A stretch of DNA of 56,376 nt from an uncultured bacterium (GTDB lineage: Bacteria > DYJV01). Below the pieces are notes generated by a model. The model was not told where the DNA came from. It worked only from the letters and a program-made list of their open reading frames with translations, and did not search any database. The stretch covers positions 1 through 56,376 of the forward strand of contig CAZBLP010000004.1 of the NCBI GenBank assembly GCA_964492825.1, in the 5' to 3' direction. Shown one piece after another: positions 1 to 56,376 of the stretch. Both the position numbers and the translations under genes were made by a program. Within the stretch, counting starts at the first letter, position 1. Each line of letters starts with the position of its first letter.

Positions 1-124
1 TTATTAAAATTTTTACATCTAAAAGAAAAATCTGGATTTAGCATTAATTTTTTATTTTTCTGTAACATGAAGGAGAAAGCTTTTTATTGTACATGAAATT
101 TTACTAACTCATTATATACTTCAT

Positions 125-646
125 TTATTGCTTATCTCCCCAGAAAAGTTTTTCTATTTGTTCTTTTTCTTCTTTGTCAAGCTCAGAACACTCATAAATT
201 TCAGCATCCCCTTGTGATAATTTTGTGGCAAACACAAAGCATGAAGCATGGCTACAATTACCGCAGTTTGTTTTAGGTAAAATTTTATAAATATCAAGAA
301 CTTTGGGAGGTTCTTTTTTCTCATAATCAGGAGTTATACTATCCTTTTTATCCCACAGTTCATTTAGAAAATCAATGAGTTTTCTGGTTATAACCTCTCC
401 CTCTTCTTTATCTTTAATATTTGATATTTTAACCTCCTTGGGTCTTATAGAAACTTTATGATTTTCAAAATTAAAAATAATTGTCTTTGCCACAGGATTA
501 TAAATTCTTTTTTTTAGATAACCATTTAAATATGGCAAAAACTCCGTTAAATCACCATCAAAATCAACTTTCCCTGTCCAAAAAGCTGAACCAAGAAAAC
601 AAGGTGGCGGAAAAAGTTCCAATTTGTAATTGGTTATAAGTGACAT
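125..646 (-). CDS. (Fe-S)-binding protein with C-terminal putative Fe-S cluster domain (RnfB/CdhE N-terminal-like)
   Basis: C-terminal LPKTNCGNCSHASCFVFA...YECSEL four-Cys motif; GGAGG RBS upstream. Confidence 0.7.
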   Translation of the reverse strand: MSLITNYKLELFPPPCFLGSAFWTGKVDFDGDLTEFLPYLNGYLKKRIYNPVAKTIIFNFENHKVSIRPKEVKISNIKDKEEGEVITRKLIDFLNELWDKKDSITPDYEKKEPPKVLDIYKILPKTNCGNCSHASCFVFATKLSQGDAEIYECSELDKEEKEQIEKLFWGDKQ

Positions 647-813
647 GGAATTTCCTCCTTTTAATTTTCATAATCTTCTAATCCCATAATTTTTTTCTAA
701 ATTTATTGATAATTAATTCCATTGTAGGATGATCATTATAAAATTCTTGTGGTTTAGATACAAATGCTGATTATTTTTTCATATTTTCATACAAAATTTT
801 ACACTTTTTATCA

Positions 814-1206
814 TTAATTACGTTTATAAACAACTGGTTTCGTAGAGCTTATTAAATCAGATTCAAATACTGCACGACCTGATGACGAATCTTTACCTTC
901 CATTATAAATAATCTGTATGAAGCATCGCCTGATACTTTTTGAATTTTAACTTCCTTTATATAATCACCGCGAAAATTCCATCCCCAGGCATTGTCTTTT
1001 TCAAGTTTTTTTCTGATTTCTTTCCCATTTTTTACATAAATGCAGTACCCTTTTATTTTTATTTTATTGCCATTAGCCATTATAACTACACCTAATAATT
1101 TGTAATTAGAGGAACTTTGTGCATCAGCTATACTTGAGCCGCAAAGTTGCAAAACAAAAATAGAACAAACTAATAATTGTAATAAAGTAAATATTTGTTT
1201 CTTCAT
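814..1206 (-). CDS. hypothetical secreted protein
   Basis: 130 aa ORF with KK + hydrophobic stretch + ADA-type cleavage site; GGAG RBS; no recognisable family. Confidence 0.55.
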   Translation of the reverse strand: MKKQIFTLLQLLVCSIFVLQLCGSSIADAQSSSNYKLLGVVIMANGNKIKIKGYCIYVKNGKEIRKKLEKDNAWGWNFRGDYIKEVKIQKVSGDASYRLFIMEGKDSSSGRAVFESDLISSTKPVVYKRN

Positions 1207-1441
1207 TTAAATATCTCCTTTAATTTATTTTAAACATTACTGCCCAATTTATAAGCTTGAAAAGTTTTACTTTATGTTAAATATATCTTAGATTTTTGTG
1301 AAAATCAACAAAGGGATTTTTAGTCCTTATTCTGAAATTAAATTTATTTTGATATTTTTCAATTTGGCTTATAATGATATTTTCAATATATTATTATACT
1401 TGATATTTGACTTTTTATTCATTGTTGATTAAATAAGTTTT

Positions 1442-1819
1442 ATGATAAATGAAGCTAAAGTTCTTGGTTTATTCAAAAAATGGAATATGGCTATTCAGTC
1501 AGGCAATCCTGATGAAGTTGTTAAGCTTTATGCTGATGATGCAATATTAGTTCCTACCCTATCAAATAAAATAAGACATAATAATAAGGAAATCAGAGAT
1601 TATTTTGTCCAGTTCTTAGCACTTAATCCAGTTGGGAAAATTTTAGAGCATAACATTAGAATTTATAATGATATTGCCATTAATTCAGGAATTTATTCTT
1701 TTGAAATTAATAAAAACAACAGCCGTACGGAAGTAAAAGCAAGGTTCTCCTATGTTTACAAAAAATTTACTAATAGCTGGCTTATTATAGAACACCATTC
1801 ATCACTCCTTCCGGAATAA
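1442..1819 (+). CDS. SgcJ/EcaC-family NTF2-like protein (CaMKII association-domain-like)
   Basis: WNMAIQSGNPDEVVKLYADDAILVPT...ARFSYVY...WLIIEHHSSLLPE pattern. Confidence 0.8.
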   Translation: MINEAKVLGLFKKWNMAIQSGNPDEVVKLYADDAILVPTLSNKIRHNNKEIRDYFVQFLALNPVGKILEHNIRIYNDIAINSGIYSFEINKNNSRTEVKARFSYVYKKFTNSWLIIEHHSSLLPE

Positions 1820-1881
1820 AATTAATACTTGCAAATTTTAATATTATAAATTAATTCTATAAAAAATCAAAGGAGAGAGTT

Positions 1882-2232
1882 ATGAATTTTATGGAATTTG
1901 TAAAAAACTTTAAAAAAGACATTGATTATTCAAAAACAGGAATGATTCTTTTTCATAATGGTGTTGTTAGAGGGACATCAAGAAAAGGTGAAAAAGTTTC
2001 AAAAATTATTGTAAGAAAAGATGAGAAAAAAATAGCTGAAATTATAGATTCATTAAAACAAATGCAGGGTATTTCAAAAGCAGATGCATATGTATTTGAA
2101 GGTGAATTTAATGTTGGAGATGATTTAATGTATGCAGCAGTTGCAGGAGACATTAGGGATAATGTTTTCCCTGCTATTGAAAAGTTTGTAAACACTGTGA
2201 AAAAAGAAGCTGTTTTTAAGGAAGAAATGTAA
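1882..2232 (+). CDS. moaE: molybdopterin synthase catalytic subunit MoaE-like
   Basis: GMILFHNGVVRG...GEFNVGDDLMYAAVAGDIR...VKKE motifs; GGAG RBS. Confidence 0.75.
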   Translation: MNFMEFVKNFKKDIDYSKTGMILFHNGVVRGTSRKGEKVSKIIVRKDEKKIAEIIDSLKQMQGISKADAYVFEGEFNVGDDLMYAAVAGDIRDNVFPAIEKFVNTVKKEAVFKEEM

Positions 2233-2300
2233 AATATCACTAAAAAGGTATTGAAATTTCTTTTAAACTATAATAAATTAAATTAAAAAGGAATTAAAAA

Positions 2301-2786
2301 ATGAATAAAATCGATTTTAAACCTATAGGCATTATCCACTCTCCGTTTAAAGAACCAAAAGGTACACCAATTCAGCCAAAAGCAGCAGATGGAATTTTAG
2401 GGAAAGTTGAAATTTTTCCTGAGTATTTGGAAGGTTTAAAAGACCTTGACGGTTTTTCTCACATTATTCTGATATATTATTTTCATCTTGTTAGAAATTT
2501 CAAACTATTGGTTAAACCTTATATGGATGATAAACTTCATGGATTATTTGCAACAAGAGCTCCTGCAAGACCAAACCCTATTGGTTTATCTGTTGTTAGG
2601 CTTATTAAAATTGAAGAAAATTTTTTGCACATTCAAGATGTTGATATAGTAGATGGCACACCACTACTTGATATTAAACCTTATGTTTCAAAATTTGATA
2701 CAAGAAAGCCAGAGAGATTTGGCTGGCTTGAGAAAAACATTCATAAGCTAAGCAAAGCAAAAGATGATGAAAGATTTGTTAAATAA
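2301..2786 (+). CDS. tsaA: tRNA (N6-threonylcarbamoyladenosine(37)-N6)-methyltransferase TrmO/TsaA
   Basis: PIGIIHSPF, GLFATRAPARPNPIGLS, DIVDGTPLLDIKPY motifs. Confidence 0.9.
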   Translation: MNKIDFKPIGIIHSPFKEPKGTPIQPKAADGILGKVEIFPEYLEGLKDLDGFSHIILIYYFHLVRNFKLLVKPYMDDKLHGLFATRAPARPNPIGLSVVRLIKIEENFLHIQDVDIVDGTPLLDIKPYVSKFDTRKPERFGWLEKNIHKLSKAKDDERFVK

Positions 2787-2876
2787 AACTTAAGGTGTAA
2801 GCCAACTATATTTAAATCTATCCTTAAAATATGAATTATATTGCAATAAATAAATTCTTCTGTTATTTAAAAAATC

Positions 2877-4058
2877 ATGAATCTTAAAAAACTGAAAGAT
2901 AAATATGCAATTGCTGGTATTGGCTACACTGCACAAGGTAAAATTCCCGGCAGAACTGCCATAAGCTTTTATGTTGAAGCAGGAATTAATGCAATAAAGG
3001 ATGCTGGCCTTAAAAAGGAAGATATTGATGCATTAATATGCTACAGACAATTTAACCCTCTTCTTAACGAACCAACGGTTACCCCATATCTTGTTGCACA
3101 GCACCTTGGTATTAAACCGACAATTTTAAGCCAGGAATCTTTTTGCCAGAGGAATCAATTTATTCAGGCAGTTGCATTGCTTGAAGCTGGTTTTTGCAAA
3201 AATGTGTTAATAATCTATGCTGACAATGCTGCCACTGGCAAACGATTGTTTGTTGAAGAAGCGACTCATGGTGAATCTTTTAATGATAATTCCATACTTG
3301 GCGAATTCGGCTTTGTAGGTGATTATGCAATGGCTGCAAATAGGGCTATACATGAATTCAACACAGGCCCTGATACATGGAAACATATAGCTATAAGTCA
3401 GAGAAAATGGGCAAATCTCAATCCATTGGCTCAATATTTTAATAGCTCTCTCACTGAAAAAGATTATTTAAATGCACCTATAATTACAGAACCTTTCAGA
3501 AAATATGATGCAGCATTAATAAGTGATGGCGGTAGAGCCTGTATAATAACATCCACTGAAAGAGCAAAAGATTTAAAAAATCCGGTTGTTTCAATAATGG
3601 GAATTGGAGAAGCAAATCCTTCTACTGATGTTCATCAGGCTGATTTTCTTACAGGCAGCACCGGTGCAAAACAGTCAGGTGAAATGGCTTTTGGAATGGC
3701 ACAAATAAGTATAGATGAAATTGATGCTTGCCAGATTTATGATTGTTTTACTTATACTGTGGAGGTCACAATGCAGGACTATGGTTTTTTTGCACCAGGT
3801 GAAGGAAAAGATTTTTTCAAAAATAACAGAACAGCTCCTGGAGGCGAATTGCCGCTTAATACTTCCGGAGGTTTGCTTAATGAGGCATATTTTATGGGAT
3901 TGACACCAATTACTGAAGGTGTAATGCAGCTTATGGGAAGGTGCGGAAAAAGACAACTTGGTAAAAACACAGGCACAAAAAAACCTGAAATAATACTCTG
4001 CTGTGATAATGGCGGGGTTTTACAGAGTCATTCTACACTTATATTAAAAAAACTTTAA
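2877..4058 (+). CDS. thiolase-fold protein, SCP-x/Ltp2-like (possible acyl-CoA aldolase)
   Basis: AIAGIG start, ISDGGRACII, IYDCFT, LPLNTSGGLLNEAY; followed by DUF35 gene. Confidence 0.8.
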   Translation: MNLKKLKDKYAIAGIGYTAQGKIPGRTAISFYVEAGINAIKDAGLKKEDIDALICYRQFNPLLNEPTVTPYLVAQHLGIKPTILSQESFCQRNQFIQAVALLEAGFCKNVLIIYADNAATGKRLFVEEATHGESFNDNSILGEFGFVGDYAMAANRAIHEFNTGPDTWKHIAISQRKWANLNPLAQYFNSSLTEKDYLNAPIITEPFRKYDAALISDGGRACIITSTERAKDLKNPVVSIMGIGEANPSTDVHQADFLTGSTGAKQSGEMAFGMAQISIDEIDACQIYDCFTYTVEVTMQDYGFFAPGEGKDFFKNNRTAPGGELPLNTSGGLLNEAYFMGLTPITEGVMQLMGRCGKRQLGKNTGTKKPEIILCCDNGGVLQSHSTLILKKL

Positions 4059-4064
4059 CGGTGG

Positions 4065-4466
4065 TTGACAATGACCCAATTTTTTCCAATACCTAATTTT
4101 GATACAGAAATTTTCTACAATGGTTGCAAACATAAAAAATTAATTTTCCAAAAATGCACAAATTGCGGACATATCAGATGGCCATATTCATTTGCATGTC
4201 CTGTCTGTTTTGAGGTAGACACTGAACTGATAGAAGCAAAAGGCACAGGCAAAATATATACTTTTACAATTTACAATGTAGCTTTTCACAAGTCGTTCAA
4301 AGATAAAACACCTTATGTTGTTGCCGTTATCAAGCTTGATGAAGGGCCTAAAATAGTTGGCAATATAATTTACACTCCTTTTGAAAGAATAAAATGTGAC
4401 AAAAAAGTCAAAGTTGTTTGGAAAAAATCAGGAGATTATTTTCTTCCGAAATTTAAGGTGATTTAA
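4065..4466 (+). CDS. Zn-ribbon/OB-fold (DUF35) protein
   Basis: CTNCG...ACPVC Zn ribbon; GKIYTFT...PYVVAVIKLDEGP OB-fold; start may be ATG 4071. Confidence 0.85.
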   Translation: MTMTQFFPIPNFDTEIFYNGCKHKKLIFQKCTNCGHIRWPYSFACPVCFEVDTELIEAKGTGKIYTFTIYNVAFHKSFKDKTPYVVAVIKLDEGPKIVGNIIYTPFERIKCDKKVKVVWKKSGDYFLPKFKVI

Positions 4467-4670
4467 TCAGAATTTTTCAAATAACATGCTTTAATTAAAC
4501 CTGATATTATAACCAAATTTACACTATCAAAATTTTAATTGTATTTAAATAGCCTTTACTTATTCTACACAATTTTCACCTTGAAATTTAATTTCCACAA
4601 AAAAATCGTTTAGTATGACTTTTTACAAATAGATAACTTATGGTTTTGGCTCAGAATAGGAGATAAACAA

Positions 4671-6812
4671 ATGAAAATAAAATTTTACCCTTACCAATTA
4701 AATTTCCAGAAAAACAACTTTTTGCTGCTAATATTTTTATCAATTTTCTGTTCAGTGTTTTGCTTTACTATACTTGCACATACTGAATCTTACCAAGACT
4801 TCCGTTCAGACGGGGCAGTACTGCTTTTTGAGTCGTCATCTATTGAGAGCATACAGAATCCAGCCTTTAGTCCAGACGGGAAATACGTAATCTATACACT
4901 GTTTCATGAAGGATACAACAAAGGGCCTGCCGGTATTTACACATATAGCATCTCCAAAGGGAGCAGCACCCTTCTTATTGATGAAGAAAATAATGATTCG
5001 GTAAATCTCCCTGGAGCAAGCTGGAATTCTGTAACAAACCTTATTACATTTGCTTCTGACCGTCAAGGAATGGACAATATTTGGACAATGTCATCAGACG
5101 GCTCTAATCTTAAACAGATAACTAACCATTTAACCACTGCCTATTACATTGAACCGAGTTTTTCCCCTGATGGTCAGTGGATAGTGTTTGAGGCAGATAC
5201 CACTGAACCTGACGATACTCAGCAGGGAAGTATATACAAAGTAAATGTGGATGGCACCAATCTTGTAAAACTTACTGACGGCCCCGGAAGTGGCACAGAT
5301 GACCGTCAGCCAAACTGGTCGCCATCTGGCAATACAATACTGTTTCAACGTAGAGTGCCGGGAAGTAATAACTGGGATATTTATACCATTCATCCTGATG
5401 GAACTGGCCTCAAACAGATAACAACATCTGATTCAAGTGATACTGATGCAAGTTTTTCCCCTGATGGCCAGTGGATAGTCTATTCCACAGACTATGGCGG
5501 ATTAGAAATGCCGAATATTTTCATTATCCCTTCAGTAGGTGGAAAACCTGTGCAAATAACAAATAGCAAAACCAACGAAGATGGAGCGCCTTCATGGTCA
5601 CCTGACGGCAAATGGATTGCTTTTGAATCACATAAAGGTGCTGATGAGGATACCCCATCAACAATATGGCGTATTGCAGTGTCAATGCCTGCCCCCTTAA
5701 TAACTGCAAACGGAACTGCAGATACAGTGAATATTTCCGAAAATACACCAGTAACTTTTACGTTAAGTCTTGATGCTGCTACTTTTAAAGATACAAGTGC
5801 AGACTGGTGGTTACTACATGTTTGTCCCACAGGAACTATTGAATATTTTGACCTCAAATCTATGGCTTTTAACTATGGTATTTTACCTACTTTTCAAGGG
5901 AAACTTGTCTCTTTCGAATCAATTTCACTTGCATCTTTATCTTTTACAAACATAGGAACTCACTGGTTTTATTTTGGTGTTGATCTTGATAAAAATGCTC
6001 AAGTTGATACTGAAACTACTTTTTATGACAGTGTAAAGGTAAATATAATTACAGATAACAATACAACCGATTACAAGGCAAAACCGGTTTATAATCAGGC
6101 TTATCAGGAAAATTTTGAGGAAGATAATGTATCAGACATTATTCAAAATGCATCAAATGCTTATGTTCTGTTAGATCCTTTTATGCCTGGCATTTCAGAT
6201 AAAATAGAAGATATCAAGGAAAACAATAATGAAATAGGATGTTATATAAGTATTGGCACAGGAGAGAACTGGCGGAGCGATTTTGACCAACTGAAACCTT
6301 ATCTGGTTTCAAAACCATGGGGAAAATGGGAAGGTGAATACTTTGTATCTCAAACCACCACAGGAATTATACCAATTATAAAGACACGGATTGACCATAT
6401 GTCACAATGGAAATGTGACTGGGTAGAGTTTGACAACATGGACTGGGCACTTGATGATAATAAAAAAAAGCTGTATGGTTTCCAGGTAACAGAGACAGAG
6501 GCAACTGCTTACTTTCAGGAATTATGTGATTATGTTCATCAGAAAGGCATGAAATGTATGGCTAAAAATATGCTTGAGGGAGCTTCTGATTTTGACGGAG
6601 TATTGTATGAGTCATATGATAACAAGCTGAATTGGTGGGACAATCAGGAGACATGGAATTTTTTAAATTCAAAAAAGCTGGTAATAATAAATCACTACAA
6701 TGAAACCAACTGTAATAAAGTATATCAGGATTATAAGAAAATTTACAATAATAATATCTCTTTTATATGCGAAGATGTAAATTTGAAAAAATATGTACAT
6801 TATAGTGAATAG
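4671..6812 (+). CDS. secreted multidomain protein: PD40/TolB-like beta-propeller + unnamed beta domain + GH114 endo-alpha-1,4-polygalactosaminidase-like domain
   Basis: signal-like N-terminus; repeated P(A/S)(F/W)SPDG(K/Q)WI PD40 repeats; C-terminal GCYISIGTGENWRSD, WGKWEGEYF, VEFDNMD, VLYES. Confidence 0.75.
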   Translation: MKIKFYPYQLNFQKNNFLLLIFLSIFCSVFCFTILAHTESYQDFRSDGAVLLFESSSIESIQNPAFSPDGKYVIYTLFHEGYNKGPAGIYTYSISKGSSTLLIDEENNDSVNLPGASWNSVTNLITFASDRQGMDNIWTMSSDGSNLKQITNHLTTAYYIEPSFSPDGQWIVFEADTTEPDDTQQGSIYKVNVDGTNLVKLTDGPGSGTDDRQPNWSPSGNTILFQRRVPGSNNWDIYTIHPDGTGLKQITTSDSSDTDASFSPDGQWIVYSTDYGGLEMPNIFIIPSVGGKPVQITNSKTNEDGAPSWSPDGKWIAFESHKGADEDTPSTIWRIAVSMPAPLITANGTADTVNISENTPVTFTLSLDAATFKDTSADWWLLHVCPTGTIEYFDLKSMAFNYGILPTFQGKLVSFESISLASLSFTNIGTHWFYFGVDLDKNAQVDTETTFYDSVKVNIITDNNTTDYKAKPVYNQAYQENFEEDNVSDIIQNASNAYVLLDPFMPGISDKIEDIKENNNEIGCYISIGTGENWRSDFDQLKPYLVSKPWGKWEGEYFVSQTTTGIIPIIKTRIDHMSQWKCDWVEFDNMDWALDDNKKKLYGFQVTETEATAYFQELCDYVHQKGMKCMAKNMLEGASDFDGVLYESYDNKLNWWDNQETWNFLNSKKLVIINHYNETNCNKVYQDYKKIYNNNISFICEDVNLKKYVHYSE

Positions 6813-7079
6813 GATAAAGTATTTTAAAAAATAGACCTGTAATAACGAGTTATTACGAGCACCAAAAATACATGGCAATATTTACAAAAAAGTTATAAAA
6901 ATTATGCATGTATGCCTACCTCATCTAATCTTTTTACTTTTTTCTTGCTATTGATATGTGCATGTGAGGTTCTTTTTCACAGTTCAAAATATGTTTGTTC
7001 TAAAATTAAATTTATTCCATTTTGCTGATTTATGTGATATTAGCATATGAAATAAATTAAAAATAGCAGTGTATTAGAA

Positions 7080-8111
7080 ATGTTTGAATTAACTAATTTT
7101 ACAAGAGAAGAATTAGGTGAATATTTACAATCCATCGGGTTGCAGCCATACAAAGTAAAACAGATATTTCAATGGGTTTATCAAAAAGGCGTGTTTGATT
7201 TTAATTATATGAGCAATATTTCAAAACAAGACAGAAAATTATTAGAATCAAAATTTAATATAAATATTCCTAAAATTATCAAAACAACCAAATCTGTTGA
7301 TGGTACGGAAAAATTTGCATTACAGCTAAATGATGGCAATATTATAGAATCAGTTCTTATTCCTGACAATAAACGGCTAACTCTATGTTTATCCACGCAG
7401 GTTGGTTGCAAAATGGGATGTAAATTTTGCTATACTGCCAAATTAGGTTTTAAAAGGAACCTTGAACCATTTGAAATCATAGCACAAATTCTATCAGCAA
7501 AATATCAAATATTAAAAAACAATCTGAAATTAACCAATCTTGTTTTTATGGGTATGGGTGAACCTCTTGATAATTTTGATAATTTTAAAAAAGCATTGGC
7601 TATTATCTATGACAAATACGGTTTAAATTATTCATACAGAAAAGTCACTGTTTCCACTGTGGGAATAATAGATAAAATGATACAGCTTGGTAATGATTTT
7701 GACATTAATCTTGCTGTTTCCCTGCATTGCGCAGATAATAAAAAGAGAAGTGAATTAATACCTGTTAACAAAAAATACCCTTTGGCAAAATTAATAGAAG
7801 CTTGCAAAAAATTTCCTGCTAAAAACAGGCAGAGAATTACTTTTGAATATATTTTAATTGAAAATTTCAATGATTCAGTTGATGATGCAAAAAATCTTGT
7901 AAAAATACTTTCAAATGTAAAAAGCAAAGTAAATCTTATAAAATTCAATCCTTTTCCAGGAGCAGAAATCAATCCGCCTTCTATGGATAAAATAAAAAAA
8001 TTTCAAGAATATCTTATAAAAAAAGGCTACACTGCTACCTTGAGAAAGAGTAAAGGTGATGATATTCTGGCTGCATGCGGCCAATTAAGCGGAAAATTAA
8101 CAAACAAATAA
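7080..8111 (+). CDS. rlmN: 23S rRNA/tRNA A2503/A37 C2-methyltransferase RlmN
   Basis: CLSTQVGCKMGCKFC radical-SAM motif, FMGMGEPL, DDILAACGQL. Confidence 0.95.
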   Translation: MFELTNFTREELGEYLQSIGLQPYKVKQIFQWVYQKGVFDFNYMSNISKQDRKLLESKFNINIPKIIKTTKSVDGTEKFALQLNDGNIIESVLIPDNKRLTLCLSTQVGCKMGCKFCYTAKLGFKRNLEPFEIIAQILSAKYQILKNNLKLTNLVFMGMGEPLDNFDNFKKALAIIYDKYGLNYSYRKVTVSTVGIIDKMIQLGNDFDINLAVSLHCADNKKRSELIPVNKKYPLAKLIEACKKFPAKNRQRITFEYILIENFNDSVDDAKNLVKILSNVKSKVNLIKFNPFPGAEINPPSMDKIKKFQEYLIKKGYTATLRKSKGDDILAACGQLSGKLTNK

Positions 8112-8120
8112 GGAGTTAAA

Positions 8121-8888
8121 ATGAGTGAAGAAATTTTATTTGAAGTAAAAGAAAGCATTGGTATTATAACTATTAACAGACCTCTTGAAAATAATGCATT
8201 TTCAAAATCAATGCTTTCTCAGTGGCTAAAAATTTTAAAAAAAATAAAAGAGGACAATTCTATTAAAGCTATGATTCTCACAGGGAACGGCAAAGTTTTT
8301 TGTACCGGAGGAAGCATTGAGGAAATGGCAAACGGTGAGTTAAGCGGCTGGAAAATGAAAAAGTTTTTAAGAGATTATGTTCATAAAATAGCAATGGAAA
8401 TGAAAACATTTTACAAGCCAACCTTAGCTGCCATAAATGGCTATGCTATTGGTGCAGGGCTGGATATGTCTCTTATGTGCGATTTTAGGGTAGCATCGGA
8501 AAAAGCTGTTTTTGGAGAAAGTTATATTAAATTGGGCCTTGTAGCCGGAGATGGCGGCTGTTTTCTATTACCAAGAATAATTGGTGTTTCAAGAGCATTG
8601 GAAATGCTCCTTAGTTCCAAATTTATAGATACTGATACAGCTCTGCAATGGGGACTTATTAACAAGGTGGTACAGCATGAAAAACTTTTAGATGAAAGTA
8701 TTGATTTTTTAAAAAACATAATCTGTTTTCCTGACGAAGCTGTCCAGCTTATGAAACAGCTGGTTTACAAAAGCCTTAATGAAGATTTTGAAGAGCATTT
8801 GTCAAAGGTTTCATCACACATGGGGCTTTTAAGTGAAACTGATGAATATTTTAATAATGCAAAACAGTTATTGGAGAAAATTTCCTAA
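8121..8888 (+). CDS. enoyl-CoA hydratase/isomerase family protein
   Basis: ITINRP, FCTGG, AAINGYAIGAGLDMSLMCDFR, GLVAGDGG. Confidence 0.9.
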   Translation: MSEEILFEVKESIGIITINRPLENNAFSKSMLSQWLKILKKIKEDNSIKAMILTGNGKVFCTGGSIEEMANGELSGWKMKKFLRDYVHKIAMEMKTFYKPTLAAINGYAIGAGLDMSLMCDFRVASEKAVFGESYIKLGLVAGDGGCFLLPRIIGVSRALEMLLSSKFIDTDTALQWGLINKVVQHEKLLDESIDFLKNIICFPDEAVQLMKQLVYKSLNEDFEEHLSKVSSHMGLLSETDEYFNNAKQLLEKIS

Positions 8889-10003
8889 AAATAAAACATA
8901 TTGAAATTTTGCTCTAAAATAGCATTTAAATTAAATTCTTTCAAATTTATAAATGCAGGAGAAGGGAGGATACCTGCCAATAAATAGTTTCTCCTGCATA
9001 TAATTGATAATATTTCATTAAAACTAAGATTTAGATTTTCTTTAAAAAACTTGATTTCTTGTAAAAAAGATTCTCCATGTTTTACATTAAAAGAACCTGA
9101 ATCTGTACCAAGACAGATTTCTCCACCCTTATCCAAAAAATATTTTATTTCATTTATATGAAATTCAACTGTCTTTTTTATAATACTTTTCTCTTTCAAG
9201 CTCAAACCTTCCATTTCTGTCAGATTGTACATTGCAGAAAACGTAGGAGTAATTTTAATATTATTTTTTGCCATTATTTCAGCATTTTCTTTGCTCATAA
9301 AAAAAGCATGTTCAACTGAATCAACATTAAAGTCCAAAGTTAAATCCAGAGCTTTTTTCCCATTAACATGAATCATTGTTTTCAAATTATGTTTTTTGGC
9401 AAAATTAACAATAATCTTTAATTCATCTTTGGTAAATTGAGGTTCTGTTTCTTTTGCAAATTCTTTTATGGAATTAACGCCTGAATTTAAAACCTTAATT
9501 GTTTTCACTCCTTTTTGTAATAGCAATTCAAGTGAAAATTCAAGCTCTTTTCTATTTTCAACAGGCAAGCCAATAAAAGCACCATATCTGCCTTTTTTGT
9601 AAAGAGCTTTACCTGAAGGTATTATAATAAAACTTTTATCTTTACTGATTTTTTCATGTTCTATTGTAAAGAATCCATTATCACCTGCATCTCTAACTGC
9701 ACCTATACCATATTTGACACATTTTTTAATACTATCCCCTACTCTGCTAAGAGTTGTTTCAAAATCATCATTTAATTCTCGCTTTCTTATGTTTAGATTA
9801 TCAGAACCGCTTAGAAAAAGATGAACATGTGCATCAAAAAAAGGTGGAATTAGATAATCAGCATGTTCTACATTTACATATTTGTTAATTGATTTTTTGG
9901 GAATAATCCCAAATTTACTGTTATTTAATTTTAAATAAATGTCTTTTTTTAATGTTTCTGTTGTAAAATCCCAAAGTCCTTTACAATGTATTATTTTATC
10001 CAT
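8885..10003 (-). CDS. amidohydrolase family metal-dependent hydrolase
   Basis: PPFFDAHVHL (HxH), IKV Lys, HVNG, SVEHA, LGTDSG. Confidence 0.85.
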   Translation of the reverse strand: MDKIIHCKGLWDFTTETLKKDIYLKLNNSKFGIIPKKSINKYVNVEHADYLIPPFFDAHVHLFLSGSDNLNIRKRELNDDFETTLSRVGDSIKKCVKYGIGAVRDAGDNGFFTIEHEKISKDKSFIIIPSGKALYKKGRYGAFIGLPVENRKELEFSLELLLQKGVKTIKVLNSGVNSIKEFAKETEPQFTKDELKIIVNFAKKHNLKTMIHVNGKKALDLTLDFNVDSVEHAFFMSKENAEIMAKNNIKITPTFSAMYNLTEMEGLSLKEKSIIKKTVEFHINEIKYFLDKGGEICLGTDSGSFNVKHGESFLQEIKFFKENLNLSFNEILSIICRRNYLLAGILPSPAFINLKEFNLNAILEQNFNMFYF

Positions 10004-10073
10004 TTTTAAGAATTGACTTTAAAAATAATTTGATATATCTTTTTGGAAATTCAATATCATAAAAGAGGGAATA

Positions 10074-10616
10074 ATGAAAGAGAGACTTAAAGAGATTATT
10101 AAAAAATTTTCTTATGAAAAACGGGAAGTAACTCTGGCATCAGGCAGAAAAAGCAATTTCTACTTTGACGGCAAACAGACCACATTAAATGCAGAAGGTG
10201 CATATTTAGTTGGTAAATTAATGTTTGACATTATAAAAAATCTGCCTTTAAAAATTGATGCTGTTGGCGGCCCTACAATAGGTGCCGACCCAATAGCCAC
10301 CTCAATTGCCATTGTTTCACATCTTGAAAAAGAGCCTATAAATGCATTTATTGTTAGAAAAGAGCCTAAAGGACATGGCAAGAAACTTTGGATAGAAGGC
10401 AATAAAAACTTGATTAAGGGTAGTGTTGTTGCAATTGTTGAAGATGTTATTACTACAGGCGGTTCTATTTTAAAAGCAATAAAAATTGTTGAAAATGAAG
10501 GATATAAGATTGGCGCTGTTATTGTTTTAGTTGACAGAGAAGAAGGCGGCAAAGAAAATATTGAAAAAGCAGGATATAAATTATACTCTGTTTTGAAAAA
10601 AAGCGAAATTATTTAA
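10074..10616 (+). CDS. pyrE: orotate phosphoribosyltransferase
   Basis: TLASGRKSNFYFD, RKEPKGHG, IVEDVITTGGS PRPP motif. Confidence 0.95.
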   Translation: MKERLKEIIKKFSYEKREVTLASGRKSNFYFDGKQTTLNAEGAYLVGKLMFDIIKNLPLKIDAVGGPTIGADPIATSIAIVSHLEKEPINAFIVRKEPKGHGKKLWIEGNKNLIKGSVVAIVEDVITTGGSILKAIKIVENEGYKIGAVIVLVDREEGGKENIEKAGYKLYSVLKKSEII

Positions 10617-10837
10617 TATTAACATAAAAACAAATTTAAATTGAAAAATTTTAAAATAAGGTGAAATACCAAGTCCTAAGTCCTATTGATTTGCCAAAAG
10701 GTTGTTTTTTTACTCCAATATGCCTGTATAAAATCAAACAATACCTAATACCTATTTAAAAACAAAAGTTATTGGAAATTGATAAAGAATTGATAAAAAA
10801 TACTGTATAGATGTTTTAATTTAAAAAAGTAATATTT

Positions 10838-10853
10838 TGGCAACGGTATTGCT
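10838..10853 (+). promoter_or_regulatory. sigma-54 (-24/-12) promoter upstream of lpxC
   Basis: TGGCAACGGTATTGCT = GG-N10-GC with TGGCA and TTGCT boxes, about 50 bp before lpxC ATG. Confidence 0.7.
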
Positions 10854-10905
10854 TATCTATCATAAGAAAATCTGACTAAAACTGCAAAACAAAGGAAATT
10901 CAAAT

Positions 10906-11817
10906 ATGTATAAATACCAAACTACTATTGACCGTGTAGAAAAGTTTACAGGAATAGGCTTGCATAGTGGCAAGAATGTCACAGTAAAAATAGTTCCTGC
11001 ACCTGTTGATACAGGTATTATTTTTATTAGAGAAGATTTGGATAATTTTGAAATAGAAGCAAACCCTTTCAATGTTGTGGATACCACATTATGTACAACT
11101 TTAGGCAAAAACAATATTACAATCAAAACAATTGAGCATTTTTTATCAGCAGCAGCAGCAGCTGGTATAGATAATATGTATGTCTTTATTGATTCAGAAG
11201 AATTACCAATAATGGATGGTAGTGCAGCTCCTTTCCTATATATACTGAAAGAAGCAGGTATTAAAACTTTACACAAAAAGAAAAAATATATTAAAATTAA
11301 GAAAACCTTGAAAGTATTTTGTGAAGATAAGCAAGCATCTTTAGAACCTTCAGATGATTTCATTATATCTTTTCATCTTGATTATAATCATAAATTAATC
11401 AATAAGCAGTTTTATTCCATTAATTTTAGCAAAGAGTCGTATTTAGAGCATATTAGCAGAGCAAGGACATTTGGTTTTTTGCATGAAGTTGAAATGCTAA
11501 AAGCCAATAATCTTGCACTGGGCGGTTCTCTTGACAATGCAGTAGTTATTGATAAAGATAAAGTCCTAAATAAGGACGGATTAAGATACGAAGATGAATT
11601 TGTAAGGCATAAAATTTTAGATGCTTTAGGAGACCTTTATCTTCTTGGCCATCCTATTATTGGTCATTACAAAGGTATTAAAGCTGGTCATGCACTTAAC
11701 AATAGGCTTTGCAAAAAATTATTATCCCATAGGGAATATTGGGAATTTGCTGAAGCAAAAGAAACATATTCTGAGAAATTGCACCTTTTTGAAGAGTTAC
11801 AATTAGCATTTTGCTAA
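10906..11817 (+). CDS. lpxC: UDP-3-O-acyl-N-acetylglucosamine deacetylase
   Basis: GIGLHSG, TIEHFLSA, ELPIMDGSA, ARTFGF, RHKILDALGDL. Confidence 0.95.
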   Translation: MYKYQTTIDRVEKFTGIGLHSGKNVTVKIVPAPVDTGIIFIREDLDNFEIEANPFNVVDTTLCTTLGKNNITIKTIEHFLSAAAAAGIDNMYVFIDSEELPIMDGSAAPFLYILKEAGIKTLHKKKKYIKIKKTLKVFCEDKQASLEPSDDFIISFHLDYNHKLINKQFYSINFSKESYLEHISRARTFGFLHEVEMLKANNLALGGSLDNAVVIDKDKVLNKDGLRYEDEFVRHKILDALGDLYLLGHPIIGHYKGIKAGHALNNRLCKKLLSHREYWEFAEAKETYSEKLHLFEELQLAFC

Positions 11818-11818
11818 C

Positions 11819-12448
11819 ATGTCATCATTTCGTCAAAAATATTATAATTTCTTTTCAAAGTTTTATGATCATTTTATCAAATTACATTCTGGTGACAAAC
11901 AAGAAATTTTAAGAAAATTTTTTGTTAAACAACTTAGTCTGAAAAACAATAATAAAATCCTTGATATATGTTGCGGTACAGGTGCAACTACATACTATAT
12001 TTTTAAACAATTAGGCAACAATGGACTGATTGTAGGTCTTGATTTTTCACCTGGTATGGTAAAAAAAGCCAAGGAGAAATATCCTGAAATATCTTTTGTT
12101 ATAGGAGATGTTTCAAAACTACCGTTTAAACCTAACATTTTCCACAGAATAACCTGCACATTCGCTTTTTATGAATTAAAAGGTGGGAAAATAGAACAAA
12201 CTTTGCAAGAAATATTGAATCATTTAGATAAAAATGGTCAATTTTTTATGATGGAACATGAAGTTCCAAAAAGACCTTTTATAAGATTTCTGTTTTATAT
12301 TAGAATGATGTCAATGGGTTTTAGAAAAGCCTTTACTATTTTAAAAAATGAAAAAGAGTTATTTGAAAAATATTTTAAAAAAGTAGTAAAACTAACCTCT
12401 CCTTCCAAAAACTCCAAAATATGGAAATGTTACAAAAATGATAATTGA
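11819..12448 (+). CDS. class I SAM-dependent methyltransferase (UbiE/MenG-like fold)
   Basis: ILDICCGTG, GLDFSPGMV, GDVSKLPF. Confidence 0.8.
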   Translation: MSSFRQKYYNFFSKFYDHFIKLHSGDKQEILRKFFVKQLSLKNNNKILDICCGTGATTYYIFKQLGNNGLIVGLDFSPGMVKKAKEKYPEISFVIGDVSKLPFKPNIFHRITCTFAFYELKGGKIEQTLQEILNHLDKNGQFFMMEHEVPKRPFIRFLFYIRMMSMGFRKAFTILKNEKELFEKYFKKVVKLTSPSKNSKIWKCYKNDN

Positions 12449-13205
12449 TACCCATGCCCACATTGATGATAGTTGTTTTGATTTCAACAGAGAGGAAACA
12501 ATAGATAAATCTAAAAAAATTGGAATTGAGAAAATTATTAATCCTTCCATATCCACTGGAAATTTTAGCAAAGTAAAAAGTATAGGAGAGTTATTTAAAC
12601 CTGTTTTTACTGCCTATGGGATACATCCTCTTTGGGCAGATACTTTTAATCAATCTTCCATTGATATTATTGAAAATTACATAAAAAATGATAAAAAAGC
12701 AGTGGCTATTGGTGAAATAGGGGTGGATTTTAAATATGATACTCCTTTAAAAAACATTCAAATCAATTGTTTTAAAGAGCAAGTCAAACTGGCGGTGGAT
12801 TTGCAACTTCCTGTTTTAATACATTGCAGAAGAGCTGTTTTTAAAGTTTATGAAATTTTAAAAAAGTATTGGGATAAAAATATTCCGGCAATTATGCATG
12901 CTTATTCAGGAAGTGTTGAAATGGCCGAAAAATTTATTAATCTGGGATTTTTTATCTCAATTTCAGGGACAATTACATATCCTAATGCAAAAAAGCCTTT
13001 GTTAATTGCAAAAAAAATACCTATGACCTGCCTTGTAGTTGAAACAGATTCTCCTGATTTAACACCCCATAAGTATAAAGGTGAAAAAAACAAGCCTTTT
13101 TACATAAAAGAAATAATAAGAAAAATAGCTATATTAAAAAACACTTCTGAAGAAAAAACCGAAGAAATTATTTATAAGAACACTCTTTCTATTTTCGGAA
13201 AATAA
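12438..13205 (+). CDS. tatD: TatD family hydrolase
   Basis: IDTHAH, IGEIGVDF, LIHCR, MHAYSG, VETDSP. Confidence 0.9.
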   Translation: MIIDTHAHIDDSCFDFNREETIDKSKKIGIEKIINPSISTGNFSKVKSIGELFKPVFTAYGIHPLWADTFNQSSIDIIENYIKNDKKAVAIGEIGVDFKYDTPLKNIQINCFKEQVKLAVDLQLPVLIHCRRAVFKVYEILKKYWDKNIPAIMHAYSGSVEMAEKFINLGFFISISGTITYPNAKKPLLIAKKIPMTCLVVETDSPDLTPHKYKGEKNKPFYIKEIIRKIAILKNTSEEKTEEIIYKNTLSIFGK

Positions 13206-13233
13206 AAAAAGCAGGCAATTGCCTGCTTCTTTT
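13204..13233. terminator. bidirectional intrinsic terminator between convergent tatD and glnA
   Basis: perfect palindrome AAGCAGGCAATTGCCTGCTT flanked by an A-run and a T-rich run. Confidence 0.8.
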
Positions 13234-13234
13234 A

Positions 13235-14647
13235 TTAAATATCATAGTATAGTTCATATTCATGCGGATGCGGTCTCATTCTTACAGCATCTGCTTCTTT
13301 TTCTCGTTTGTATTCTATCCAGTCATTAATACATCTTTCTGTGAATACATCGCCTTTCATAAGAAAATCATGATCATTTTCAAGAGCGTCAAGTGCCTCT
13401 TCAAGAGAACCTGGAGTAGATGGAACATTTGCCAATTCTTCTGGTGACAATGAGTAAATATCCTTATCAAGAGCTTCTCCTGGATCCATTTTATTTTCAA
13501 TTCCATCAAGACCAGCCATTAGCATAGCTGCAAAAGCCATGTATCCATTAGCTGATGGGTCAGGGAATCTTACTTCTATTCTTTTTGCTTTTTCACTCAT
13601 TGAATACATAGGTATCCTAACAGCAGCACTTCTGTTTCTGCTTGAATATGCAAGATTAACAGGAGCTTCATAACCTGGAACTAATCTTTTGTATGAATTT
13701 GTTGTAGGGTTGGTAAAAGCACAAATAGCTTTCGCATGTTTCAATATACCTCCAATATACCACAATGCCTCTTTACTCATTCCACCATATTCATTACCTG
13801 CAAAAAGGTTTTTACCACCTTTCCAGATTGATTGGTGGGTATGCATTCCTGTACCATTGTCTCCAAAAAGTGGTTTAGGCATAAATGTAACTGTTTTACC
13901 GTTTCTCCATGCAACATTTTTGATAATATATTTAAACCACATTAATTTATCACCCATTTTAAGAAGCTCATCAAATCTCAAATCAATTTCAGCTTGTCCG
14001 GCTGTGGCAACTTCATGATGCTGACATTCAACATTCATTCCTAATTTCATCATTTCCATAACCATTTCATTTCTTAAATCCTGCAAACTGTCTGTTGGAG
14101 GTACTGGGAAATAGCCTTCCTTATATCTTGGCTTATATCCTAAGTTAGGATTTTCATCTCTTGCAGTATTCCATCTGCCTTCTACTGAATCAACTTCATA
14201 ATAACTTTTGTTCTGAGTAGTTATATATCTCACATCATCAAAAATAAAAAATTCTGGCTCAGGACCAAAAAAAGCCGTATCTCCAACACCTGTCGATTTT
14301 AAATAATTTTCAGCTTTTTTTGCAACATTTCTTGGATCTTTTTCATAGGCTTCCCTTGTAATAGGATCAACAATATCACAGATTAGGCTTAAAGTAGTAA
14401 CTTCAGTAAATGGGTCAATACAAGCTGTTGAAGGATCAGGTATAACAAGCATATCACTTGCATGAATTGGTTGCCATCCTCTAATACTTGAACCATCAAA
14501 TCCAAATCCATCTTCAAAAGAACCTTCATCAAGCTCAGAAAGGGGAACAGAAAAATGCTGCCACATTCCTACAAAATCTGTAAATTTTACATCTACCATT
14601 TTTACATCATTTTCTTTTGCAAAATTTAATACTTCTTTTGGTGTCAT
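13235..14647 (-). CDS. glnA: glutamine synthetase type I
   Basis: [52 protein letters not shown] adenylylation-site region. Confidence 0.97.
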
Positions 14648-14692
14648 AAAAACATCCTCCTTTTTTATTGTAATTTAAATCTATTCAAAAGA

Positions 14693-15037
<345 letters not shown>

Positions 15038-15077
15038 CTATCCCTCCACATATCAATCTATTAAACATTTTTTTAAC

Positions 15078-15093
15078 TACAAAATTCATGCCA
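15078..15093 (-). promoter_or_regulatory. probable sigma-54 promoter of glnB-glnA
   Basis: minus strand TGGCATGAATTTTGTA (GG-N10-GT, non-canonical -12), about 40 bp upstream of glnB. Confidence 0.55.
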
Positions 15094-15204
15094 CAACATT
15101 TAAAAAAATTTTTCTGCTAAATTCTGTTGAGCAAATGCCTATAACTTGGTACTTAACACATATTACACTATTATTAATATATATTTTAAATTATTGCAAG
15201 TAAG

Positions 15205-15247
15205 ACAAAAATGTTACAAAAAACAAAATTTAGTACAATTTTGTACT
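15205..15247. promoter_or_regulatory. putative tandem enhancer (UAS) sites for the adjacent sigma-54 activator
   Basis: perfect inverted repeat AGTACAA-TT-TTGTACT (15232-15247) and related ACAAAAATGT (15205-15214), 30 bp apart, 110-155 bp upstream of the -24/-12 site. Confidence 0.5.
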
Positions 15248-15299
15248 TTTATATAAATATTTCTTGTTTTTAATCTAATTTTATGGCATAATTTACGGT

Positions 15300-16802
15300 A
15301 TGAATATATATTTTGAAACCTTAAAACATATTAGCAATTTAATCAACGAAAATTTGGAATTTTCTACTATTTTATACAACGTACTTGAAATATTAGCAAA
15401 AAATGTAGGAATGGAACGTGGAATCATATCTGTTTACAGACAAGATCTTGAAGAAATTTTTGTTGATGTTGCCTATGGTATACCAAAGAAAAAAGGAAAA
15501 ATTTATTATAAGTTAGGCGAAGGAATAACAGGTCAAGTAGTATCTTCAGGCAGACCGGTTGCAGTACCTCATTTAGATCAGGAACCTCTTTTTTTAGATA
15601 GAACCGGTGCAAGAAAACATATTAACAGGTCAAAATTAGCCTTTATTTGCGTACCTATTAAATATGGTTTTGAAACTGTTGGCGCATTATCTGTTGATCA
15701 TGTTTCAAAAAATGTAAATCTCGATGTTGAAGTGAGATTTCTTGAAATTGTAGCTAATATGATAGCTTCCAAAGTTTATATAAGAAGAATACAGGAAGAA
15801 AATTACAAATTAAAAGAAACTATTAAACGACATAGTCCCATTGGAAGCATGATAGGCAATTCTGAAGCTATGAGAGAAGTATCATATTTAATAGCCCAGG
15901 TTGCAGAAACAGATTCCACTATTCTTATTACAGGCGAGACAGGTACAGGTAAAAGTCTTGCTGCTTATGAAATTCATTATCTAAGCAGAAGATCAAAAGG
16001 TCCGTTTATTAAGCTAAACTGCGGAGCAATACCAGAAAACCTTATTGAAAGCGAGCTATTTGGCCATGAAAAAGGCTCATTTACAGGAGCTGTTTCTAGA
16101 CAAATAGGCAAATTTGAAATTGCAAACGGAGGGACAATCTTTCTTGATGAAATAGGAGAGCTACCTATTTCTTTGCAATCTAAATTACTGAGAATCTTGG
16201 AAGAAAAGTGCTTTGAAAGAATTGGCAGTAATAAAACAATTTATACTGATGTTAGAATATTGGCTGCGACTAATAAAAACCTCGAAAAAGAAGTTGAAGA
16301 AGGAAGGTTCAGAAAAGATTTGTTTTACAGGTTAAATGTTTTTCCTATACATTTGCCTCCTCTGAGAGAAAGAGGCGCTGATATTATAATGTTGGCAGAT
16401 TATTTCACTCAAAAATTAAGCACCCAGCTAAAAAAAAATGTCTCTGGAATAGATAAATCAGCTATGGATATACTTCTGTCGTATAATTGGCCCGGAAATG
16501 TTCGTGAATTACAAAATTGTATAGAACGCGCAATACTACTTGACCGTGACGGAATTATAAAAGTTGACGATCTTCCGACTTATGTGAAACTTGAAAAAGA
16601 AGGCACTGTTAAATTTAACGGTAATTTTCAATATCTTGTCGAATCTTACGAGAAATCTTTGATTATCAGTGCATTAAAAGAAACAGAAGGCAATCAAACA
16701 AAAACTGCTCAAATATTAGGTACAACCAAAAGAATAATTCAATATAAAATTCAAAAATACAATATTGACTATACTAAATTTAAAACAAACTCTCAATTAT
16801 AG
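15300..16802 (+). CDS. NifA-like sigma-54-dependent activator (GAF-AAA+-Fis HTH)
   Basis: N-terminal GAF ([15 protein letters not shown]), [37 protein letters not shown]-terminal HTH. Confidence 0.9.
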
Positions 16803-16821
16803 TTAACAATAAAGTAAAATT

Positions 16822-18633
16822 CTATTCATAGAAAATTTTCAGTTGTTTACTTCTGTTGGGATGTCTGAGTTTCCTCAGGGCCTTAGCTTCAATTTGTCTT
16901 ATTCTTTCTCTTGTAACACTAAAATCTTTACCAACCTCTTCCAAAGTATGATCGTATTTTTCACCAATACCAAATCTCATTCTTAAAACTTTTTCTTCCC
17001 TTGGTGTCAATGTTGATAAAATTTTTCTTGTGGTTTCAGCAAGTGCTAAATTTATTGTAGCATTTGCAGGATTTATAACTCTTTTATCCTCAATAAAATC
17101 ACCTAAGATACTGTCTTCATCTTCTCCAATAGGAGTATCAAGAGAAACAGGTTCTTTGGATATTTTTAAAACCTTTCTTACTTTTTCCACAGGAAAATCC
17201 ATTTTTTCAGCAATTTCTTCTGCTGTTGGCTCTCTTCCAAGTTCTTGCACAAGACTCTTTGTAGTTCTTATAAGTTTATTTATTGTCTCTATCATATGTA
17301 CAGGTATCCTAATGGTTCTCGCTTGATCAGCTATTGCCCTTGTAATAGCCTGCCTAATCCACCATGTAGCATACGTACTAAATTTATATCCTCTCTGATA
17401 TTCAAACTTATCAACAGCTTTCATTAATCCAATATTGCCTTCTTGTACAAGATCTAAAAATTGCAATCCTCTATTTGCATACTTTTTGGCAATGCTAACA
17501 ACTAATCTCAAATTCGCTTTGACCAACTCGTTCTTTGCTTTTTCAGCTTTATTCTGAGTTTCTATAATTTCATAGTAAATTTTTTTGAATTCTTTTATTT
17601 CATAACCTGTTATTTTTTCAATTTCTTTAATTCTTTTTAAATATTCTGAATAACGCCTGGAGAATTCTTGAATTTTTTCAATATTAATATTAAACTTTGC
17701 ATACTTTTTTGCAACTTCCTCATTATGCAGGATATCATTAAATTTCTCTTTAATATCTGGAATAATTGTTTGAATCGAATCAATATTCCTCTCTATGGAG
17801 TTATATTCATTAACTAATTCTCTAAACCTATCAATAATTGAAGATAGCTGTTTGTTTTTAAGATTAATTGATTTAATAAGTTCAACAATTTTATTTGAGT
17901 TCTCTCTCATTTTTGCTTTTAAATCATTTTGCATATCTTCAGGAATATTTGTTTTCAGTTTCTCTTCAATTTCAATATTTTCATATTTTAATTCTTTTAT
18001 AGAATTTATAATTTCCAAGATTCTTGCAGTTTGCAAACGCTCTTCTTCTGACACAAACTCATAAACTTCACTATCCTCTTCAAAATGATAATTTTCCATC
18101 TCTTCTTCAATATCTCTTGTTACATCTCTAATACCGATTTTCTTGGTTTCTATTAATTTCTCCAATTCAAGAACTTGATCTGTGGTTAAAGGTGATCTGA
18201 TGATTTTTGAAACAATTATTTTCTCATTTTTTTCAATTTCTTTTGCAAGCTCAATTTCCTCCTCTTTTGACAAAAGAGGGATTTGTCCCATTTCTTTTAA
18301 ATATATTCTAATAGGTTCTGAAGTTCTGTAATTTGCATCATCAATAACAATTTTTTCTTCTAAATGTTCATCTTCTTCAGTATCCTGAGCAGTTGTATTT
18401 TCTTCCAAAATCTTTTTAGCTATTTTAATATTATTTTTTTTACCATCAATGATTTCTATATCCAACTCTTCCATTAATTCAATCATGTCTTCAATTTGTT
18501 CTGGATTAATATCAATAGGCAAAGAATTATTCAATTCTTCATAGGTTATAAAACCTTTTTCTTTTCCATACACAATTAATTGTTTTATTTCTTTTATTTT
18601 TCTTATATCAATTCCTTTTCTTGCAAGCTCCAT
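16822..18633 (-). CDS. rpoD: RNA polymerase sigma factor RpoD
   Basis: region 1.1/1.2, [48 protein letters not shown]. Confidence 0.97.
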
Positions 18634-18651
18634 TGGGTGCTTTTCCTCCTG

Positions 18652-20361
18652 TTAATCTAATTTCTTTATTTCATTCAAAATATTCTTTTGTTCCTGAATT
18701 AATAAAATAACCGCATCTGTATTACTATTTTTTTCTTGTTCTTTTATTTGATTTGTTAAATTTTTTAATTTATTTTCAAAGTAATTCCTTTTCAATCTGT
18801 TAAATAACCGATTAATTTCTCTTTCATTTTTCAATATTTCTTCAAACTTATTATTTAGTGCTAAATATCTTAAGTAATACCTTTCTTCTTCGGAAAATTT
18901 ATCTGATTCTAAAATATCATTGAAACTCTTACCATCTTTTAATAGATTAACTAACTTCTTATACGTATTATTTTGAAAAAACTCAGGTTCTATTCTTTCT
19001 AAAAAAACATTATCCTTTAATACTATTCCAACAATTTCCTCTTCCAATTTTATTTTTACAGTTTCTGGTTTAGTGCTTTCAAAATATTTAGCAAATTTAG
19101 TGGATTTTGTAATATACCTTTTAACTTCATTATAATCTAAATTTAAAATTTCACTGCAACCCTTTATAAAATGGTCTTTGTATAGAGGGTTGTCAATATC
19201 AAAATATATTTTTTTTAGCCTATCCATTAATTTAATTCTATTTTCTAAATTTTTCAAGTCAATAGATGAAAAAATTATATTTTTTAAAAAATTCACAAGA
19301 TTATCAGCTTTATTCTTAATTTCCACAAAGTTCTCATAACCATTTTTATTAATAAAATCGTCAGGATCATTATTATTTGGCAAATAAATTATTTTAGGAT
19401 TTAAATCTTTGTTAATAGCAATTATTGAAGCTTTTATTGAGGCTCTTATACCTGCCTTGTCTCCATCATATAAAAAAATTATATTGTCAGTAAATCTTGT
19501 AATTAAATTTAACTGTTCTGCTGTAAAAGCCGTACCTAAAGTTGCTGCTACATTTTTTACATTATTGCTGTAGAGAGAAATTAAATCCATATAACCTTCA
19601 ACTATTATTACTTCATTTTCCTTTTTTACACTCTCTCTATTTTCAAACAATCCATACAAATTTTTTCTTTTATGATAAATTAACGAATCTGGTGAATTTA
19701 AATATTTCGGCTGAATTTTATTATTTAAAATTCTTCCTCCAAATGCAATAAATTCTCCTTTTAAATTTCTAATCGGAAAAATAATTCTGTCTCTGAACGT
19801 ATCGTAATAATTCTGTTCTTTTTTGATAATACCTATTTCACATGCTAATTTTAAATCTATATGTTTTTTTTTAAACTCTTTTATTAAAAATTGTGAATTT
19901 TCAGGAGCATATCCAATAAAAAATTTTTCTAAAACATCTTCTGTTAATTTTCTGTTTTTTATAAAATTTTTTACTTTATTTCTATTAATGTTATTTTTTA
20001 AACAGGAATGAAATATTTCTGCAGCTGTTTTTGTTATTTCAAAGAAATCATTTATTTTTGAACTTTCTTTAAAATCAAATTCCAAATTATAATCTTTAGC
20101 AAGTTTTACTGCAGCATCATAATAATCCAGCCCATTTATTTCACCAACAAACTTTATAACGTCTCCACCTTTACCACATCCGAAACAATGATAAATCTGT
20201 TTCTGAGGACTTACAATAAAAGAGGGCGTTTTTTCCGTGTGAAAAGGACATAAAGCTGTGAAATTTACACCACTTCTCTTTAAATTTACATATTGTGAAA
20301 CAACTTCAACAATATCTAAATGTTCTCTTATTTTTTCAAATGAAAAACTTTTTTTTGGCAT
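18652..20361 (-). CDS. dnaG: DNA primase
   Basis: CPFHTEKTPSF...YHCFGCG Zn finger, KYLNSP, VEGYMD, LYDGDKAG TOPRIM. Confidence 0.95.
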   Translation of the reverse strand: MPKKSFSFEKIREHLDIVEVVSQYVNLKRSGVNFTALCPFHTEKTPSFIVSPQKQIYHCFGCGKGGDVIKFVGEINGLDYYDAAVKLAKDYNLEFDFKESSKINDFFEITKTAAEIFHSCLKNNINRNKVKNFIKNRKLTEDVLEKFFIGYAPENSQFLIKEFKKKHIDLKLACEIGIIKKEQNYYDTFRDRIIFPIRNLKGEFIAFGGRILNNKIQPKYLNSPDSLIYHKRKNLYGLFENRESVKKENEVIIVEGYMDLISLYSNNVKNVAATLGTAFTAEQLNLITRFTDNIIFLYDGDKAGIRASIKASIIAINKDLNPKIIYLPNNNDPDDFINKNGYENFVEIKNKADNLVNFLKNIIFSSIDLKNLENRIKLMDRLKKIYFDIDNPLYKDHFIKGCSEILNLDYNEVKRYITKSTKFAKYFESTKPETVKIKLEEEIVGIVLKDNVFLERIEPEFFQNNTYKKLVNLLKDGKSFNDILESDKFSEEERYYLRYLALNNKFEEILKNEREINRLFNRLKRNYFENKLKNLTNQIKEQEKNSNTDAVILLIQEQKNILNEIKKLD

Positions 20362-20372
20362 TTTGACTCAGC

Positions 20373-20410
20373 ATAAAAGTATTTTACAGGGGTTCCTGTG
20401 CTACTTTTAT
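20373..20410 (-). terminator. possible hairpin/terminator between leuC and dnaG
   Basis: minus strand ATAAAAGTA-GC-ACAGG-AACC-CCTGT-AAAA-TACTTTTAT interrupted stem. Confidence 0.35.
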
Positions 20411-20412
20411 TA

Positions 20413-21675
20413 TTAAGATTTAATGTCTCCTGGATGAGTAATATATCCTGTAATAGCTGATGCTGCTGCTACAGCAGGATTTGATAAATAAACTTCACTT
20501 TCTGGATCACCCATTCTTCCCACAAAATTTCTGTTGCTGGTTGCAATAGCTTTTTCACCTTTGGCTAAAATGCCCATATGCCCTCCAAGACACGGCCCGC
20601 AGGTAGGTGTGCTTACAACTGCACCTGAATTTATAAATATTTCTATTAATCCTTCTTTTAGTGCATCCATATATATTTTCTGGGTAGCTGGAATAATAAT
20701 AACTCTGATATATTTTGCAACTTTATTTCCTTTCAAAATATCAGCTGCAATTCGTAAATCTTCCAATCTGCCATTAGTACATGAGCCTATAAATACTTGA
20801 TCAATTTTTATACCTTTAGCTTCTCTTACAGGCTTTGAATTTTCAGGAAGATGAGGAAAAGCAACCTGAGGTTCAATATCAGACACATCTATCTTAATAA
20901 CTTCGGAATAATTTGCATTTTCATCACTGCTAAAAAATTTATATGTTCTTTGGGCTCTACCCTTTACATATGCTTCAGTTATTGTGTCAGGCTCAATAAT
21001 ACCAGCCTTTCCACCTGCTTCAATAGCCATATTACACATTGTAAACCTAGCATGCATAGGTAATTTTTTAATTACTTCACCTGAAAATTCCATTACTTTA
21101 TAAAGTGCTCCGTCAACCCCTATTTTACCAATAGTATATAAAATTAAATCTTTACCATCAACCCATTTTTGCAATTTACCATTATACATAAATTTTATTG
21201 TTTCAGGTATTTTAAACCATGCTTTGCCACCTATCATAGCTGCTGCAAAGTCAGTACTGCCAACACCTGTTGCAAAAGCACCAAGTGCACCGTATGTACA
21301 TGTATGACTGTCAGCTCCTATTACTATATCACCTGGTACAACAATACCTTTTTCAGGCAGAAGTGCATGTTCAACCCCTACATCACCTAATTCAAAATAA
21401 TATTTCAAGTTGTGTTTTTTTGCAAAATCTCTCAATATTTTGACCTGGTTAGCTGAATTTATATCTTTATTTGGAGTAAAATGGTCAGGTACAAGAACAA
21501 TTTTATCTTTATTATATATTTCTCCCTTATATAATTCTTCAAACCTTTTAATTGCAATTGGAGCTGTAATATCATTTGCCAAAGCTATATCTATTTCCAC
21601 CTCCACAAATTCTCCTGGCTTAACAACCCTGCCAGCTCTTTCTGAAAAAATTTTTTCAGTAACTGTCAACCCCAT
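20413..21675 (-). CDS. leuC: 3-isopropylmalate dehydratase large subunit (LeuC/HacA type)
   Basis: DHFTP, GADSHTCTYGA, IGSCTNGR, CGPCLGGHMG, SNRNFVGRMG. Confidence 0.9.
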   Translation of the reverse strand: MGLTVTEKIFSERAGRVVKPGEFVEVEIDIALANDITAPIAIKRFEELYKGEIYNKDKIVLVPDHFTPNKDINSANQVKILRDFAKKHNLKYYFELGDVGVEHALLPEKGIVVPGDIVIGADSHTCTYGALGAFATGVGSTDFAAAMIGGKAWFKIPETIKFMYNGKLQKWVDGKDLILYTIGKIGVDGALYKVMEFSGEVIKKLPMHARFTMCNMAIEAGGKAGIIEPDTITEAYVKGRAQRTYKFFSSDENANYSEVIKIDVSDIEPQVAFPHLPENSKPVREAKGIKIDQVFIGSCTNGRLEDLRIAADILKGNKVAKYIRVIIIPATQKIYMDALKEGLIEIFINSGAVVSTPTCGPCLGGHMGILAKGEKAIATSNRNFVGRMGDPESEVYLSNPAVAAASAITGYITHPGDIKS

Positions 21676-21837
21676 GTTTTTCTCCTGTAATTTTTATATT
21701 ATACAACGCAAATTAATAAAAAATTCGAAATTCGAAACAAATCTGAATTACCAAACAACCAAACAAAAAATTACTATAAATAACCTTTTTTTATTTTTCA
21801 TCATTCAAAACTATTTTCTATAGACTAACGACTTTGA

Positions 21838-23364
21838 CTAATTTAATTCAACCCAATTCTCAAGTCTATATGCCAACTTGTTAAGTGCATTTACAAAACC
21901 CTTGGCACTTGCAACAATAATATCAGTATCAGCTCCTTGGCCCGTAACCTGCTTACCCTGATACTCTATTCTTACCGTCACTTCTCCTAATGCATCAGTA
22001 CCACCTGTGATAGCTTTAACTGCATAGGTAACTAAAGTACAATTAATACCTGTAATTTTCTTAATTGTTTTAAAAGCAGCATCAACAGGACCATCTCCAA
22101 ATTCCGCATCTAATTTTACCTGCCCGTCCACTAACATCTGTATAGTTGCAGAAGGTTTTACAAATGTACCTGAGTTTATGTTAATATACTTTAATTCAAA
22201 TTTATGAGGAATTCTTAATATGTTTTCAGCAACTATTGCATCAATATCTTCGTCATATACAACTTTTTTCTTATCAGCTATATTTTTAAAAGCTTTAAAA
22301 GCTTTTTCAAAATCTTCGTCACTTAATTCATATCCAAGATTTTGCAATTTTGTTTTTAATGCGTGTCTTCCCGAATGTTTACCTAAAACAATTGCTTCCG
22401 TTGATATTCCAATGGTTTCAGGCTTCATAATTTCATACGTCTCTTTTGCTTTTAAAACTCCATCCTGGTGAATACCTGATTCATGAGCAAACGCATTTTT
22501 ACCAACAACTGCTTTATTAGGCTGCACAGATATGCCTGTTATTTGAGAAATTAATTTACTTGTAGGATATATATTTTGAGTAATAATATTTGTATCATAT
22601 TTGTAAAAATCTTTCCTTGTTTTTATTGCCATAACAACTTCCTCAACTGCTGCATTTCCCGCCCTTTCACCTATACCGTTAATGGTTGTTTCTATTTGTC
22701 TTGCTCCTGCTTCTATTGCAGCAAGTGTATTGGCAGTAGCCAGCCCTAAATCATTATGACAGTGAACACTAATTGTAACTTTATCCATATTTACGATTTT
22801 TTCATTTAGATACTTTATAATATTAAAGTATTCTTCTGGCACAGTATAACCTACTGTATCAGGAACATTTATTATAGTAGCACCTGCATCTATAACTTTT
22901 GTAAAAATCTCCACAAGAAAGTCAAGGTCACTCCTTGTGGCATCCTCTGCTGAGAATTCTACATTATCTGTAAACTTTTTAGCAAATTTAACAGAAGCAA
23001 CAGCTCTATCAATTACCTCATCAGGAGTTAATTTAAGCTTAAATTTCATATGAATAGGAGAAGTTGCTATAAATGTATGAATCCTTGGCATATCACTATA
23101 CTTAATTGCTTCATACGCCCTTTCTATATCAGCTTTATTAGCTCTTGCAAGGCCTGCAATTTCAACACCTTTTACTTCCTTGGCAATTCTTTTAACAGCA
23201 TTAAAATCACCTGCACTTGCTATTGGAAATCCTGCTTCAATAATATCAACATTTAATTTTGCAAGCTGTTTAGCAACAATTAATTTTTCATCAGGAGTCA
23301 TGCTTGCACCAGGTGATTGTTCACCATCTCTCAAAGTTGTATCAAATATCTTCACTATTTCCAT
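21838..23364 (-). CDS. leuA: 2-isopropylmalate synthase
   Basis: [33 protein letters not shown]-terminal regulatory domain. Confidence 0.95.
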
Positions 23365-24103
23365 TACTACTTTCTCCTACAACCTTTTTCCTGAAAATTT
23401 TTTTATATAGAGTTTCCAGAGGACCGGAAATCACATAAAAACCCATTAAAATAAATAAGCTTATTTCAGTTTCTAAAACAACAATCAGAAGAAGTAAAAT
23501 TAAAAAAAACACAAATTTTAATGGCTTCTGTTTTATAAATTGAACTTCTTTAAAGCTCAAATATTTAATATTACTAACCATTAAAAAAGATAAACAGTAA
23601 ACAAGAATTAATAATATAATATTTCTATCAATTGTAATTTTGCCTAATTTGAACATTAGCAATACTGTTGTTGCAATCATACTTGCAGCAGCAGGAATAG
23701 GCAAACCTGTAAATCTACTTTTTTCTGATACTGTAACCATTACATTGAACCTTGCTAATCTAAGCGCTCCACAAGATGTAAACATAAACGCAGCAACCCA
23801 TCCAAATTTACCATAAGGAATCAATGCCCATGTATAAATTAAAATGCTTGGTGCAATTCCAAAAGATATTAAATCAGACAGAGAATCATATTCTACACCG
23901 AACTTGCTTGTAGTGTTTGTAATTCTGGCAACTTTACCATCAGCAATGTCAAAAAAATTAGCAACTAAAATCGCAATTGCAGCATATAAAAATTTGCCGT
24001 TAATTGCAGCTATTATAGCATAAAAACCGCAAAAAAGATTCCCAGTAGTGAAAAGATTGGGGAGCACATAAATTGTTTTTGCTCGAGAAATTTTTTTATC
24101 CAA
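23342..24103 (-). CDS. pssA: CDP-diacylglycerol--serine O-phosphatidyltransferase
   Basis: [14 protein letters not shown]...[15 protein letters not shown]-alcohol phosphotransferase motif. Confidence 0.92.
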
Positions 24104-24728
24104 TTTTTAAAAACCCTAAAATAGTCTCTCCTCCATAAACCTGCTGGTTTACAGAAACATTTATATCAATTATATCAACAGGAATTTCAACTTCAGCTCT
24201 TGAACCAAATCTTATAAGCCCTATTTTTTCACCTGTATCCAAAATATCACTCTCATTTACATAAGATACAATTCTTCTGGCAATAAGTCCAGCAATCTGA
24301 GTAACTTTATATTCAAAATTGTCACTTTGAATTATATAGGTCATTTTTTCATTATGCTCTGATGCTTTGTCTAAAGAAGCATTGAAAAATTTCCCTTTAT
24401 GATAAAATTTTTTTACAATTTTACCTTTAAATGGTAATCTGTTTATATGCACATCAAATATACTCATAAAAATACTTATTTTATAACATTCTCTGTTTAG
24501 AGATTCTGAGAAAATTTTTTTAATTTCTATAAGTTTGCCGTCAGCAGGAGAAACCAAGCAGTTTTCTGCTATTGGTGAAAACCTCTCTGGATCTCTGAAA
24601 AAATATATTGAAAAAAGCAAAAATAAAAGGATTATTTTTCCAAGTATAACCCAGTGTATTAAAAAAGAAATAACCATTGCAACAGCAATGGTTATAATTA
24701 TTGGATATCCCTCTTTAGTTATTTTCAA
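24096..24728 (-). CDS. psd: phosphatidylserine decarboxylase proenzyme
   Basis: FFRDPER, SPADG, DVHINR, GLIRFGSR autocleavage motif. Confidence 0.92.
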   Translation of the reverse strand: MKITKEGYPIIITIAVAMVISFLIHWVILGKIILLFLLFSIYFFRDPERFSPIAENCLVSPADGKLIEIKKIFSESLNRECYKISIFMSIFDVHINRLPFKGKIVKKFYHKGKFFNASLDKASEHNEKMTYIIQSDNFEYKVTQIAGLIARRIVSYVNESDILDTGEKIGLIRFGSRAEVEIPVDIIDINVSVNQQVYGGETILGFLKIG

Positions 24729-24746
24729 CTTAAATAAACCTCTGAA

Positions 24747-25763
24747 TTAATTTTTATCTTTATCAACGAGCTTTTCTTTTTTCAACCATGGCATCATATC
24801 TCTAAGTTTTTTTCCAACACTCTCAATAAGGTGATTCTCATCATTTTTTGTAAGTGCATTAAAAGTAGGTCTGTTAGTCTGATTCTCAAGCATCCATTCT
24901 TTGGCAAATTCTCCATTTTGAATCTCTGATAATATTTTTTTCATTTCATTTTTAGTGTCACTGTTAACTATACGAGGACCTCTTGTAAGATCACCATATT
25001 GAGCAGTATTACTTACAGAATATCTCATATTTGAGATACCTCCCTCATAAATAAGATCAACTATAAGTTTTAGTTCGTGACAACACTCAAAATAAGCCAT
25101 TTCAGGCGGATAACCGGCTTCTACAAGGGTTTCAAAAGCTGATTTTATAAGCGCTACAACACCGCCACACAAAACAACCTGCTCTCCAAAAAGGTCTGTT
25201 TCTGTTTCATCTTTAAAAGTTGTTTCTATAATACCTGCTTTGCCTCCCCCAATTGCCGTTGCATAGGCAAGGGCAACATCTTTGGTTTTACCTGATGGAT
25301 CCTGCTGTATGGCAATTAACATTGGAACACCTCTGCCATTTACATATTCATGTCTGACAAGATGGCCTGGAGCTTTTGGTGCAACCATAAAAACATTAAT
25401 ATCATCACGAGGTACAATTTGTCCAAAATGAATATTAAAACCATGAGCAAATGCAAGAAAAGCATTTTCTTTAATATACGGAGCAATTTTTTCTTTATAA
25501 ATAGAGCCTTGCAATTCATCTGGAGTGAGAATCATAATCACGTCAGCTTGTTTAGCAGCTTCTTCAACTTCAAGAACTGTCAGACCGCCCTTCTCTGCTT
25601 TTTCCCAAGAACTGCTTCCCTTTCTTAACCCGATTATAACATTCATACCACTGTCTTTCAGGTTGTTGCTATGTGCAAAACCTTGACTTCCATAACCTAT
25701 TACAGCTATTTTCATATCTTTTAAAAGATTAATATTAGCATCATGTTCATAATAAACCTTCAC
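24747..25763 (-). CDS. ilvC: ketol-acid reductoisomerase
   Basis: [30 protein letters not shown]. Confidence 0.97.
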
Positions 25764-26257
25764 TTTTTCCCCCCTTTTTTGTTTTCTCTTGCCATTGCAA
25801 GTATGCCTGTACGAGCAATTTCTGTAAGACCATATGGTGTCATTAGCTCTATGAAAGCTTCTAATTTATCTTCATCTCCTGTTATTTCTATAATAAAACC
25901 GTTTTTATTTACACTTACAATTTTCCCCCTGAAAACATTAACAAGGTTAATAACCTCACTTCTTTTTGAAACATTCGGATTAATCCTAACAAGTGCAAGC
26001 TCCCTGCCAACAAAATCTTTAATCTCTGTCATATCAATAACACGGATAACATTAATTAATTTATTCAGCTGTTTTTTTATCTGCTCAATTATAATATCAT
26101 CACCCCGTGTAACAAGAGTTATTCTTGATATTTTCGGATCCTTTGTAACAGCAACGTTTAAACTTTCAATATTAAAACCTCTTCCACTGAACAATCCCAC
26201 TACTCTTGACAAAACACCAAATTCATTTTCTACTAAAACGGAAATAACATGTTTCAC
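25760..26257 (-). CDS. ilvH: acetolactate synthase small subunit
   Basis: [31 protein letters not shown] domain, EIARTG; GTG start abutting clpP stop. Confidence 0.93.
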
Positions 26258-26851
26258 TTATTCCTCCTCACCCCTTTTTTCAAAAACTTTATCTACAATG
26301 CCATATTTTAAAGCAGCTTGACTATCCATGAAAAAGTCTCTTTCAGTATCTTTCCTAATCTGTTTTAAACTTTTTCCTGTATGTTTTGCAAGAATTTCAT
26401 TAATTCTTTCTTTAATCCTGATAATTTCCTTTGCATGAATGGCAATATCAGTTGCCTGTCCTTCTGAGCCTCCTAAAGGTTGATGCAACATAACTCTTGA
26501 GTTGGGCAAAGCATATCTTTTGCCTTTTGCTCCTGCAGCAAGCAGTACTGCAGCCATACTTGCAGCTTGCCCTATACAAATAGTTGATACATCAGCTTTT
26601 ATATATTGCATGGTATCATAAATAGCCATACCTGATGTTACAACTCCTCCGGGACTGTTAATGTATAAATAAATATCTTTATCAGGATCATCAGCTTCCA
26701 AAAAGAGAAGCTGAGCTATTATGGAATTGGATATTGTGTCATTAATCGGAGAACCGAGCATAATAATTCTGTCCCTAAGCAATCTTGAATATATATCATA
26801 AACTCTTTCACCTTTTGATGTTGTTTCAATAACATATGGAACTAAATTCAT
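26258..26851 (-). CDS. clpP: ATP-dependent Clp protease proteolytic subunit
   Basis: YINSPGG, QAASM, MLHQP, RDFFM. Confidence 0.97.
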
Positions 26852-28152
26852 TAATCCTCCTTGCTGTTTTCTTCTTCTTTTTCCTCTGTTTCTTCTGTTG
26901 GTTCAGTATATTTTACATTTATATTTTCAATTAAAAAATCAAAGGTCTTTTCAGTTAAAACCTTATCATGCATATTCTTAAACAAATTTTCATTTTTCAA
27001 ATAAATATCTCTAATAGTATTTATATCCATATTAAAAGCTTTGGACATTTTCTCAAGTTCTTTGTCAAGGTCTTCTTTCAATACTTTAATATTTTCTTTT
27101 TGTTCTATTTTTTCAAGAATAATTGAGTTTTGTATTTGCTTAACAGCTATTTCCCTTATTCTTTCATTGTAATCCTCTTCTTTTTCAGATGGAAGTTGTG
27201 GTGTATTTTTTTTCAAAAAATCTATTTGCTTTTCAATTAATTTTTCCGGAAACTGAAATTTATGTTCTTCTCTCAATTTTTCCATAAGTTTTTCTATTAT
27301 TTCATTTCTTATTTGCTGCTTGAAATTCTCTTCTAAATCCTGCTTTACTTTATCTTTAAACTCTTCCACACTGGTGTATTCTTCACCGAATTGTTTAATA
27401 AACTCCTCATCAAGTTCTGGAACAACAGGTTTTTTAATCCATTTCACTTTTATTTTAAAAGTTGCTTCTTTTTCCTCATTATCAACTAATATATTGTGGG
27501 TAACTTCAGTTTCATCATTTTTGGTTAACCCTATAAAATAATTATCAAAATCAGGAAGAAAAGTATTTTCACCAATTGTAATAACCAATTCTTCTTTTGA
27601 AAACTTTTCATTTTTCTCACCATCTATAAAAGCTTCTACTTCTGCTACTACCTGAAATCCTTCTTCTACTGGAGTATTGTCATCTTCAATATCTTCAAAA
27701 TATGTAAATCTTTTTAATATTGACTGAATTGAATCATTTAACATATCTTCTGTAACTTCTAATTTTTCAACTTCTATTTCTATACCCTTATAATCTTTTA
27801 ATTCAAACTCCTCTATACAGTCAAATTCCGCTGTGTAAGAAAAATCTTTGCCTTCGTCTATATCTGAAATTTCTTTAACTGAAGGCTCGCCTATATAAAC
27901 AATCTTTTCATCTGTAACAGCTTTGGTCAGAGAATCATTAATAAGCTTATTTACAACTTCATACTTAGCAGAATCACCATAAAGCTTTTTAACTAAGTGT
28001 AAAGGAATTTTACCTTTTCTAAAACCTTTTAAAGATGCTTTTTTCTTGATTTTCTGGAATTCTGACATTAATTCTTTGTCAACTGTTTCTTTGGGTATTT
28101 TTACTTTTAATATTTTTTGAACCGCTGTAGGCTGTTCTAACTGTACTTCCAT
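26851..28152 (-). CDS. tig: trigger factor
   Basis: GFRKGKIP ribosome-binding motif, FKBP-like middle domain, position before clpP. Confidence 0.92.
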
Positions 28153-28260
28153 TTTCTTGCTCCTTTTTTTTGAAAAGTAAGTATCATTATAACAATAATA
28201 GATATAAAGGTCAATAATTTTAAATAAAAAATTTTAATGAAAAAAAATAATAAAAACATA

Positions 28261-28293
28261 TTGACAGTTAACGTAATATATTGTATACAGTAT
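28261..28293 (+). promoter_or_regulatory. sigma-70 promoter with overlapping palindromic operator for the fumarase-hdr-frd operon
   Basis: TTGACA (28261-66); 16-bp near-palindrome ATATTGTATACAGTAT (28278-93) over the -10 region. Confidence 0.55.
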
Positions 28294-28320
28294 CCAATAA
28301 TTTTTTGAAGGATTTAAAAA

Positions 28321-29160
28321 ATGAGAAAAATTGATGTGTCAGAGATAAAAACAAAAGTTAAACAAATGTGTATGGATGCAAATTTTTATCTTGGCAAGGA
28401 TGTTGTCGATTCATTTAAAAAAAGTCTTGAGATTGAGGAATCAGATACAGGAAAGCATATTTTAAATGTTTTACTTCAAAATTCGGAAATAGCCAAAACC
28501 GAACATATTCCTATTTGCCAGGATACTGGCGTTGCGGTAATTTTTCTTGAAATTGGCCAAGATATACATTTTGTCGGAGGAGACCTTTACAAAGCAATAA
28601 ACGATGGTGTCAGGGAAGGATACCAAGAAGGTTATTTAAGGAAATCCATGTGTGACCCGTTTACAAGAAAAAATACAGGCGATAACACTCCGGCGGTTAT
28701 ACATTTTAAGATAGTACCTGGAGATAAAGTCAAGCTCATTGTTGCGCCAAAAGGTGGCGGAAGTGAAAATATGAGTTTGCAGCAAATGTTAAAGCCAGCA
28801 GATGGAATAGAAGGAATAAAAAAAATGATAATAGATAGAGCTTCTGTTGCAGGCCCTAACCCTTGCCCTCCTGTAATTATTGGCGTTGGAATAGGTGGTA
28901 ATTTTGAAAGAAGCACTATTTTGTCCAAAGAAGCTCTTTTGAGAGAAATTGGTAGCAGTAACCCCGACCCTGAACTTGATAAAATTGAAAAAGAATTATT
29001 AGAGAAAATTAATAATCTTGGTATGGGCCCTCAGGGATTAGGCGGCAGAGTTTATTGTCTTGCAGTGCACATTAAAAAGGAACCTTGTCATATAGCATCG
29101 CTTCCTGTTGCTATAAATTTTCAATGTCATGCAGCAAGACATAAAGAAGTTGTAATTTAA
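28321..29160 (+). CDS. class I fumarate hydratase, alpha subunit (FumA/TtdA N-terminal family)
   Basis: PICQDTG, KGGGSEN, GPNPCPP, CHIASLPV, CHAARH. Confidence 0.92.
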   Translation: MRKIDVSEIKTKVKQMCMDANFYLGKDVVDSFKKSLEIEESDTGKHILNVLLQNSEIAKTEHIPICQDTGVAVIFLEIGQDIHFVGGDLYKAINDGVREGYQEGYLRKSMCDPFTRKNTGDNTPAVIHFKIVPGDKVKLIVAPKGGGSENMSLQQMLKPADGIEGIKKMIIDRASVAGPNPCPPVIIGVGIGGNFERSTILSKEALLREIGSSNPDPELDKIEKELLEKINNLGMGPQGLGGRVYCLAVHIKKEPCHIASLPVAINFQCHAARHKEVVI

Positions 29161-29171
29161 GGAGAAAACAG

Positions 29172-29732
29172 ATGTCTGATATAATTAAAATACATGCACC
29201 ATTAACTGACGATGTTTTGGAAAATTTAAAAGCCGGTGATAATGTCCTTATTTCAGGAACAATATATACAGGGAGGGATGCTGCGCATAAAAGATTGACA
29301 GATTTAATAAAAAAAGGTAAAGAACTCCCTTTTGATATAAAAGGTCAGATAATATACTTTGTTGGCCCTACCCCACCAAAACCTGGCAAGGTTATTGGTG
29401 CTTGCGGGCCTACTACAAGTTACAGAATGGACCCTTATTCTCCTTTGCTTATAGAACACGGATTAAAAGGTATGATAGGCAAAGGTACAAGATCTCAGGA
29501 AGTTAAAGATTCAATGGTTAAATATAAAGCTGTTTATTTTGCCGCAATTGGCGGAGCAGGAGCTCTAATAAGCGAATGTATTAAAGAAGCTGAGATAATA
29601 GCTTATGAGGATTTAGGCCCCGAAGCTATTAGGAGGCTTGTTGTAAAAGATTTTCCAGTTGTCGTTGTAAATGATATTTACGGCAATGACCTTTATGAAA
29701 TAGGTAGAGCTAAATACGCTAAAAATGATTGA
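29172..29732 (+). CDS. class I fumarate hydratase, beta subunit
   Basis: GRDAAHKR, GPTTSYRM, IGKG, DLGPEA. Confidence 0.92.
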   Translation: MSDIIKIHAPLTDDVLENLKAGDNVLISGTIYTGRDAAHKRLTDLIKKGKELPFDIKGQIIYFVGPTPPKPGKVIGACGPTTSYRMDPYSPLLIEHGLKGMIGKGTRSQEVKDSMVKYKAVYFAAIGGAGALISECIKEAEIIAYEDLGPEAIRRLVVKDFPVVVVNDIYGNDLYEIGRAKYAKND

Positions 29733-29746
29733 TTCAGGAGGATTGG

Positions 29747-30157
29747 ATGAAAACTAAATTATCTAAAGAATCTATTGATTCTGAAATAATTGAGAAAATA
29801 GAAGAAATAAGTGGCGAAAATATATATAAATGTTATCAATGCGGTAAATGTTCAGCAGGATGTCCTGCTGTTGAAGAGATGGATATAATGCCTTCACAGG
29901 CAATAAGGTTCCTTCAGCTTGGCATGTACGATAAAGTTCTTAATAGTAAAACAATATGGATTTGTGCTTCCTGTATAATGTGCTTTAACAGATGCCCAAA
30001 AGGAGTTGATTTTGCCAAAATTGCAGAAGCTTGCAGAATGATTAAGTTGCGTAAAGAAGGAAGTAAAATAGAAGTAATTGATTTTGACGAAGATTATAGA
30101 AAAAGAGCGCCTCAAATAGCTTTTATAAGCTGTTATAGAAAATTTTCTTCATTATAG
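29747..30157 (+). CDS. hdrC: heterodisulfide reductase subunit C-like (HdrC1)
   Basis: CYQCGKCSAGCP and CASCIMCFNRCP; GGAGG RBS favours ATG 29747 over the track start 29729. Confidence 0.85.
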   Translation: MKTKLSKESIDSEIIEKIEEISGENIYKCYQCGKCSAGCPAVEEMDIMPSQAIRFLQLGMYDKVLNSKTIWICASCIMCFNRCPKGVDFAKIAEACRMIKLRKEGSKIEVIDFDEDYRKRAPQIAFISCYRKFSSL

Positions 30158-30159
30158 TA

Positions 30160-30217
30160 ATTGGATTTAGGATTTTGATATATTCCGGATCTTAAGTCCT
30201 AATCTAAAAATCCAAAT
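30160..30217. repeat. intergenic imperfect hairpin of GGATTTA/AAGTCCT-type heptamers
   Basis: TTGGATTT(30161-68) pairs with AAATCCAA(30208-15); AGGATTT pairs with AAGTCCT. Confidence 0.5.
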
Positions 30218-30232
30218 ACGTAGGAGTTTAAA

Positions 30233-31105
30233 ATGGAATTTGCTTATTTTCCAGGCTGTACATTATATACAAAAGCTACTCATCTCGACCATGCAGGAAG
30301 AGAATCAGCTAAAAAATTAGGCTTTGAATTAAAAGAGCTTGATAATTGGACATGTTGCGGTGCTTCATTTCCACTTGTTAATGATTATCATATGGGACTT
30401 GCATCATGTTCAAGAGTTTTAGCAGATACTAAAAATGAAGGATATGACAAATTAGTGACTCTCTGCTCAGTATGTTATAATGTATTAAAGAGGACCAATT
30501 ATGTTTTAAAAAATGATGAAGAAAGAAGATATAAAATAACAGAATTTATAGAAAGAGAATATCATGGAGAGTTAGATGTTACTCATTATCTGGAAATTAT
30601 AAGAGATGAAATAGGGTTTGATAATTTAAAAGAGAAAGTTATAAAACCTCTTAAAGATTTAAAAGTGGCTGTTTATTACGGGTGTTTGCTTTTAAGACCT
30701 CATAAAGAGATTCAGTTTGATGATCCAGAAAATCCTTCAATTTTTGAGAATTTTATGTGTGCATTAGGTGCAGAAGATGTTTACTTTCCATACAAAAATG
30801 AATGTTGCGGTGCATTTCAGGTAATGAATAACGTTGAAACTGCCAACAGATGCTCACATAATATAATTGAAAATGCAATTAAAAACGGAGCTGACTTAAT
30901 AGTAACTTCATGTCCGCTTTGTCAGTTTAATTTAGATGACAGACAAAAGATTTTAACAGAAACATACGATAAGTTTAATACAATTCCTGTAGTTTATTTT
31001 ACACAATTATTGGGCCTTGCAATGGGGCTGGATTACGAGGTTCTTGAATTTGAAAGAAATTTTGTTGATCCGAGACCTGTTTTAAAAGAAAAGGGACTTA
31101 TTTAA
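30233..31105 (+). CDS. hdrB: heterodisulfide reductase subunit B (HdrB1)
   Basis: two complete CCG domains: YFPGC/WTCCG/CSVC and YYGC/ECCG/CPLC. Confidence 0.92.
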   Translation: MEFAYFPGCTLYTKATHLDHAGRESAKKLGFELKELDNWTCCGASFPLVNDYHMGLASCSRVLADTKNEGYDKLVTLCSVCYNVLKRTNYVLKNDEERRYKITEFIEREYHGELDVTHYLEIIRDEIGFDNLKEKVIKPLKDLKVAVYYGCLLLRPHKEIQFDDPENPSIFENFMCALGAEDVYFPYKNECCGAFQVMNNVETANRCSHNIIENAIKNGADLIVTSCPLCQFNLDDRQKILTETYDKFNTIPVVYFTQLLGLAMGLDYEVLEFERNFVDPRPVLKEKGLI

Positions 31106-31137
31106 AAAATTTTTAACTATTTTTTAGGGGAATATAA

Positions 31138-32466
31138 ATGTCAGATTTTGTTAAAAGGGTTTTGGTTATAGGTGGCGGAATAGCAGGTATTACAGCAGCT
31201 ATTGATATTGGCAATGCCGGTTATGAAGTTGTTATGGTTGAAAAACTGCCAAGTGTTGGCGGTAGGATGCTTCAACTTTCAGAAACTTTTCCTACTCTTG
31301 ATTGTGCTCAATGTACTCTTACTCCAAGAACCGTTGAGACAGGACAACATCCTAATGTTAAACTCTATACATATGCAGAGGTTGTTAATGTGGAAGGAGA
31401 AGCCGGTAATTTTAAAATAAAAATCAGAAGAAAGCCAACTTATGTTGATTGGAGTAAATGTACAGGATGTGGCACATGCGTTGAGAAATGCCCTGCTAAA
31501 GTTCCTTCTGAATTTGAAAGAGATGCTGGAAAAGGAAAAGCAATTTACACTTTATCTCCCCAGGCAGTTCCAAATAAACCGGTAATAAACGCTGATTATT
31601 GCAGAATGCTTACAAAAGGCAAATGCGGAGTTTGTTCTAAGGTCTGTCCTGTTGGAGCAATTGATTATAAACAAACAGAAAGTTTTTTTGAAGAAGAAGT
31701 TGGAGCCATTATTGTAGCAACCGGTTTTCAAGTATACAACAAAAGTAATTTAAAAGATTATGGAGCAGGAAATATCCCTGATGTAATAGACGGACTTACA
31801 ATGGAAAGATTTTTATCAGCTTCAGGCCCTACAACAGGTGTTGTAAAAAGGCCTTCTGATGGCAAAATTCCAAAAGAGATAGTTTTTGTGCAATGTGCAG
31901 GCTCCAGAGATCCTGAATTTCATAAGCCTTATTGTTCAAGAATTTGCTGTATGTATACTGCAAAACATGCCAAATTGTACAAACATAAAGTACATGACGG
32001 TAAAGCTTATATTTTTTACATAGATATACGATCTACAGGAAAGGGATATGAACAGTTTATTCAGCAGACAATGGAAGAGGAAAGAGTTGTATATGTCAGA
32101 GGCAAAGTTTCCAAAATTTTTCAGGATGGCGATAAAGTTGTAGTTTGGGGCTCTGACACTTTAACTGGAGAAAAAATAGAGATTTCCGCTGATATGGTAG
32201 TATTGGCTGCTGCTGTTGAGCCTAATCCTGAAGCAAAAGAAATAGCAGAAACTTTAGGGATAGATATTAATGAATTAGGTTTTTTTAAAGAAAAAGATTA
32301 TAAAACAAGCTCAAATGAAACAAACAGAGAAGGAATTTATCTTGCAGGCTGCTGCCAAGGAATTAGAGATATTGCAGATTCCACAGCTCATGCAAGTGCG
32401 GCTGCAAGCAAAGTTCATGTATTGTTTGAAAAATTAAGTAATAAACTTGCTAAAAAAAGTTGTTAA
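31138..32466 (+). CDS. hdrA: short HdrA-like flavoprotein lacking N- and C-terminal Fe-S domains
   Basis: starts at GGGIAG; FPTLDCAQC; inserted ferredoxin; QCAGSRD...YCSRICCMYTAK; ends after GCCQG. Confidence 0.88.
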   Translation: MSDFVKRVLVIGGGIAGITAAIDIGNAGYEVVMVEKLPSVGGRMLQLSETFPTLDCAQCTLTPRTVETGQHPNVKLYTYAEVVNVEGEAGNFKIKIRRKPTYVDWSKCTGCGTCVEKCPAKVPSEFERDAGKGKAIYTLSPQAVPNKPVINADYCRMLTKGKCGVCSKVCPVGAIDYKQTESFFEEEVGAIIVATGFQVYNKSNLKDYGAGNIPDVIDGLTMERFLSASGPTTGVVKRPSDGKIPKEIVFVQCAGSRDPEFHKPYCSRICCMYTAKHAKLYKHKVHDGKAYIFYIDIRSTGKGYEQFIQQTMEEERVVYVRGKVSKIFQDGDKVVVWGSDTLTGEKIEISADMVVLAAAVEPNPEAKEIAETLGIDINELGFFKEKDYKTSSNETNREGIYLAGCCQGIRDIADSTAHASAAASKVHVLFEKLSNKLAKKSC

Positions 32467-32481
32467 AAGAGGAATAATAAA

Positions 32482-34464
32482 ATGCCCAAAAGAATAGGTG
32501 TTTTTGTATGCTGGTGCGGTGCAAATATTGCATCTTCTGTTGATGTTAACAAAGTTGTTGAAGAAATAAAAAAAGAACCTGACGTTGAATTTGCCATAAA
32601 TTATATGTACATGTGTTCTGATCCGGGACAGCAGCTTGTAAAAGATCATATTGTAGAAGACAATTTAAACGGTGTGGTTGTGTGCAGTTGTTCACCAAGA
32701 ATGCACGAAAATACATTTAGAAAAGCAGCTGCAAGTGTCGGACTCAATCCTTTTTTAGTGGAAATAGCTAATATTAGAGAGCAGTGCAGTTGGGTTCATC
32801 AGGGGGACAAACCTGTAGCTACTGCAAAAGCAATTAATATTATAAAAGCAACTATTGAAAAAGTAAGACAAAATATAGAATTAGTACCTATTGAAGTCAG
32901 TCTTAATAAAAGGTCTCTTGTTGTTGGAGCCGGTATCAGCGGAATAATGGCAGCAATAGATCTTGCAGAAGCTGGATATGAAGTTGTGCTTGTTGAAAAA
33001 GAGCCTGCTATTGGCGGCAAACTTTTGCAATTATACAAAACAGTTCCTTATTTTAAAAAAGCATCTGATTATATAAAAGAAAAATCAGAAATAGTTTTAA
33101 ATCATCCGAATATTACTTTATACACATATAGCGAAATTGACGACCTTGACGGTTATGTCGGAAATTTTGAAGTTAATATCAGAAAAAAAGCTTCTTTTAT
33201 TAATACGGACAAATGCACAAATTGCAACAAATGTATTGACGTCTGTCCTGTTGAAGTTTCAGACGAATTTAACAGAGGATTGTCAAAGAGAAAAGCAGTT
33301 CATTATCTTACTGAAAAAGCATTCCCAAAAAGATTGGTAATTGATGCTGCAAATTGCAAACATTTTACAGATGGGAATTGTGACAAGTGCGTTAATGTAT
33401 GTAAAGAATCGGCAATAGATTTTAATATGAAGGATGAAATTGTTAAAGAGCTTGTTGGTGCAATTGTGATAGCAACAGGATATAAACTTTACAGTTCAGC
33501 AAATTTCCCTGAATGGGGAGGCGGAGAACTACCTGATGTTATTGATGCTCTTGCATTTGAAAGAATGCTTGATCCTGAAGGTCCTACAGGTGGTAAAATA
33601 ATCAGACCATCAAACGGAAAAGAAGCCAAAACAGTTTTATGGGTAAAATGTGCAGGCTCAAGAGATCCTGAATTTCATAAACCGTACTGCTCAAGAGTCT
33701 GTTGTATTTATACTGCAAAACAGGCAAGGCTTTTTAAACAAAATGTTCCTGATGGTAAAGCTTTTATCTCTTACATGGATATAAGAACAGATTCAAAAGA
33801 TTTTGAAGAGTTTTATCATGCAGGAATTGAAAATGACAGAATAGTATATATAAGAGGAAGAATTTCCAAAGTCTTTCAAGAAGGAGAAAATTTGGTTGTC
33901 CGAACTTCTGATACTCTTACAGGTGAGGCACTTGATTTGGAAGTTGACCTTGTGGTCTTGGCAAATGCTATTGTTCCAGTTGACGGAGTGGAAGAACTTG
34001 CAAAAAAATTGAGAGCAACAATAGATGAATTTGGATTTTTCTCAGAAACACATATAAAACTTTACCCTGTTGAGAGTTCTACAAAGGGAATTTATTTGGC
34101 AGGATGCGCTCAATCGCCAAAAGATACAACAGATTCGGTATCTCAGGCATTGGCATCAACAGGTAAAATTTTAACACTTTTTGCAAATGACAAATTAAGC
34201 CAGGACCCTTTAATTGCTATGGTTGATCCTCTTGTATGCAGTGGTTGCGGTATTTGTGTCGATATCTGTCCTTATGGTGCAAGAAAATTAAACGAAATTA
34301 CAAAAATATCAGATGTTAATAAAGCTTTATGTCAGGGATGCGGTGCCTGTATAGCAGCTTGTCCCAACAAGGCTTGCGAGCTGATTAATCAGACAAGCAT
34401 TCAGACTTTCAGAATGATTAATACATTCCAAGAGCCTGATATGGAAATAGTGCTTGAATCATAA
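32482..34464 (+). CDS. hdrA: HdrA with N-terminal Fe-S domain but lacking the DCxxC motif
   Basis: IGVFVCWCG...CSCSP...NIREQCSWVH; GAGISG; LYKTVPYF replaces TLDCxxC; inserted and C-terminal ferredoxins. Confidence 0.9.
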   Translation: MPKRIGVFVCWCGANIASSVDVNKVVEEIKKEPDVEFAINYMYMCSDPGQQLVKDHIVEDNLNGVVVCSCSPRMHENTFRKAAASVGLNPFLVEIANIREQCSWVHQGDKPVATAKAINIIKATIEKVRQNIELVPIEVSLNKRSLVVGAGISGIMAAIDLAEAGYEVVLVEKEPAIGGKLLQLYKTVPYFKKASDYIKEKSEIVLNHPNITLYTYSEIDDLDGYVGNFEVNIRKKASFINTDKCTNCNKCIDVCPVEVSDEFNRGLSKRKAVHYLTEKAFPKRLVIDAANCKHFTDGNCDKCVNVCKESAIDFNMKDEIVKELVGAIVIATGYKLYSSANFPEWGGGELPDVIDALAFERMLDPEGPTGGKIIRPSNGKEAKTVLWVKCAGSRDPEFHKPYCSRVCCIYTAKQARLFKQNVPDGKAFISYMDIRTDSKDFEEFYHAGIENDRIVYIRGRISKVFQEGENLVVRTSDTLTGEALDLEVDLVVLANAIVPVDGVEELAKKLRATIDEFGFFSETHIKLYPVESSTKGIYLAGCAQSPKDTTDSVSQALASTGKILTLFANDKLSQDPLIAMVDPLVCSGCGICVDICPYGARKLNEITKISDVNKALCQGCGACIAACPNKACELINQTSIQTFRMINTFQEPDMEIVLES

Positions 34465-34504
34465 ATTTTTAAAATAGATAAGTTATTACAAACAGAGGTT
34501 TAAT

Positions 34505-35047
34505 ATGAATAAATTTGCAGAAGAGATTAGCAGTAAAAGCGGAGAAATTTTTAATCTGTGTTATCAATGTAAAAAATGTACTGCAGGTTGTCCTACAGCG
34601 GAGTTTATGGATATTAAGCCAAATGAAATCATAAGACACATTCAATATGGCAACAGAGACAAATTATTAACAAGTGAAGCTATTTGGCTCTGTGTTTCCT
34701 GTGACACATGCGGTGAAAGATGTCCGAATGATATAAAAATTTCAAAATTAATGGGAGCTTTGAGAAGAAAAGCAATTGAAGATAAAGTGGAAATAGCTGA
34801 TAAAGTCGGCTATGCATTTAACAGATCATTTGTTGAAAGTATAAAAAGATACGGCAGGGTTCATGAAGCTACATTTTTAATTTCATACAAATTAAAAACA
34901 AAAGATTTTTTTAGCGAAGCTGCTTTAAATGACATGAAAGTCGGTATAAAATTATTCATGAGAGGTAAGTTACCTCTTTTCCCAAAAAAAATAAAAGACA
35001 TGACTGCTATTAAAAACATATTTAAAAAATGTGTGCCAGAGATTTAG
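34505..35047 (+). CDS. hdrC: heterodisulfide reductase subunit C (HdrC2)
   Basis: CYQCKKCTAGCP and CVSCDTCGERCP, GRVHE. Confidence 0.88.
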   Translation: MNKFAEEISSKSGEIFNLCYQCKKCTAGCPTAEFMDIKPNEIIRHIQYGNRDKLLTSEAIWLCVSCDTCGERCPNDIKISKLMGALRRKAIEDKVEIADKVGYAFNRSFVESIKRYGRVHEATFLISYKLKTKDFFSEAALNDMKVGIKLFMRGKLPLFPKKIKDMTAIKNIFKKCVPEI

Positions 35048-35102
35048 TTTTTTTTATTTTTAGAGAGCATTAATAAAATTTAAAAAAACATCAGGAGTAA
35101 AA

Positions 35103-35927
35103 ATGGAACTGTCATATTATCCAGGTTGTACTGCTCATTCAACAGCAATAGAGTATGAAAACTCAATTGAAGAAGTTTTGAAAATTTTGGGAGTAACAAT
35201 TAAAGAAATAGAAGATTGGAATTGTTGCGGCTCAGGGCCTGCAAAAAATATAAGCGAAGACCTTGTTATAAACCTTTCTGCAAGAAATATAAAAATAGCT
35301 GAAAAAGAGGGCAAAGATCTTCTTATACCATGTGCAGGATGTTTTAATAGTTTGAAAAGATCTGAATATGCATTAAAAGACAATAGTAAAAAAGCTGAAA
35401 TAGAGAATAATGTTGATTTCAAATTTCAGGGAAATATCAACATAAAATATATTTTGGATACATTTATGGAAATAGGTATTGATAAAATAAAAGCAAATGT
35501 TAAAAAAGAGTTATCACAAATTAAAGCTGTTTGTTATTATGGATGTGCAATTTTAAGACCAAGCGAGGTTGTAACTTTTGACAATCCCGAACATCCTGAT
35601 TCAATGGATGAATTAATGAAAGCAATTGGGGTGAAAGTTCTTGATTGGCCGTCAAAGGTTGACTGCTGCGGCGGTGATGCAGCTCTTACCAATCCGGAGC
35701 TTGCATCAAAATTAATTGGTAAGATCGTTGATTATGCAAAAGAAGCCGGAGCAAACTGTATTGTTACGTCATGCGGATTATGCCAGGCAAATATTGATAC
35801 AAAACAGAGCACGGATAATCCGTTGCCTGTGTTATATTTTACTGAATTAATAGGTGAAGCTTTTCAGGTTTCAGATACAAGCAGTTGGTGGAAAAAACAT
35901 ATTGTGGATCCAAAAGGATTATTTTAA
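35103..35927 (+). CDS. hdrB: heterodisulfide reductase subunit B (HdrB2)
   Basis: YYPGC/WNCCG/CAGC and YYGC/DCCG/CGLC. Confidence 0.92.
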   Translation: MELSYYPGCTAHSTAIEYENSIEEVLKILGVTIKEIEDWNCCGSGPAKNISEDLVINLSARNIKIAEKEGKDLLIPCAGCFNSLKRSEYALKDNSKKAEIENNVDFKFQGNINIKYILDTFMEIGIDKIKANVKKELSQIKAVCYYGCAILRPSEVVTFDNPEHPDSMDELMKAIGVKVLDWPSKVDCCGGDAALTNPELASKLIGKIVDYAKEAGANCIVTSCGLCQANIDTKQSTDNPLPVLYFTELIGEAFQVSDTSSWWKKHIVDPKGLF

Positions 35928-35956
35928 ATTTTAATTAAAAAATTCGGAGAATTAAC

Positions 35957-38950
35957 ATGAATGAGGTTGCAATAATAGGTGCAGGTTTTGCAGGAATGAG
36001 TGCGGCTCTTGCACTTGCTGATAAAGGTGTAAAAGTTAATTTAATAGATAAAAAAGTTGCAATGGGCGGTTATTTCCCGTTATTGGATAATCAATTCCCT
36101 ACAAATTCCTGCGGAGTTTGTTTTTTATCTCCTGAGCCACCTGCTTTTTGTCCTTTTATAGAGTGTAATTTAAGAGAAAATATAAATTTTATGGGAAATG
36201 CATTAGTTGAAAATATTTCAGGGGAAGAAGGCAATTTCACAATTAATGTAAAAATTCTCAATAACCCTGTAAACAATGATTTATGTATAGATTGCGGCAA
36301 ATGTGAAGAAGTTTGTCCTGTTGAAGTTTCTAATGAATTTGGCGATGGTATTGAGGTTAGAAAAGCGGTTTACAAATTTTATCCCAAAGCAGTTAAAAAA
36401 TCTTATTTTCTTAATATTGACAATTGCAATAAATGCAATAAATGTGTTGAAATATGCCCTACTAAGGCAATTGATTTAAATGCGAATAATGAGAAAAATA
36501 TCAGTTTAAATGTATCTGAAATTATTTTAACTCCCGGTTTCAAATCAGTTCAAGGAAATATTAAGGAAGAATTTGGTTTTGGTATTAATAAAAATGTTCT
36601 TTCATCTGTTCAATATGAAAGACTTATAAGCCCTTCAGGTCCTACAAAAGGAATACCGCAAAGACCTTCAGACGGTTCTCATCCAAAAAGTATAGCTTTT
36701 CTTCAATGTGTAGGCTCAAGAGACATTAGAAAAAAAGGCAATCCTTACTGTTCTTCAATTTGCTGTATGTTTGCATTAAAACAGGCAATGCTTACCAAAG
36801 ATAAACTACCAGATACTGATATTACCTTTTTTTATATGGATATAAGAGCTTTTGGAAAAGATTATGAACAATATTTCCAAAAAGCAAAAGATGAATATGG
36901 AATAAATTTTATCAGGTGCCATGTATCTACTGTAAAAGAACATGGTGACAGTAAAATCATTACAATTACATATTATGAAAACGGAGAATTAAAGGAGAAA
37001 GATTTTGATATAGCTGTACTTTCACTTGGATTTTATCAGGATGAAGAAACAAAAGCTTTAATTCAAAAATCAGGGATAAATGTCAATGAATTTAATTTTG
37101 CAATTACAAATGAATTTTCTCCTTTTAATACCAATATCCCAGGCATTTATGCAGCAGGTTCTTTTATTGCGCCTAAAGATATCCCTGAAACTACCACTGA
37201 TGGCTCAGGTGTGGCAGCAAAAATATTGGAAAAATTCAAACCAGGTTCAGATAAATTTACTCCTGTGCCAATTTCACCATCTATGGCTGAAAGCCCAAGA
37301 GTTGGAGTTTTGATATGTAAATGCGGCAATATTCTTGAAAATAGCATTGATATTTCCGCTGTTCTACAAAGTTGTAAAAATATTCCCGAAGTTGTTTATA
37401 CAGATACCATTGATAATCTCTGTAATAAAGAGACATTAAATGAAGTGAAAAAAATAATTTCAGACAATGCACTTGACAGATTGGTTGTAGGAGGCTGCTC
37501 TGTTAGAGAGCTTGAAGCTATTTTTGAAAAATTTAAAGACACTGGTTATTCAATGTTAAACTTTGAATTTGTTAATTTAAGAGAACAATGTATTTTTTCA
37601 AGCAATTGTGATAATTTTATTCTTACAGAGAAATCCTTTATTCTTTTAAATTCCGCAATAAAAAAAGTTTTATTAAACAAAGCTTCTAATCAAACTAAAA
37701 CAGAAATTAAAGATTCAGCTCTTGTAATAGGTGCCGGTGCCGCAGGAATGAGCGCTGCTCTGTCTCTTGCATACCAGGGTAGCAAAGTATTTTTAATAGA
37801 AAAAAATGATGAAATAGGCGGAAGATTGCTTAATGCATATTATACGTTAAAAGGTACGGATATTCAGAAAAGTATAAAATCCCTTGTAGAAGAAGTAAAA
37901 AATAATAAAAATATAGAAATTTTGACAGGTGCCAGAATAACCTCTTCAGAAGGATTGGTAGGAGACAGAAAAACAAAAGTTTTAACAGGCGAAGTTGAAC
38001 GTGAAATTGAACATGGAGTTACTGTTTTAGCTACAGGAGCATGTGAAGTTATCCCTGCCTCTTATTCCTATAATGAATCTGATAAAATAATTACCCAGGT
38101 TGAGCTTGAAGAAAAAATAGCTAACAATAATTTATCTGAAAATATAAAAGAAATAGTTATGATTCAATGTGTAGAATCAAGGGAAAAAGGCAAGAGAGAA
38201 TATTGCAGCAGAGTTTGCTGTACCCATGCTTTAAAAAATGCACTTAAACTAAAGGAAAAATATCCGGATGTTCAAATTACGGTTCTTTACAGAGATATAA
38301 GAGCTTACGGATTTTATGAAAATTTTTATAGGCAAGCCAGAAACAAGGGGATTATATTTATTCCGTATGATGTTAATAAAAAACCTGAAGTTAAAGTTTC
38401 AGGCGATACTGTAGCAATTAGTTTTGAAGATACTATAATAAACGAAGAAGTTAATAAAAATACAGACTTGTTAGTTTTAAGCACAGGCATCCAGGCTAAT
38501 GATAATAAAAAATTAGCAGATATATTCGGAATTCCCATTGATAAATTTAACTTTTTTAAAGAAGCAAATAAAAAAACCGGTATTTTAACATTTTTAAAAA
38601 AAGATATTTTTATGTGCGGACTATGCCATGCTCCAAAGCATATTGACGAAGCAGTTGCACAAGGTTATTCTGCTGCAGCAAGAGCTTCTCTGTTTTTATC
38701 AAAAAAAGAACTAATATCTTTGGAGAAAAAATCTTTTGTTATTGACAGGTTTTGCAGTGGCTGCGGAATATGCGTTGAAGTGTGTCCATTTGATGCAAGA
38801 ATTATTGATGAAGAAAAGAAAATAGCAAAAGTATTTGAGACTATCTGCGAAGGCTGCTCAGCTTGTGTTATGGCTTGTCCAAACGGAGCAGCACAGCAGT
38901 ATGGTTATGAAAAATCACAGATATTAAATGTTGTGGATAAATTACTTTAA
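35957..38950 (+). CDS. hdrA: large tandem HdrA-HdrA fusion (two FAD domains)
   Basis: two GAGxAG motifs; first half FPTNSCGVC + inserted ferredoxin; second half GVLICKCG...NLREQC + C-terminal ferredoxin. Confidence 0.88.
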   Translation: MNEVAIIGAGFAGMSAALALADKGVKVNLIDKKVAMGGYFPLLDNQFPTNSCGVCFLSPEPPAFCPFIECNLRENINFMGNALVENISGEEGNFTINVKILNNPVNNDLCIDCGKCEEVCPVEVSNEFGDGIEVRKAVYKFYPKAVKKSYFLNIDNCNKCNKCVEICPTKAIDLNANNEKNISLNVSEIILTPGFKSVQGNIKEEFGFGINKNVLSSVQYERLISPSGPTKGIPQRPSDGSHPKSIAFLQCVGSRDIRKKGNPYCSSICCMFALKQAMLTKDKLPDTDITFFYMDIRAFGKDYEQYFQKAKDEYGINFIRCHVSTVKEHGDSKIITITYYENGELKEKDFDIAVLSLGFYQDEETKALIQKSGINVNEFNFAITNEFSPFNTNIPGIYAAGSFIAPKDIPETTTDGSGVAAKILEKFKPGSDKFTPVPISPSMAESPRVGVLICKCGNILENSIDISAVLQSCKNIPEVVYTDTIDNLCNKETLNEVKKIISDNALDRLVVGGCSVRELEAIFEKFKDTGYSMLNFEFVNLREQCIFSSNCDNFILTEKSFILLNSAIKKVLLNKASNQTKTEIKDSALVIGAGAAGMSAALSLAYQGSKVFLIEKNDEIGGRLLNAYYTLKGTDIQKSIKSLVEEVKNNKNIEILTGARITSSEGLVGDRKTKVLTGEVEREIEHGVTVLATGACEVIPASYSYNESDKIITQVELEEKIANNNLSENIKEIVMIQCVESREKGKREYCSRVCCTHALKNALKLKEKYPDVQITVLYRDIRAYGFYENFYRQARNKGIIFIPYDVNKKPEVKVSGDTVAISFEDTIINEEVNKNTDLLVLSTGIQANDNKKLADIFGIPIDKFNFFKEANKKTGILTFLKKDIFMCGLCHAPKHIDEAVAQGYSAAARASLFLSKKELISLEKKSFVIDRFCSGCGICVEVCPFDARIIDEEKKIAKVFETICEGCSACVMACPNGAAQQYGYEKSQILNVVDKLL

Positions 38951-39019
38951 AATATAAAGACATAATTAAGACTTTTAGAAATAAAAAAACAACTTGAAAC
39001 TGAATAAAGAGGTGTGAAT

Positions 39020-39448
39020 ATGGCAGATGAGAAATTTGAACCAAAATTAATTGCATTTTTGTGTCACTGGTGTACTTATACAGGAGCAGACCTTGCCGGT
39101 ACCACAAGACAGCAGTACCCGCCTAATATAAGAGTTGTACATCTTATGTGCTCAGGTGGTATAGACGTTGTCTATGTACTAAAATCTTTGCTTGAAGGTG
39201 CAGACGGTGTACTTATTGGTGGATGTCATCCAGGGGATTGTCATTATCAATCAGGAAATTTTAAAGCAAGAAGAAGGATTGCTATTTTAAAAAATATTCT
39301 AAAACAATTCGGTCTGGAAGATGACAGAGTTTGGCTAAGGTGGATAAGTGCAAGTGAAGGTAAAATGTTTGCAGATACAGTTACTGAATTTACCAATTTT
39401 TTAAAAGCCAAAGGACCTGCTAAATTGAAGTTAACATGGGATGCTTAA
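39020..39448 (+). CDS. mvhD: MvhD/FlpD [2Fe-2S] subunit
   Basis: FLCHWCTY, LMCSG, GGCHPGDCHY; start ATG 39020 or GTG 39014. Confidence 0.92.
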   Translation: MADEKFEPKLIAFLCHWCTYTGADLAGTTRQQYPPNIRVVHLMCSGGIDVVYVLKSLLEGADGVLIGGCHPGDCHYQSGNFKARRRIAILKNILKQFGLEDDRVWLRWISASEGKMFADTVTEFTNFLKAKGPAKLKLTWDA

Positions 39449-39508
39449 TTTTTTAGATAATTGTCAGTTAAATGTTTTTAAGTTTGAACTAAACATAGGA
39501 GGAAATAG

Positions 39509-40630
39509 ATGCCTGTTACAAATAAAGTAAATAACCTGGAAGGGGTTATAGATTACTTAAAAAAATTACTTGAAAATAATGTGGTAGATGAAATTTTAAT
39601 ACCTAAACTCAGCAGCTCAAAAGATAATTATATCCAGACTCTTGTCAGTTCACCTGACATGTTAGAAGGCTGTAATCCTTTTGCACCTGTTATCCCTATT
39701 CAAACAGGTAGGATTGCAAAAAACCTGACTTTTACAACATCTGGCAAAAAATTGCTTATTATTGCAAAACCATGCGAAATTAAAGCAATTGTTGAGCTAA
39801 CGAAATTTAAACAGGTAAATCTTGACAATTGTTACATAATTGCAGTTGATTGTATTGGGACTTATGATGTTAACGATTTTCAGGAAATTTTATTGAATAA
39901 TCAAGATTATATAGATAATTTTACTTCAAAATACAGCAGCGGTGAATTTAAACCTGTTAATGGTTTTTCATTTAGAAAATCTTGCTCAATGTGTGAAACA
40001 CCCTCAATATCATTGGAACTTGTTGATGGTGTTTTCGGATATTTCGCCACTTCAGGAAGTGAAATTTTCATTATTGCCAAAGATGATTCTCCTTTAAAAG
40101 AAACTTTTGAAAATCAAAATCTGGATTTGTCAAAAAGAGAAGATGTTATAAATAAACTTAAACAGGAACGATTAAAGAATAAAAATGAAATTTTAAATAA
40201 TTTCAGAGAAGAAACATCAAATCTCGAATCTTTACAAAAGGTATTTTCAAAATGTATTAGATGCCACAACTGTATGGTTGCCTGTCCAATATGTTACTGC
40301 AAGGAATGTGTTTTCAGAAGTCCTACCTTTGATCATTCAGCTGATATGATTACAGGTTGGGCAGAAAGAAAAGGAGCCTTGAGAATGCTCGAAAACACAT
40401 TAATGTTTCACCTTACAAGACTTAATCATATGTCAAGTTCCTGTATAGCCTGCGGATTATGCTCAAGTGCATGTCCCAATGATATAGATGTGGCAACTGT
40501 TTTTATCAGTGTTTCAGACAATGTTCAAAATATGCTCGATTATAAAGCTGGTGAAAGTTTTGACGAGCCTGCGCCAGTTACAACTTTTAGAGAAAACGAG
40601 CTTGTTGCAGAAGCAGGCACAAATGAATAA
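39509..40630 (+). CDS. FdhB/FrhB-family iron-sulfur (flavo)protein
   Basis: KPCEIKAIVEL, DCIG, CSMC, CIRCHNCMVACPICYCKEC, CIACGLCSSACP. Confidence 0.75.
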   Translation: MPVTNKVNNLEGVIDYLKKLLENNVVDEILIPKLSSSKDNYIQTLVSSPDMLEGCNPFAPVIPIQTGRIAKNLTFTTSGKKLLIIAKPCEIKAIVELTKFKQVNLDNCYIIAVDCIGTYDVNDFQEILLNNQDYIDNFTSKYSSGEFKPVNGFSFRKSCSMCETPSISLELVDGVFGYFATSGSEIFIIAKDDSPLKETFENQNLDLSKREDVINKLKQERLKNKNEILNNFREETSNLESLQKVFSKCIRCHNCMVACPICYCKECVFRSPTFDHSADMITGWAERKGALRMLENTLMFHLTRLNHMSSSCIACGLCSSACPNDIDVATVFISVSDNVQNMLDYKAGESFDEPAPVTTFRENELVAEAGTNE

Positions 40631-40658
40631 TTTTATAAATATTATAAATTAACCAAGC

Positions 40659-41453
40659 ATGGAGGATAAAATGAGTGAAGCAAAAAAACAGCAAATTAAC
40701 ATTGCTACCGGTGACAGACCTGTTCTTCCGGAAGGTTCAAAAGAGATACCGGTATATATAATGGGTAAAAAATATATGGTGCCTGAGACAATTACCATTC
40801 AGAAAGCAATTGAATATGCCGGATATAAATTTATTAGAGCATGCGGCTGCCGTGGCGGAATTTGTGGTGCTTGCGGAACTGTTTACAGAATATACGGAGA
40901 TTACAGATTAAATTTCGGTTTAGCATGCCAGACTGTTGTACAGGAAAATATGTATATTGCACAGATTCCCTTTTATCCTGCTAACAGGGCAAAATATAAT
41001 ATAAATGAAGTAGAAGCAGAAGCAGACACAATAATGGCACTTTATCCTGAAGTTTTAAAATGTGTAGGATGTAACACTTGTTCAAAAGCCTGTCCTATGG
41101 ATATAGATGTTATGGGATACATTAATGCTGCAATGAGAGGTGATGTTGAAAAAGTGGCAAAATTATCTTTTGACTGTATTCAATGTGGGTTATGCTCGTC
41201 AAGATGTCCTGCACAAATACAGCATTATCACGTAGCGCAACTTTGCAGAAGATTGTATGGTAAATATATTCTTCCTAAGGATACTTTTTTACAGGAAAGA
41301 AGCAAGGACATAGAAAACGGCAAATATGAAAATATGCTTGCTGAATTAAAACAATTACCCCTTGATGAACTTAAGAAAAAATATGTTGCAAGAGAAATGG
41401 AGCCAGCAACTCATGACGGCACATGGATGCCTCAGGAAACGGAATATTTGTAA
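40659..41453 (+). CDS. FrdB/SdhB-like iron-sulfur subunit ([2Fe-2S] + 2x[4Fe-4S])
   Basis: CGCRGGICGAC...LACQT; CVGCNTCSKACP; CIQCGLCSSRCP; start may be ATG 40671. Confidence 0.8.
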   Translation: MEDKMSEAKKQQINIATGDRPVLPEGSKEIPVYIMGKKYMVPETITIQKAIEYAGYKFIRACGCRGGICGACGTVYRIYGDYRLNFGLACQTVVQENMYIAQIPFYPANRAKYNINEVEAEADTIMALYPEVLKCVGCNTCSKACPMDIDVMGYINAAMRGDVEKVAKLSFDCIQCGLCSSRCPAQIQHYHVAQLCRRLYGKYILPKDTFLQERSKDIENGKYENMLAELKQLPLDELKKKYVAREMEPATHDGTWMPQETEYL

Positions 41454-41489
41454 AATTAAAAATCGAAAATTTAAATAAAGGAGCAAAAA

Positions 41490-43148
41490 ATGGGATACAC
41501 ACCTGAAATGAAAGAATTAATAAAAAAAGTTGAAGCTTCAAGACCTGCAAGGGTTGATAAAGCAAGAAACGGGGAAATGTTTCCTCCTTTGACACTTGAT
41601 CAGAGAGAAGAAGTTCTGAATAAATTCCATCCTGATTATAAATCTGTGGGAAGACGTGCAGTAAAAGTTGGTCCAAGCAAAGGAGAAATTTATCCTGACG
41701 AATTTGCAGATGTACTTGAAGCTCACAGTAGAATCGAACCAAATATAGATTTGGACACTCTTTTAAAATATGAAACAGATGTGCTTGTAATAGGCGGGGG
41801 AGGAGCCGGAAGTGCAGCTGCATTGCTTGCACAGGAGCAAGGATGCAAAGTAATTATAGCCACAAAACTTCGTCATGGTGATGCCAATACAGTGATGGCA
41901 GAAGGCGGTATTCAGGGTGCTACAAGAAAACCTGATTCCCCATATTATCACTACCTTGATGTAATGGGAGGCGGACACTTTACCAATGATCCAGAGCTTG
42001 TTGCTGCTCTTGCAAATGATGCTCCTCTTGTTATTAGATGGCTTGAAGATCTCGGAATGATGTTTGACAAAGATGAAAAGGGTAATTTAAAAACAAGGCA
42101 TGGCGGAGGAACATGCAGAAAAAGAATGCACTCAGCAGGTGACATGACAGGTTCAGAAATAATGAGAGTTTTAAGAGATGAAGTTAGAAACAGATGTGAT
42201 GATATAGATGTTCTGGAATTTACTCCTGCTGTTGAAATAGTTTTGGATGAGAACGGTAATGCTGCAGGTGCAGTATTATACAACATGGAAACAGAAGAAT
42301 TTTTTGTTGTAAAAGCAAAAGCAGTTATTATTGCCACAGGTGGTTACGGAAGACTTCATATTCAAGGTTTTGCAACAACCAATCACTATGGTGCCACAGC
42401 AGATGGTCTTATATTAGGTTACAGAGCGGGAGTGCCTTTGGCTTTTATGCATTCCACTCAATATCACCCAACAGGAGCTGCATTTCCCGAGCAAAATATT
42501 GGGCTTTTAATTACAGAAAAAGTAAGAGGATTAGGTGCCAATCTTTTAAATATAAACGGAGAGCAGTTTGTATTTGAAAGGGAGCCAAGAGATGTTGAAT
42601 CAGCTTGTATTATCAGAGAATGCCTTGAAAGAGAGCTCGGCATTGTGACTCCTACAGGTAGAGTCGGTGTATGGCTTGATTCTCCAATGATTGACATGCT
42701 TGAAGGTGCTGGAACAGTTGAAAAAGAACTACCTGCAAAATATATTCAGTTTAAAAGATACAACATTGATATTAGCAAAGAGCCTATGCTTGTTTTTCCA
42801 ACACTTCATTATCAAAACGGAGGCTTAAAAATAAAAGATTCTACTGAGACTAATGTACCGGGGTTATTTGCTGCAGGTGAGGCAAGCGGCGGAGTTCACG
42901 GCGAGAACAGATTAATGGGAAATTCTCTTCTTGATATTACAGTTTTTGGAAGAAGAGCTGGAAAAGCCGCAGGAGAATATGTAAAAAACGGAGTTAATAT
43001 TGGTAAATTAACTCTTGAACATATAAAGAAATATGAAGAAGAATTAAAAGAAGCAGGTATTGATACAGAAAGGCAATCTCCAATGTTGCTTCCTGATTAC
43101 ACAAGACCTGAAATAAAAAAAAGCCAACTCACTCATATAGTATGGTAA
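41490..43148 (+). CDS. FrdA/SdhA/TfrA-like flavoprotein (dicarboxylate active site, no covalent-FAD His)
   Basis: GGGGAG, ANTVMAEGG, QYHPTG, LITEKVRG, EPRD, LHYQNGG, VHGENRLMGNSL. Confidence 0.85.
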   Translation: MGYTPEMKELIKKVEASRPARVDKARNGEMFPPLTLDQREEVLNKFHPDYKSVGRRAVKVGPSKGEIYPDEFADVLEAHSRIEPNIDLDTLLKYETDVLVIGGGGAGSAAALLAQEQGCKVIIATKLRHGDANTVMAEGGIQGATRKPDSPYYHYLDVMGGGHFTNDPELVAALANDAPLVIRWLEDLGMMFDKDEKGNLKTRHGGGTCRKRMHSAGDMTGSEIMRVLRDEVRNRCDDIDVLEFTPAVEIVLDENGNAAGAVLYNMETEEFFVVKAKAVIIATGGYGRLHIQGFATTNHYGATADGLILGYRAGVPLAFMHSTQYHPTGAAFPEQNIGLLITEKVRGLGANLLNINGEQFVFEREPRDVESACIIRECLERELGIVTPTGRVGVWLDSPMIDMLEGAGTVEKELPAKYIQFKRYNIDISKEPMLVFPTLHYQNGGLKIKDSTETNVPGLFAAGEASGGVHGENRLMGNSLLDITVFGRRAGKAAGEYVKNGVNIGKLTLEHIKKYEEELKEAGIDTERQSPMLLPDYTRPEIKKSQLTHIVW

Positions 43149-43163
43149 AAAATTGTATCTAAT

Positions 43164-43200
43164 AATTGGAATAGGGAGCTGCTCCCTATTCCATCCAATT
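43164..43200. terminator. strong hairpin between convergent operons
   Basis: TGGAATAGGGAGC-T-GCTCCCTATTCCA (43167-93) with outer AATTGGA/TCCAATT arms. Confidence 0.7.
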
Positions 43201-43250
43201 ATCCTTATCACACTGAATAATCGATAATTATAAAAAATAGATTGCAAAAA

Positions 43251-44297
43251 TTATTGGAAAATCAAACTTTTGACAAATTTTCCAATAGCTGGTGCAGCTG
43301 TTAATCCAGGAGAATCTATTCCAAGCAGATGTACTTTATTAGCTTTTCTGAAAATCAGGAAATCAGTTAACATCTGATTATTGTAAAAACATTTAGCTCT
43401 TATGCCAGTGAAACCCGGAGTTATTTTATTGGGATTGAACTCTGTCAATAATTCCTCACATGCTTTAATAAATACTTCTTGATTTTCTGTAATATCATAA
43501 GATTCTTTTTCATTAACTTGTTTTGAAGTGGGGCCTATCCATATTTCATTGTAAGCTGCTTTTGTAAGATGTATACCAAGGTGTCCATGTTTACCCGGAA
43601 CAGGATAAATCATGCCATTAACTTTTTCATTATTTAAAGAATAGTATTCACCTTTAAAAGGCATAATTTCAAAATTTTTTATATTGCACATACTTGCTAT
43701 TTTATCAGAATAAAGTCCTGCTGCATTTATAAAAATATCAAATTCCAGATTACCTCTGTTAGTAATTATTTTATTATCAAGTACATTTTCAACATTGCAA
43801 TTTGTAATAATATTCACCTTGTTTTCCTGAAGCAATGCTTCCATTTTTCTAAAATAGTCAGAGCAATTTACAACACCTGTGTTTGGTGAATAAAGTGCAT
43901 ATTTAGACTTTGAGAAAGGTTCTAATTTTTTAATTTCTGAAGAATCAATTAACTTTAAATTCTCAACTCCATTTCTATCTCCGTTTTCTTTTAATCTTTT
44001 TAAATCATCAAGGTCTTCATCATTGTTTGCAACAATTATTTTGCCTGACATTCGATGCTCAACATTATATTTCTTGAAAAATTCATAAGATAATTTAGCT
44101 CCTTCAATACAAAAAATCCTTTTTAACGTATGATATGGATAATAAATCCCTGCATGAATAACTCCGCTGTTCCTTGTGCTGGTGTGATACCATATGGCTG
44201 GTTCCTTATCTATTAGGAAAATTTCATGTTCTGTTTTTGAAAGTTCATAAGCAATCCAGCTTCCTACAACTCCTGCACCGGTAATTACTATTATCAT
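43251..44297 (-). CDS. FAD-dependent oxidoreductase, LhgO/L-2-hydroxyglutarate oxidase family
   Basis: IVITGAGVVG, STRNSGVIHAGIYY, PFKGEYY, GIDSPGLTAAPAIG; AAGGGGA RBS supports start at 44297. Confidence 0.85.
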   Translation of the reverse strand: MIIVITGAGVVGSWIAYELSKTEHEIFLIDKEPAIWYHTSTRNSGVIHAGIYYPYHTLKRIFCIEGAKLSYEFFKKYNVEHRMSGKIIVANNDEDLDDLKRLKENGDRNGVENLKLIDSSEIKKLEPFSKSKYALYSPNTGVVNCSDYFRKMEALLQENKVNIITNCNVENVLDNKIITNRGNLEFDIFINAAGLYSDKIASMCNIKNFEIMPFKGEYYSLNNEKVNGMIYPVPGKHGHLGIHLTKAAYNEIWIGPTSKQVNEKESYDITENQEVFIKACEELLTEFNPNKITPGFTGIRAKCFYNNQMLTDFLIFRKANKVHLLGIDSPGLTAAPAIGKFVKSLIFQ

Positions 44298-44436
44298 AAA
44301 ATCCCCTTGCTTTATGTGCTGATTTTTGCATGCAGATACCATAAAAAATTCAAATACGCAATATAATTGCTTTAATGGTAAAGACTCCATTTAAAACTGT
44401 TATAGACTTTTAACATAAAATGTGGTAATTATCAGT

Positions 44437-44805
44437 ATGAGTTGTCCGTTTTGCAATTTGGATAAATTAGATGTTTTCATGCAGAATGAATTTTGTTATG
44501 CTATATTTGATAATTCTCCAGTTAATAAAGGGCACACTTTGATTATACCTTTCAGACATTTCAGCAGTTTTTTTGATTCTACGGAAGATGAAAAATATGC
44601 AATTTTAGAGCTTTTGGATAAAGCTAAATTATATTTGGATGGCAGATACAATCCTGATGGTTACAATATAGGTATTAATGTCGGCAAACATGCAGGCCAG
44701 ACAATTTTTCACCTACATATTCACCTTATACCAAGATATATTGGTGATATAGAAAACCCAAGAGGAGGTGTCAGAGGGGTAATCCCTGAAAAAAGAATCT
44801 ATTAA
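44437..44805 (+). CDS. HIT family hydrolase
   Basis: SCPFC, GHTLIIP, AGQTIFHLHIHLIPR; ATG 44437 preferred over GTG 44422. Confidence 0.9.
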   Translation: MSCPFCNLDKLDVFMQNEFCYAIFDNSPVNKGHTLIIPFRHFSSFFDSTEDEKYAILELLDKAKLYLDGRYNPDGYNIGINVGKHAGQTIFHLHIHLIPRYIGDIENPRGGVRGVIPEKRIY

Positions 44806-46422
44806 ATGGCTCGAATTACCGGTAATACAAAGTTTTTAACATCTTTTCAAAGAAAAAAATTATCAAACCTTTTCAAACGAAAAGTTCCCAATAATCAAAT
44901 TTTTTCATATAACATTCTCAATACCATTAGCAAAATTTCAAGAGAAATATATAAGCAGATTGCTGCTGTAATTGATAGACGTGGCAATTTGCAATACATT
45001 ATTATTGGTACTGAAAATGAAATTTTATTTCCTACTTTTTATGAATTTCACCTGAATAGATTCAATTTAAGAGGTATTTCAGTAATACATACTCATTTGC
45101 ACAATCAAGGGCTTGATTATGACGATTTAACTGATCTTGCATATTTGAGGCTTGATTTTATATGTTCAATTATTGTAACAGAAAAAGGCAACCCTGAAAA
45201 AATTGAAATATCAAGAATAGATATTGTAAATGGAAAAAACAGCAATAAAATAATTTATTCAGGTTCATTCAAAAAAGTTAATATTGATTTTAATAATGAA
45301 ATAAACTTCTTAGAATCTGAAATTGCAAAGTATTTATACAAAGCTGAAGAAACTTCTCGTGAAAAAGTTCTGCTTGTCAATGCCGGCAGAAAATCAAAAT
45401 ATACATTGGAAGAGGAAATGGAAGAGCTTATAAATCTTTCAAAAGCCGCTAATTTTGAAGTAGTAGGTTCAATTATACAAAGACTGAATAAAATCAATCC
45501 TTCTTTAATTTTGGGTAAAGGCAAATTTAAAGAACTAATAATTACATCCATAGAGAAAAATGCAAGTAAAATCATATTTTACCATGATCTTACACCTGCA
45601 CAGGCAAAGTTTATAGCAAGTTTTGCTGATATTGAAATTATTGACAGAACAACTCTAATATTGAACATTTTCAGTAAAAGAGCAATTAGTAAAGAAGGCA
45701 AATTAAAAGTCGAGTTAGCCAAGTTAAAATATCTTTTGCCTCGAGTTGCAGATAAAGCTGAAGCACTATCAAGAATTAGAGGTGGGATAGGTTTAAAAGG
45801 TCCTGGGGAGACAATTGCCGAGGTTGAAAGAAGACGAATCAGAAACAGAATAAAAACAATAGAAAAAGAATTAATCAATATTGCTAATAAAAGAAATATT
45901 TTAAGAATTAGAAGAGCAAAAAAGAATGTTCCGGTTGTTTCTATTATAGGTTATACAAACGCAGGCAAATCCACTCTGTTGAATACTTTGACAAAAAGTG
46001 ATATTTTTGTGGAAAATCTTTATTTTGCCACACTTGATACATTTAGCAGAAAATTTTTTCTTGAACCAAAACGCGAACTAATAATTACAGATACAGTTGG
46101 GTTTATAAAAAATTTACCAAAAGATCTAATGGACGCTTTTAAATCAACTCTTGAAGAACTAACATATTCAGATTTGTTGATTCATGTTGTTGATATTTCA
46201 GATGATAATTTTAGTTCAAATATAGAGGTCGTTGATAATATTTTAAAGGACATTGGTGCGGAAAATGTACCTCAGGTTTTGGTTTTTAACAAAACAGACA
46301 AAGTTGACAAAGAGATAGTTGCAAATATCTCAGAAAGATATGATGCTATAATAATTTCAGCTAAAAATAAGGATAAGGTAAAACCTTTAATTAAATATCT
46401 ACAACATCACTTTAGGAAGTAG
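44806..46422 (+). CDS. hflX: GTPase HflX with N-terminal extension
   Basis: GPGET, GYTNAGKSTL, FATLD, DTVGF, NKTD. Confidence 0.93.
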   Translation: MARITGNTKFLTSFQRKKLSNLFKRKVPNNQIFSYNILNTISKISREIYKQIAAVIDRRGNLQYIIIGTENEILFPTFYEFHLNRFNLRGISVIHTHLHNQGLDYDDLTDLAYLRLDFICSIIVTEKGNPEKIEISRIDIVNGKNSNKIIYSGSFKKVNIDFNNEINFLESEIAKYLYKAEETSREKVLLVNAGRKSKYTLEEEMEELINLSKAANFEVVGSIIQRLNKINPSLILGKGKFKELIITSIEKNASKIIFYHDLTPAQAKFIASFADIEIIDRTTLILNIFSKRAISKEGKLKVELAKLKYLLPRVADKAEALSRIRGGIGLKGPGETIAEVERRRIRNRIKTIEKELINIANKRNILRIRRAKKNVPVVSIIGYTNAGKSTLLNTLTKSDIFVENLYFATLDTFSRKFFLEPKRELIITDTVGFIKNLPKDLMDAFKSTLEELTYSDLLIHVVDISDDNFSSNIEVVDNILKDIGAENVPQVLVFNKTDKVDKEIVANISERYDAIIISAKNKDKVKPLIKYLQHHFRK

Positions 46423-46427
46423 TTATT

Positions 46428-46964
46428 ATGAAAAGAGCTATTTTTCTTGACAGAGACGGTACTCTAATAGAAGAAGTTAATTATTTGTCAAATTTTTCTC
46501 AAATAAAGATATTTCCTTTTGCTTATGATGCAATTAAAATTTTTAATGAATTAAATTTCTTGGTCTTTATTGTAACCAATCAATCAGGAATTGCAAGAGG
46601 ATTTTTTAATGAAGAATTTGTGAAAAAAACCAATGAATTTATAATTAAAACTTTTAATCAAAGAGAAGCTGTAATTTCAGATTATTTTTTCTGTCCGCAT
46701 CATCCTGATGATAATTGCAAATGCAGAAAGCCTGAAACAGGAATGATTTTAAAAGCCAAAGAAAAATACAATATAGATATTTCAACTTCTTATATTATTG
46801 GGGATTCTTTAAAAGATGTGTTAACAGGAATAAATGCAGGTATGTTTCCACTTCAGGTATTAACAGGCCATGGTTGGAATAATCTATCAGAAAATAGTAT
46901 AATTTTGCCAAATTTATATTATGCTGCACTTTTTATAAAAAATATTGAGAGTCAAAATATTTAA
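46428..46964 (+). CDS. gmhB: D-glycero-beta-D-manno-heptose-1,7-bisphosphate 7-phosphatase (HAD IIIA)
   Basis: FLDRDGTL, TNQSGIARG, CPHHPDDNCKCRKP, IGD. Confidence 0.88.
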   Translation: MKRAIFLDRDGTLIEEVNYLSNFSQIKIFPFAYDAIKIFNELNFLVFIVTNQSGIARGFFNEEFVKKTNEFIIKTFNQREAVISDYFFCPHHPDDNCKCRKPETGMILKAKEKYNIDISTSYIIGDSLKDVLTGINAGMFPLQVLTGHGWNNLSENSIILPNLYYAALFIKNIESQNI

Positions 46965-46981
46965 GCTTCTTTACCTAAAAA

Positions 46982-47686
46982 TCAGACACTTTCATTATTC
47001 TTTAAAATATATCCTATACCTGGTGCAGACTCAATGACAACGTGATTTTTTAATTTCTTTCTCAAATGGTTAATATGAACATCAATTGTTCTTGACCAAT
47101 TATAAATATCTTTTCCTTTCCAAAGATTTTCTTTAATTTCATTTCTGGAGCATATTCTATCACTGTTTTCAATTAGAAACATTAAAAGATTAAATTCTGT
47201 TCTTGTTAAATTGATTTTTTCATTATTAATATAAGCTTCTCTTTTCTGAGGATAAATAGTTAATGATTTAATGTTGACTACATCTTTTGAATTTAGTTTA
47301 TTATCTTTAAAATTATATCTTCTTAAACAACTCTTTATTCTCGCTGAAAGTTCCAGAAAATTAAAAGGCTTAACAATATAATCATCTGCTCCGCATTCAA
47401 GCCCAAGAACTTTGTCAGATACAGCATCTCTTGCAGTTAACATAATAACAGGTATATCCATATTTTCTTTTCTTATTTTATTGCATAATTGAATTCCGTC
47501 TATATCCGGGAGATTTAAGTCAAGTATTATAATATCAGGATTAGCTCCGGAAATTAAATCATAGGCTTCAAGGCCTGTTTCAGCAGTAATCACATCATAT
47601 CCTTCCAATTTCAGATTTGCAGAAATAACCTTTAAAATATCCGTATCATCATCTATAACTAAAATTAATATATCATTTTGTTCCAT
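46982..47686 (-). CDS. OmpR/PhoB-family response regulator
   Basis: IDDD, ILDLNLP phospho-Asp, MLTA, DYIVKPF, LTRTEF, RTIDVHINHLRKK, GIGY. Confidence 0.93.
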   Translation of the reverse strand: MEQNDILILVIDDDTDILKVISANLKLEGYDVITAETGLEAYDLISGANPDIIILDLNLPDIDGIQLCNKIRKENMDIPVIMLTARDAVSDKVLGLECGADDYIVKPFNFLELSARIKSCLRRYNFKDNKLNSKDVVNIKSLTIYPQKREAYINNEKINLTRTEFNLLMFLIENSDRICSRNEIKENLWKGKDIYNWSRTIDVHINHLRKKLKNHVVIESAPGIGYILKNNESV

Positions 47687-49286
47687 TTTTTGCCTCTAAA
47701 TTAAATTTTTTATTAAAAATAATTATAAACTTTATTCTGTTTTTGTCTATTAATTTTACTTTTATATCTCCTTTATGTGCTAACATTATACCTTTTGCAA
47801 TGGCAAGCCCAAGCCCGCTTCCTTTTTCTTTTGAAGATTTGAGATGTTTGTATTTTAAGAAAAATGTTGATATATTTTTTTCATCTAGTTCATGATCAGT
47901 ATTGTTGCTAATTGAAATTTTTATTGATTCATCTGTTTCATCAATAGAAATTGTAATTTTATCATTTTCAGGTGAAAATTTTATTGCATTATGTAAAATA
48001 TTTATTAAAACCTGATTTATTCTTTTTCTGTCAAGATAGACAAAAAACTCTTTTTTAAAATTTATTTTTTCAAATTCTATATTTTTTTCATCTGCATACC
48101 CTTTAAAAAAAACAAGAATTTCTTCAATAATATTGTTTAGCTTTTCCTTTTTTAATTCCAGCTCCAATCTACCAATTTCAATTCGTGCAATATCTATTAG
48201 GTTATTAACCATTAAAATAAGGTTTTTAATGTTTTTATCTATTATTTCAATAAACTCTTTGTTCTCTTTTTTGGTCAAAACTTTTGAAAGATATTCAATG
48301 CCTCCCTGAATTGTTGTAAGAGGTGTTCTTAACTCATGGGATACAGTAGCTAAAAAGTCAGTTTTTAATTTATTTTTTCTTTTTAGTTCTTCAGTTGCTT
48401 TTTCAATCTCTTTCTGCATAATTTCATGGTTATTTTTAATAATATTAGCCATATCAAAAAAATTATTTTTTAATTCTCCTATTTCATCCTTTCTTGATGA
48501 TTTCTCAAATTCAGTTAAATAATTTTCTTTAAATCTCTCAATACGCTCCTTTATTGAATTAACAGGTTTAATAACAAGAAAATAATTTAAAAAATATATT
48601 ATTAAAATTGTAAAAAAAATTATAAGCAGTGAAGAGAAAAAGTAGTATTTTTTTATTATACACAACTTTTTATCTACATCAGACAAAGGGAGTAAAACAC
48701 TTATACAACCTCTCAATTCCCCTATATTATATCCTTGATACATATGACAGGTAAGACAAGATTTTTTTATATATAGAGGTCTAATCAATCTGTAAAATTT
48801 TTTATGCATTAGATACTCAACCTGAGTCACCTCTTTGGCTTTTTTCCTGTCAAAAATCCTCAAAGCATAACTTTCAGTGTCATCAGGAGCATTTGCAGGA
48901 TTAATTAAAAAATTACTTGATAGCTTGAAAAAATATTTTCCGTTTTTAAAAGCATAGTCGGAAAGCTCTCTTGTAACCATAGCTGGATTTCTTTTTAGAA
49001 AAATTTTATCTCCGCATTTTATAAAAGGTTTACTCAAGTAAGGATTAATATAAAGTCCTTTTCTTTTTAAAACATAAACCCCTCCAATATCAGCTATCCA
49101 TTTTCTTGTTAATATTATTTGATCAACTAAAATCTCTGCTTGTTTATAAACTTCTTCATATAAAAATTTTTTCTCTTGTTTAAAAAACATATAAAAGATT
49201 CCTCCTAAAATTAAGGAAAGAACAGTTATAATCCCCATTAGATACTTAAAACTAAGAGAAAAATAAAATTTTTTAATTATTTGCAT
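47673..49286 (-). CDS. sensor histidine kinase with periplasmic DUF3365/Tll0287-like heme-c domain
   Basis: TM1, NPANAPD...CLTCH (CxxCH), TM2, HAMP, VSHELRTPL, NAIKF, GSGLGL. Confidence 0.88.
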   Translation of the reverse strand: MQIIKKFYFSLSFKYLMGIITVLSLILGGIFYMFFKQEKKFLYEEVYKQAEILVDQIILTRKWIADIGGVYVLKRKGLYINPYLSKPFIKCGDKIFLKRNPAMVTRELSDYAFKNGKYFFKLSSNFLINPANAPDDTESYALRIFDRKKAKEVTQVEYLMHKKFYRLIRPLYIKKSCLTCHMYQGYNIGELRGCISVLLPLSDVDKKLCIIKKYYFFSSLLIIFFTILIIYFLNYFLVIKPVNSIKERIERFKENYLTEFEKSSRKDEIGELKNNFFDMANIIKNNHEIMQKEIEKATEELKRKNKLKTDFLATVSHELRTPLTTIQGGIEYLSKVLTKKENKEFIEIIDKNIKNLILMVNNLIDIARIEIGRLELELKKEKLNNIIEEILVFFKGYADEKNIEFEKINFKKEFFVYLDRKRINQVLINILHNAIKFSPENDKITISIDETDESIKISISNNTDHELDEKNISTFFLKYKHLKSSKEKGSGLGLAIAKGIMLAHKGDIKVKLIDKNRIKFIIIFNKKFNLEAKNGTK

Positions 49287-49309
49287 AAAAAAATTTTAGA
49301 GCATTTTTT

Positions 49310-49864
49310 TTAAAAAGTCAAAATAAAATTTTCAATAAGCTGAATAACATGCTCATAAAATTTTATATTCTCTTTTTTAACTTTTTTATTAAGTTCAGGG
49401 ATCCAGCTTTTCAGATGGGTATTTTCAAAGGAAATTAACTTTTCAATTTTGTTTTCAGAACTCAAATAATGTGCAAATTCAAGTATGGTAGGAAGGTAAT
49501 CAGGCATATCTCTGTCAGCAAGTTCCACACCTTCTTCATAATATAACTTTTCAAGAGACAATAGGAACTTAGCTCTGTCTTCAGCTCTATCGCTTTTTAC
49601 TATATAATGAGATTCATATAATGGAGTTTTCAAATCAAAATTGGTTGTGTATGTAACCTGTAACTCCTCTATATCTGTAAAATCTTTTCTCATTAAATTG
49701 ATTAGCTTTTCACTTCCGTCTCGCCTGAAATATTCTTTAAGATTATCAAAAAGCCAACCAGAAATGATAGCTTCAGCTATTTCTTTGTCAGGATAACTTA
49801 TTGCCATTGATAAAAGTTTATAATTTACTGTTTTGTTAATGCTTTCATCCATAACTATCTCCAA
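49310..49864 (-). CDS. TorD/DmsD/NarJ-family molybdoenzyme chaperone (delta subunit)
   Basis: YTTNFD...PLYES...MPDYLPTILEF; directly after beta subunit; start may be a few codons downstream. Confidence 0.8.
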   Translation of the reverse strand: MEIVMDESINKTVNYKLLSMAISYPDKEIAEAIISGWLFDNLKEYFRRDGSEKLINLMRKDFTDIEELQVTYTTNFDLKTPLYESHYIVKSDRAEDRAKFLLSLEKLYYEEGVELADRDMPDYLPTILEFAHYLSSENKIEKLISFENTHLKSWIPELNKKVKKENIKFYEHVIQLIENFILTF

Positions 49865-49875
49865 AAGATAAAGAT

Positions 49876-49948
49876 TGATTAGGATTTAGTTTCAGGGATT
49901 AGGATATAGTTTTTTCACTAAATCCTATCCCCTAAATCCCAAATCCTA
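49876..49948. repeat. intergenic inverted array of GGATT(T)A/TAAATCC heptamers
   Basis: GATTAGGATTTAG...GGGATTAGGATATAG versus CTAAATCCTATCCCCTAAATCCCAAATCCTA. Confidence 0.55.
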
Positions 49949-49987
49949 TTTTTTATTTCTCATTATTCATTTTTAATTGAGTTATAT

Positions 49988-50905
49988 TTACAACTTCCAT
50001 GTTGGAAAACCTGTTAATACATCAACAAGTTCTGATTGGGATTTTTCTCTTTCAGTTTCAAGAATTTTTTTAATTTCTTTCACTTTTTTACCAAAAAGTC
50101 CCTCCAAATATGTATAATCAACTCTTTCTCCACTGCTGTTTCCCTTATCATCTATTTTATGCTGAGCTACCATAACAGGTGGAATATAAAACACTTTTGG
50201 TTTTGTATTAAATTCGGAAAGAAGTGGAACAGCAACCTTATATTTTTTAACAAGTTTGTATACAGGAGATTCTTTATCATTTAATTTACCAAAAAATCTT
50301 GCTTTCCCAGGACATGTAATAACACAGGCAGGTGGCTCTCCTTTTTCAAGTCTTGGGAAACAAAAAATACACTTCTCAGCATTATCCATGTTTTTATTAA
50401 AAAATATTCTTTTATACGGACATGCATCTATACAATCTCCCGCACCTTCACATTTTTCACTGTCAATAAGTACAAAACCTTCTTTGGTCTTGTAAATTGC
50501 TTTTGCAGGACATGCCTTCATACAAGCAGGATCTTCACAATGCATACAGATCATAGGCAAATAAAAAAACCATTCATCTGCAACATTCATCCCATTACCC
50601 ATATCCTCGTAATAGTTTGGACTATTTTTAAGGTTTATACCAATATTAGGCAAACCTTTTCCTTTATTGCTGTGTAATTTGGAGTAATCAAATTTAGGTA
50701 CATTCTCATAATCTTTGTCATCCATCTTCATTTTCTTTTTTGTTTTCTCAAGCCAATTGTATGGATATCCCTGCCCCGGACGTGTCTCTACAATGGTAAA
50801 CCACATATGCTGTGCACCATCTCTATTGCTCCATAGCATTTTACATGCAACAGTGCATGCTTGACAACCAAGACATTTATTTAAATCTATTACCATACCG
50901 TACAT
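49988..50905 (-). CDS. DMSO-reductase family type II beta (Fe-S) subunit, NarH/PcrB/SerB-like
   Basis: CLGCQACTVACK, WFFYLPMICMHCEDPACMKACP, CEGAGDCIDACPY, CIFCFPR...CVITCP. Confidence 0.9.
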   Translation of the reverse strand: MYGMVIDLNKCLGCQACTVACKMLWSNRDGAQHMWFTIVETRPGQGYPYNWLEKTKKKMKMDDKDYENVPKFDYSKLHSNKGKGLPNIGINLKNSPNYYEDMGNGMNVADEWFFYLPMICMHCEDPACMKACPAKAIYKTKEGFVLIDSEKCEGAGDCIDACPYKRIFFNKNMDNAEKCIFCFPRLEKGEPPACVITCPGKARFFGKLNDKESPVYKLVKKYKVAVPLLSEFNTKPKVFYIPPVMVAQHKIDDKGNSSGERVDYTYLEGLFGKKVKEIKKILETEREKSQSELVDVLTGFPTWKL

Positions 50906-50929
50906 GACAACCTCCTATAATTTATGATT

Positions 50930-53900
50930 TTACATAATTTTTTTAATTTCTACTGAAGTATCACATTCATTTCCAGTAACACCCCAGAAATTCCAACCAT
51001 ATTTCAAATGATAAGAAGGTGCTTTTGTTTCAGGATACTTTACAGATTGAGTAGGTTTTGGCCTAATTGGAGTAATACCGTTAAACCATCCTTTTATTGT
51101 GGTGAACATCTCAGCACCGTTTGCAACTCTTACTTCTCCCTCTTTAATGCCAGCCATAACTTTTGCCCTGCAAATCATTTCTCCGAATTCATTGAATATT
51201 TTAATTTTATCTCCGTCATTTATTCCTCTTTTTAAAGCATCTGCTTTACTCATTAATGCAATTGTCTCACCTCTTTGTAGCCTTAGAAGAATGTCCACAT
51301 CTCTAAATGTTGAATGTGTTCCCCATCTGCCGTGAGGAGTATTCAATTTTAACGGAGCTTTTGTTCTCTTATCAGGAAGTCTGTCAAATTCAGGTTCCTT
51401 GTATATTGGCAGCTCATTTCTCAAATCAAGGAAATATGAATGATCAATGTAAAACTGTTGCCTTCCTGTTAATGTTTTGGCACCAATCATACCAAGATAT
51501 TTTTTACCGAAAAATTTAGGAACCTTCACTTTCCCACCTATAGTAATTTTTTCTTTGGCAAGTTTTCCACCTCCTGGCCATGGCAAAAGTCCTTCCACAT
51601 TTTCAACAAAAGGAGTAAGAGGTCTTCTGCTCTGAGCAGCTGGAAATGGAACAGGAGCTTTTCTAATCAATTTCACAATTCCATCAATGTATCCTTTTAC
51701 ATCTCCTTTAAAAAGTTTGTTTTCTATTATTTGCTGAAGTTCTGGAGCATAGTTGTTTTTATGTGCTTTATACTCATCAGGATTAGGATAAATTATAGGG
51801 CTTTTAGTTAGGATAAATTTGGCTGATTTAACATCAGTGTCCATTTTCCCATTAGCTGTAAATACAGAATAAACTTTTGTAAAATCAATGGTTTGTTTTT
51901 TTTCTGTATCTTTCCATTTTCCATCCCACCTGCCTGTTGCTACCAATTTATGGGAATAATTCTGTATTCCTTTTGCAATTAATTTAAAGATTTCATAATC
52001 TGTTTTTGATTCATATAGAGGTTTTATTACAGGATTGAATGCCTGCAGATATACATGCATAGGAGTAGTTTCAACATCAAATTTTTCGTACCAAGTAGCA
52101 GCCGGTAATACTACATCACAAAAAAGTGCCGTAGAGTTAATCCTAAAATCAATTGTTACCAAAAATTCAAGTTTTTCAGGATCTTTGAACCATTTTAACG
52201 TATTATATCCGCCTTTACCCTGGTTTAAGAAATTTGACCTCCAAATTATCATTGCTCGTGGCTTTTTCGGTGGTTTTGGATAAACAGGTATCCATTTTTT
52301 TGCAAGAGATTTAATAAGCAGATAATAATTGTAAGCCCAGCCATCATCTTTATTAGCACTAACAGGTAAACCATTAGGTAGTCTTTTCAATTTGCCTGAT
52401 TCTATATCCTTTACTATTTCAGGATATGTTTTGCCAAGTTTATACAGTTCTGCATCATAATGTGACCAAACAAAAAGAGTAGCATTTTGAGGTCTTGCTT
52501 TTAGTATCATTCCATATTTTCCAAGACCGCTTAGCCATACTTTATATTGCCCTGTATATTGGCTGAAACCTGAACCGGTTTTCCCAACATTACCAGTAAG
52601 AGCAAGCATTAATATCATTGAACGGTTATTAATATCATTGTTAAACCAGTGGTTAACTCCACCGCCACCAATAATCATTGCAGGTTTTTTACTAACAAGG
52701 TCAAGAGCAAATTCTTTTAATGTCGCCTCACCTATACCGGTTATTTGAAAAACTTTACCAGGTGTAAATTTTGAAACTTCTTTTTTAAGTTTGTTAAAAA
52801 CAGTTTCTACCTGAACTTTCATTCCGTTCTTAAGAGTAATTTCTCCTTCATAAAATAGAGAAGGATCAATATTGTATTTTTTCAGATTAAGTGTATCTCT
52901 GTTATCACCAAGAGTTCCTGGTGGATTAACTATCATCATTGAATTATTATCATAAACAAAAAGTTTAAAAGCATTTCCACCTGATTTCACATCAGCTTCA
53001 GTGAGGAATTTACCATTATCTTTTCTAATAATAAAAGGCAAATCAGTAAAAGTTTTAACATATTCATGGTCAAAACTGTGGCTTGAAATTAAATAATTAA
53101 TAACACCATTTGCAAATGCTGCATCAGTACCAGGCTTTGGCGAAATAAAAACATCGCCCATTCTTGCTGTAGCATTGTAATCTGTCATAATAGTATAAAT
53201 TTTTGTGCCTCTGTATTTGGATTCTTGCAATAGATGAGCTGCTGCAAGTCTTGATTCAGCAACATTTGCTCCCCAGAAAATAAGAAGTTTTGCATTTTTC
53301 CAGTCAGCTTCTTCACTTTCTTCTGTTTGAACTGCCCATGTCATTGGCTCTCCTGGAGGTAAATCACAGTACCAATCATAAAAACTCAATGGGCCACTTG
53401 CTCCCATAATTTTACAAAGCCTGTAGCCTGCACCTGCTGATACATAACTGTAAGCAGGAATTGCAGAAAAAAATACAACTTCATCTGAACCATGCTTTCT
53501 TGAAATATCAGTAAGTTTTTTGGAAATCAGGCTTATTGCTTCGTCCCATGTTGCTCTTCTGAATTTCCCTTCTCCTCTTTTCCCAACTCTTATTAAAGGA
53601 TGTTTCAATCTCATATCACCGTAAACATATCTGAGATAACTTGCACCTCTTAAACAACCACGTGGATTATAATATTTACCGAGAACTTTGTCATAAGTGT
53701 CGTAATCACCTGCCGGAGCAATTTCTACAATGTATTTGTCTCCTTTTACAAAAGCATTCCAGCCACAAGCTTGAGTACAGTTTGCAGAACATACACTTCT
53801 TATAACTTTGTCATAATCAAATACTTTTCTTAATTTGTCTTCGCTAACTTTGTGAAGTTTTCTGCCCACAAATTTTCCTGCATAAAGATTTTCAGAAATT

Positions 53901-53986
53901 AATGGTAAAGCTGTAAGCCCTGCTAATCCTCCTGCAACTGTTCCTAAAAACTTACGTCTTGTAATTTTTCTACTGTTTCCTGACAT
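50930..53986 (-). CDS. Tat-exported DMSO-reductase family type II molybdoenzyme alpha subunit (periplasmic NarG-like)
   Basis: TRRKFL Tat motif; CSANCTQAC...RGC FS0; SFYDWYCDLPP with Asp Mo ligand; TPHGRWGTHS. Confidence 0.88.
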   Translation of the reverse strand: MSGNSRKITRRKFLGTVAGGLAGLTALPLISENLYAGKFVGRKLHKVSEDKLRKVFDYDKVIRSVCSANCTQACGWNAFVKGDKYIVEIAPAGDYDTYDKVLGKYYNPRGCLRGASYLRYVYGDMRLKHPLIRVGKRGEGKFRRATWDEAISLISKKLTDISRKHGSDEVVFFSAIPAYSYVSAGAGYRLCKIMGASGPLSFYDWYCDLPPGEPMTWAVQTEESEEADWKNAKLLIFWGANVAESRLAAAHLLQESKYRGTKIYTIMTDYNATARMGDVFISPKPGTDAAFANGVINYLISSHSFDHEYVKTFTDLPFIIRKDNGKFLTEADVKSGGNAFKLFVYDNNSMMIVNPPGTLGDNRDTLNLKKYNIDPSLFYEGEITLKNGMKVQVETVFNKLKKEVSKFTPGKVFQITGIGEATLKEFALDLVSKKPAMIIGGGGVNHWFNNDINNRSMILMLALTGNVGKTGSGFSQYTGQYKVWLSGLGKYGMILKARPQNATLFVWSHYDAELYKLGKTYPEIVKDIESGKLKRLPNGLPVSANKDDGWAYNYYLLIKSLAKKWIPVYPKPPKKPRAMIIWRSNFLNQGKGGYNTLKWFKDPEKLEFLVTIDFRINSTALFCDVVLPAATWYEKFDVETTPMHVYLQAFNPVIKPLYESKTDYEIFKLIAKGIQNYSHKLVATGRWDGKWKDTEKKQTIDFTKVYSVFTANGKMDTDVKSAKFILTKSPIIYPNPDEYKAHKNNYAPELQQIIENKLFKGDVKGYIDGIVKLIRKAPVPFPAAQSRRPLTPFVENVEGLLPWPGGGKLAKEKITIGGKVKVPKFFGKKYLGMIGAKTLTGRQQFYIDHSYFLDLRNELPIYKEPEFDRLPDKRTKAPLKLNTPHGRWGTHSTFRDVDILLRLQRGETIALMSKADALKRGINDGDKIKIFNEFGEMICRAKVMAGIKEGEVRVANGAEMFTTIKGWFNGITPIRPKPTQSVKYPETKAPSYHLKYGWNFWGVTGNECDTSVEIKKIM

Positions 53987-54031
53987 CCCCCCTCCTCCTT
54001 TTTAAATATTTTATGCTTGGGAAATTATTGT

Positions 54032-54101
54032 ATTTTATATACATTATATTAAAGTAAATTTGCTGTAAAATAGTGTTATTTTCTTGTAAAGATTCTGTAA
54101 A
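54032..54101 (-). promoter_or_regulatory. promoter module A: five phased TTTACA-type direct repeats + -10 region (molybdoenzyme operon)
   Basis: minus strand TTTACA-gaatc-TTTACA-agaaa-ATAACA-ctat-TTTACA-gcaaa-TTTACT-N9-TGTA-TATAAAAT. Confidence 0.7.
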
Positions 54102-54304
54102 AAAAAGGAAAATTGGATTTTGTTGATAGAATTTAGGATATAGTTTTTTTATAATTCTATAATCCAGTTATAAATTTATATAACAGTTTAATGTGGAGGG
54201 TATAGTAATTCAACATTTTATACAAAGTATTTACAATCATTCAATCAATTACAGTCAATTACAATTAATAACCATAAATAACTAATTCTTCATTATTAAT
54301 TGTA

Positions 54305-54868
54305 TTATTTTAAATTTTCTTTAAAAATAGTTATTTTTTTACCTTTCTCCAATTTGTCAACAAGTTTTTTGTATAATTTTTTCTCTTTTCCAAGTGCAAT
54401 ATAGTCTCTTGCCGTAACTCTATCAACTCCTTTATGTTTTTTCACATAATCATCAATTTCCTCTGTAGTGACTTTAACCTTTTTAGAAATGTTTTCAATA
54501 AAATATTGCCTTAGAACTATGGTTGTCTGATAAGAATTGTCTTTTTTTAAGAAACTGTGTTTTTTAAAATTTTCCTTCATGGTTTTTCTTCCAAAATAAC
54601 CTTTTTCCCTTGCGTCTTCGATAATAAGAGTTCTTTCTATTAAATGATTCAACATTTTTAATTTTTCATCCAAGGTTGAAGGCTTTTTATTAAAAAGATT
54701 AAGAAAGTCGATATAATCCTGATAAGTAATTTCCATATTATTTATCTTTGCAACAATAATTTTCTCACTTGATTTAACAGGTGCATTGTTTTTTTTGTCC
54801 ACAGACGCTGCCAACAAAACAGGCAATATTACAACAATAAGAATAGTGTTAAAAATTTTTATTTTCAT
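54305..54868 (-). CDS. secreted SurA N-terminal-domain-like protein
   Basis: signal peptide; IVAKINNMEIT...LNHLIERTLIIEDAREKG; no PPIase core seen. Confidence 0.6.
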   Translation of the reverse strand: MKIKIFNTILIVVILPVLLAASVDKKNNAPVKSSEKIIVAKINNMEITYQDYIDFLNLFNKKPSTLDEKLKMLNHLIERTLIIEDAREKGYFGRKTMKENFKKHSFLKKDNSYQTTIVLRQYFIENISKKVKVTTEEIDDYVKKHKGVDRVTARDYIALGKEKKLYKKLVDKLEKGKKITIFKENLK

Positions 54869-54948
54869 AAAAAATATTCCTCCTTAAAAGTTTTAAAGTA
54901 AAATTAAAATAAACAAAACTTTTTTTTAAGTCAATTGCAAATAATAAT

Positions 54949-55018
54949 TTTACAAAATCTTTACAAAAAATTTACACACTTTAACCCCAAATTTACTTTT
55001 ATTAGTTGTATATAATAT
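54949..55018 (+). promoter_or_regulatory. promoter module B: five phased TTTACA-type direct repeats + -10 region (Rieske/cytochrome b operon)
   Basis: TTTACA-aaatc-TTTACA-aaaaa-TTTACA-cact-TTAACC-ccaaa-TTTACT-N9-TGTA-TATAATAT. Confidence 0.7.
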
Positions 55019-55055
55019 CAACCTTAAAAATAAGCAAGTAAAGGAGGTGTGTAAA

Positions 55056-55508
55056 ATGGCTGATGAAGAAAAAAAAGAAGATTTGTCAAGAAGAGATTTT
55101 ATGTCCAATTTTGCAGCTGGTATTGGTATAGCAGCAGTTGGAGTAACTTCCGCAGTCTATGGTTTCAAATACCTTGTTCCCCCTTCTAAGAAAAAGAAAG
55201 AAGTAAAAGTTTTAATGGCTAAAGCTAATGAAATTAAGCCTGGAGAAGCAAAAGAATTTTTTGACGGACAGGGTAGAAAAGCTCTGCTTGTTAATCAAAA
55301 TGGCAAAATTAAAGCTTTTTCAAAAATCTGCACTCATCTTGGATGTGAGGTTGAATGGAAACCTGAAGAAAATATTTTCTTCTGTCCCTGTCATTTAGGC
55401 AAATTTGATGCAAACGGTAAAAACATTGCAGGTCCTCCGCCTCGTCCTCTTGATGAGTTTAAAGTAGAGGTAAAGGATAATTTTGTTTTTGTTACTTTAA
55501 TAGTTTAA
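55056..55508 (+). CDS. Rieske [2Fe-2S] protein of a Rieske/cytochrome b complex
   Basis: SRRDFM Tat anchor, CTHLGC and CPCHLG boxes; GGAGG RBS favours ATG 55056. Confidence 0.93.
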   Translation: MADEEKKEDLSRRDFMSNFAAGIGIAAVGVTSAVYGFKYLVPPSKKKKEVKVLMAKANEIKPGEAKEFFDGQGRKALLVNQNGKIKAFSKICTHLGCEVEWKPEENIFFCPCHLGKFDANGKNIAGPPPRPLDEFKVEVKDNFVFVTLIV

Positions 55509-55523
55509 AGGAGGTGAGAATAT

Positions 55524-56376
55524 ATGATTAATGCTCAAAATATGAGTACATGGGAAAAATTTAAAGCAGTTGTGCTTGACGAAGATCTGCCTGAACATAT
55601 GAAAATATGGTGGTGGTGTCTTGGAGGAGTGCCTGCTGTTCTTCTTTTAATATTGATAATTACCGGGATTCTCCTTGCAATGAATTATTCTCCTACAATC
55701 AGCGGTGCCTATGAAAGCGTAAATTACATTACCAACAATATAAGATATGGATGGTGGTTAAGAGCTATTCATAAATGGTCAGCAGAGTTAATGGTAGTTA
55801 CTGTTTCATTGCATGTTATAAGAGTGTTTTTTACTCGCGCTTATACAAAACCAAGAGAATATGTATGGATGTCAGGGGTTCTACTTTTACTTATGACACT
55901 ATTTGCAGGTTTTACAGGTTATTCTTTGCTTTATACCCAGAAATCTTATTGGGCAGTTACAGCTGGTACAAATTTGGCCGGGAAAATTGCCATTGTAGGT
56001 CCATTCTTGCAAAAATTGCTAATTGCAGGTGACTCTTTTAATAAATTCACTTTAAGCAGATTCCTGATTTTACACGGTGCAGTTGTTCCTGCTGTAATAG
56101 GCGGTATAATTTTTATTCACATAATTCTTCTGAGAAAAGTTGGAGTAAGTGAGTTAAATGGAGGAGGCAAAACATATAAATTTTATCCCGACCATATTAT
56201 GACTGAAGTTATTATAGGTTTAATGTTGCTTTTCTTTATGACTGTTCTTGCAATAGTTTTTCCTTTAGAACCTGGAGTAAAAGCCAATCCTCTTGTTACT
56301 CCGCTGCATATTAAACCTGAGTGGTATTTTTATCCTATGTTTAAGTGGATAAAATTAACCTCACAATGGATAGGAT
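55524..56376 (+). CDS. cytochrome b/b6 (fused b6 + subunit IV), truncated by window end
   Basis: hand-translated open frame from ATG 55524 (AGGAGG RBS): WWWCLGG, IHKW, LHVI, LHGA, IHII, IKPEWYFYP; absent from the ORF track because the stop lies outside the window. Confidence 0.92.
   Translation, partial: MINAQNMSTWEKFKAVVLDEDLPEHMKIWWWCLGGVPAVLLLILIITGILLAMNYSPTISGAYESVNYITNNIRYGWWLRAIHKWSAELMVVTVSLHVIRVFFTRAYTKPREYVWMSGVLLLLMTLFAGFTGYSLLYTQKSYWAVTAGTNLAGKIAIVGPFLQKLLIAGDSFNKFTLSRFLILHGAVVPAVIGGIIFIHIILLRKVGVSELNGGGKTYKFYPDHIMTEVIIGLMLLFFMTVLAIVFPLEPGVKANPLVTPLHIKPEWYFYPMFKWIKLTSQWIG

Follow-up and report, generated by a model that had tools for sequence, protein, structure and literature searches.

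Split and fused HdrA pairs in a bacterial operon with fumarate hydratase and FrdAB-like genes may each keep one electron-bifurcating half-site

The window analyzed here, a stretch of 56,376 nucleotides (positions 1–56,376 of contig CAZBLP010000004.1, assembly GCA_964492825.1) from an uncultured bacterium (GTDB Bacteria; DYJV01), carries a 13-gene operon, on the plus strand throughout, in the order fumAB, hdrCB, two hdrA genes, hdrCB, a fused hdrA, mvhD, fdhB-like, frdB-like and frdA-like. The same operon was found in 8/8 sampled gene neighbourhoods and is conserved across many anaerobes. Its first genes, fumA (alpha, 28321–29160) and fumB (beta, 29172–29732), encode a class I Fe-S fumarate hydratase, score above cutoff against NCBIfam NF004885 (418 bits) and NF005310 (290 bits), respectively, and hold an identical position in those sampled homologous operons whose contig includes that end. 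Module 1 comprises hdrC1 (29729–30157; Pfam Fer4_8/Fer4_17 dicluster, with an uncertain TTG start) and hdrB1 (30233–31105; two Pfam CCG domains), followed by the 442-residue HdrA S (31138–32466) and the 660-residue HdrA L (32482–34464). Module 2 comprises hdrC2 (34505–35047; Pfam dicluster), hdrB2 (35103–35927; two Pfam CCG domains) and the 997-residue fused HdrA F (35957–38950). HdrB1 can be aligned to methanogen HdrB over its whole length (8rvv_B, E = 7e-49), and HdrB2 matches methanogen HdrB with E = 9e-37 and HdrB1 with 35% identity. In every sampled operon the fused hdrA is followed by mvhD (39014–39448; Pfam FlpD, E = 1.2e-48), a [2Fe-2S] adaptor whose docking site in methanogen complexes is the HdrA arm. 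Next comes a probable electron-input subunit, an FdhB/ElpB-like Fe-S (flavo)protein (39509–40630), recognized by near full-length matches to FdhB of Hdr complexes (9t1s_M, E = 6e-31; 8rvu_E, 1e-20; 7bkb_E, 2e-21). The operon closes with a 264-residue FrdB-like Fe-S protein (40659–41453), containing CxxxxCxxC and two 4-Cys motifs and giving weak TfrB/SdhB matches, and a 552-residue FrdA/SdhA/TfrA-like flavoprotein (41490–43148) with an N-terminal extension of some 90 residues, which scores 352 bits against NCBIfam TfrA (below the cutoff of 718) and matches SdhA 7d6v_A (E = 4e-71) from about residue 91.

The HdrAs were aligned (MAFFT) to M. thermolithotrophicus HdrA, and reference residue numbers are those of 5ODC_A. 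[quoted passage not shown] Its Cys56/Cys59 (LDCAQC; 31303–31314) correspond to reference Cys194/Cys197. L, the arm partner, aligns over the full length of the reference (E = 5e-181) and has the N-terminal Fe-S domain (32488–32877), with Cys at five conserved positions (reference 11, 13, 46, 71 and 103), and complete inserted (33190–33432) and C-terminal (34210–34401) ferredoxins, with its Cys-pair site degenerated to K193/D196 at reference 194/197 (VPYFKKASDY; 33043–33072). The initial annotation, in which S lacks the N-domain and keeps the Cys pair while L does the reverse, is thus borne out residue by residue. The genes are separated by 15 nt, with a ribosome-binding site, S adjoins L in 8/8 contexts, and natural S+L fusions (P0259, P0260 and P0262) provide Rosetta-stone evidence for S-type and L-type partners acting together; we infer an S–L heterodimer to be plausible. 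Alternatively, S could be an sHdrA/QmoA-type non-bifurcating flavoprotein and L a CxxC-less HdrA, unpaired, each working by itself or as a homodimer, and adjacent on account of a shared pathway, with the small Hyphomicrobium HdrA-like protein (6tjr), which we take to be a homodimer, as a solved minimal HdrA-like structure. We regard this as highly improbable, given the constant adjacency and the fusions: an S homodimer would have neither arm nor MvhD dock, the arms of an L homodimer would face flavins without a Cys pair, and the neighbouring fused paralogue splits its parts identically within one chain.

Within this paralogue, core-type half 1 (residues 1–430; 35957–37246) has no N-domain and holds the FAD domain, the Cys pair Cys52/Cys55 (NSCGVC; 36110–36121) and a complete inserted ferredoxin (36260–36487), together with an extra conserved Cys65/Cys70 insertion (36149–36166) that occurs in 131 of 222 fused first halves, this fusion included. 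Arm-type half 2 (residues 443–997; 37283–38950) holds the N-terminal Fe-S domain (37295–37681), the FAD domain and a complete C-terminal ferredoxin (38726–38917), has I/S at reference 194/197 and lacks the inserted ferredoxin. The proposal that the fusion repeats the split pattern therefore stands for its S-like first and L-like second half, but the second half is not free of CxxC, as described earlier, since CGLC occurs at residues 887–890, a site other than that of the Cys pair. The count of inserted ferredoxins, two in the split pair (one each in S and L) and one in the fusion (half 1), proved correct on alignment. AlphaFold2 predicts the 997-residue chain as a single compact body (pTM 0.90), with only the linker (residues 431–442; 37247–37282) disordered as the sole segment with pLDDT below 50. 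In Foldseek searches, half 1 matches the arm-less HdrA 8rwn_A (TM 0.91, rmsd 2.2), and the best matches of half 2 are full-length "state 1" HdrAs (8rvy_A and 7bkd_A; TM 0.77, rmsd 3.3–3.5).

The reciprocal losses are a family trait. The S/L/F pattern is repeated in five other operon copies, CxxC is absent from 119/119 L-type homologues, Cys52/Cys55 are invariant in 120/120 fused homologues inspected, and CxxC is confined to half 1 in the first 40 fused homologues listed. A wider census recovered the full asymmetric pattern, with the Cys-pair half first, in 204 proteins, and no Cys pair, N-domain or C-terminal ferredoxin occurs twice in any of the 225 two-domain proteins classed. Conservation across fused homologues, L-type homologues and other operon copies makes the asymmetry more than chance, and the earlier prediction of an obligate asymmetric pair fits this recurrence in both modules and their relatives. 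The S motif LSETFPTLDCAQCTLTPRTVET is unchanged in five other operons (the segment extracted for L006, shifted by a single residue, has one substitution, TPK for TPR) and the S Cys-pair motif is essentially invariant, whereas the degenerate L site differs from operon to operon; in 5/5 comparisons the core-type partner is better conserved than the arm-type one (S over L, first over second half of F). Exceptions are the rare fusions P0257 and P0449, with N-domain and Cys pair within one half. The expectation that first halves and second halves would each group in a phylogeny failed: S and L cluster together with canonical HdrAs (bootstrap 84; core identity 49–50%), and neither groups with the fusion halves (28–36% identity). 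S and L derive from one canonical-like lineage, and because they group with each other rather than with the fusion halves, HdrA asymmetry probably arose twice.

Asymmetric HdrAs have been proposed in print before, by Chadwick et al. 2022 for the tandem and fused HdrAs of ANME archaea and for that of Moorella, and in 2025 for type II HdrA. Chadwick et al. 2022 (PMC9012536) describe, from a crystal structure, Cys197 of the other HdrA as a ligand of the N-terminal cluster. This description supports the claim that a partner Cys ligates this cluster and, with N-domain and Cys pair on opposite partners in both modules, would allow one static [4Fe-4S] cluster to bridge each pair, held by the N-domain Cys of the long partner and the second DCxxC Cys of the short one; on this view the reciprocal losses would do no more than eliminate a second bridge of this kind. 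Cryo-EM studies of 2025–26 (PMC13580544, PMC12350162 and PMC13518236) speak for a relay or ligand site instead of a fixed ligand: they show a trans arrangement in which the arm of one protomer serves FAD, Cys194/197 pair, flavin-proximal cluster and inserted ferredoxin of the other, with the N-domain moving as part of the arm and its cluster 20–33 Å from the partner FAD. In these studies the pair, numbered Cys202/205 in M. marburgensis and Cys/Sec197 in M. maripaludis, appears as a site of separate, unidentified ligand density or as a Cys-Sec relay between arm clusters and partner FAD. This makes a single static shared cluster too simple, and we consider it unlikely here also on the grounds that the N-domain itself contains five conserved Cys, that P0257 and P0449 have N-domain and Cys pair in one half, and that a bridge leaves the partition of C-terminal and inserted ferredoxins unexplained. 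Trans coupling between HdrA protomers still holds.

Our preferred reading, to which together with the fumarate assignment below we give a probability of roughly 0.6, is that each module encodes a pseudo-symmetric HdrA pair in which, of the two electron-bifurcating half-sites in methanogen (HdrA)2, a single one is kept. The core partner (S; fusion residues 1–430) would retain exactly the served elements and the arm partner (L; fusion residues 443–997) exactly the serving ones, the latter having lost the Cys pair and, in the fusion, also the inserted ferredoxin. Electrons would pass by way of the FdhB-like protein and MvhD into the arm and reach the FAD of the core partner via the core Cys pair; from there one branch may run through the flavin-proximal cluster to HdrC/HdrB and the other through the arm N-domain cluster to the inserted ferredoxin of the core partner and on to ferredoxin. 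Residue complementarity in both modules, with each element of one half-site kept and those of the other lost, argues for this reading, as do the near-invariant S motif beside a drifting L site, the better conservation of core-type partners, the compact fusion model whose halves match an arm-less core and an arm-bearing "state 1" HdrA, and the operon in 8/8 contexts, in which the fused gene precedes mvhD and fdhB-like genes, an arrangement shared with archaeal type II clusters. Against it count the single mvhD gene for two arms, the complete inserted ferredoxin of L, superfluous in a strictly one-sided device, and the different division of parts in P0257 and P0449.

In each pair the second flavin domain retains FAD and cluster motifs but lacks a Cys pair and is faced by no arm; its role is probably that of a scaffold or of a simple electron-transfer flavin. 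The FAD fingerprint, Glu356, Lys409 and the flavin-proximal cluster ligands Cys386/399/403/404 are present in all four flavin domains, confirming the retention of the Glu and Lys noted initially and named in PMC12054007, and the key residues of the flavin domains are invariant in the fused family; their maintenance under selection in the "idle" domains argues for a role beyond scaffolding. Both flavins of a pair might therefore be catalytic, the Cys-less arm-bearing one performing a second bifurcation or acting on another substrate, for example NAD(P)H, so that a pair would carry out two coupled redox reactions. Precedents are the two bifurcation reactions proposed for type II HdrA (PMC12054007) and the Moorella HdrA fusion, which binds two FAD in a complex that uses NADH although no subunit for it is obvious (PMC5861303). 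We nevertheless hold this to be distinctly unlikely, with the second flavin lacking a Cys pair and an arm aimed at it, that of the fusion lacking also an inserted ferredoxin as low-potential exit, and the arm-type partners evolving faster with the degenerate L site free to vary.

Compared to methanogen HdrABC-MvhAGD, Fdh-Hdr and Elp-Hdr (5ODC, 7BKB and 8RVU, among others), whose HdrB, HdrC, MvhD and FdhB/ElpB all have homologues in this operon, the domain set and cofactor ligands are the same (27–37% identity at fold level, 35–46% in the flavin core), but in methanogens HdrA forms a symmetric homodimer in which both half-sites are complete, against one per pair here; the present HdrAs stay below the NCBIfam HdrA equivalog cutoffs. 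Sulfate reducers, too, encode next to each other two HdrA-like flavoproteins that differ in size and act in one complex, QmoA and QmoB; there a membrane subunit, QmoC, completes a complex that serves APS reductase; this operon is set apart from that description in having no QmoC-like gene. The complementary N-domain/Cys197 distribution is that of the ANME HdrA5/6 and HdrA12/13 tandems, the fused HdrA3/4 and the Moorella thermoacetica MetFV-HdrABC-MvhD fusion, for which heterodimers of tandem copies and self-paired fusions were proposed, with FAD-binding residues kept in all copies (PMC9012536). Here, however, split and fused forms stand together in a bacterial operon, beside fumarate hydratase and FrdAB-like genes, and the fusion, like 204 relatives, has the Cys-pair half first, whereas those fusions are described as starting with the N-domain half. 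Type II HdrA of methane-metabolising archaea likewise combines in one chain two flavin domains with K409 and E356 in both; it is described as two thioredoxin-reductase domains of separate origin, its N-terminal half resembling a short class without terminal domains, and as encoded in an hdrBC-mvhD-fdhB(-molybdopterin protein) cluster, sometimes with an extra type I HdrA (PMC12054007); our operon likewise joins its fused HdrA to hdrBC, mvhD and an fdhB-like gene. It differs in having FrdB/FrdA-like genes and no FdhA-like molybdopterin subunit. The host being a bacterium, assignments to CoM-S-S-CoB and F420 are not transferable, and most such bacteria are not expected to have F420, on which FdhB normally acts.

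Also comparable are the "succinate operon" of Pseudoclostridium thermosuccinogenes, with fumarate hydratase, Flx-Hdr and fumarate reductase (PMC7282089), and the rTCA Hdr-Flx/Tfr cluster of the Riftia symbiont, which likewise encode fumarate hydratase together with an Hdr module and soluble fumarate reductase and for which fumarate reduction coupled to ferredoxin reduction has been proposed. Both have FlxABCD (NADH dehydrogenase) input and a single Hdr module; the present operon lacks Flx genes and has two Hdr modules, MvhD and an FdhB-like protein. Fumarate would be the high-potential acceptor, reached through a putative HdrBC-to-FrdAB link suggested by gene order and the TfrB precedent. Most likely the operon couples a soluble fumarate/succinate redox reaction to ferredoxin, via flavin-based bifurcation or confurcation.

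The split pair, hdrA-S and hdrA-L, and the 997-aa fused hdrA lie within one operon of 13 genes (28321-43148, all on the plus strand). The operon opens with fumA and fumB, encoding a class I fumarate hydratase, and continues with module 1, comprising hdrC1, hdrB1, hdrA-S (442 aa, 31138-32466) and hdrA-L (660 aa, 32482-34464), and module 2, comprising hdrC2, hdrB2 and the fused hdrA (35957-38950). These are followed by mvhD and by genes for a 373-aa FdhB/ElpB-like Fe-S protein, a 264-aa FrdB-like Fe-S protein and, last, a 552-aa FrdA/SdhA/TfrA-like flavoprotein. The hdrC1 reading frame (29729-30157) begins with TTG and shares 4 nt with the 3' end of fumB; its start is uncertain since gene callers in related loci differ (136-157 aa). 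Bacterial housekeeping genes surround the operon (trigger factor, RpoD, DnaG, GlnA, LeuA, HflX), which together with a G+C content of ~0.30-0.35 indicates an uncultured low-GC bacterium as the host. Outside the operon, the minus strand at 49310-53986 encodes a 1018-aa molybdopterin oxidoreductase (Pfam Molybdopterin and Molydop_binding) and then ORFs of 305 and 184 aa, adjoined by a sensor histidine kinase (47673-49286). An Rfam search across the window gave no match. Scanning a genome collection returned a MAG at 76% identity and a Thorarchaeota locus, and the operon was seen in all eight sampled neighbourhoods of S-type and fused HdrA homologues. Some relatives carry malate dehydrogenase (mdh) upstream or succinyl-CoA synthetase (sucCD) downstream, and in three related loci a gene for a UbiA-family prenyltransferase, absent from the window, lies between fumB and hdrC1 (L006 2423-3343, L008 7625-8539, L009 7529-8443).

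The first structural match of all three HdrA proteins is methanogen HdrA, with HdrA-L and HdrA-S matching 5ODC_A (HdrA of M. thermolithotrophicus) at E 5e-181 and 1.5e-125, respectively, and the fusion best matching 8RVU_a (E 1e-129) in three stretches. The four flavin units were aligned to 5ODC_A, whose numbering, used here for Glu356, Lys409 and the cysteines 194 to 404, was rebuilt from the printed alignment. All four keep the thioredoxin-reductase-like FAD domain with its GxGxxG fingerprint and the flavin-proximal [4Fe-4S] ligands Cys386/399/403/404 and, as the initial annotation had stated, Glu356 and Lys409, which adjoin the bifurcating flavin and whose role is described in PMC12054007. 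The remaining elements are distributed unequally. [quoted passage not shown] HdrA-L has the N-domain with five conserved Cys and complete inserted and C-terminal ferredoxins, with K193/D196 at the place of the Cys pair. The first half of the fusion (residues 1-430) has C52/C55 (NSCGVC) and a complete inserted ferredoxin, and neither N-domain nor C-terminal ferredoxin; the second half (residues 443-997) has the N-domain and a complete C-terminal ferredoxin, no inserted ferredoxin, and Ile and Ser at positions 194/197. The initial annotation had read the same reciprocal losses in both pairs, and had likewise counted two inserted ferredoxins in the split pair and one in the fusion; the alignment agrees on each of these points.

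None of the three proteins carries the full canonical HdrA set (N-domain, Cys194/197, inserted and C-terminal ferredoxin) for each flavin domain, and their best scores against the NCBIfam CoB-CoM HdrA equivalogs (474, 681 and 712 bits) lie below the cutoffs of 1100-1400. The fusion has the architecture A-I-B-N-A-B-C, with two thioredoxin-reductase domains, each with K409 and E356, and with a single N-domain, a single Cys pair and a single C-terminal ferredoxin split over complementary halves. In the split pair, a protein with Cys197 and no N-domain is encoded 15 nt from one with an N-domain and no Cys197, a pairing kept in eight of eight contexts. Across this junction (32464-32484) the two genes share a frame, the gap consisting of TAA and five codons (KKSC, stop, KRNNKMPKR) with a ribosome-binding site AAGAGGA; read-through of the hdrA-S stop would yield an S+L fusion like the natural proteins P0259, P0260 and P0262, and the shared frame is probably a coincidence since it is lost in the related locus L001. 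The natural S+L fused proteins found in our census of HdrA-like proteins lend indirect support to a putative 1:1 S:L heterodimer.

Such complementary losses have precedents. Chadwick et al. (2022; PMC9012536) stated that the N-terminal cluster takes one Cys ligand, Cys197, from the other HdrA, described complementary loss of Cys197 and N-domain in the ANME tandem HdrA5/6 and 12/13, in fused HdrA3/4 and in the HdrA of Moorella MetFV-HdrABC-MvhD, and proposed that tandem paralogues form heterodimers while fusions are self-paired. A 2025 survey (PMC12054007) describes "type II" HdrA as two different type I classes fused, with K409 and E356 retained in both halves and the genes often beside hdrBC, mvhD and fdhB; double-HdrA fusions are also catalogued from Asgard and TACK archaea. 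As in the archaeal type II cluster, hdrB, hdrC, mvhD and fdhB adjoin the fusion here, whereas the FdhA-like molybdopterin partner of that cluster is missing from the operon. With these two papers already published, the idea of an obligate asymmetric dimer put forward in the initial annotation is sound but not new. Its detail, an N-terminal cluster sharing a partner Cys, rests on Chadwick 2022 and on later cryo-EM papers (PMC12350162, PMC13580544, PMC13518236), and the latter modify it. There, a moving arm brings the MvhD [2Fe-2S] cluster and the N-domain cluster (HA3/A3) alternately toward the partner FAD, with the distance from flavin to N-domain cluster remaining 20-33 A; the partner Cys pair (Cys202/205, or Cys/Sec197) either holds a density of unidentified nature or acts as a redox relay between the arm clusters and that FAD, and from HA3 the low-potential electron then moves on to the partner's inserted ferredoxin (HA5'/HA6').

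A layout in trans of this kind implies more than a shared ligand: the arm elements, which would comprise the N-domain and C-terminal ferredoxin, should lie on one partner, and the elements served, which would comprise the Cys pair, FAD and inserted ferredoxin, on the other. The fusion is partitioned in exactly this way, and the S/L pair likewise except for the extra inserted ferredoxin in L. Each pair can thus be read as a methanogen HdrA dimer cut to one half-site, with the two modules read as differing in the degree of that reduction, and the interpretation in the initial annotation, partly supported, is better recast in terms of one half-site kept. No asymmetric or fused HdrA structure was found in a 2026 copy of the PDB searched with the three HdrA proteins. 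To our knowledge, no asymmetric HdrA pair has been purified or solved, although sequence-based proposals date back to 2022.

The asymmetric pattern is more than chance, and recurs in all homologues and loci examined, which rules out both a chance origin and an assembly artefact. Cys52/Cys55 are invariant in the 120 fused homologues listed (43-78% identity, about 1000 aa), and in the first 40 of these CxxC is confined to the first half. In a census by domain and motif of 405 HdrA-like proteins, 204 have the pattern of the fusion, defined as a first half with Cys pair and inserted ferredoxin and a second half with N-domain and C-terminal ferredoxin but without a Cys pair; in no two-domain protein is the Cys pair, the N-domain or the C-terminal ferredoxin present twice. 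The Cys pair is missing from all 119 L-family members. S-family members from Desulfobacterota-labelled MAGs are ~70% identical, and TLDCAQCT is present wherever the motif scan found the site (about 100 of the 120 listed). Among operon copies, the S segment LSETFPTLDCAQCTLTPRTVET recurs in five others, unchanged but for one substitution, after the Cys pair, in L006, and the L segment at the same site varies freely (for example KTVPYFKKASDY, KTFPYFQDVPAM and KTFPDLDPAPGG). Conservation falls in the order S, L, first half and second half of the fusion in five of five comparisons. The census also contains rare fused HdrAs of other partition, P0257 and P0449 (1085-1089 aa, the latter labelled Candidatus Nezhaarchaeota), with N-domain, Cys pair and inserted ferredoxin in half 1 and inserted and C-terminal ferredoxins without a Cys pair in half 2; judged by these domain assignments they do not fit simple complementarity of N-domain and Cys pair. 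A further set, P0264, P0275 and about 20 others (1470-1530 aa), has a ~450-residue insertion within the inserted ferredoxin of half 1, which recalls insertions of GltD/NfnB type described in archaeal type III HdrA.

An AlphaFold2 model of the fusion, run with an 82-sequence alignment, has a mean pLDDT of 88.8 and a pTM of 0.90, with pLDDT below 50 only in the linker (residues 431-442), and the high pTM argues that the predicted halves pack as one body. Using Foldseek, half 1 matched the arm-less HdrA core 8rwn_A (TM 0.91, rmsd 2.2) and half 2 matched full-length HdrA, the best hits being 8rvy_A and 7bkd_A in the "state 1" conformation (TM 0.77), versus a TM of 0.53, no match, for the 2017 crystal form 5odc_A. 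Directly after Cys52/Cys55, a six-residue insertion (residues 65-70, 36149-36166) adds Cys65 and Cys70, making the motif C-x2-C-x9-C-x4-C. Of the 120 close homologues listed, all have Cys65 and 113 have Cys70, and 222 fused first halves have four Cys in 131 cases, three in 47 and two in 44. Model confidence is low here (pLDDT 59-75 over residues 41-70); the insertion might accommodate an additional cofactor. Half 2 contains CGLC at residues 887-890 (38615-38626), within a conserved flavin-binding stretch (AG.CQGPKD), and 92% of homologues keep Cys887 and 75% Cys890, so that the absence of CxxC reported for this half in the initial annotation holds only at the canonical site.

When 174 flavin cores (320 columns, 200 bootstraps) were placed in a neighbour-joining tree, HdrA-S and HdrA-L fell into a six-member clade (bootstrap 84) whose other members are two canonical full-domain HdrAs and a further two L-type proteins, and the fusion halves into separate large clades of first and second halves. 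The expectation that first halves and second halves of both modules would group together was thus not borne out: S and L group with each other instead, apart from the fusion halves. As deep nodes are without bootstrap support, we claim only the S and L grouping. Core identity is 49-50% between S and L, 45-47% between either and methanogen HdrA, and 28-36% between either and the fusion halves, which excludes the fusion as a recent in-operon fusion of S and L. The flank LSETFP(T/R)L is common to members of the S/L clade, one L-type relative having LSETFPRLESVNIL at the position of LSETFPTLDCAQC in S, and methanogen HdrB is closer to HdrB1 than to HdrB2. By this clade, the core identities and the affinity of HdrB1, module 1 looks like canonical Hdr in which, on sequence grounds, HdrA appears to have been duplicated and then to have undergone reciprocal loss. 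Module 2 is by the same kind of evidence assigned to the old fused family, and asymmetry probably arose at least twice.

As to function, MvhD and the FdhB/ElpB-like protein are the counterpart of the input arm in the Fdh-Hdr and Elp-Hdr complexes. The FrdA-like protein has clear SdhA/FrdA homology and does not reach the curated TfrA score (352 bits versus a cutoff of 718). Its N-terminal extension of ~90 residues (residues 1-90, 41490-41760; PDB matches all start at residues 87-97) might help the protein to dock onto the Hdr modules. Archaeal TfrB has FrdB-like clusters fused to HdrB-like CCG domains, whereas here these are on separate genes: Pfam finds no CCG domain in the 264-aa Fe-S protein, and the CCG domains are on HdrB1 and HdrB2. 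The FrdA-like and FrdB-like proteins, fumarate hydratase, and mdh/sucCD of the relatives point to a fumarate/succinate step, and we infer that an HdrBC pair would hand high-potential electrons to FrdBA. For comparable clusters of fumarate hydratase, Hdr and fumarate reductase, a coupling of fumarate reduction with that of ferredoxin has been proposed (e.g. PMC7282089), and serial bifurcation has been raised where type II and type I HdrA co-occur (PMC12054007). The two modules might accordingly be non-redundant, forming a two-stage bifurcation cascade with two ferredoxin-yielding splits in one soluble supercomplex, a possibility that we rate as improbable. Electrons from a mid-potential donor would be divided by one module between ferredoxin and an intermediate carrier, and divided again by the second between ferredoxin and, via FrdAB, fumarate, so that the large donor-to-fumarate drop would give more reduced ferredoxin than a single bifurcation allows; run backwards, the cascade would lift succinate oxidation in two ferredoxin-driven steps. 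Cys65/Cys70 could in such a cascade hold an additional cofactor replacing the unidentified ligand of methanogen HdrA.

The operon is a bacterial case of the known asymmetric-HdrA phenomenon, to which it makes modest additions: split and fused forms together in one widely conserved fumarate-linked operon, a split pair of probably independent origin, and an extra conserved Cys pair in the fused family. To follow the path from MvhD to the bifurcating flavin and the role of the Cys pair, a pair with a single half-site would be easier to study than the symmetric dimer of methanogens, and the operon supplies such a pair in both split and fused form, from a bacterium and in a fumarate/succinate setting with cheap, assayable substrates. 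That the split pair probably arose independently suggests half-site loss to be a route that HdrA evolution takes repeatedly and that selection can act on. The operon is widespread in uncultured anaerobes and, if it does encode a ferredoxin-coupled soluble fumarate reductase, estimates of energy yield in those organisms would change, both for the reductive TCA branch and for the oxidation of succinate.

Follow-up and report, generated by a model that had tools for sequence, protein, structure and literature searches.

Fumarate reduction is the step of the reductive TCA (rTCA) cycle that has an unclear electron donor in many anaerobes and autotrophs. Among described systems, the frdABEF genes of Syntrophobacter fumaroxidans (Sfum_4092-4095) appear to belong to the same family as the locus analysed here, an equation made from their published description and not from sequence. 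The S. fumaroxidans set combines an FrdB without the [3Fe-4S] motif with a cysteine-rich FrdE, and was given the label 'type E' (PMC3570798). Its subunits were 11- to 45-fold more abundant in pure culture on fumarate than in coculture with Geobacter (PMC8691401), and their induction on fumarate is also reported in PMC5947623. By this analogy, the kind of enzyme considered below has probably been noticed already. Type E succinate:quinone reductases (SdhABEF) carry a second [4Fe-4S] cluster and a CCG-domain subunit that acts as a monotopic quinone site, and they use quinone (PMC2754724).

Other described enzymes dispense with a membrane anchor. As relayed by later papers, TfrAB of Methanothermobacter is a soluble, anchor-less fumarate reductase whose iron-sulfur subunit is tied to an HdrB-type CCG module (Heim et al. 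1998, via PMC6315080 and PMC2754724). A bacterium would not be expected to contain its thiol donors, CoM-SH and CoB-SH. Putative TfrAB proteins are also encoded beside FlxABCD-HdrABC in the rTCA clusters of tubeworm symbionts and Thioflavicoccus, where the authors proposed that electrons come from the Hdr complex (PMC6315080, PMC11636981, PMC13147460). Going by these descriptions, such an AB-only enzyme with Hdr and TCA genes nearby is like the present locus, from which it differs by a Flx NADH module and adjoining korABCD and aclAB genes. The five-subunit NADH-dependent enzyme of Hydrogenobacter thermophilus, to judge from the summary of Miura et al. 2008 in PMC13147460, is likewise a soluble rTCA fumarate reductase that joins FrdA and FrdB to cytoplasmic input subunits.

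The window, by which we mean the whole stretch of 56,376 nucleotides of an uncultured bacterium that was analysed, contains an frdB-frdA gene pair at the end of a 13-gene cluster (Table 1). We propose that the encoded proteins form the catalytic part of an Hdr-fed fumarate reductase that is cytoplasmic, lacks an anchor and binds FAD non-covalently, and we place the probability of this reading at about 0.65.

Table 1. Positions in the window of the frdBA genes, their diagnostic segments and their surroundings
Feature	Position	Strand	Basis
frdB-like iron-sulfur subunit (P0001)	40659..41453	+	ORF, 264 aa
[2Fe-2S] ligand region of FrdB, C62/C64-x4-C69-x2-C72 ... C90	40842..40928	+	alignment with E. 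coli FrdB/SdhB
CxxCxxCxxxCP motif 1 of FrdB (C135-P146)	41061..41096	+	aligned to E. coli FrdB; invariant
CxxCxxCxxxCP motif 2 of FrdB (C173-P184)	41175..41210	+	alignment; Cys invariant
C-terminal tail of FrdB, family-specific, about 70 aa	41244..41450	+	alignment with E. coli FrdB/SdhB and homologues
frdA-like flavoprotein (P0002)	41490..43148	+	ORF, 552 aa
N-terminal extension of FrdA, residues 1-95	41490..41774	+	conservation, structure model, alignment
Asn133 codon of FrdA, position of the covalent-FAD His	41886..41888	+	alignments
Dicarboxylate-site/catalytic stretch of FrdA (H326, T342, E343, R346, R367, H440, R474)	42465..42911	+	alignment
Short C-terminal remnant of FrdA, residues 500-552	42987..43145	+	alignment; without PF02910 match
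11-bp GC-rich hairpin 3ˊ of frdA	43168..43192	.	RNA fold
Upstream context, fumA through 373-aa FrhB/HdrC-like Fe-S gene	28321..40630	+	Pfam, NCBIfam, synteny

Cofactor and catalytic sites of the two subunits

A PF00890 match of 247 bits spanning residues 97-480 places FrdA in the Sdh/Frd/NadB flavoprotein superfamily, and structural matches to its model include Fcc3 fumarate reductases (Z 33) and E. coli FrdA (Z 31). The pair resembles E. coli FrdAB and SdhAB in fold, in catalytic residues, and in the arrangement of the [2Fe-2S] and first [4Fe-4S] clusters. However, identity to these proteins is only 31-32%, and the window enzyme differs in having no covalent His, [3Fe-4S] cluster, C-terminal domain or membrane subunits, in its reversed gene order, and in the extra terminal segments present on both subunits.

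The flavin-site region of FrdA has the sequence HGDANTVMAEGG. When the protein is aligned with a TfrA equivalog and with FrdA, SdhA and NadB of E. coli, Asn133 shares a column with His44 of FrdA and His45 of SdhA, confirming the proposal in an earlier note on this DNA that the His required for covalent FAD is missing. Classical SQR/QFR enzymes of types A-D have this His for 8-alpha-N3-histidyl FAD. A broader alignment of 68 rows has N in this column in all 20 rows of the window clade and H in 21 of the 26 Sdh/Frd/Tfr rows, whereas the NadB rows carry N, S or A, with N the commonest (17/22). Because Asn stands in place of the flavinylated His, FrdA probably holds its FAD non-covalently. Mutants of E. 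coli FrdA at His44 keep FAD non-covalently and retain fumarate reduction, but lose succinate oxidation; loss of the covalent link also lowers the flavin potential.

The dicarboxylate site that the same note had recognized is intact. Residues H326, E343, R346, R367, H440 and R474 are retained in 20 of 20 clade rows of the 68-row alignment, and the T342 column holds T in 14 of the 20, with the window FrdA among those that have it. Together with T342, these positions are equivalent to H232, E245, R248, R287, H355, R390 and T244 of E. coli FrdA, for which mature numbering (the Met1-based index minus one) is used.

The cysteines of FrdB follow the pattern C64-x4-C69-x2-C72...C90, then CVGCNTCSKACP (residues 135-146), and then CIQCGLCSSRCP (residues 173-184). 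The first of these regions aligns with the Cx4Cx2C...C motif of the [2Fe-2S] cluster in E. coli FrdB and SdhB, and the first four-cysteine motif aligns with CINCGLCYAACP of E. coli FrdB. The second site of E. coli FrdB is CTFVGYCSEVCP, without the second Cys, and the column of C176 is occupied by V in that protein and by I in SdhB. With C176 as the fourth cysteine, the site is predicted to hold a [4Fe-4S] cluster where the classical enzymes have [3Fe-4S], and the second motif departs from the Cx5-6CxxxCP signature of classical SQR/QFR enzymes of types A-D by having four cysteines. All cluster-ligand cysteines, including C173, C176, C179 and C183, are invariant across 18 homologues, so the two full CxxCxxCxxxC motifs first read from the sequence hold throughout. 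Further downstream, the protein ends with a W256-x-P258...YL tail that is conserved in the family and missing from E. coli FrdB and SdhB. A Pfam search found no CCG domain in the 264-aa protein. The assignment of FrdB as a homologue rests on an hhalign comparison with E. coli FrdB (probability 95.9%, E 5e-9, both domains covered), as a profile search of PDB sequences returned generic dicluster ferredoxins and one weak SdhB match.

Phylogenetic position and distribution

Hundreds of window-type relatives were found with 65-93% identity, and the traits described here are family-wide, far beyond chance. The window pair has each of the features that mark this clade, namely Asn at the His column, the N-terminal extension of about 90 aa, the truncated C-terminus, and frdB directly upstream of frdA. 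The branch is widespread and is common in Thermodesulfobacteriota as well as in other uncultured lineages. Its FrdA proteins are usually annotated simply as 'FAD-binding protein' or 'succinate dehydrogenase', and the sequence cluster that contains the window FrdA carries no names. Representatives from Syntrophobacter, Desulforhabdus and Desulfoferrobacter are 66-67% identical to the window FrdA, share its Asn, N-terminal extension and short C-terminus, and are encoded at loci in which frdB and HdrC/HdrB-like genes precede frdA.

The window FrdA falls below every curated NCBIfam cut-off. Its top match there is TfrA (NF004900), at 352.3 bits (cut-off 718), whereas a true TfrA equivalog (P0174) scores 765 bits on the same model. 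For NadB (TIGR00551), it scores 270.8 bits (cut-off 452.75). In two trees, the window clade is separate from TfrA, from classical SdhA/FrdA and from NadB, with SH-aLRT values of 100 and 97, while TfrA groups with classical Sdh/Frd. A joint clade of TfrA and the window family is disfavoured (AU p = 0.022 in a 39-row LG+G4 test). The trees behind these clade tests were built by quick methods, and the grouping under test was defined only once the first tree was in view. The phylogenetic comparison with TfrA, FrdA, SdhA and NadB that the earlier note had suggested as a check therefore yields a deep branch for the window family alone within the succinate dehydrogenase family.

This placement qualifies the likeness to TfrA that had been drawn at the outset. 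The covalent His is indeed also missing from the TfrA equivalog, but the window protein is not a narrow relative of TfrA. Differences between the two systems are extensive, because TfrA retains a C-terminal domain, lacks the N-terminal extension, and is encoded in the order A-B, whereas the window order is B-A. Furthermore, TfrB unites the iron-sulfur subunit and the CCG module in one protein, whereas the window encodes the CCG module in a separate gene.

Gene neighbourhood, electron supply and competing interpretations

The 13 co-directional genes begin with fumarase (fumA, fumB) and continue with hdrC1, hdrB1, a short hdrA, hdrA, hdrC2, hdrB2, a fused hdrA-hdrA of 997 aa, mvhD, and the gene for the 373-aa FrhB/HdrC-like Fe-S protein that lies immediately upstream of frdB; frdBA come last. 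The HdrB-like CCG proteins and the HdrC-like dicluster proteins are encoded by separate genes. Transmembrane-like segments are missing from all 13 cluster proteins (no 19-residue hydrophobic stretch other than Rossmann-fold N-termini), and the cluster has no genes for membrane anchor subunits. The gene that follows frdA, a member of the DAO family, is convergent with it. The hairpin between the two (z = -4.2 versus shuffles) was recovered by RNA folding and was not among the matches of a simple terminator scan. It is likely the end of the operon.

Across related loci, frdB immediately precedes frdA in 74 of 75 cases, and Hdr, MvhD or Fe-S genes are nearby in 56 of 65. The gene just 5ˊ of frdB encodes the 373-aa Fe-S protein at 32 loci, HdrB at 16, HdrA at three and MvhD at two. 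A minimal hdrC-hdrB-frdB-frdA architecture occurs at 12 loci and is the form seen in Syntrophobacter, which differs in this respect from the window with its fumarase, two HdrBC pairs, four HdrA modules, MvhD and extra Fe-S protein. In Syntrophobacterales, a CCG (HdrB-like) neighbour is found only beside the window-type paralogue, in agreement with the published account of frdABEF (PMC3570798). Twelve of the 65 loci (the Desulfomonile type) lack Hdr genes next to frdBA; L066 has cytochrome and NrfCD-like genes there instead. A distant clade member has an frdB-frdA-nuoF-like operon, which would supply a soluble NADH input module. The same catalytic pair thus seems to be combined with different cytoplasmic inputs, from HdrBC or HdrA-MvhD to a large Hdr cluster or a NuoF-like protein.

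These observations suggest how the enzyme might operate. FrdA would reduce fumarate to succinate at the classical His/Arg/Thr-Glu site, with two [4Fe-4S] clusters and then one [2Fe-2S] cluster of FrdB forming the wire to the flavin. Electrons would enter FrdB from the soluble Hdr-type proteins of the preceding genes (Fe-S protein, MvhD, HdrA pairs and HdrBC pairs) and not from quinol. A point against this reading is that genes for an obvious primary donor, such as a hydrogenase, a formate dehydrogenase or a clear NADH module, are lacking from the cluster. Judging by synteny, FrdBA may be physically attached to the Hdr module. A complex prediction for FrdB with the 373-aa Fe-S protein gave a score of 0.01, which, having been obtained without control runs, speaks neither for nor against binding. 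Presumably, the fumarase encoded at the start of the cluster provides fumarate, and the enzyme may serve a reductive TCA branch toward succinyl-CoA and 2-oxoglutarate. The genome encodes succinyl-CoA synthetase and several 2-oxoacid:ferredoxin oxidoreductases.

The enzyme is predicted to be biased toward reduction, as the earlier note had proposed, and this fits the increase of the Syntrophobacter counterpart with fumarate (PMC8691401); direction and flavin linkage alike are predictions. The main competitor is the same enzyme in reverse, that is, a soluble succinate dehydrogenase whose electrons are confurcated by the Hdr module with those of reduced ferredoxin onto a mid-potential carrier. 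An oxidative role is conceivable because the window FrdA is the only Sdh/Frd-like flavoprotein found in the 94%-complete assembly, and the authors of an S. fumaroxidans proteome study (PMC5947623) put forward the idea that FrdABEF works reversibly under sulfate. However, Asn is fixed throughout the clade, and loss of the covalent link costs the E. coli His44 mutants their succinate oxidation. The fumarate response of the Syntrophobacter counterpart runs against this interpretation as well, and a same-genus genome carries canonical SdhAB in addition, which hints at another enzyme for oxidation in the lineage. On balance, reverse operation seems unlikely.

Slightly less probable again is a peripheral membrane enzyme like those of type E, in which the HdrB-like CCG subunit would attach to the membrane and trade electrons with menaquinone, making the enzyme quinol-dependent. 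A second [4Fe-4S] cluster together with a CCG subunit free of transmembrane helices is common to type E enzymes (PMC2754724) and to the window, and in S. fumaroxidans the minimal four-gene form has been assigned to type E (PMC3570798). A pair of [4Fe-4S] clusters is not in itself proof of quinone independence, as quinone-using type E enzymes have such a pair too, and since the type E CCG subunit is a monotopic quinone site, contact of the HdrB-like subunits with quinone is conceivable. The quinone independence originally proposed from the cluster content therefore has to be argued from gene context, which, with no membrane helix in the cluster, does favour it. The FAD of type E SdhA is covalent, whereas Asn is fixed in the window clade. 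In addition, MvhD and the Fe-S protein precede frdB, the four HdrA-type modules are parts of soluble bifurcation systems, one relative uses the NuoF-like module, and the CCG partner in the window is paired with a separate HdrC-like dicluster protein rather than with an SdhF-like subunit. Least probable is a substrate other than fumarate, such as L-aspartate (as in NadB), mesaconate or urocanate, because, although the clade is deep and known from sequence, the window protein misses every curated NCBIfam cut-off and its Asn is the residue most NadB rows share, the NadB-specific Glu (E. coli Glu121) is E in 22 of 22 NadB rows and in none of the 20 clade rows (G205 in the window), NadA was not found in the 94%-complete genome, the obligatory FrdB partner and the fumarase in the operon point to fumarate, and the two Arg and two His residues that bind the substrate carboxylates do not vary.

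For the Hdr-fed fumarate reductase, a tentative extension is that FrdBA forms the high-potential exit of an Hdr-type flavin-based electron-bifurcating supercomplex, which would be of a new kind and which we regard as possible but doubtful. In this scheme, the HdrA pairs, MvhD, the Fe-S protein and HdrBC would split electron pairs from a mid-potential donor, either NAD(P)H or a dithiol, passing one electron on to ferredoxin and one to fumarate (+30 mV), such that fumarate reduction within a reductive or reversed TCA cycle would pay for the low-potential electrons used by 2-oxoacid synthases. A phrase search of the literature for a bifurcating fumarate reductase returned nothing relevant. If bifurcation by the Hdr-linked forms is real, ferredoxin reduction would be driven by fumarate as well as by crotonyl-CoA and heterodisulfide, and the energy balance of carbon fixation and of syntrophy would have to be redrawn. 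Metagenome surveys should be cautious not to score window-type genes as complex II.

Terminal segments of FrdA

Both rearranged termini ascribed to FrdA from its sequence proved to be genuine. At the C-terminus, 72 residues follow the NRLxxNSL motif, compared with 183-205 in SdhA and FrdA, 148 in NadB and 159 in TfrA. A Pfam search did not find PF02910 (Succ_DH_flav_C), and the first helix alone is left of the classical C-terminal domain.

At the N-terminus, the GxGxxG motif begins at residue 102, versus 12-15 in E. coli FrdA, SdhA and NadB. Annotation from a wrong start codon was considered for this extension and rejected, as conservation starts at residue 1, which indicates genuine coding sequence. 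Among 38 homologues, Y3, E15, R18, R21, R39, H47, P48, D49, G61 and G65 are invariant, and the structure model assigns the extension pLDDT values of 82-92. Residues 1-73 are unaligned in every PDB structural match, and a Pfam search of residues 1-96 and 495-552 found no family. A search of a protein-cluster atlas with the extension returned unnamed clusters of about 99 aa with scores of at most 0.88, which are perhaps fragments of the window-type family. In a natural FrdB-FrdA fusion protein (P0127), the extension comes directly after the FrdB part.

Sequence features of the FrdBA pair

The flavoprotein P0002 (FrdA) and its iron-sulfur partner P0001 (FrdB) are encoded on the same strand with a spacing of 36 nt. 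P0002 is a FAD_binding_2 protein (PF00890, 247 bits), the sole full-length one found in the window's assembly, and has no match to the C-terminal domain family PF02910 in a Pfam search. Its top curated match is TfrA (352 bits versus a cut-off of 718), and it reaches none of the curated cut-offs for Sdh, Frd or NadB. We aligned it with E. coli FrdA, SdhA and NadB (K-12 record) and with P0174, which qualifies as a TfrA equivalog (765 bits versus 718). The column of the flavinylated His, which the earlier note had reported as lacking this residue, is occupied by Asn133 in P0002, by Gly-Cys in TfrA and by Ser in NadB. Across a 68-row alignment, it holds Asn in 20/20 rows of the window's clade, His in 21 of the 26 Sdh/Frd/Tfr rows, and Asn, Ser or Ala in NadB. 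All 20 clade rows also retain the dicarboxylate-site residues H326, E343, R346, R367, H440 and R474, which correspond to FrdA H232, E245, R248, R287, H355 and R390 (mature numbering).

Both termini are rearranged. The dinucleotide-binding glycines begin at residue 102, versus 12-15 in the E. coli proteins, and the N-terminal extension has a predicted structure with pLDDT of 82-92. This extension is kept from its earliest residues, since Y3, E15, R18, R21, R39, H47-P48-D49, G61 and G65 are invariant among 38 homologues. The C-terminal helical region is much shortened, with 72 residues following the NRLxxNSL motif versus 148-205 in the compared proteins.

Pfam matches of P0001 are confined to generic dicluster ferredoxin families, but its profile aligns with that of E. 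coli FrdB at 95.9% probability over both the [2Fe-2S] and the dicluster domain. Its cysteines are arranged as C64-x4-C69-x2-C72...C90, followed by two full four-cysteine motifs, CVGCNTCSKACP and CIQCGLCSSRCP, and all are invariant among 18 homologues. In the last motif, E. coli FrdB and SdhB have no second Cys and for this reason carry a [3Fe-4S] cluster. Linkers in the window's FrdB are shortened, and its tail of ~70 aa is conserved. The observation made in the earlier note is thus confirmed in every element, and its interpretation is supported after three corrections. The pair keeps its fumarate site intact, has lost the flavinylation His, carries a predicted 2Fe/4Fe/4Fe wire and belongs to a separate clade. 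By analogy with established enzymology, FrdA would bind FAD non-covalently at a lowered flavin potential, and so would reduce fumarate without useful oxidation of succinate.

Identity as an L-aspartate oxidase (NadB) can be rejected. E. coli NadB Glu121 contacts the aspartate amino group in NadB structures. Its column holds Glu in every NadB row (22/22) but in no row of the window's clade (Gly205 in the window's FrdA), and Phe in 22 of the 26 Sdh/Frd/Tfr rows. In addition, NadA was not found in the 94%-complete window genome, and the window-type flavoprotein is always accompanied by FrdB.

Extent and phylogeny of the family

The best 120 matches of a word-indexed search are all full-length relatives (548-559 aa, 68-93% identity), most of them without a name or labelled 'FAD-binding protein'. 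A scan of the genome collection yielded 250 loci, the best 80 of which come chiefly from Thermodesulfobacteriota ('Deltaproteobacteria') MAGs. Among these 80 are loci of two cultured bacteria, Desulfoferrobacter suflitae and Desulforhabdus sp., and of MAGs assigned to Syntrophobacter and Desulfomonile. The gene is present in 4/4 genomes of the window's taxonomic family (83-100% identity), and two same-order genomes have classical-length homologues only. Kinship among the compared genomes steps directly from 'same order' (five genomes) to 'same domain', which suggests that the lineage is an isolated, deep-branching order whose genomes are small (~2 Mb).

Neighbouring families were reached by an exhaustive search of 50%-identity representatives. 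A full-length tree of 68 rows splits into two groups (SH-aLRT 100). One is the 20-row clade, which comprises the window's family, more distant members with the N-terminal extension and a ~400-aa group without either terminus; Asn is present in all and the C-terminal domain in none. The other 48 rows fall into NadB and Sdh/Frd clades, with the TfrA equivalog inside the latter. When 39 rows were rooted with flavocytochrome-type domains, the window's clade (support 97) became sister to NadB plus Sdh/Frd/TfrA (support 93). The flavoprotein had been likened to TfrA and NadB in its lack of the covalent-FAD His; in these trees its clade is separate from TfrA, FrdA, SdhA and NadB. Constraining the window's clade and the TfrA group together cost 41.6 log-likelihood units (AU p = 0.022, 39 rows), although both trees are quick and this grouping was named only after the first tree was viewed. 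For this reason we conclude only that the clade is clearly not inside TfrA, the deep topology not being settled by such trees. Within the clade, P0153, P0170 and P0188 (about 400-410 aa) lack the N-terminal extension and the C-terminal region, leaving a bare FAD/capping-domain enzyme with Asn; the one contig recovered for P0153 is so short that it includes no adjacent gene.

Gene context and proposed electron input

Eleven further co-directional genes precede frdB (see table), and none of the 13 cluster proteins has transmembrane-like segments. The cluster has no anchor gene, and frdBA is tightly linked to Hdr-type genes. Quinone independence had been proposed from the two [4Fe-4S] clusters, which are weak evidence alone; gene context provides the stronger argument for it.

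Features of the frdBA cluster and its 3' flank
Feature	Position	Strand	Remarks
Class I fumarase alpha + beta	first in upstream series	+	Pfam/NCBIfam matches
HdrC-like, HdrB-like genes	after fumarase pair	+	
HdrA, then HdrA	after first HdrC/HdrB genes	+	442 aa, then 660 aa
Second HdrC/HdrB pair	after 660-aa HdrA	+	
Double HdrA	after second HdrC/HdrB pair	+	997 aa
MvhD	after 997-aa double HdrA	+	
Fe-S protein	39509-40630	+	373 aa; directly upstream of frdB
frdB-like ORF (P0001)	40659-41453	+	264 aa
frdA-like ORF (P0002)	41490-43148	+	552 aa
GC-rich hairpin, 11 bp	43168-43192		3' of frdA; z = -4.2
DAO-family FAD-dependent oxidoreductase	43251-44390	-	379 aa; convergent, directly after cluster

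The 373-aa protein combines an FrhB-like N-terminal part, with a weak FrhB/FdhB C-terminal-like region at residues 80-132, and an HdrC-like dicluster part with two CxxCxxCxxxCP motifs ~50 residues apart. It resembles the unnamed Sfum_0822 protein of an HdrABC/HdrL cluster (PMC5947623).

Of the best 80 related loci, 75 have room for an upstream frdB, and 74 of these carry it immediately 5' of frdA. Among the 65 with at least 1.5 kb upstream, 56 carry an Hdr, MvhD or Fe-S gene. The 373-aa-type Fe-S protein is the most frequent direct neighbour of frdB (32/65), followed by HdrB (16), HdrA (3) and MvhD (2); in the other 12, frdB adjoins none of them. The recurrent architectures are hdrC-hdrB-frdB-frdA, hdrCB-hdrA-mvhD-frdBA and, as the third, the window's large form. 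P0127 (727 aa) is a natural single-chain fusion in the order B-A, joining an FrdB-like part (Fer2 + Fer4) to a window-type FrdA; the order is reversed (A-B) in P0166 (869 aa), a fusion from the classical clade. The distant clade member P0129 (48% identity, same N-terminal extension and Asn) is encoded on three metagenome/MAG contigs (L110-L112, 7366-10891) in a three-gene operon with the order frdB-like (212 aa), frdA-like (545 aa) and NuoF-like (418 aa), the last bearing Complex1_51K, SLBB and NADH_4Fe-4S domains (NADH/FMN + [4Fe-4S]). The operon may encode a soluble NADH:fumarate reductase of three subunits. In a Desulfomonile tiedjei MAG (L066, 6566-16334), frdBA lacks Hdr neighbours and is flanked by two ferredoxin-like proteins and an MtrC-like multihaem cytochrome, with NrfC-like, NrfD-like and molybdopterin oxidoreductase genes downstream, as in Desulfomonile-type loci. 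It may represent a membrane- or cytochrome-linked variant, or merely an adjacent operon. The varied neighbours, the fusion and the NuoF-like operon together suggest one catalytic pair with interchangeable, mainly soluble electron-input modules.

By synteny, FrdBA in the window's system would receive its electrons from the Hdr module, with MvhD and the Fe-S protein as carriers in between. A bifurcation in which fumarate is the high-potential acceptor and ferredoxin is reduced as well is a speculative proposal that we consider rather unlikely. Its candidate donors are a dithiol, which would be oxidised at HdrB, and NAD(P)H, which might enter through the latter half of the 997-aa HdrA, where weak similarity to GltD-like NAD(P)-binding proteins is seen.

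Physiology and known systems

The window's genome encodes succinyl-CoA synthetase and several multi-subunit 2-oxoacid:ferredoxin oxidoreductases; DsrC was not found in it. Together with the operon's fumarase, these enzymes fit a reductive branch or reversed TCA cycle (malate to fumarate, succinate, succinyl-CoA and 2-oxoglutarate). A same-genus genome has a canonical SdhA (TIGR01816, 867 bits) and SdhB on a 6.2-kb contig (L116, G004:C93), a pair not found in the window's genome; this contig could be a true part of that MAG or a contaminant.

A fumarate reductase fed by Hdr is already in print as a hypothesis. An AB-only 'TfrAB' whose genes lie beside flxABCD-hdrABC in Thioflavicoccus and in symbionts of tubeworms has been proposed as the recipient of bifurcated electrons (PMC6315080, PMC11636981; review PMC13147460). 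The S. fumaroxidans genome contains four Sdh/Frd clusters, among them frdABEF (Sfum_4092-4095), classed as 'type E', which lacks a membrane subunit and encodes a cysteine-rich FrdE and an FrdB devoid of the [3Fe-4S] motif (PMC3570798). Because an HdrB-like CCG gene adjoins only the window-type paralogue in three Syntrophobacterales genomes, we infer that the window-type family corresponds to frdABEF, matched by the published description and neighbouring genes. The window's FrdBA belongs to a widespread, already noticed structural variant that is predicted to be a fumarate reductase, and its main interest lies in its presumed electron-input wiring. The FrdABEF subunits of S. fumaroxidans are more abundant with fumarate (PMC5947623), and a pure culture grown on fumarate contained 11-, 45- and 15-fold more of them than a coculture with Geobacter (PMC8691401).

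Follow-up and report, generated by a model that had tools for sequence, protein, structure and literature searches.

The stretch of DNA analysed here (the window) is one entire contig of 56,376 bp from an uncultured hydrothermal-vent bacterium, whose setting is Hdr/MvhD-rich and anaerobic. Between positions 46982 and 56376 it carries, on the minus strand, genes for a response regulator, a haem-c kinase, a chaperone, and the beta and alpha subunits of a molybdoenzyme and, on the plus strand, genes for a Rieske protein and a cytochrome b (Table 1). Every gene named in an earlier, sequence-only reading of this DNA was recovered in place (open reading frames; Pfam/NCBIfam). That reading had also called the region an island, a label that found no support: the flanking genes are housekeeping, no mobile-element marks (integrase, tRNA, GC shift) were found around the region, and its GC content is near background. 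As the window ends with its contig, sequence downstream of 56376 was read in another assembly, on metagenome contig L001 (99.9% identical over 4.8 kb).

Table 1. Features of the locus, in order of position in the window
Feature	Coordinates	Strand	Evidence
OmpR/PhoB-family response regulator, 234 aa	46982..47686	-	Response_reg and Trans_reg_C
Sensor histidine kinase, 537 aa, periplasmic haem-c sCache_haem (Tll0287-like/DUF3365) domain	47673..49286	-	PF11845 (3.5e-17); HAMP/HisKA/HATPase
NarJ/type II DMSO-reductase-family assembly chaperone (delta), 184 aa	49310..49864	-	PF02613
Fe-S beta subunit, 305 aa	49988..50905	-	TIGR03478 type II beta, 330 bits; narH, 196 bits
Molybdopterin alpha subunit, 1018 aa, TAT-exported	50930..53986	-	RRKFLGT twin-arginine signal; TIGR03479
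Promoter/regulator-binding module (putative) upstream of alpha	54029..54103	-	Phased TTTACA/TTTACT hexamers, then TATAAA/TATAAT-like -10
SurA-N/PpiD-like protein, 187 aa	54305..54868	-	N-terminal TM segment, chaperone domain, no Cys
Promoter/regulator-binding module (putative) upstream of Rieske	54947..55021	+	TTTACA at 54949, 54960 and 54971; TTTACT at 54992; TATAAT at 55011
Rieske 2Fe-2S protein, 150 aa, TAT signal-anchor	55056..55508	+	PF00355; SRRDFMS signal
b6-type cytochrome b fused to subunit-IV-like domain	55524..56376	+	PF00033 and PF00032

Molybdoenzyme and Rieske/cytochrome b genes

The alpha subunit scored 704 bits against TIGR03479 and 431 bits against narG; its closest solved structure was PcrA (496 bits, versus 382 bits for NarG), and Kuenenia NxrA was a weak match (178 bits). 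Sequence comparison places it in a small, rare, distinct NarG-like clade within the type II DMSO-reductase family, a closed set whose nearest outside proteins are at most ~40% identical (~35% for NarG of Kluyvera georgiana [L024], ~37% for the haloarchaeal pNar alpha [L013]). In an active-site alignment, the Mo-ligand (Asp) segment SFYDWYCDLPPGEP is the same as in NarG and pNarG, and equivalents of NarG N52, R94, H546, H1092, and H1098 are kept. The first FS0 ligand, however, is a clade-specific Cys, not His, and NarG HYVGQEK reads QYTGQYK, with Tyr at the position of the PcrA gate Trp and the NarG Glu; judged by these residues, the active site departs in part from the Nar type. Beta has no signal peptide of its own and is presumably exported together with alpha. 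Delta matched TIGR00684 narJ (55 bits) and TIGR03482 (52 bits) at similar scores. As the sequence-only reading had it, the operon provides no quinol-oxidising subunit: alpha-beta-delta are not accompanied by a haem-b gamma, a NarI, or any other membrane subunit, and no small haem ORFs were found in the gaps between these genes.

The true start of the Rieske gene is the ATG at 55056; its product bears the motifs CTHLGC and CPCHLGKF, and an identical protein was found on five metagenome contigs. The window ends inside the cytochrome b gene and covers the first 284 residues of a 335-aa protein; on L001 the remainder of the gene is followed by a 537-aa octahaem and then a 423-aa octahaem, each with eight CxxCH motifs. 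The full cytochrome b has WCLGG with the haem ci Cys, PEWY, and His pairs 13 and 14 residues apart, so that both proteins show, by sequence, the signatures of Q-cycle competence. The expectation of cytochromes c beyond the window was right in that two are present on L001, but they are HAO-family octahaems (matching structures 4qo5, 6h5l, 1fgj, and 4n4j), not simple carriers. The longer one (~538 aa in its family), which may be a catalyst or just a relay, has 13 invariant His outside the CxxCH motifs; the N-terminus of this protein is predicted to be a hydrophobic anchor or could be a cleaved signal peptide.

The kinase has one CxxCH, at residue 177, between predicted TM segments 9-37 and 209-245, and its stop overlaps the start of the response regulator. 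Tll0287-like proteins are haem-c Cache domains, and the signalling members of the family behave as NO sensors (bioRxiv 10.64898/2026.02.01.703092). The 187-aa SurA-N-like protein gave SurA_N and EpsD-type matches, both weak; its orthologue lies directly upstream of alpha in five related loci (L088, L006, L097, L101, and L102).

Duplicated promoter module and conserved linkage

The Rieske-side module and the alpha-side module, each read on its own strand, are identical at 57 of 75 positions without gaps, and a separate repeat search also paired them, as an inverted repeat of 71 nt with 79% complementarity. An 18-nt core, TTTACAnAATCTTTACAA, has only two sites in the 56 kb, one per module (0 of 100 shuffles gave two matches), and the TTTACA repeats of both modules are phased at 11 bp. 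The common promoter module of the sequence-only reading is thus real and, at ~75 nt, bigger than that reading could show. Its divergent arrangement needs amending: the units do lie on opposite strands, but the SurA-N-like gene separates the two modules, which makes the layout something other than a simple back-to-back divergon. The alpha-side hexamers also occur upstream of alpha in L087, and phased TTTAC[AC] arrays precede the Rieske gene in L087, L088, L006, L098, L101-L103, L106, and L170; counting sites upstream of alpha and/or Rieske, at least nine related loci have such arrays (background, 0.04 per kb). In the Nap-type loci checked, neither TTTACA arrays nor the kinase/regulator were seen.

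Co-occurrence across related loci (orthologue identities, 37% to 83%) showed alpha-beta-delta, Rieske/cytochrome b, the ~538-aa octahaem, and the haem-sensor kinase/regulator to be linked through three gene orders: colinear alpha-beta-delta-RR-Rieske-b-octahaem (L087/L106); Rieske-b-octahaem-(monohaem c)-SurA-like-alpha-beta-delta (L088/L089/L006/L097/L101/L102); and the divergent window itself. The monohaem cytochrome c of L088-type loci, between octahaem and alpha, is 95 aa long, and in L088 hcp comes after delta. Response-regulator orthologues adjoin the system in L087, L088, L086, and L092, and the kinase/regulator pair travels with the alpha clade even in Firmicutes. One type-A locus (L095/L096) has transposases upstream of alpha in place of Rieske/b. 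Farther out in the clade (Ammonifex, Syntrophomonas, Korarchaeota, and others), Rieske/b is missing, and two small membrane proteins, one of ~80 aa with 2 TM segments and one of ~160 aa with 4, are encoded between beta and delta instead, as if one module had been swapped for another. The neighbours of the Ammonifex degensii homologue are hcp, an HPP-family protein, nrfH-nrfA, and glnA; this organism reduces nitrate to ammonium.

The octahaem family was also surveyed in its own right. Among metagenome loci with at least 7 kb of flank on both sides, NapA with NapGH was its neighbour in 17 of 20; these Nap loci often also hold Rieske/b, with NapGH as their own quinol dehydrogenase. In two loci (L099 and L105), the octahaem occurs with Rieske/b and the kinase/regulator, and no molybdoenzyme is encoded for 10 kb around. 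The simplest reading of the Rieske/b-octahaem unit is therefore a nitrite (or NO/hydroxylamine) reductase that oxidises quinol and does not require a pNar-like enzyme. The unit probably reduces nitrite and may serve that step alone; that it also feeds the molybdoenzyme is our inference.

Proposed electron path and its alternatives

We consider it fairly probable that these genes form a respiratory module, complete in itself, that takes nitrate to ammonium in the periplasm (DNRA type), with the following electron path and co-regulation. A dedicated Rieske/cytochrome b6-type complex would take electrons from menaquinol at its Qo site and pump protons by the Q-cycle, and the c-type partner of this complex would be the ~538-aa HAO-family octahaem with its N-terminal hydrophobic anchor/signal, in place of cytochrome c1 or f. 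From this octahaem, one branch would reduce nitrite (or NO/hydroxylamine) there and/or at the soluble 423-aa octahaem; the other would pass electrons, through an octahaem-to-beta contact, to the TAT-exported, gamma-less alpha-beta, which would convert periplasmic nitrate to nitrite. Both the substrate and the reductive direction of the molybdoenzyme are suggested by context. The periplasmic haem-c (sCache_haem) kinase would sense NO or a related nitrogen-oxide/redox signal, and the OmpR-type regulator, by binding the phased TTTACA repeats in both modules, would switch on the alpha-beta-delta-kinase-regulator and Rieske-b-octahaem operons together.

A less likely arrangement, which still deserves weight, is that the two branches are co-regulated and electrically separate, with Rieske/b-octahaem acting as a quinol:nitrite (or NO/hydroxylamine) reductase only and the donor of the molybdoenzyme (a soluble cytochrome, a NapGH/NapC-like protein, or another membrane protein) encoded elsewhere. 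The HAO-like nature of the octahaem family, its frequent company of Nap systems with their own NapGH, and the two loci that pair kinase/regulator and Rieske/b without a molybdoenzyme all suit such a separation, and the 95-aa monohaem cytochrome hints at a separate shuttle. An alternative donor was, however, found in none of the type-A loci examined, and the linkage of alpha-beta-delta to Rieske/b-octahaem outlasts three rearrangements; moreover, the relatives without Rieske/b hold their two membrane proteins inside the operon, which argues that the donor is normally encoded alongside.

The remaining alternatives concern what the molybdoenzyme does. We think it improbable that its substrate is another oxyanion, such as (per)chlorate or selenate, and that the nitrogen-oxide context comes from the octahaem branch only. 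The higher score for PcrA than for NarG, the aromatic residue at the gate position, and the clade-specific FS0 ligand lean that way, and archaeal pNar also reduces chlorate and perchlorate (PMC6299022). Yet the Asp-ligand segment is of the NarG/pNarG type and not PcrA FYDWYGDHPTG, the molybdoenzyme sits where Nap sits in most sister loci, hcp adjoins it in L088, the Ammonifex homologue lies in an hcp-HPP-nrfHA-glnA neighbourhood, and the window ORFs scanned include no chlorite dismutase. Least credible, and very unlikely in our view, is an enzyme running oxidatively (on nitrite, as in a nitrite oxidoreductase, or on another reduced compound), passing its electrons to the octahaems and then, with Rieske/b working in reverse, to the quinone pool. 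In principle, type II enzymes like this one can run either way, and anammox bacteria pair NXR, HAO-like proteins, and Rieske/b complexes; against this stand a locus that encodes no oxidase or other high-potential acceptor, the Hdr/MvhD-rich anaerobic host, the reductive Ammonifex context with nrfHA, and the weak NxrA match.

Comparison with known systems

PcrAB (Azospira; PDB 4ydd) and Escherichia coli NarGHI (PDB 1q16) share with the window enzyme the fold, the Asp Mo ligand, and FS0-FS4 wiring; PcrA differs in FYDWYGDHPTG and its Trp gate and NarG in facing the cytoplasm and having NarI, whereas the window clade has its own signatures. Qcr-dependent periplasmic reductases are described for Campylobacter jejuni (Nap/Tor) and Wolinella (N2O reductase) in PMC6896113, which cites Garg 2018 and Hein 2017. 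They are a functional precedent, in that a housekeeping bc-type complex can feed periplasmic molybdo-reductases electrogenically, but that complex is a general respiratory one, neither encoded nor regulated with the reductase. Thauera selenatis SerABC, another Qcr-dependent reductase of this kind, fed via cytochrome c4, differs also in carrying a haem-b gamma subunit.

In the model for Methanoperedens nitroreducens, electrons pass from menaquinol through Rieske/b and pentahaem cytochromes to a pseudoperiplasmic Nar (PMC4683180), the same proposed logic of menaquinol, Rieske/b, multihaem c, and outward-facing Nar-type enzyme; that system is archaeal, its cytochromes are pentahaem and not HAO-like, and its Rieske/b cluster lies apart from nar. 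The Kuenenia stuttgartiensis R/b-3 complex (kuste4569-4574) combines Rieske/b with HAO-like Kuste4574, a suspected nitrite reductase (PMC12485887), and so also has an HAO-family octahaem as c-type partner; Kustc0458 (PDB 6h5l), a homologue of Kuste4574, matches the window octahaem at an E value of 2.7e-20. R/b-3 differs in having extra subunits, in sitting in the anammoxosome membrane, and in being unlinked to any operon for a Nar-like reductase; its activity is likewise putative.

A bacterial version of this arrangement, which the sequence-only reading had proposed, has a precedent in the nap-Rieske/cytochrome b-epsilonHao cluster of Caldithrix abyssi (Cabys_2564-2556), for which pmf-generating nitrate ammonification was proposed (PMC5317091). 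There and in metagenomic equivalents (e.g., L112 and L114), genes for Rieske and cytochrome b likewise precede that for an HAO-type octahaem within a bacterial periplasmic nitrate reductase locus, and the octahaems of these loci are 55-62% identical to that of the window. The Caldithrix type uses NapA with its own donors NapGH (and NapM), whereas the window has a gamma-less NarG-like alpha-beta-delta and no other donor in the locus.

The haloarchaeal pNar (pNarGH) of Haloferax and Haloarcula is antimycin sensitive and clustered with NarB/NarC (Rieske/cytochrome b), and Q-cycle supply has been proposed for it (PMC4683180). Its locus, like the window, encodes Rieske/b, a NarJ-like chaperone, a beta subunit, and a NarG-like alpha that is exported by TAT and has an identical Asp-ligand segment. 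The window differs in its bacterial host, in an alpha at only the ~37% identity given above with FS0 Cys for His, and in having HAO-family octahaem partners, a haem-c kinase/regulator, divergent units, and a duplicated promoter.

The molybdoenzyme operon and its clade

Genes were mapped from an ORF listing and Pfam/NCBIfam profile searches of the window (table). The alpha subunit carries the marks of the type II dimethyl sulfoxide reductase family (TAT signal, N-terminal FS0 motif, Asp ligand to Mo), and a four-cluster beta subunit and a NarJ/TorD-type delta are encoded beside it. The set departs from the NarGHI layout in its TAT signal, in the lengths of alpha (1018 aa versus ~1240) and beta (305 aa versus ~510), and in having no NarI. 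Neither the ORF list nor Pfam showed a haem-b gamma subunit of the periplasmic EbdC/SerC/NarC type within the operon or next to it, a NarI or other membrane subunit among the alpha-beta-delta genes, or a small haem ORF in the intergenic gaps; this bears out the sequence-only reading that this operon lacks a quinol-oxidizing or gamma subunit. The 187-aa SurA-like protein was ruled out as a gamma subunit (no Cys, haem motif or EB_dh match).

Features of the window and of related loci (L numbers are other contigs or loci)
Feature	Positions	Strand	Remarks
Alpha, molybdopterin subunit, 1018 aa	50930-53986	-	RRKFLGT twin-arginine signal; TIGR03479 704 bits (below model cut-off 985); narG 431 bits (cut-off 1084)
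Beta, four-cluster Fe-S subunit, 305 aa		-	TIGR03478 330 bits (cut-off 481)
Delta, NarJ/TorD-type chaperone		-	beside alpha-beta; TIGR00684 55 bits; TIGR03482 52 bits
Histidine kinase, 537 aa		-	Tll0287-like periplasmic domain, HAMP-HisKA-HATPase
OmpR/PhoB-family regulator	ends minus-strand run 53986 to 46982	-	overlaps kinase stop
SurA-N-like membrane protein, 187 aa	54305-54868	-	upstream of alpha
AT-rich inverted repeat, 22 nt	54305-54326/54891-54912		91%; brackets SurA-like gene
Promoter module, alpha side	54103-54029	-
Promoter module, Rieske side	54947-55021	+
Rieske protein, 150 aa	ATG start 55056	+	PF00355; CTHLGC, CPCHLGKF; TAT signal-anchor SRRDFMS
Cytochrome b, b6-type	from 55524	+	PF00033, PF00032; cut by window end
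Overlap with contig L001	51559-56376		99.9% identity
Fumarase/Hdr-like cluster	28321-43148
Fumarate-reductase-type flavoprotein	41490-43148		within the cluster
Glutamine synthetase and sigma-54 activator	13235-16802		synthetase on - strand, divergent
RpoD	16822-18633
Type B small membrane protein pairs	L086 14052-14779; L090 14070-14823; L092 13028-13757; L093 6971-7701; L094 13102-13820		between beta and delta
SurA-like orthologues	L088 9284-9829; L006 6242-6784; L097 3250-3768
Monohaem cytochrome c, 95 aa	L088 8915-9202		CSKCH
Cytochrome bd-like protein and CRP-family regulator	L088 579-1934		past kinase/regulator
hcp (hybrid-cluster protein)	L088 14988-16652		directly after delta
Transposases	L095 4790-8770; L096 12-3992		directly upstream of alpha
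Kinase/regulator, Rieske/b, octahaem, ~181-183-aa ORF	L099 5804-12589; L105 5733-14367
MCP before alpha	L092 7235-8848		Syntrophomonas

Within a 5.8-billion-protein collection, alpha falls in a sharply bounded set of ~38 clusters (48-100% identical, 1007-1060 aa); proteins outside it are at most 40% identical and mostly 900-990 aa long. Named members come from "Deltaproteobacteria" MAGs, Korarchaeota (including Ca. Methanodesulfokora), Pyrodictium, Ammonifex degensii KC4 and Syntrophomonas erecta, and the last two were the only cultured carriers seen. A genome-collection scan with the alpha alignment recovered one clade member (locus L006), as canonical NarG, which shares FYDWYCD, dominated the matches. 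No description of this clade, or of a bacterial pNar-like/Rieske/b/octahaem cluster, was found in the literature searched (incomplete coverage, hence absence of evidence only), and its members appear to be unstudied. Identity with the AF0176/Moth_1908 "pNar" group is improbable, as no named Archaeoglobus, Moorella or Carboxydothermus protein occurred at ≥48% identity; that group most likely lies outside the clade, a judgement by names in a set whose clusters are mostly unnamed.

The best solved-structure matches of alpha were PcrA (496 bits), Escherichia coli NarG (382), EbdA (251) and Kuenenia NxrA (178). The active site was read from an alignment with Kluyvera NarG and haloarchaeal pNarG. 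The Mo-ligand segment SFYDWYCDLPPGEP is identical to that of nitrate reductases (FYDWYGDHPTG in PcrA), the Asp of SFYDWYCD aligns with NarG Asp222, and equivalents of NarG Asn52, Arg94, His546, His1092 and His1098 are all present. At residues 66-74, FS0 reads Cx3Cx3C...C, versus Hx3Cx3C in NarG (His49), pNarG and PcrA. Residues 476-482 read QYTGQYK, versus HYVGQEK in NarG and HYIGQWK in PcrA, with Tyr at the position of the PcrA gate Trp and the NarG Glu. Both the FS0 Cys and QYTGQYK are invariant across 33 clade sequences.

The window is one entire contig of 56,376 bp. Apart from the respiratory genes it carries chromosomal housekeeping genes (rpoD, dnaG, tig, clpP, leuA, ilvC, lpxC, glnA and hflX) and an Hdr/MvhD-like and fumarase cluster, and an Rfam scan returned no tRNA, rRNA, riboswitch or other match. 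The respiratory genes had been called an island; with no mobility genes, tRNA or composition break in the window, a genomic island or recent transfer was rejected and the word stands as a figure of speech only. The fumarase cluster holds a two-subunit class I fumarase, several flavoproteins that resemble HdrA, one of them 997 aa long, CCG-domain HdrB-like and HdrC-like proteins and MvhD (FlpD), and may serve fumarate reduction linked to thiols or to Hdr. Glutamine synthetase lies divergent from a GAF-domain sigma-54 activator, a pair that may bear on ammonium handling and has no link to the respiratory locus. The nearest relatives of RpoD are 70-91% identical, and the next (~51%) come from "Deltaproteobacteria"/Syntrophobacteria MAGs. 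Window GC content is ~30%, and relatives with the same system (L087, L088) are much more GC rich.

The Rieske/b complex and the octahaems encoded with it

The exact Rieske protein was found on five metagenome contigs, one from a record named hydrothermal-vent metagenome. Contig L001, which overlaps the window end, continues with cytochrome b, a 537-aa octahaem protein, a 423-aa octahaem protein and then convergent housekeeping genes. A 14-residue His spacing on helix D and a Cys for haem ci are markers of b6-type cytochromes b. The full-length cytochrome b (335 aa in L001) has His pairs at 13- and 14-residue spacing, PEWY and WCLGG; together with the CTHxGC and CPCH boxes of the Rieske protein, the four haem His on helices B and D and the Qo-site PEWY mark a Rieske/cytochrome b quinol oxidoreductase. 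Ser or Tyr in Rieske box II is typical of high-potential Rieske proteins; the box here (CPCHLGKF) has neither, which would fit menaquinol.

No monohaem cytochrome c1 or f follows cytochrome b in L001, the next gene being an octahaem of the HAO family. Cytochromes c had been predicted past position 56376, and L001 does encode two, but as HAO-family octahaems rather than simple carriers. Each has eight CxxCH motifs in the order of the HAO/epsilonHao family. The 537-aa protein, with an N-terminal hydrophobic segment, matched PDB entries 4qo5 (E = 3e-26), 6h5l (Kuenenia HAO-like; 3e-20) and 1fgj (Nitrosomonas HAO; 5e-16), and its alignments to HAO stop before the region of the cross-linking Tyr, the residue by which oxidative and reductive members of the family are told apart. 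The 423-aa protein, with a typical signal peptide, matched Kuenenia HOX (4n4j; 8e-25) among others and is a paralogue seen only in the window's lineage. The ~538-aa family has 13 invariant non-motif His, a count that does not discriminate for an open catalytic haem.

Five aligned ~538-aa orthologues, used to scan metagenomes, recovered 80 loci (45-96% identity), and a tblastn census followed. Of the 52 loci whose upstream flank reached 1.8 kb or more, 40 had cytochrome b/Rieske right next to the octahaem. Twenty loci had 7 kb or more on each side, and 17 of these carried NapA, 12 together with Rieske/b and 5 lacking it. Two loci (L099 and L105) had Rieske/b and the kinase/regulator with no molybdoenzyme within 10 kb, and one locus of the census had neither NapA nor Rieske/b. 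NCBIfam models verified NapA, NapG and NapH in L112, L114 and L137; L112 runs napA...napG-napH-Rieske-b-octahaem, as published for Caldithrix abyssi (PMC5317091). That arrangement seems common in environmental bacteria rather than a one-genome curiosity. Across L098-L177, HAO-like octahaems 55-62% identical to the window's are widespread by napA/napGH and mostly preceded by Rieske and cytochrome b. The ~181-183-aa ORF downstream in L099 and L105 had no Pfam match and did not detectably resemble the SurA-like protein of the window. L105 continues with an MCP whose N-terminal domain is of the PilJ type, and a similar MCP precedes alpha in Syntrophomonas.

Exchange of electron-input modules and a probable shared regulon

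Loci of the alpha clade were of two types. In type A (alpha at least 66% identical to the window's), alpha-beta-delta has no small membrane subunit and shares its locus with Rieske, a split or fused cytochrome b, the ~538-aa octahaem and the kinase/regulator pair with the haem sensor. Three gene orders occur: divergent (window, L001-L005); colinear alpha-beta-delta-RR-Rieske-b-octahaem with the kinase divergent (L087, 83%, and L106); and colinear Rieske-b-octahaem-(95-aa monohaem c)-SurA-like-alpha-beta-delta(-hcp) with kinase-RR(-CRP) divergent (L088/L089, L006, L097, L101 and L102). Identity between orthologues is consistent across these loci, at 66-83% for alpha, 61-72% for the octahaem and about 50-60% for Rieske/b. 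The co-occurrence across genomes proposed as a check on the sequence-only reading holds in all three orders.

Type B loci (alpha 48-58% identical; Ammonifex, Syntrophomonas, Korarchaeota and other archaeal or unnamed MAGs) run alpha-beta, a 2-TM ~80-aa protein, a 4-TM ~160-aa protein and delta, with no Rieske/b. Neither small protein has a Pfam family; the ~160-aa one has about 4 TM segments and conserved His residues near its N terminus (e.g., AFHNVLVH), and the pair are candidates for a novel membrane anchor or for a quinol-oxidizing subunit of a Nar-like enzyme. Firmicutes members of type B keep the same kinase/regulator pair. Between the two types, the catalytic core is conserved and the electron-input module is exchanged, which is the strongest indirect argument that Rieske/b-octahaem takes over the anchor/donor role in type A. 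The A. degensii order is Rrf2, hcp, NapH-like polyferredoxin, alpha, beta, two TM proteins, delta, kinase, RR, HPP-family protein, resB, ccsA, nrfH, nrfA and glnA, a nitrate-to-ammonium layout; this organism is a nitrate ammonifier.

Several accessory features accompany type A loci. A Cys-free, membrane-anchored SurA-N/PpiD-like protein of ~180 aa lies directly upstream of alpha in most of them, and none was detected in L087 (tblastn) or L106; it may be an assembly chaperone or scaffold. The L088/L089 lineage ("Deltaproteobacteria" MAG in L088) encodes a 95-aa secreted monohaem cytochrome c between the octahaem and SurA-like genes, absent in the window's lineage, which could be a shuttle to the molybdoenzyme. 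L088 also has hcp and a weak cytochrome bd-like membrane protein with a CRP-family regulator. In one locus (L095/L096), two Tn5-family ORFs (Dimer_Tnp_Tn5, DruA/Tnp_DNA_bind) and a DDE_5/DDE_Tnp_1 transposase stand in place of the Rieske/b-octahaem operon, which suggests recent disruption or relocation.

An 18-nt core, TTTACAnAATCTTTACAA, has two copies and no more in the 56 kb, one upstream of alpha and one upstream of Rieske, each oriented with its operon; none of 100 shuffles gave two matches. Around it, the two modules of ~75 nt aligned at 57/75 identical positions without gaps, and an independent repeat search returned the same pair as a 71-nt inverted repeat (79% complementary), confirming the promoter module proposed to be common to both operons. 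Each module has four TTTAC(A/T) hexamers on one helical face (offsets 0, 11, 22 and 43 on the Rieske side; 0, 11, 32 and 43 on the alpha side) and a TATAAT/TATAAA box ~13 nt after the last hexamer, with no good -35 element in either; we infer a typical OmpR/PhoB-type-activated promoter. In the much more GC-rich L087, phased TTTAC[AC] arrays, including an identical TTTACAGCAAATTTAC, lie upstream of both alpha and Rieske. Arrays of four hexamers precede Rieske in L088/L089 and L006, and arrays also precede it in L098, L101, L102, L103, L106 and L170, against a background of 0.04 per kb over 866 kb of loci; L099 and L105 have TTAAC variants. Because arrays occur in kinase/regulator relatives and none in the Nap-type loci checked, the motif travels with the kinase/regulator, and the TTTACA arrays are predicted with good confidence to be the regulator's sites.

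The kinase has an sCache_haem (DUF3365/Tll0287-like) periplasmic domain (PF11845, 63.6 bits) between two predicted TM segments, with a single CxxCH (CLTCH at residue 177) and a HAMP-HisKA-HATPase output. The DUF3365/Tll0287 family has lately been reclassified as a haem-c Cache domain, in which CxxCH is strictly conserved, and one characterized signalling member behaves as an NO sensor (bioRxiv 10.64898/2026.02.01.703092). By analogy with that member, NO or a related signal is a reasonable guess for the window kinase, and only a guess.

Proposed electron routes and comparison with known systems

In the mechanism that we somewhat favour from gene content and order, menaquinol would be oxidized by the Rieske/b6-type complex and electrons would pass to the ~538-aa octahaem and on to nitrite, which would be reduced by that protein, by the soluble 423-aa paralogue or by both. 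In type A loci, electrons would also reach beta of the gamma-less NarG-like enzyme for nitrate reduction. The kinase/regulator would turn on both operons together and, co-transcribed with alpha-beta-delta, would amplify its own expression. Nitrate is the probable substrate of the molybdoenzyme. For nitrate reduction there is context only: the nrfHA, hcp and HPP genes near the Ammonifex homologue, hcp next to delta in L088, and Nap in the sister loci. The presence of Nap in most sister loci, where the pNar-like enzyme sits here, strengthens the assignment to nitrogen oxides. A non-nitrate oxyanion as substrate, which PcrA as best structure match and the aromatic residue at the gate position would favour, seems improbable beside the nitrate reductase-like Mo-ligand segment, and oxidative operation of the enzyme is very improbable.

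The claim that Rieske/b feeds the molybdoenzyme gains from the type A linkage and the module swap, but it is weakened by the same unit standing beside Nap with its own quinol dehydrogenase (NapGH), or with no molybdoenzyme (L099 and L105). The core job of the Rieske/b-octahaem unit is more likely to be nitrite (or NO/hydroxylamine) reduction, judged from these neighbourhoods. That the unit is also the molybdoenzyme's donor we put at slightly better than an even chance. Separate branches, with the molybdoenzyme donor encoded elsewhere, would suit the Nap-type loci and L099/L105 and leave the type A linkage aside; we consider them rather unlikely. A bolder form of the favoured mechanism is tentative and somewhat doubtful: in one bacterial lineage, this deep-branching clade would have lost its own membrane anchor and docked on the Rieske/b6 complex, with the HAO-type octahaem as "cytochrome c1," in a single NO-sensing supercomplex that runs both nitrate to nitrite and nitrite to ammonium through the Q-cycle. 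If so, periplasmic nitrate ammonification would be fully electrogenic, with H+/e- above any described Nap/Nrf or Nap/epsilonHao chain.

The usual view of periplasmic nitrate and nitrite reductases is that they themselves conserve little energy, if any, and how anaerobes draw a proton motive force from nitrate ammonification is still debated case by case. The locus and its relatives offer a compact, coregulated gene set: next to a nitrate reductase-like enzyme and HAO-like nitrite reductase candidates, it encodes one quinol oxidase only, a dedicated Rieske/b. These loci connect a respiratory regulon with a haem-c Cache sensor and a clear DNA motif, and Rieske/b-octahaem units are common beside Nap loci in metagenomes. 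Together, these make Q-cycle-coupled DNRA directly testable; as a predicted locus for it, this one is useful and not paradigm changing.

The design principle is already known. Precedents are the antimycin-sensitive haloarchaeal pNar with NarB/NarC and the Methanoperedens model (PMC4683180), the Nap-Rieske/b-epsilonHao of C. abyssi, whose octahaem was named epsilonHao and proposed as a nitrite reductase (PMC5317091), Kuenenia R/b-3 with the HAO-like Kuste4574, and Campylobacter Qcr-dependent Nap/Tor (as cited in PMC6896113). What is new is the combination, an unstudied bacterial NarG-like clade without any anchor joined at the locus level to a Rieske/b-HAO-like unit, together with a natural anchor-for-Rieske/b swap within the clade and a haem-c sensor regulon of its own, in which the promoter module is present in two copies.

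What the first reader, a model, noticed from the sequence alone, without database searches (positions are those of the whole stretch)
49310..53986. Periplasmic NarG-like enzyme with an all-Cys FS0 motif and undetermined substrate
The alpha subunit has a Tat signal and the NarG-type Mo-ligand segment SFYDWYCDLPP. Its FS0 motif is CSANCTQAC (C-x3-C-x3-C) rather than the H-x3-C-x3-C of NarG/PcrA/SerA, or the C-x3-D-x3-C I recall for Nitrospira NxrA. No chlorite dismutase, nitrate transporter or nitrite reductase is in the window. Type II DMSO-reductase family members act on nitrate, nitrite, (per)chlorate, selenate, DMS and hydrocarbons, so the substrate cannot be read from sequence. This may be a poorly sampled clade.
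Basis: partly seen in the sequence, partly recalled or inferred. Interest (0 to 1): 0.7.

Follow-up and report, generated by a model that had tools for sequence, protein, structure and literature searches.

The report
Periplasmic nitrate-reductase-like enzyme, all-cysteine cluster
This hydrothermal-vent bacterium carries an exported molybdenum enzyme that most likely reduces nitrate outside the cell; it belongs to a small, unstudied branch of the nitrate-reductase family that replaces two residues textbooks treat as fixed.

Summary
On the minus strand lie a Tat-exported molybdopterin alpha subunit (50930-53986), a four-cluster Fe-S beta subunit (49988-50905) and a NarJ-type chaperone (49310-49864). 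The alpha subunit has FS0 = CSANCTQAC and SFYDWYCDLPP. The window holds no cld, narK or nitrite reductase.

The enzyme belongs to a tight, isolated clade of 34 full-length clusters (48-100% identity). It collapses to one full-length representative at 50% identity; the next relative scores half as much. Every full-length member has Cys instead of His as first FS0 ligand, and Tyr where Nar has Glu and PcrA has Trp. The periplasmic nitrite-oxidoreductase lineage shares the first-ligand Cys and the Tyr, and an NJ tree places the clade as its sister (73% bootstrap).

The substrate is not unreadable. In 6 of 11 relatives' loci the operon sits beside NrfHA, HAO-type multihaem cytochromes and/or Hcp, including in the nitrate ammonifier Ammonifex degensii. 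No locus has cld. The nearest relative shows an HAO-like octahaem gene just beyond the window's end.

Best reading: a periplasmic nitrate reductase fed by the adjacent Rieske/cytochrome b complex and controlled by a haem-c Cache sensor kinase. I rate it a new variant of a known kind, biochemically untested.

The parts
50930..53986 (-). Alpha (catalytic) subunit, 1018 aa. Tat-exported Mo-bisPGD enzyme with Asp208 as Mo ligand and an N-terminal FS0 [4Fe-4S] site.
   Evidence: PF00384 and PF01568; TIGR03479 scores 704 bits against a cut-off of 985. Best solved relatives: PcrA 2e-147, NarG about 1e-112. AF2 model pLDDT 86.4; Foldseek to PcrA gives TM 0.90 normalised by target length.
53945..53962 (-). 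Twin-arginine motif TRRKFL (residues 9-14).
   Evidence: Read directly. R10 and R11 are invariant in 85 homologues.
53765..53791 (-). FS0 motif C66-x3-C70-x3-C74 (CSANCTQAC). The fourth ligand, C111, lies at 53654-53656.
   Evidence: Cys at ligand 1 in all 34 full-length clade members; His in all Nar, pNar-like, PcrA and ClrA sequences.
53354..53386 (-). Mo-ligand segment SFYDWYCDLPP, with D208 equivalent to E. coli NarG D222.
52544..52546 (-). Tyr481 in YTGQYKVW. It aligns with PcrA gate Trp461 and the Nar Glu.
   Evidence: Alignment to PcrA wild type (YIGQWK) and the W461E mutant (YIGQEK), and to NarG (YVGQEK). Invariant Tyr in the clade. Kuenenia NxrA has WAGNYK.
49988..50905 (-). Beta subunit, 305 aa. 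Fifteen Cys in four groups, as expected for three [4Fe-4S] clusters plus one [3Fe-4S].
   Evidence: TIGR03478 330 bits; PF13247. PcrB 8e-81. Cys positions listed.
49310..49864 (-). Delta subunit, a NarJ/TorD-type assembly chaperone, 184 aa.
   Evidence: PF02613 2.4e-11; TIGR00684 narJ 54.6 bits; TIGR03482 52 bits.
47673..49286 (-). Sensor histidine kinase with a periplasmic haem-c Cache (Tll0287/DUF3365) domain (CLTCH at residue 177). It starts 23 nt downstream of delta.
   Evidence: PF11845, HisKA and HATPase_c. The same kinase type flanks the operon in Ammonifex, Syntrophomonas, a Delta MAG, L004 and L095. Homologous over its full length to the Ammonifex kinase.
46982..47686 (-). OmpR-type response regulator. 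Its gene overlaps the kinase gene.
   Evidence: PF00072 and PF00486.
54305..54868 (-). Exported SurA-N-like protein of 187 aa, upstream of alpha. Possibly a periplasmic chaperone for the complex.
   Evidence: Weak SurA_N hits. 32% identical (1e-25) to the gene in the same position in L002. A 194-aa gene sits there in L095.
55047..55508 (+). Rieske [2Fe-2S] protein with a Tat-type N-terminus, divergent from the reductase operon.
   Evidence: PF00355; cytochrome b6f/bc1 Rieske models.
55524..56376 (+). Cytochrome b, unsplit, with a PEWY motif. It is cut off by the window end.
   Evidence: PF00033 1.3e-47; translation. In L095 the full gene (335 aa) is followed by a 537-aa HAO-family octahaem cytochrome.

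Best explanation
The locus encodes a periplasmic, Nar-related respiratory nitrate reductase.

Assembly (inferred by homology): the NarJ-like delta loads Mo-bisPGD into alpha in the cytoplasm. The alpha-beta dimer is then exported by the Tat system using alpha's TRRKFL signal.

Catalysis (inferred): nitrate is reduced to nitrite at an Asp208-ligated Mo centre. Electrons reach it through one [3Fe-4S] and three [4Fe-4S] clusters in beta, then an all-cysteine FS0 cluster in alpha.

Electron supply (inferred from synteny): there is no haem-b gamma subunit and no NarI. Electrons most likely come from menaquinol through the divergently encoded Rieske/cytochrome b complex, as proposed for haloarchaeal pNarGH-NarBC. 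The HAO-family octahaem cytochrome that follows cytochrome b in the closest relatives would take nitrite on to ammonium. The cluster would then be a compact periplasmic nitrate-ammonification module.

Regulation (inferred): expression is probably set by the co-transcribed haem-c Cache histidine kinase and OmpR regulator, sensing NO or redox state.

What is shown: gene content, motifs, clade membership and conserved neighbourhoods.
What is inferred: substrate, electron route and regulation.
For: 1. Family and fold. Alpha, beta and delta match type II DMSO-reductase subunits. The AF2 model superposes on PcrA and NarG.

2. The second sphere is Nar-like. Alpha keeps N69 (NarG N52), R113 (NarG R94; Lys in PcrA), W76 (His in PcrA), H446 (NarG H546) and FYDWYCD (residue roles from PMC8301774).

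3. Neighbourhoods of clade members.
- Ammonifex degensii KC4: Rrf2, Hcp, NapH-like, alpha, beta, two small TM proteins, NarJ, Cache-haem kinase, regulator, HPP, ResB, CcsA, NrfH, NrfA, GlnA.
- Syntrophomonas erecta: NrfA-like, ResB, CcsA and the same kinase/regulator.
- Delta MAG, L004 and L095/L096: Rieske, cytochrome b and an 8-haem HAO-family cytochrome, plus Hcp in two of them.
- Archaeoglobi-like MAG: HAO-like cytochrome plus NrfC and NrfD.
- None of the 11 loci has cld.

4. Ammonifex degensii is known, from my own knowledge of its description, to grow by reducing nitrate to ammonium.

5. Both flanking lineages in the tree, Nar/pNar and periplasmic NXR, act on the nitrate/nitrite couple.

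6. Haloferax pNar has the same Rieske/cytochrome b linkage.

7. A signalling-type sCache_haem (DUF3365/Tll0287) receptor has kinetic and spectroscopic properties like those of known NO sensors (bioRxiv 10.64898/2026.02.01.703092).
Against: - No member of the clade has been assayed. I found none in the literature searched.
- Five of the 11 relatives' loci show no nitrogen-cycle neighbour.
- The gate residue is Tyr, not the Glu found in every Nar sequence compared here.
- The His-to-Cys change at FS0 inactivates E. coli NarG (PMC8301774; PDB 3ir5 is that mutant). Nar rules therefore do not transfer directly.
- Scores lie below the curated cut-offs of both TIGR03479 and TIGR01580.
- I could not check whether Ammonifex has another nitrate reductase.
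- The octahaem gene lies outside the window.
Confidence: 0.62

Rival explanations
1. It is a (per)chlorate or other halogen-oxyanion reductase. It would work without chlorite dismutase, with chlorite removed chemically by reduced sulfur, as proposed for Archaeoglobus fulgidus and thermophilic Firmicutes.
For: - The best solved relative is PcrA.
- An aromatic residue (Tyr481) occupies the PcrA Trp461 gate position, next to the conserved Phe202 and Tyr203.
- A Cld-linked plasmid enzyme from Alisedimentitalea also has Tyr at that position (AGQYRMR) and falls in the same supergroup.
- Hosts are sulfidic-vent anaerobes and thermophiles, the setting in which Cld-independent perchlorate reduction was described (PMC6299022).
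Against: - No cld in the window or in any of 11 related loci.
- The neighbours are nitrogen-cycle genes.
- The gate residue is Tyr, not Trp. The FS0 second sphere is Nar-like (Arg and Trp) rather than PcrA-like (Lys and His).
- A. fulgidus AF0176 was not found among the clade's named members.
- Nar enzymes reduce chlorate anyway, so chlorate activity alone would not discriminate.
Confidence: 0.12
2. It is a nitrite oxidoreductase, or a reversible nitrite/nitrate enzyme, related to the periplasmic NXR of Nitrospira, Nitrospina and anammox bacteria.
For: - It shares with the NXR lineage a Cys, not His, as first FS0 ligand, and Tyr in G[QN]YK.
- The NJ tree puts the clade as sister to the group containing Kuenenia NxrA, with 73% bootstrap.
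Against: - Carriers are anaerobes: Ammonifex, Syntrophomonas, Archaeoglobi, Korarchaeota and Desulfobacterota-like MAGs.
- The neighbours are reductive modules: NrfHA, HAO-like cytochromes and Hcp.
- No NxrC-type gamma subunit is present.
- Only 27-33% identity to NXR-lineage sequences, against 38-41% to pNar-like enzymes and PcrA.
- The second FS0 ligand is Cys, not the Asp of Kuenenia NxrA.
Confidence: 0.07
3. It acts on some other substrate of the type II family (selenate, DMS, hydrocarbons, iodate). The nitrogen-cycle neighbours would then be coincidental or reflect co-regulation.
For: - Half of the related loci carry no informative neighbour.
- The family is catalytically versatile (PMC10100899).
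- Both clade-specific substitutions lie on the electron and substrate path.
Against: - The FYDWYCD segment, Asn69 and His446 are the Nar/Pcr oxyanion set. The hydroxylase and Clr/Ser/Ddh-like representatives have quite different Mo-ligand segments.
- EbdA is a much weaker match (2e-73).
- No hydrocarbon, selenium or sulfur-specific genes are adjacent in any locus.
Confidence: 0.12

Closest known systems
Archaeal-type periplasmic nitrate reductase (pNarGH), e.g. Haloferax mediterranei NarGH with NarB (Rieske) and NarC (cytochrome b)
   Same: - Tat-exported Asp-ligated alpha.
- Short beta of about 305-350 aa.
- NarJ-like chaperone.
- Rieske and cytochrome b genes adjacent to the reductase genes.
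- FYDW motif and Asn in the FS0 loop.
   Different: - About 38% identity, and not monophyletic with it.
- Haloferax has His at FS0 and Glu at the gate.
- Haloferax has an EbdC-related gamma-like gene. The window has none.
- Here an HAO-type octahaem cytochrome is part of the bc operon.
Perchlorate reductase PcrAB of Azospira suillum (PDB 4ydd, 5ch7)
   Same: - Best sequence and fold match (2e-147; TM 0.90 on the target).
- Periplasmic alpha-beta architecture.
- Phe-Tyr gate pair conserved, with an aromatic residue at position 461.
   Different: - Tyr instead of Trp461.
- Cys instead of His at FS0.
- Arg and Trp instead of Lys and His near FS0.
- No cld and no PcrC.
- Never groups with PcrA in bootstraps.
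Periplasmic nitrite oxidoreductase NxrA (Kuenenia stuttgartiensis, PDB 7b04) and its metagenomic relatives
   Same: - First FS0 ligand is Cys.
- Tyr stands in the G[QN]YK segment.
- Sister relationship in the NJ tree at 73% bootstrap.
- Tat export.
   Different: - Low similarity (2.4e-51; 27-33% identity).
- Kuenenia has Asp as second FS0 ligand.
- NxrA is larger, about 1150 aa.
- NXR has an NxrC subunit.
- The physiological direction is probably opposite.
Cytoplasmic respiratory nitrate reductase NarGHI (E. coli, PDB 1q16)
   Same: - SFYDWYCDLPP segment.
- Asn52, Arg94, Trp and His546 equivalents.
- NarJ chaperone.
   Different: - About 34% identity, and 230 residues shorter.
- Exported rather than cytoplasmic.
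- No NarI.
- Cys in place of His49; the engineered H49C/H50C change inactivates E. coli NarG (PMC8301774).
- Tyr in place of the gate Glu.

Membership tests
Type II (Asp-ligated) DMSO-reductase / NarG-like CISM family | Asp Mo ligand in a conserved (F/Y)-x-x-x-x-D segment of the alpha subunit | tested here: met
   D208 in SFYDWYCDLPP aligns with NarG D222 and PcrA D170. It is invariant in 85 homologues.
Type II (Asp-ligated) DMSO-reductase / NarG-like CISM family | FS0 ligand pattern H-x3-C-x3-C-xn-C. The His is said to be fully conserved in subfamily II (PMC8840923, PMC8301774). | tested here: not met
   The spacing is kept, but the first ligand is Cys66. The same departure occurs in the NXR lineage and in a few unstudied lineages. 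The published rule is therefore too strict, and this is not grounds for exclusion.
Type II (Asp-ligated) DMSO-reductase / NarG-like CISM family | Four-cluster Fe-S beta subunit and a NarJ/TorD-type chaperone encoded alongside | tested here: met
   Beta: PcrB 8e-81 and 15 Cys in four groups. Delta: PF02613.
Type II (Asp-ligated) DMSO-reductase / NarG-like CISM family | Curated NCBIfam cut-offs for TIGR03479 (alpha) and TIGR03478 (beta) | tested here: not met
   Alpha 704 bits against 985; beta 330 bits against 481. Both are clear homologues that lie outside the curated subfamily.
Type II (Asp-ligated) DMSO-reductase / NarG-like CISM family | Gamma subunit: haem-b EbdC/SerC/NxrC type, or NarI | tested here: not met
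   No such ORF in the window or in any related locus. Relatives have either Rieske/cytochrome b or two small TM proteins, one of them DUF2231-like.
Respiratory nitrate reductase NarG (TIGR01580) | Curated score cut-off, and Glu at the substrate-tunnel gate (YVGQE) | tested here: not met
   431 bits against 1084. Tyr481 replaces the Glu.
Respiratory nitrate reductase NarG (TIGR01580) | Nitrate-reducing activity | not testable with these tools
   Only context evidence is available: NrfHA, HAO-like cytochromes and Hcp as neighbours.
Perchlorate reductase PcrA | Aromatic gate Phe164/Tyr165/Trp461, with a linked chlorite dismutase | tested here: not met
   Phe and Tyr are present, but Trp461 is Tyr. 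No cld in the window or in 11 related loci.
Periplasmic nitrite oxidoreductase NxrA (Kuenenia/Nitrospira type) | C-x3-D-x3-C FS0 motif, a G-N/Q-Y-K segment, an NxrC partner, and monophyly with known NxrA | tested here: inconclusive
   First-ligand Cys and the Tyr are shared. The second ligand is Cys rather than Asp. No NxrC is present. The clade is sister to, not inside, the NXR-containing group, with 73% NJ bootstrap.

The most novel reading that the evidence does not exclude
The clade is a surviving intermediate between Nar/Pcr-type reductases and periplasmic nitrite oxidoreductases. Its all-Cys FS0 and Tyr gate would give properties no studied Nar has. Examples: a low-potential S=1/2 FS0, real reversibility between nitrate and nitrite, or a preference for another oxyanion such as perchlorate or iodate at high temperature. 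It would work in a gamma-less supercomplex with a Rieske/cytochrome b complex and an HAO-type octahaem nitrite reductase.
Probability: 0.15. Interest if true: 0.75.

Novelty: new variant of a known kind. Interest (0 to 1): 0.5.

Why it matters
Reviews state that the His ligand of FS0 is conserved in all type II molybdoenzymes, and the engineered His-to-Cys change kills E. coli NarG. A natural, widespread thermophile and vent clade that runs on an all-Cys FS0 shows that the rule is not general. It offers a natural system for asking what the His ligand is for: cluster potential, spin state or cofactor insertion.

The same clade carries a Tyr at the gate residue that separates nitrate from perchlorate reductases. 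It also appears to sit between the Nar and NXR lineages, which bears on how nitrate reduction and nitrite oxidation evolved from one another.

In practice, these genes are annotated only as 'molybdopterin-dependent oxidoreductase'. If they are nitrate reductases, nitrate ammonification is under-counted in Ammonifex-like Firmicutes, Archaeoglobi, Korarchaeota, Thermoproteota and vent Desulfobacterota-like bacteria.

Tried and rejected
1. The genome-contig scan with the clade alignment chose patterns that were too general (FYDWYCD). It gave reference sequences but no species list for the clade.

2. Literature searches for the motif strings, for Ammonifex nitrate reductase and for NarG-H49C found nothing specific. 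Dridge 2006, Martinez-Espinosa 2007 and Lucker 2010 are not held.

3. Is A. fulgidus AF0176 (perchlorate-induced) or F. placidus Ferp_0311 in the clade? Neither name appears among the clade clusters, so I treat them as outside. I could not fetch their sequences to prove it.

4. Taxonomy of the window. Exact-sequence look-up of ten window-encoded proteins (nine housekeeping proteins and the beta subunit) gave no organism names. RpoD's nearest named relatives are only about 51% identical Deltaproteobacteria and Syntrophobacteria MAGs. The organism remains an unnamed vent lineage.

5. No Moco riboswitch or any Rfam family lies upstream of alpha or anywhere in the window. There are no tRNAs.

6. 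Promoter and terminator scans were uninformative in this AT-rich DNA.

7. The AF2 model's coordinates are not exposed, so funnel distances could not be measured.

8. No RNA runs hold this sequence.

9. I rejected the hydrocarbon-hydroxylase reading: EbdA is a weak match and the Mo-ligand segment differs.

Full report
**1. What is there**

The minus strand between 46982 and 54868 carries, in order:
- a 187-aa exported SurA-N-like protein (54305-54868);
- a 1018-aa molybdopterin alpha subunit (50930-53986);
- a 305-aa Fe-S beta subunit (49988-50905);
- a 184-aa NarJ-type chaperone (49310-49864);
- a sensor histidine kinase (47673-49286) and an OmpR-type regulator (46982-47686).

Gaps between alpha, beta, delta and the kinase are 24, 123 and 23 nt, and the regulator gene overlaps the kinase gene. 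No terminator-like site was found on that strand. A single transcription unit is plausible but is an inference.

Divergently, a Rieske protein (55047-55508) and a cytochrome b (55524 to the window end, truncated) are encoded.

- TRRKFL (residues 9-14);
- C66-SAN-C70-TQA-C74 plus C111;
- S201-FYDWYCDLPP with D208.

Beta has 15 Cys in four groups, as expected for three [4Fe-4S] clusters and one [3Fe-4S]. No gamma subunit (haem-b type or NarI) is encoded.

**2. Rest of the window**

Pfam scans of essentially all ORFs of at least 100 aa show housekeeping genes, glnA with a PII gene and a sigma-54 activator, and a large Hdr/MvhD-like cluster. There is no chlorite dismutase, no NarK and no nitrite reductase.

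The sequence is held by hydrothermal-vent metagenome runs. Its RpoD has unnamed relatives at 70-91% identity, then only about 51% to Deltaproteobacteria and Syntrophobacteria MAGs. GC content is about 30%.

**3. A discrete clade**

The 5.8-billion-protein search gave 37 clusters at 48-100% identity, 34 of them full-length at about 1007-1060 aa. Identity then drops sharply to 39%.

In the library of 50%-identity representatives the whole clade is one full-length entry, Ammonifex degensii P0027 at 1223 bits. The next protein scores 621 bits.

Named members come from:
- Ammonifex degensii, Thermodesulfitimonas and Syntrophomonas erecta;
- Desulfoplanes, Desulfonatronovibrio, Ca. Desulfaltia and Thermodesulfobacteriota;
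- an Archaeoglobus sp., Pyrodictium, Thermoproteota, Korarchaeota and Ca. Methanodesulfokora.

All are annotated only generically. I found no paper that characterises a member.

**4. Two clade-wide substitutions**

In an alignment with pNar-like, cytoplasmic Nar, Haloferax NarG, Ideonella ClrA and Azospira PcrA, every clade member has two features.
- C[AS][AG]NCTQ[AS]C, where all the others have H-x3-C-x3-C.
- YTGQY[KR]VW, where Nar-type enzymes have YVGQE and PcrA has YIGQW. This is the Trp461 gate residue: the PDB W461E mutant aligns as YIGQEK.

Otherwise the FS0 and active-site surroundings are Nar-like. Alpha keeps Asn69 (NarG N52), Arg113 (R94; Lys in PcrA and Haloferax), Trp76 (His in PcrA), His446 (H546; Asp in Haloferax) and Phe202-Tyr203. 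Residue roles are taken from PMC8301774.

[quoted passage not shown] It also states that His-to-Cys abolishes E. coli NarGHI activity (PMC8301774). The best-scoring NarG chain in PDB is in fact the H49C mutant 3ir5.

**5. The motif is unusual but not unique**

Scanning the 150 best 50%-representatives shows other Asp-ligated lineages with a non-His first ligand and Tyr at the same gate position.
- The periplasmic NXR lineage: P0400 and P0414 match Kuenenia NxrA 7b04 at 489 and 445 bits, and P0377 groups with them in the tree. A further member of that group, P0395, has His at the gate.
- An unstudied group: P0356, P0364 and P0379.
- A group with Asp or Asn at that ligand, which includes a Cld-linked plasmid enzyme of Alisedimentitalea.

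Kuenenia NxrA itself reads CSPNDTHAC and WAGNYK.

**6. Phylogeny**

Trees were neighbour-joining with Kimura distances on about 870-900 trimmed columns.
- The clade is monophyletic in 100% of bootstraps.
- It is never inside the pNar-like, haloarchaeal or PcrA groups, nor inside cytoplasmic Nar.
- With NXR-lineage and other representatives added, the non-His lineages other than the clade form a 100% group.
- The window's clade is sister to that group in 73% of 200 bootstraps.
- Raw identity is nevertheless highest to pNar-like enzymes (41%), PcrA (39%) and Haloferax NarG (38%). It is 27-33% to NXR-lineage sequences.
- The AF2 model (pLDDT 86.4, pTM 0.88) matches PcrA best, then NarG, EbdA and NXR.

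I read this as a short-branched lineage near the Nar/NXR split. NJ cannot settle the question.

**7. Function from context**

Eleven related loci were read.
- Ammonifex degensii KC4: Rrf2, Hcp, NapH-like, alpha, beta, a 79-aa and a 161-aa membrane protein, NarJ, Cache-haem kinase, regulator, HPP, ResB, CcsA, NrfH, NrfA, GlnA.
- Syntrophomonas erecta: NrfA-like, ResB, CcsA, the same kinase and regulator, then the operon.
- A Deltaproteobacteria MAG: CRP, regulator and kinase; Rieske, cytochrome b, an 8-haem cytochrome, a monohaem c, a SurA-like protein, alpha, beta, delta, Hcp.
- L004 (alpha 83% identical): kinase, alpha, beta, delta, regulator, Rieske, cytochrome b, an 8-haem cytochrome.
- An Archaeoglobi-like MAG: the operon, then HAO-like and tetrahaem cytochromes, NrfC, NrfD and CcsA.
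- L095/L096 (beta at least 90% identical): the window's exact layout. A 537-aa multihaem cytochrome follows cytochrome b, and Hcp follows the regulator.

The 8-haem proteins belong to the HAO family. Their best PDB match is the Ignicoccus octahaem protein 4qo5 at 7e-30, with HAO at 1e-18. Epsilonproteobacterial Hao is listed among the recently identified dissimilatory nitrite reductases (PMC10949509).

Five loci, mostly archaeal, have no informative neighbour. None of the eleven has cld.

The kinase's sensor is the DUF3365/Tll0287 'sCache_haem' domain. Its signalling-type member behaves like known NO sensors.

Haloferax pNar provides a precedent for the Rieske/cytochrome b linkage.

**8. Verdict**

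The clade is distinct and uncharacterised, and it has a real departure from the family's FS0 rule. But the substrate is not beyond inference. Nitrate reduction within a periplasmic nitrate-ammonification module is the best-supported reading (about 0.6). The rivals are a Cld-independent (per)chlorate reductase, an NXR-like reversible enzyme, or another oxyanion.

The missing transporter is expected for a periplasmic enzyme. The missing nitrite reductase is most likely just beyond the window's end.

I rate it a new variant of a known kind, of moderate interest. It would make a good natural experiment on the FS0 His ligand and the Nar/Pcr gate residue, and it is a likely under-annotated nitrate reductase of thermophiles.

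Noticed in passing
L001:14052-14779; L005:14102-14820; L006:14028-14757; L088:4619-5328; L092:6971-7701; L093:14070-14823; L094:14101-14837: In the Firmicute and archaeal members, two small membrane proteins sit between beta and the chaperone. One is about 72-82 aa with 2 TM helices. The other is about 152-171 aa with 4 TM helices, an H-x4-H motif in the first helix of the four copies translated (L001, L005, L006, L088), and one weak DUF2231 hit. They replace the Rieske/cytochrome b genes of the window's form. They look like an undescribed membrane anchor or quinol-oxidising module for a type II enzyme.
   Followed up: partly
L091:3002-8531 (Alisedimentitalea scapharcae plasmid NZ_CP123588.1): A chlorite-dismutase-linked, PcrA/ClrA-like reductase of 848 aa. 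It has Asn, not His or Cys, at the first FS0 ligand position, and Tyr at the gate position (AGQYRMR). It groups with metagenomic P0359, which has Asp at that ligand.
   Followed up: partly
proteins P0356, P0364, P0379: A further unstudied lineage of Asp-ligated enzymes, 850-902 aa, with PcrA as best solved relative for P0356 (the one searched). It has an all-Cys C-x3-C-x3-C FS0, a GQY segment and altered Mo-ligand segments (YDFNGD, YTQNGD, YDMNGD). It is more evidence that 'His is fully conserved in subfamily II' does not hold.
   Followed up: no
window 29729-43148 (+): A large cluster of heterodisulfide-reductase-like genes. It includes HdrB/C-like CCG and Fe-S proteins, three HdrA-like FAD/Fe-S proteins (442, 660 and 997 aa), an MvhD/FlpD protein (39014-39448) and a 552-aa FAD_binding_2 protein (41490-43148). 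This suggests a flavin-based electron-bifurcating complex in this anaerobe.
   Followed up: no
window 13235-16802: glnA (13235-14647, -) with a PII gene (14693-15037, -), next to a GAF-domain sigma-54 activator (15300-16802, +). This is an ammonium-assimilation and regulation unit that would receive the product of nitrate ammonification. In Ammonifex, glnA directly follows nrfA.
   Followed up: no
window about 28150-28320: GC skew changes sign here, from about -0.2/-0.3 over 18-28 kb to about +0.2 over 28-36 kb. The switch falls at a divergent gene pair: trigger factor and ClpP on the minus strand, fumarase on the plus strand. It may only reflect gene orientation, or it may mark a replication landmark.
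   Followed up: no
window 4671-6812 (+): A 713-aa protein combining PD40/WD40-like beta-propeller repeats with a GH114 glycoside-hydrolase domain. This is an unusual fusion for a vent anaerobe.
   Followed up: no
L093:15615-17518 (Ca. Methanodesulfokora washburnensis contig): In this korarchaeal member the operon is followed directly by a MobA-like nucleotidyltransferase, then TatA and TatC. The cofactor-finishing and export machinery is thus encoded with the enzyme.
   Followed up: no
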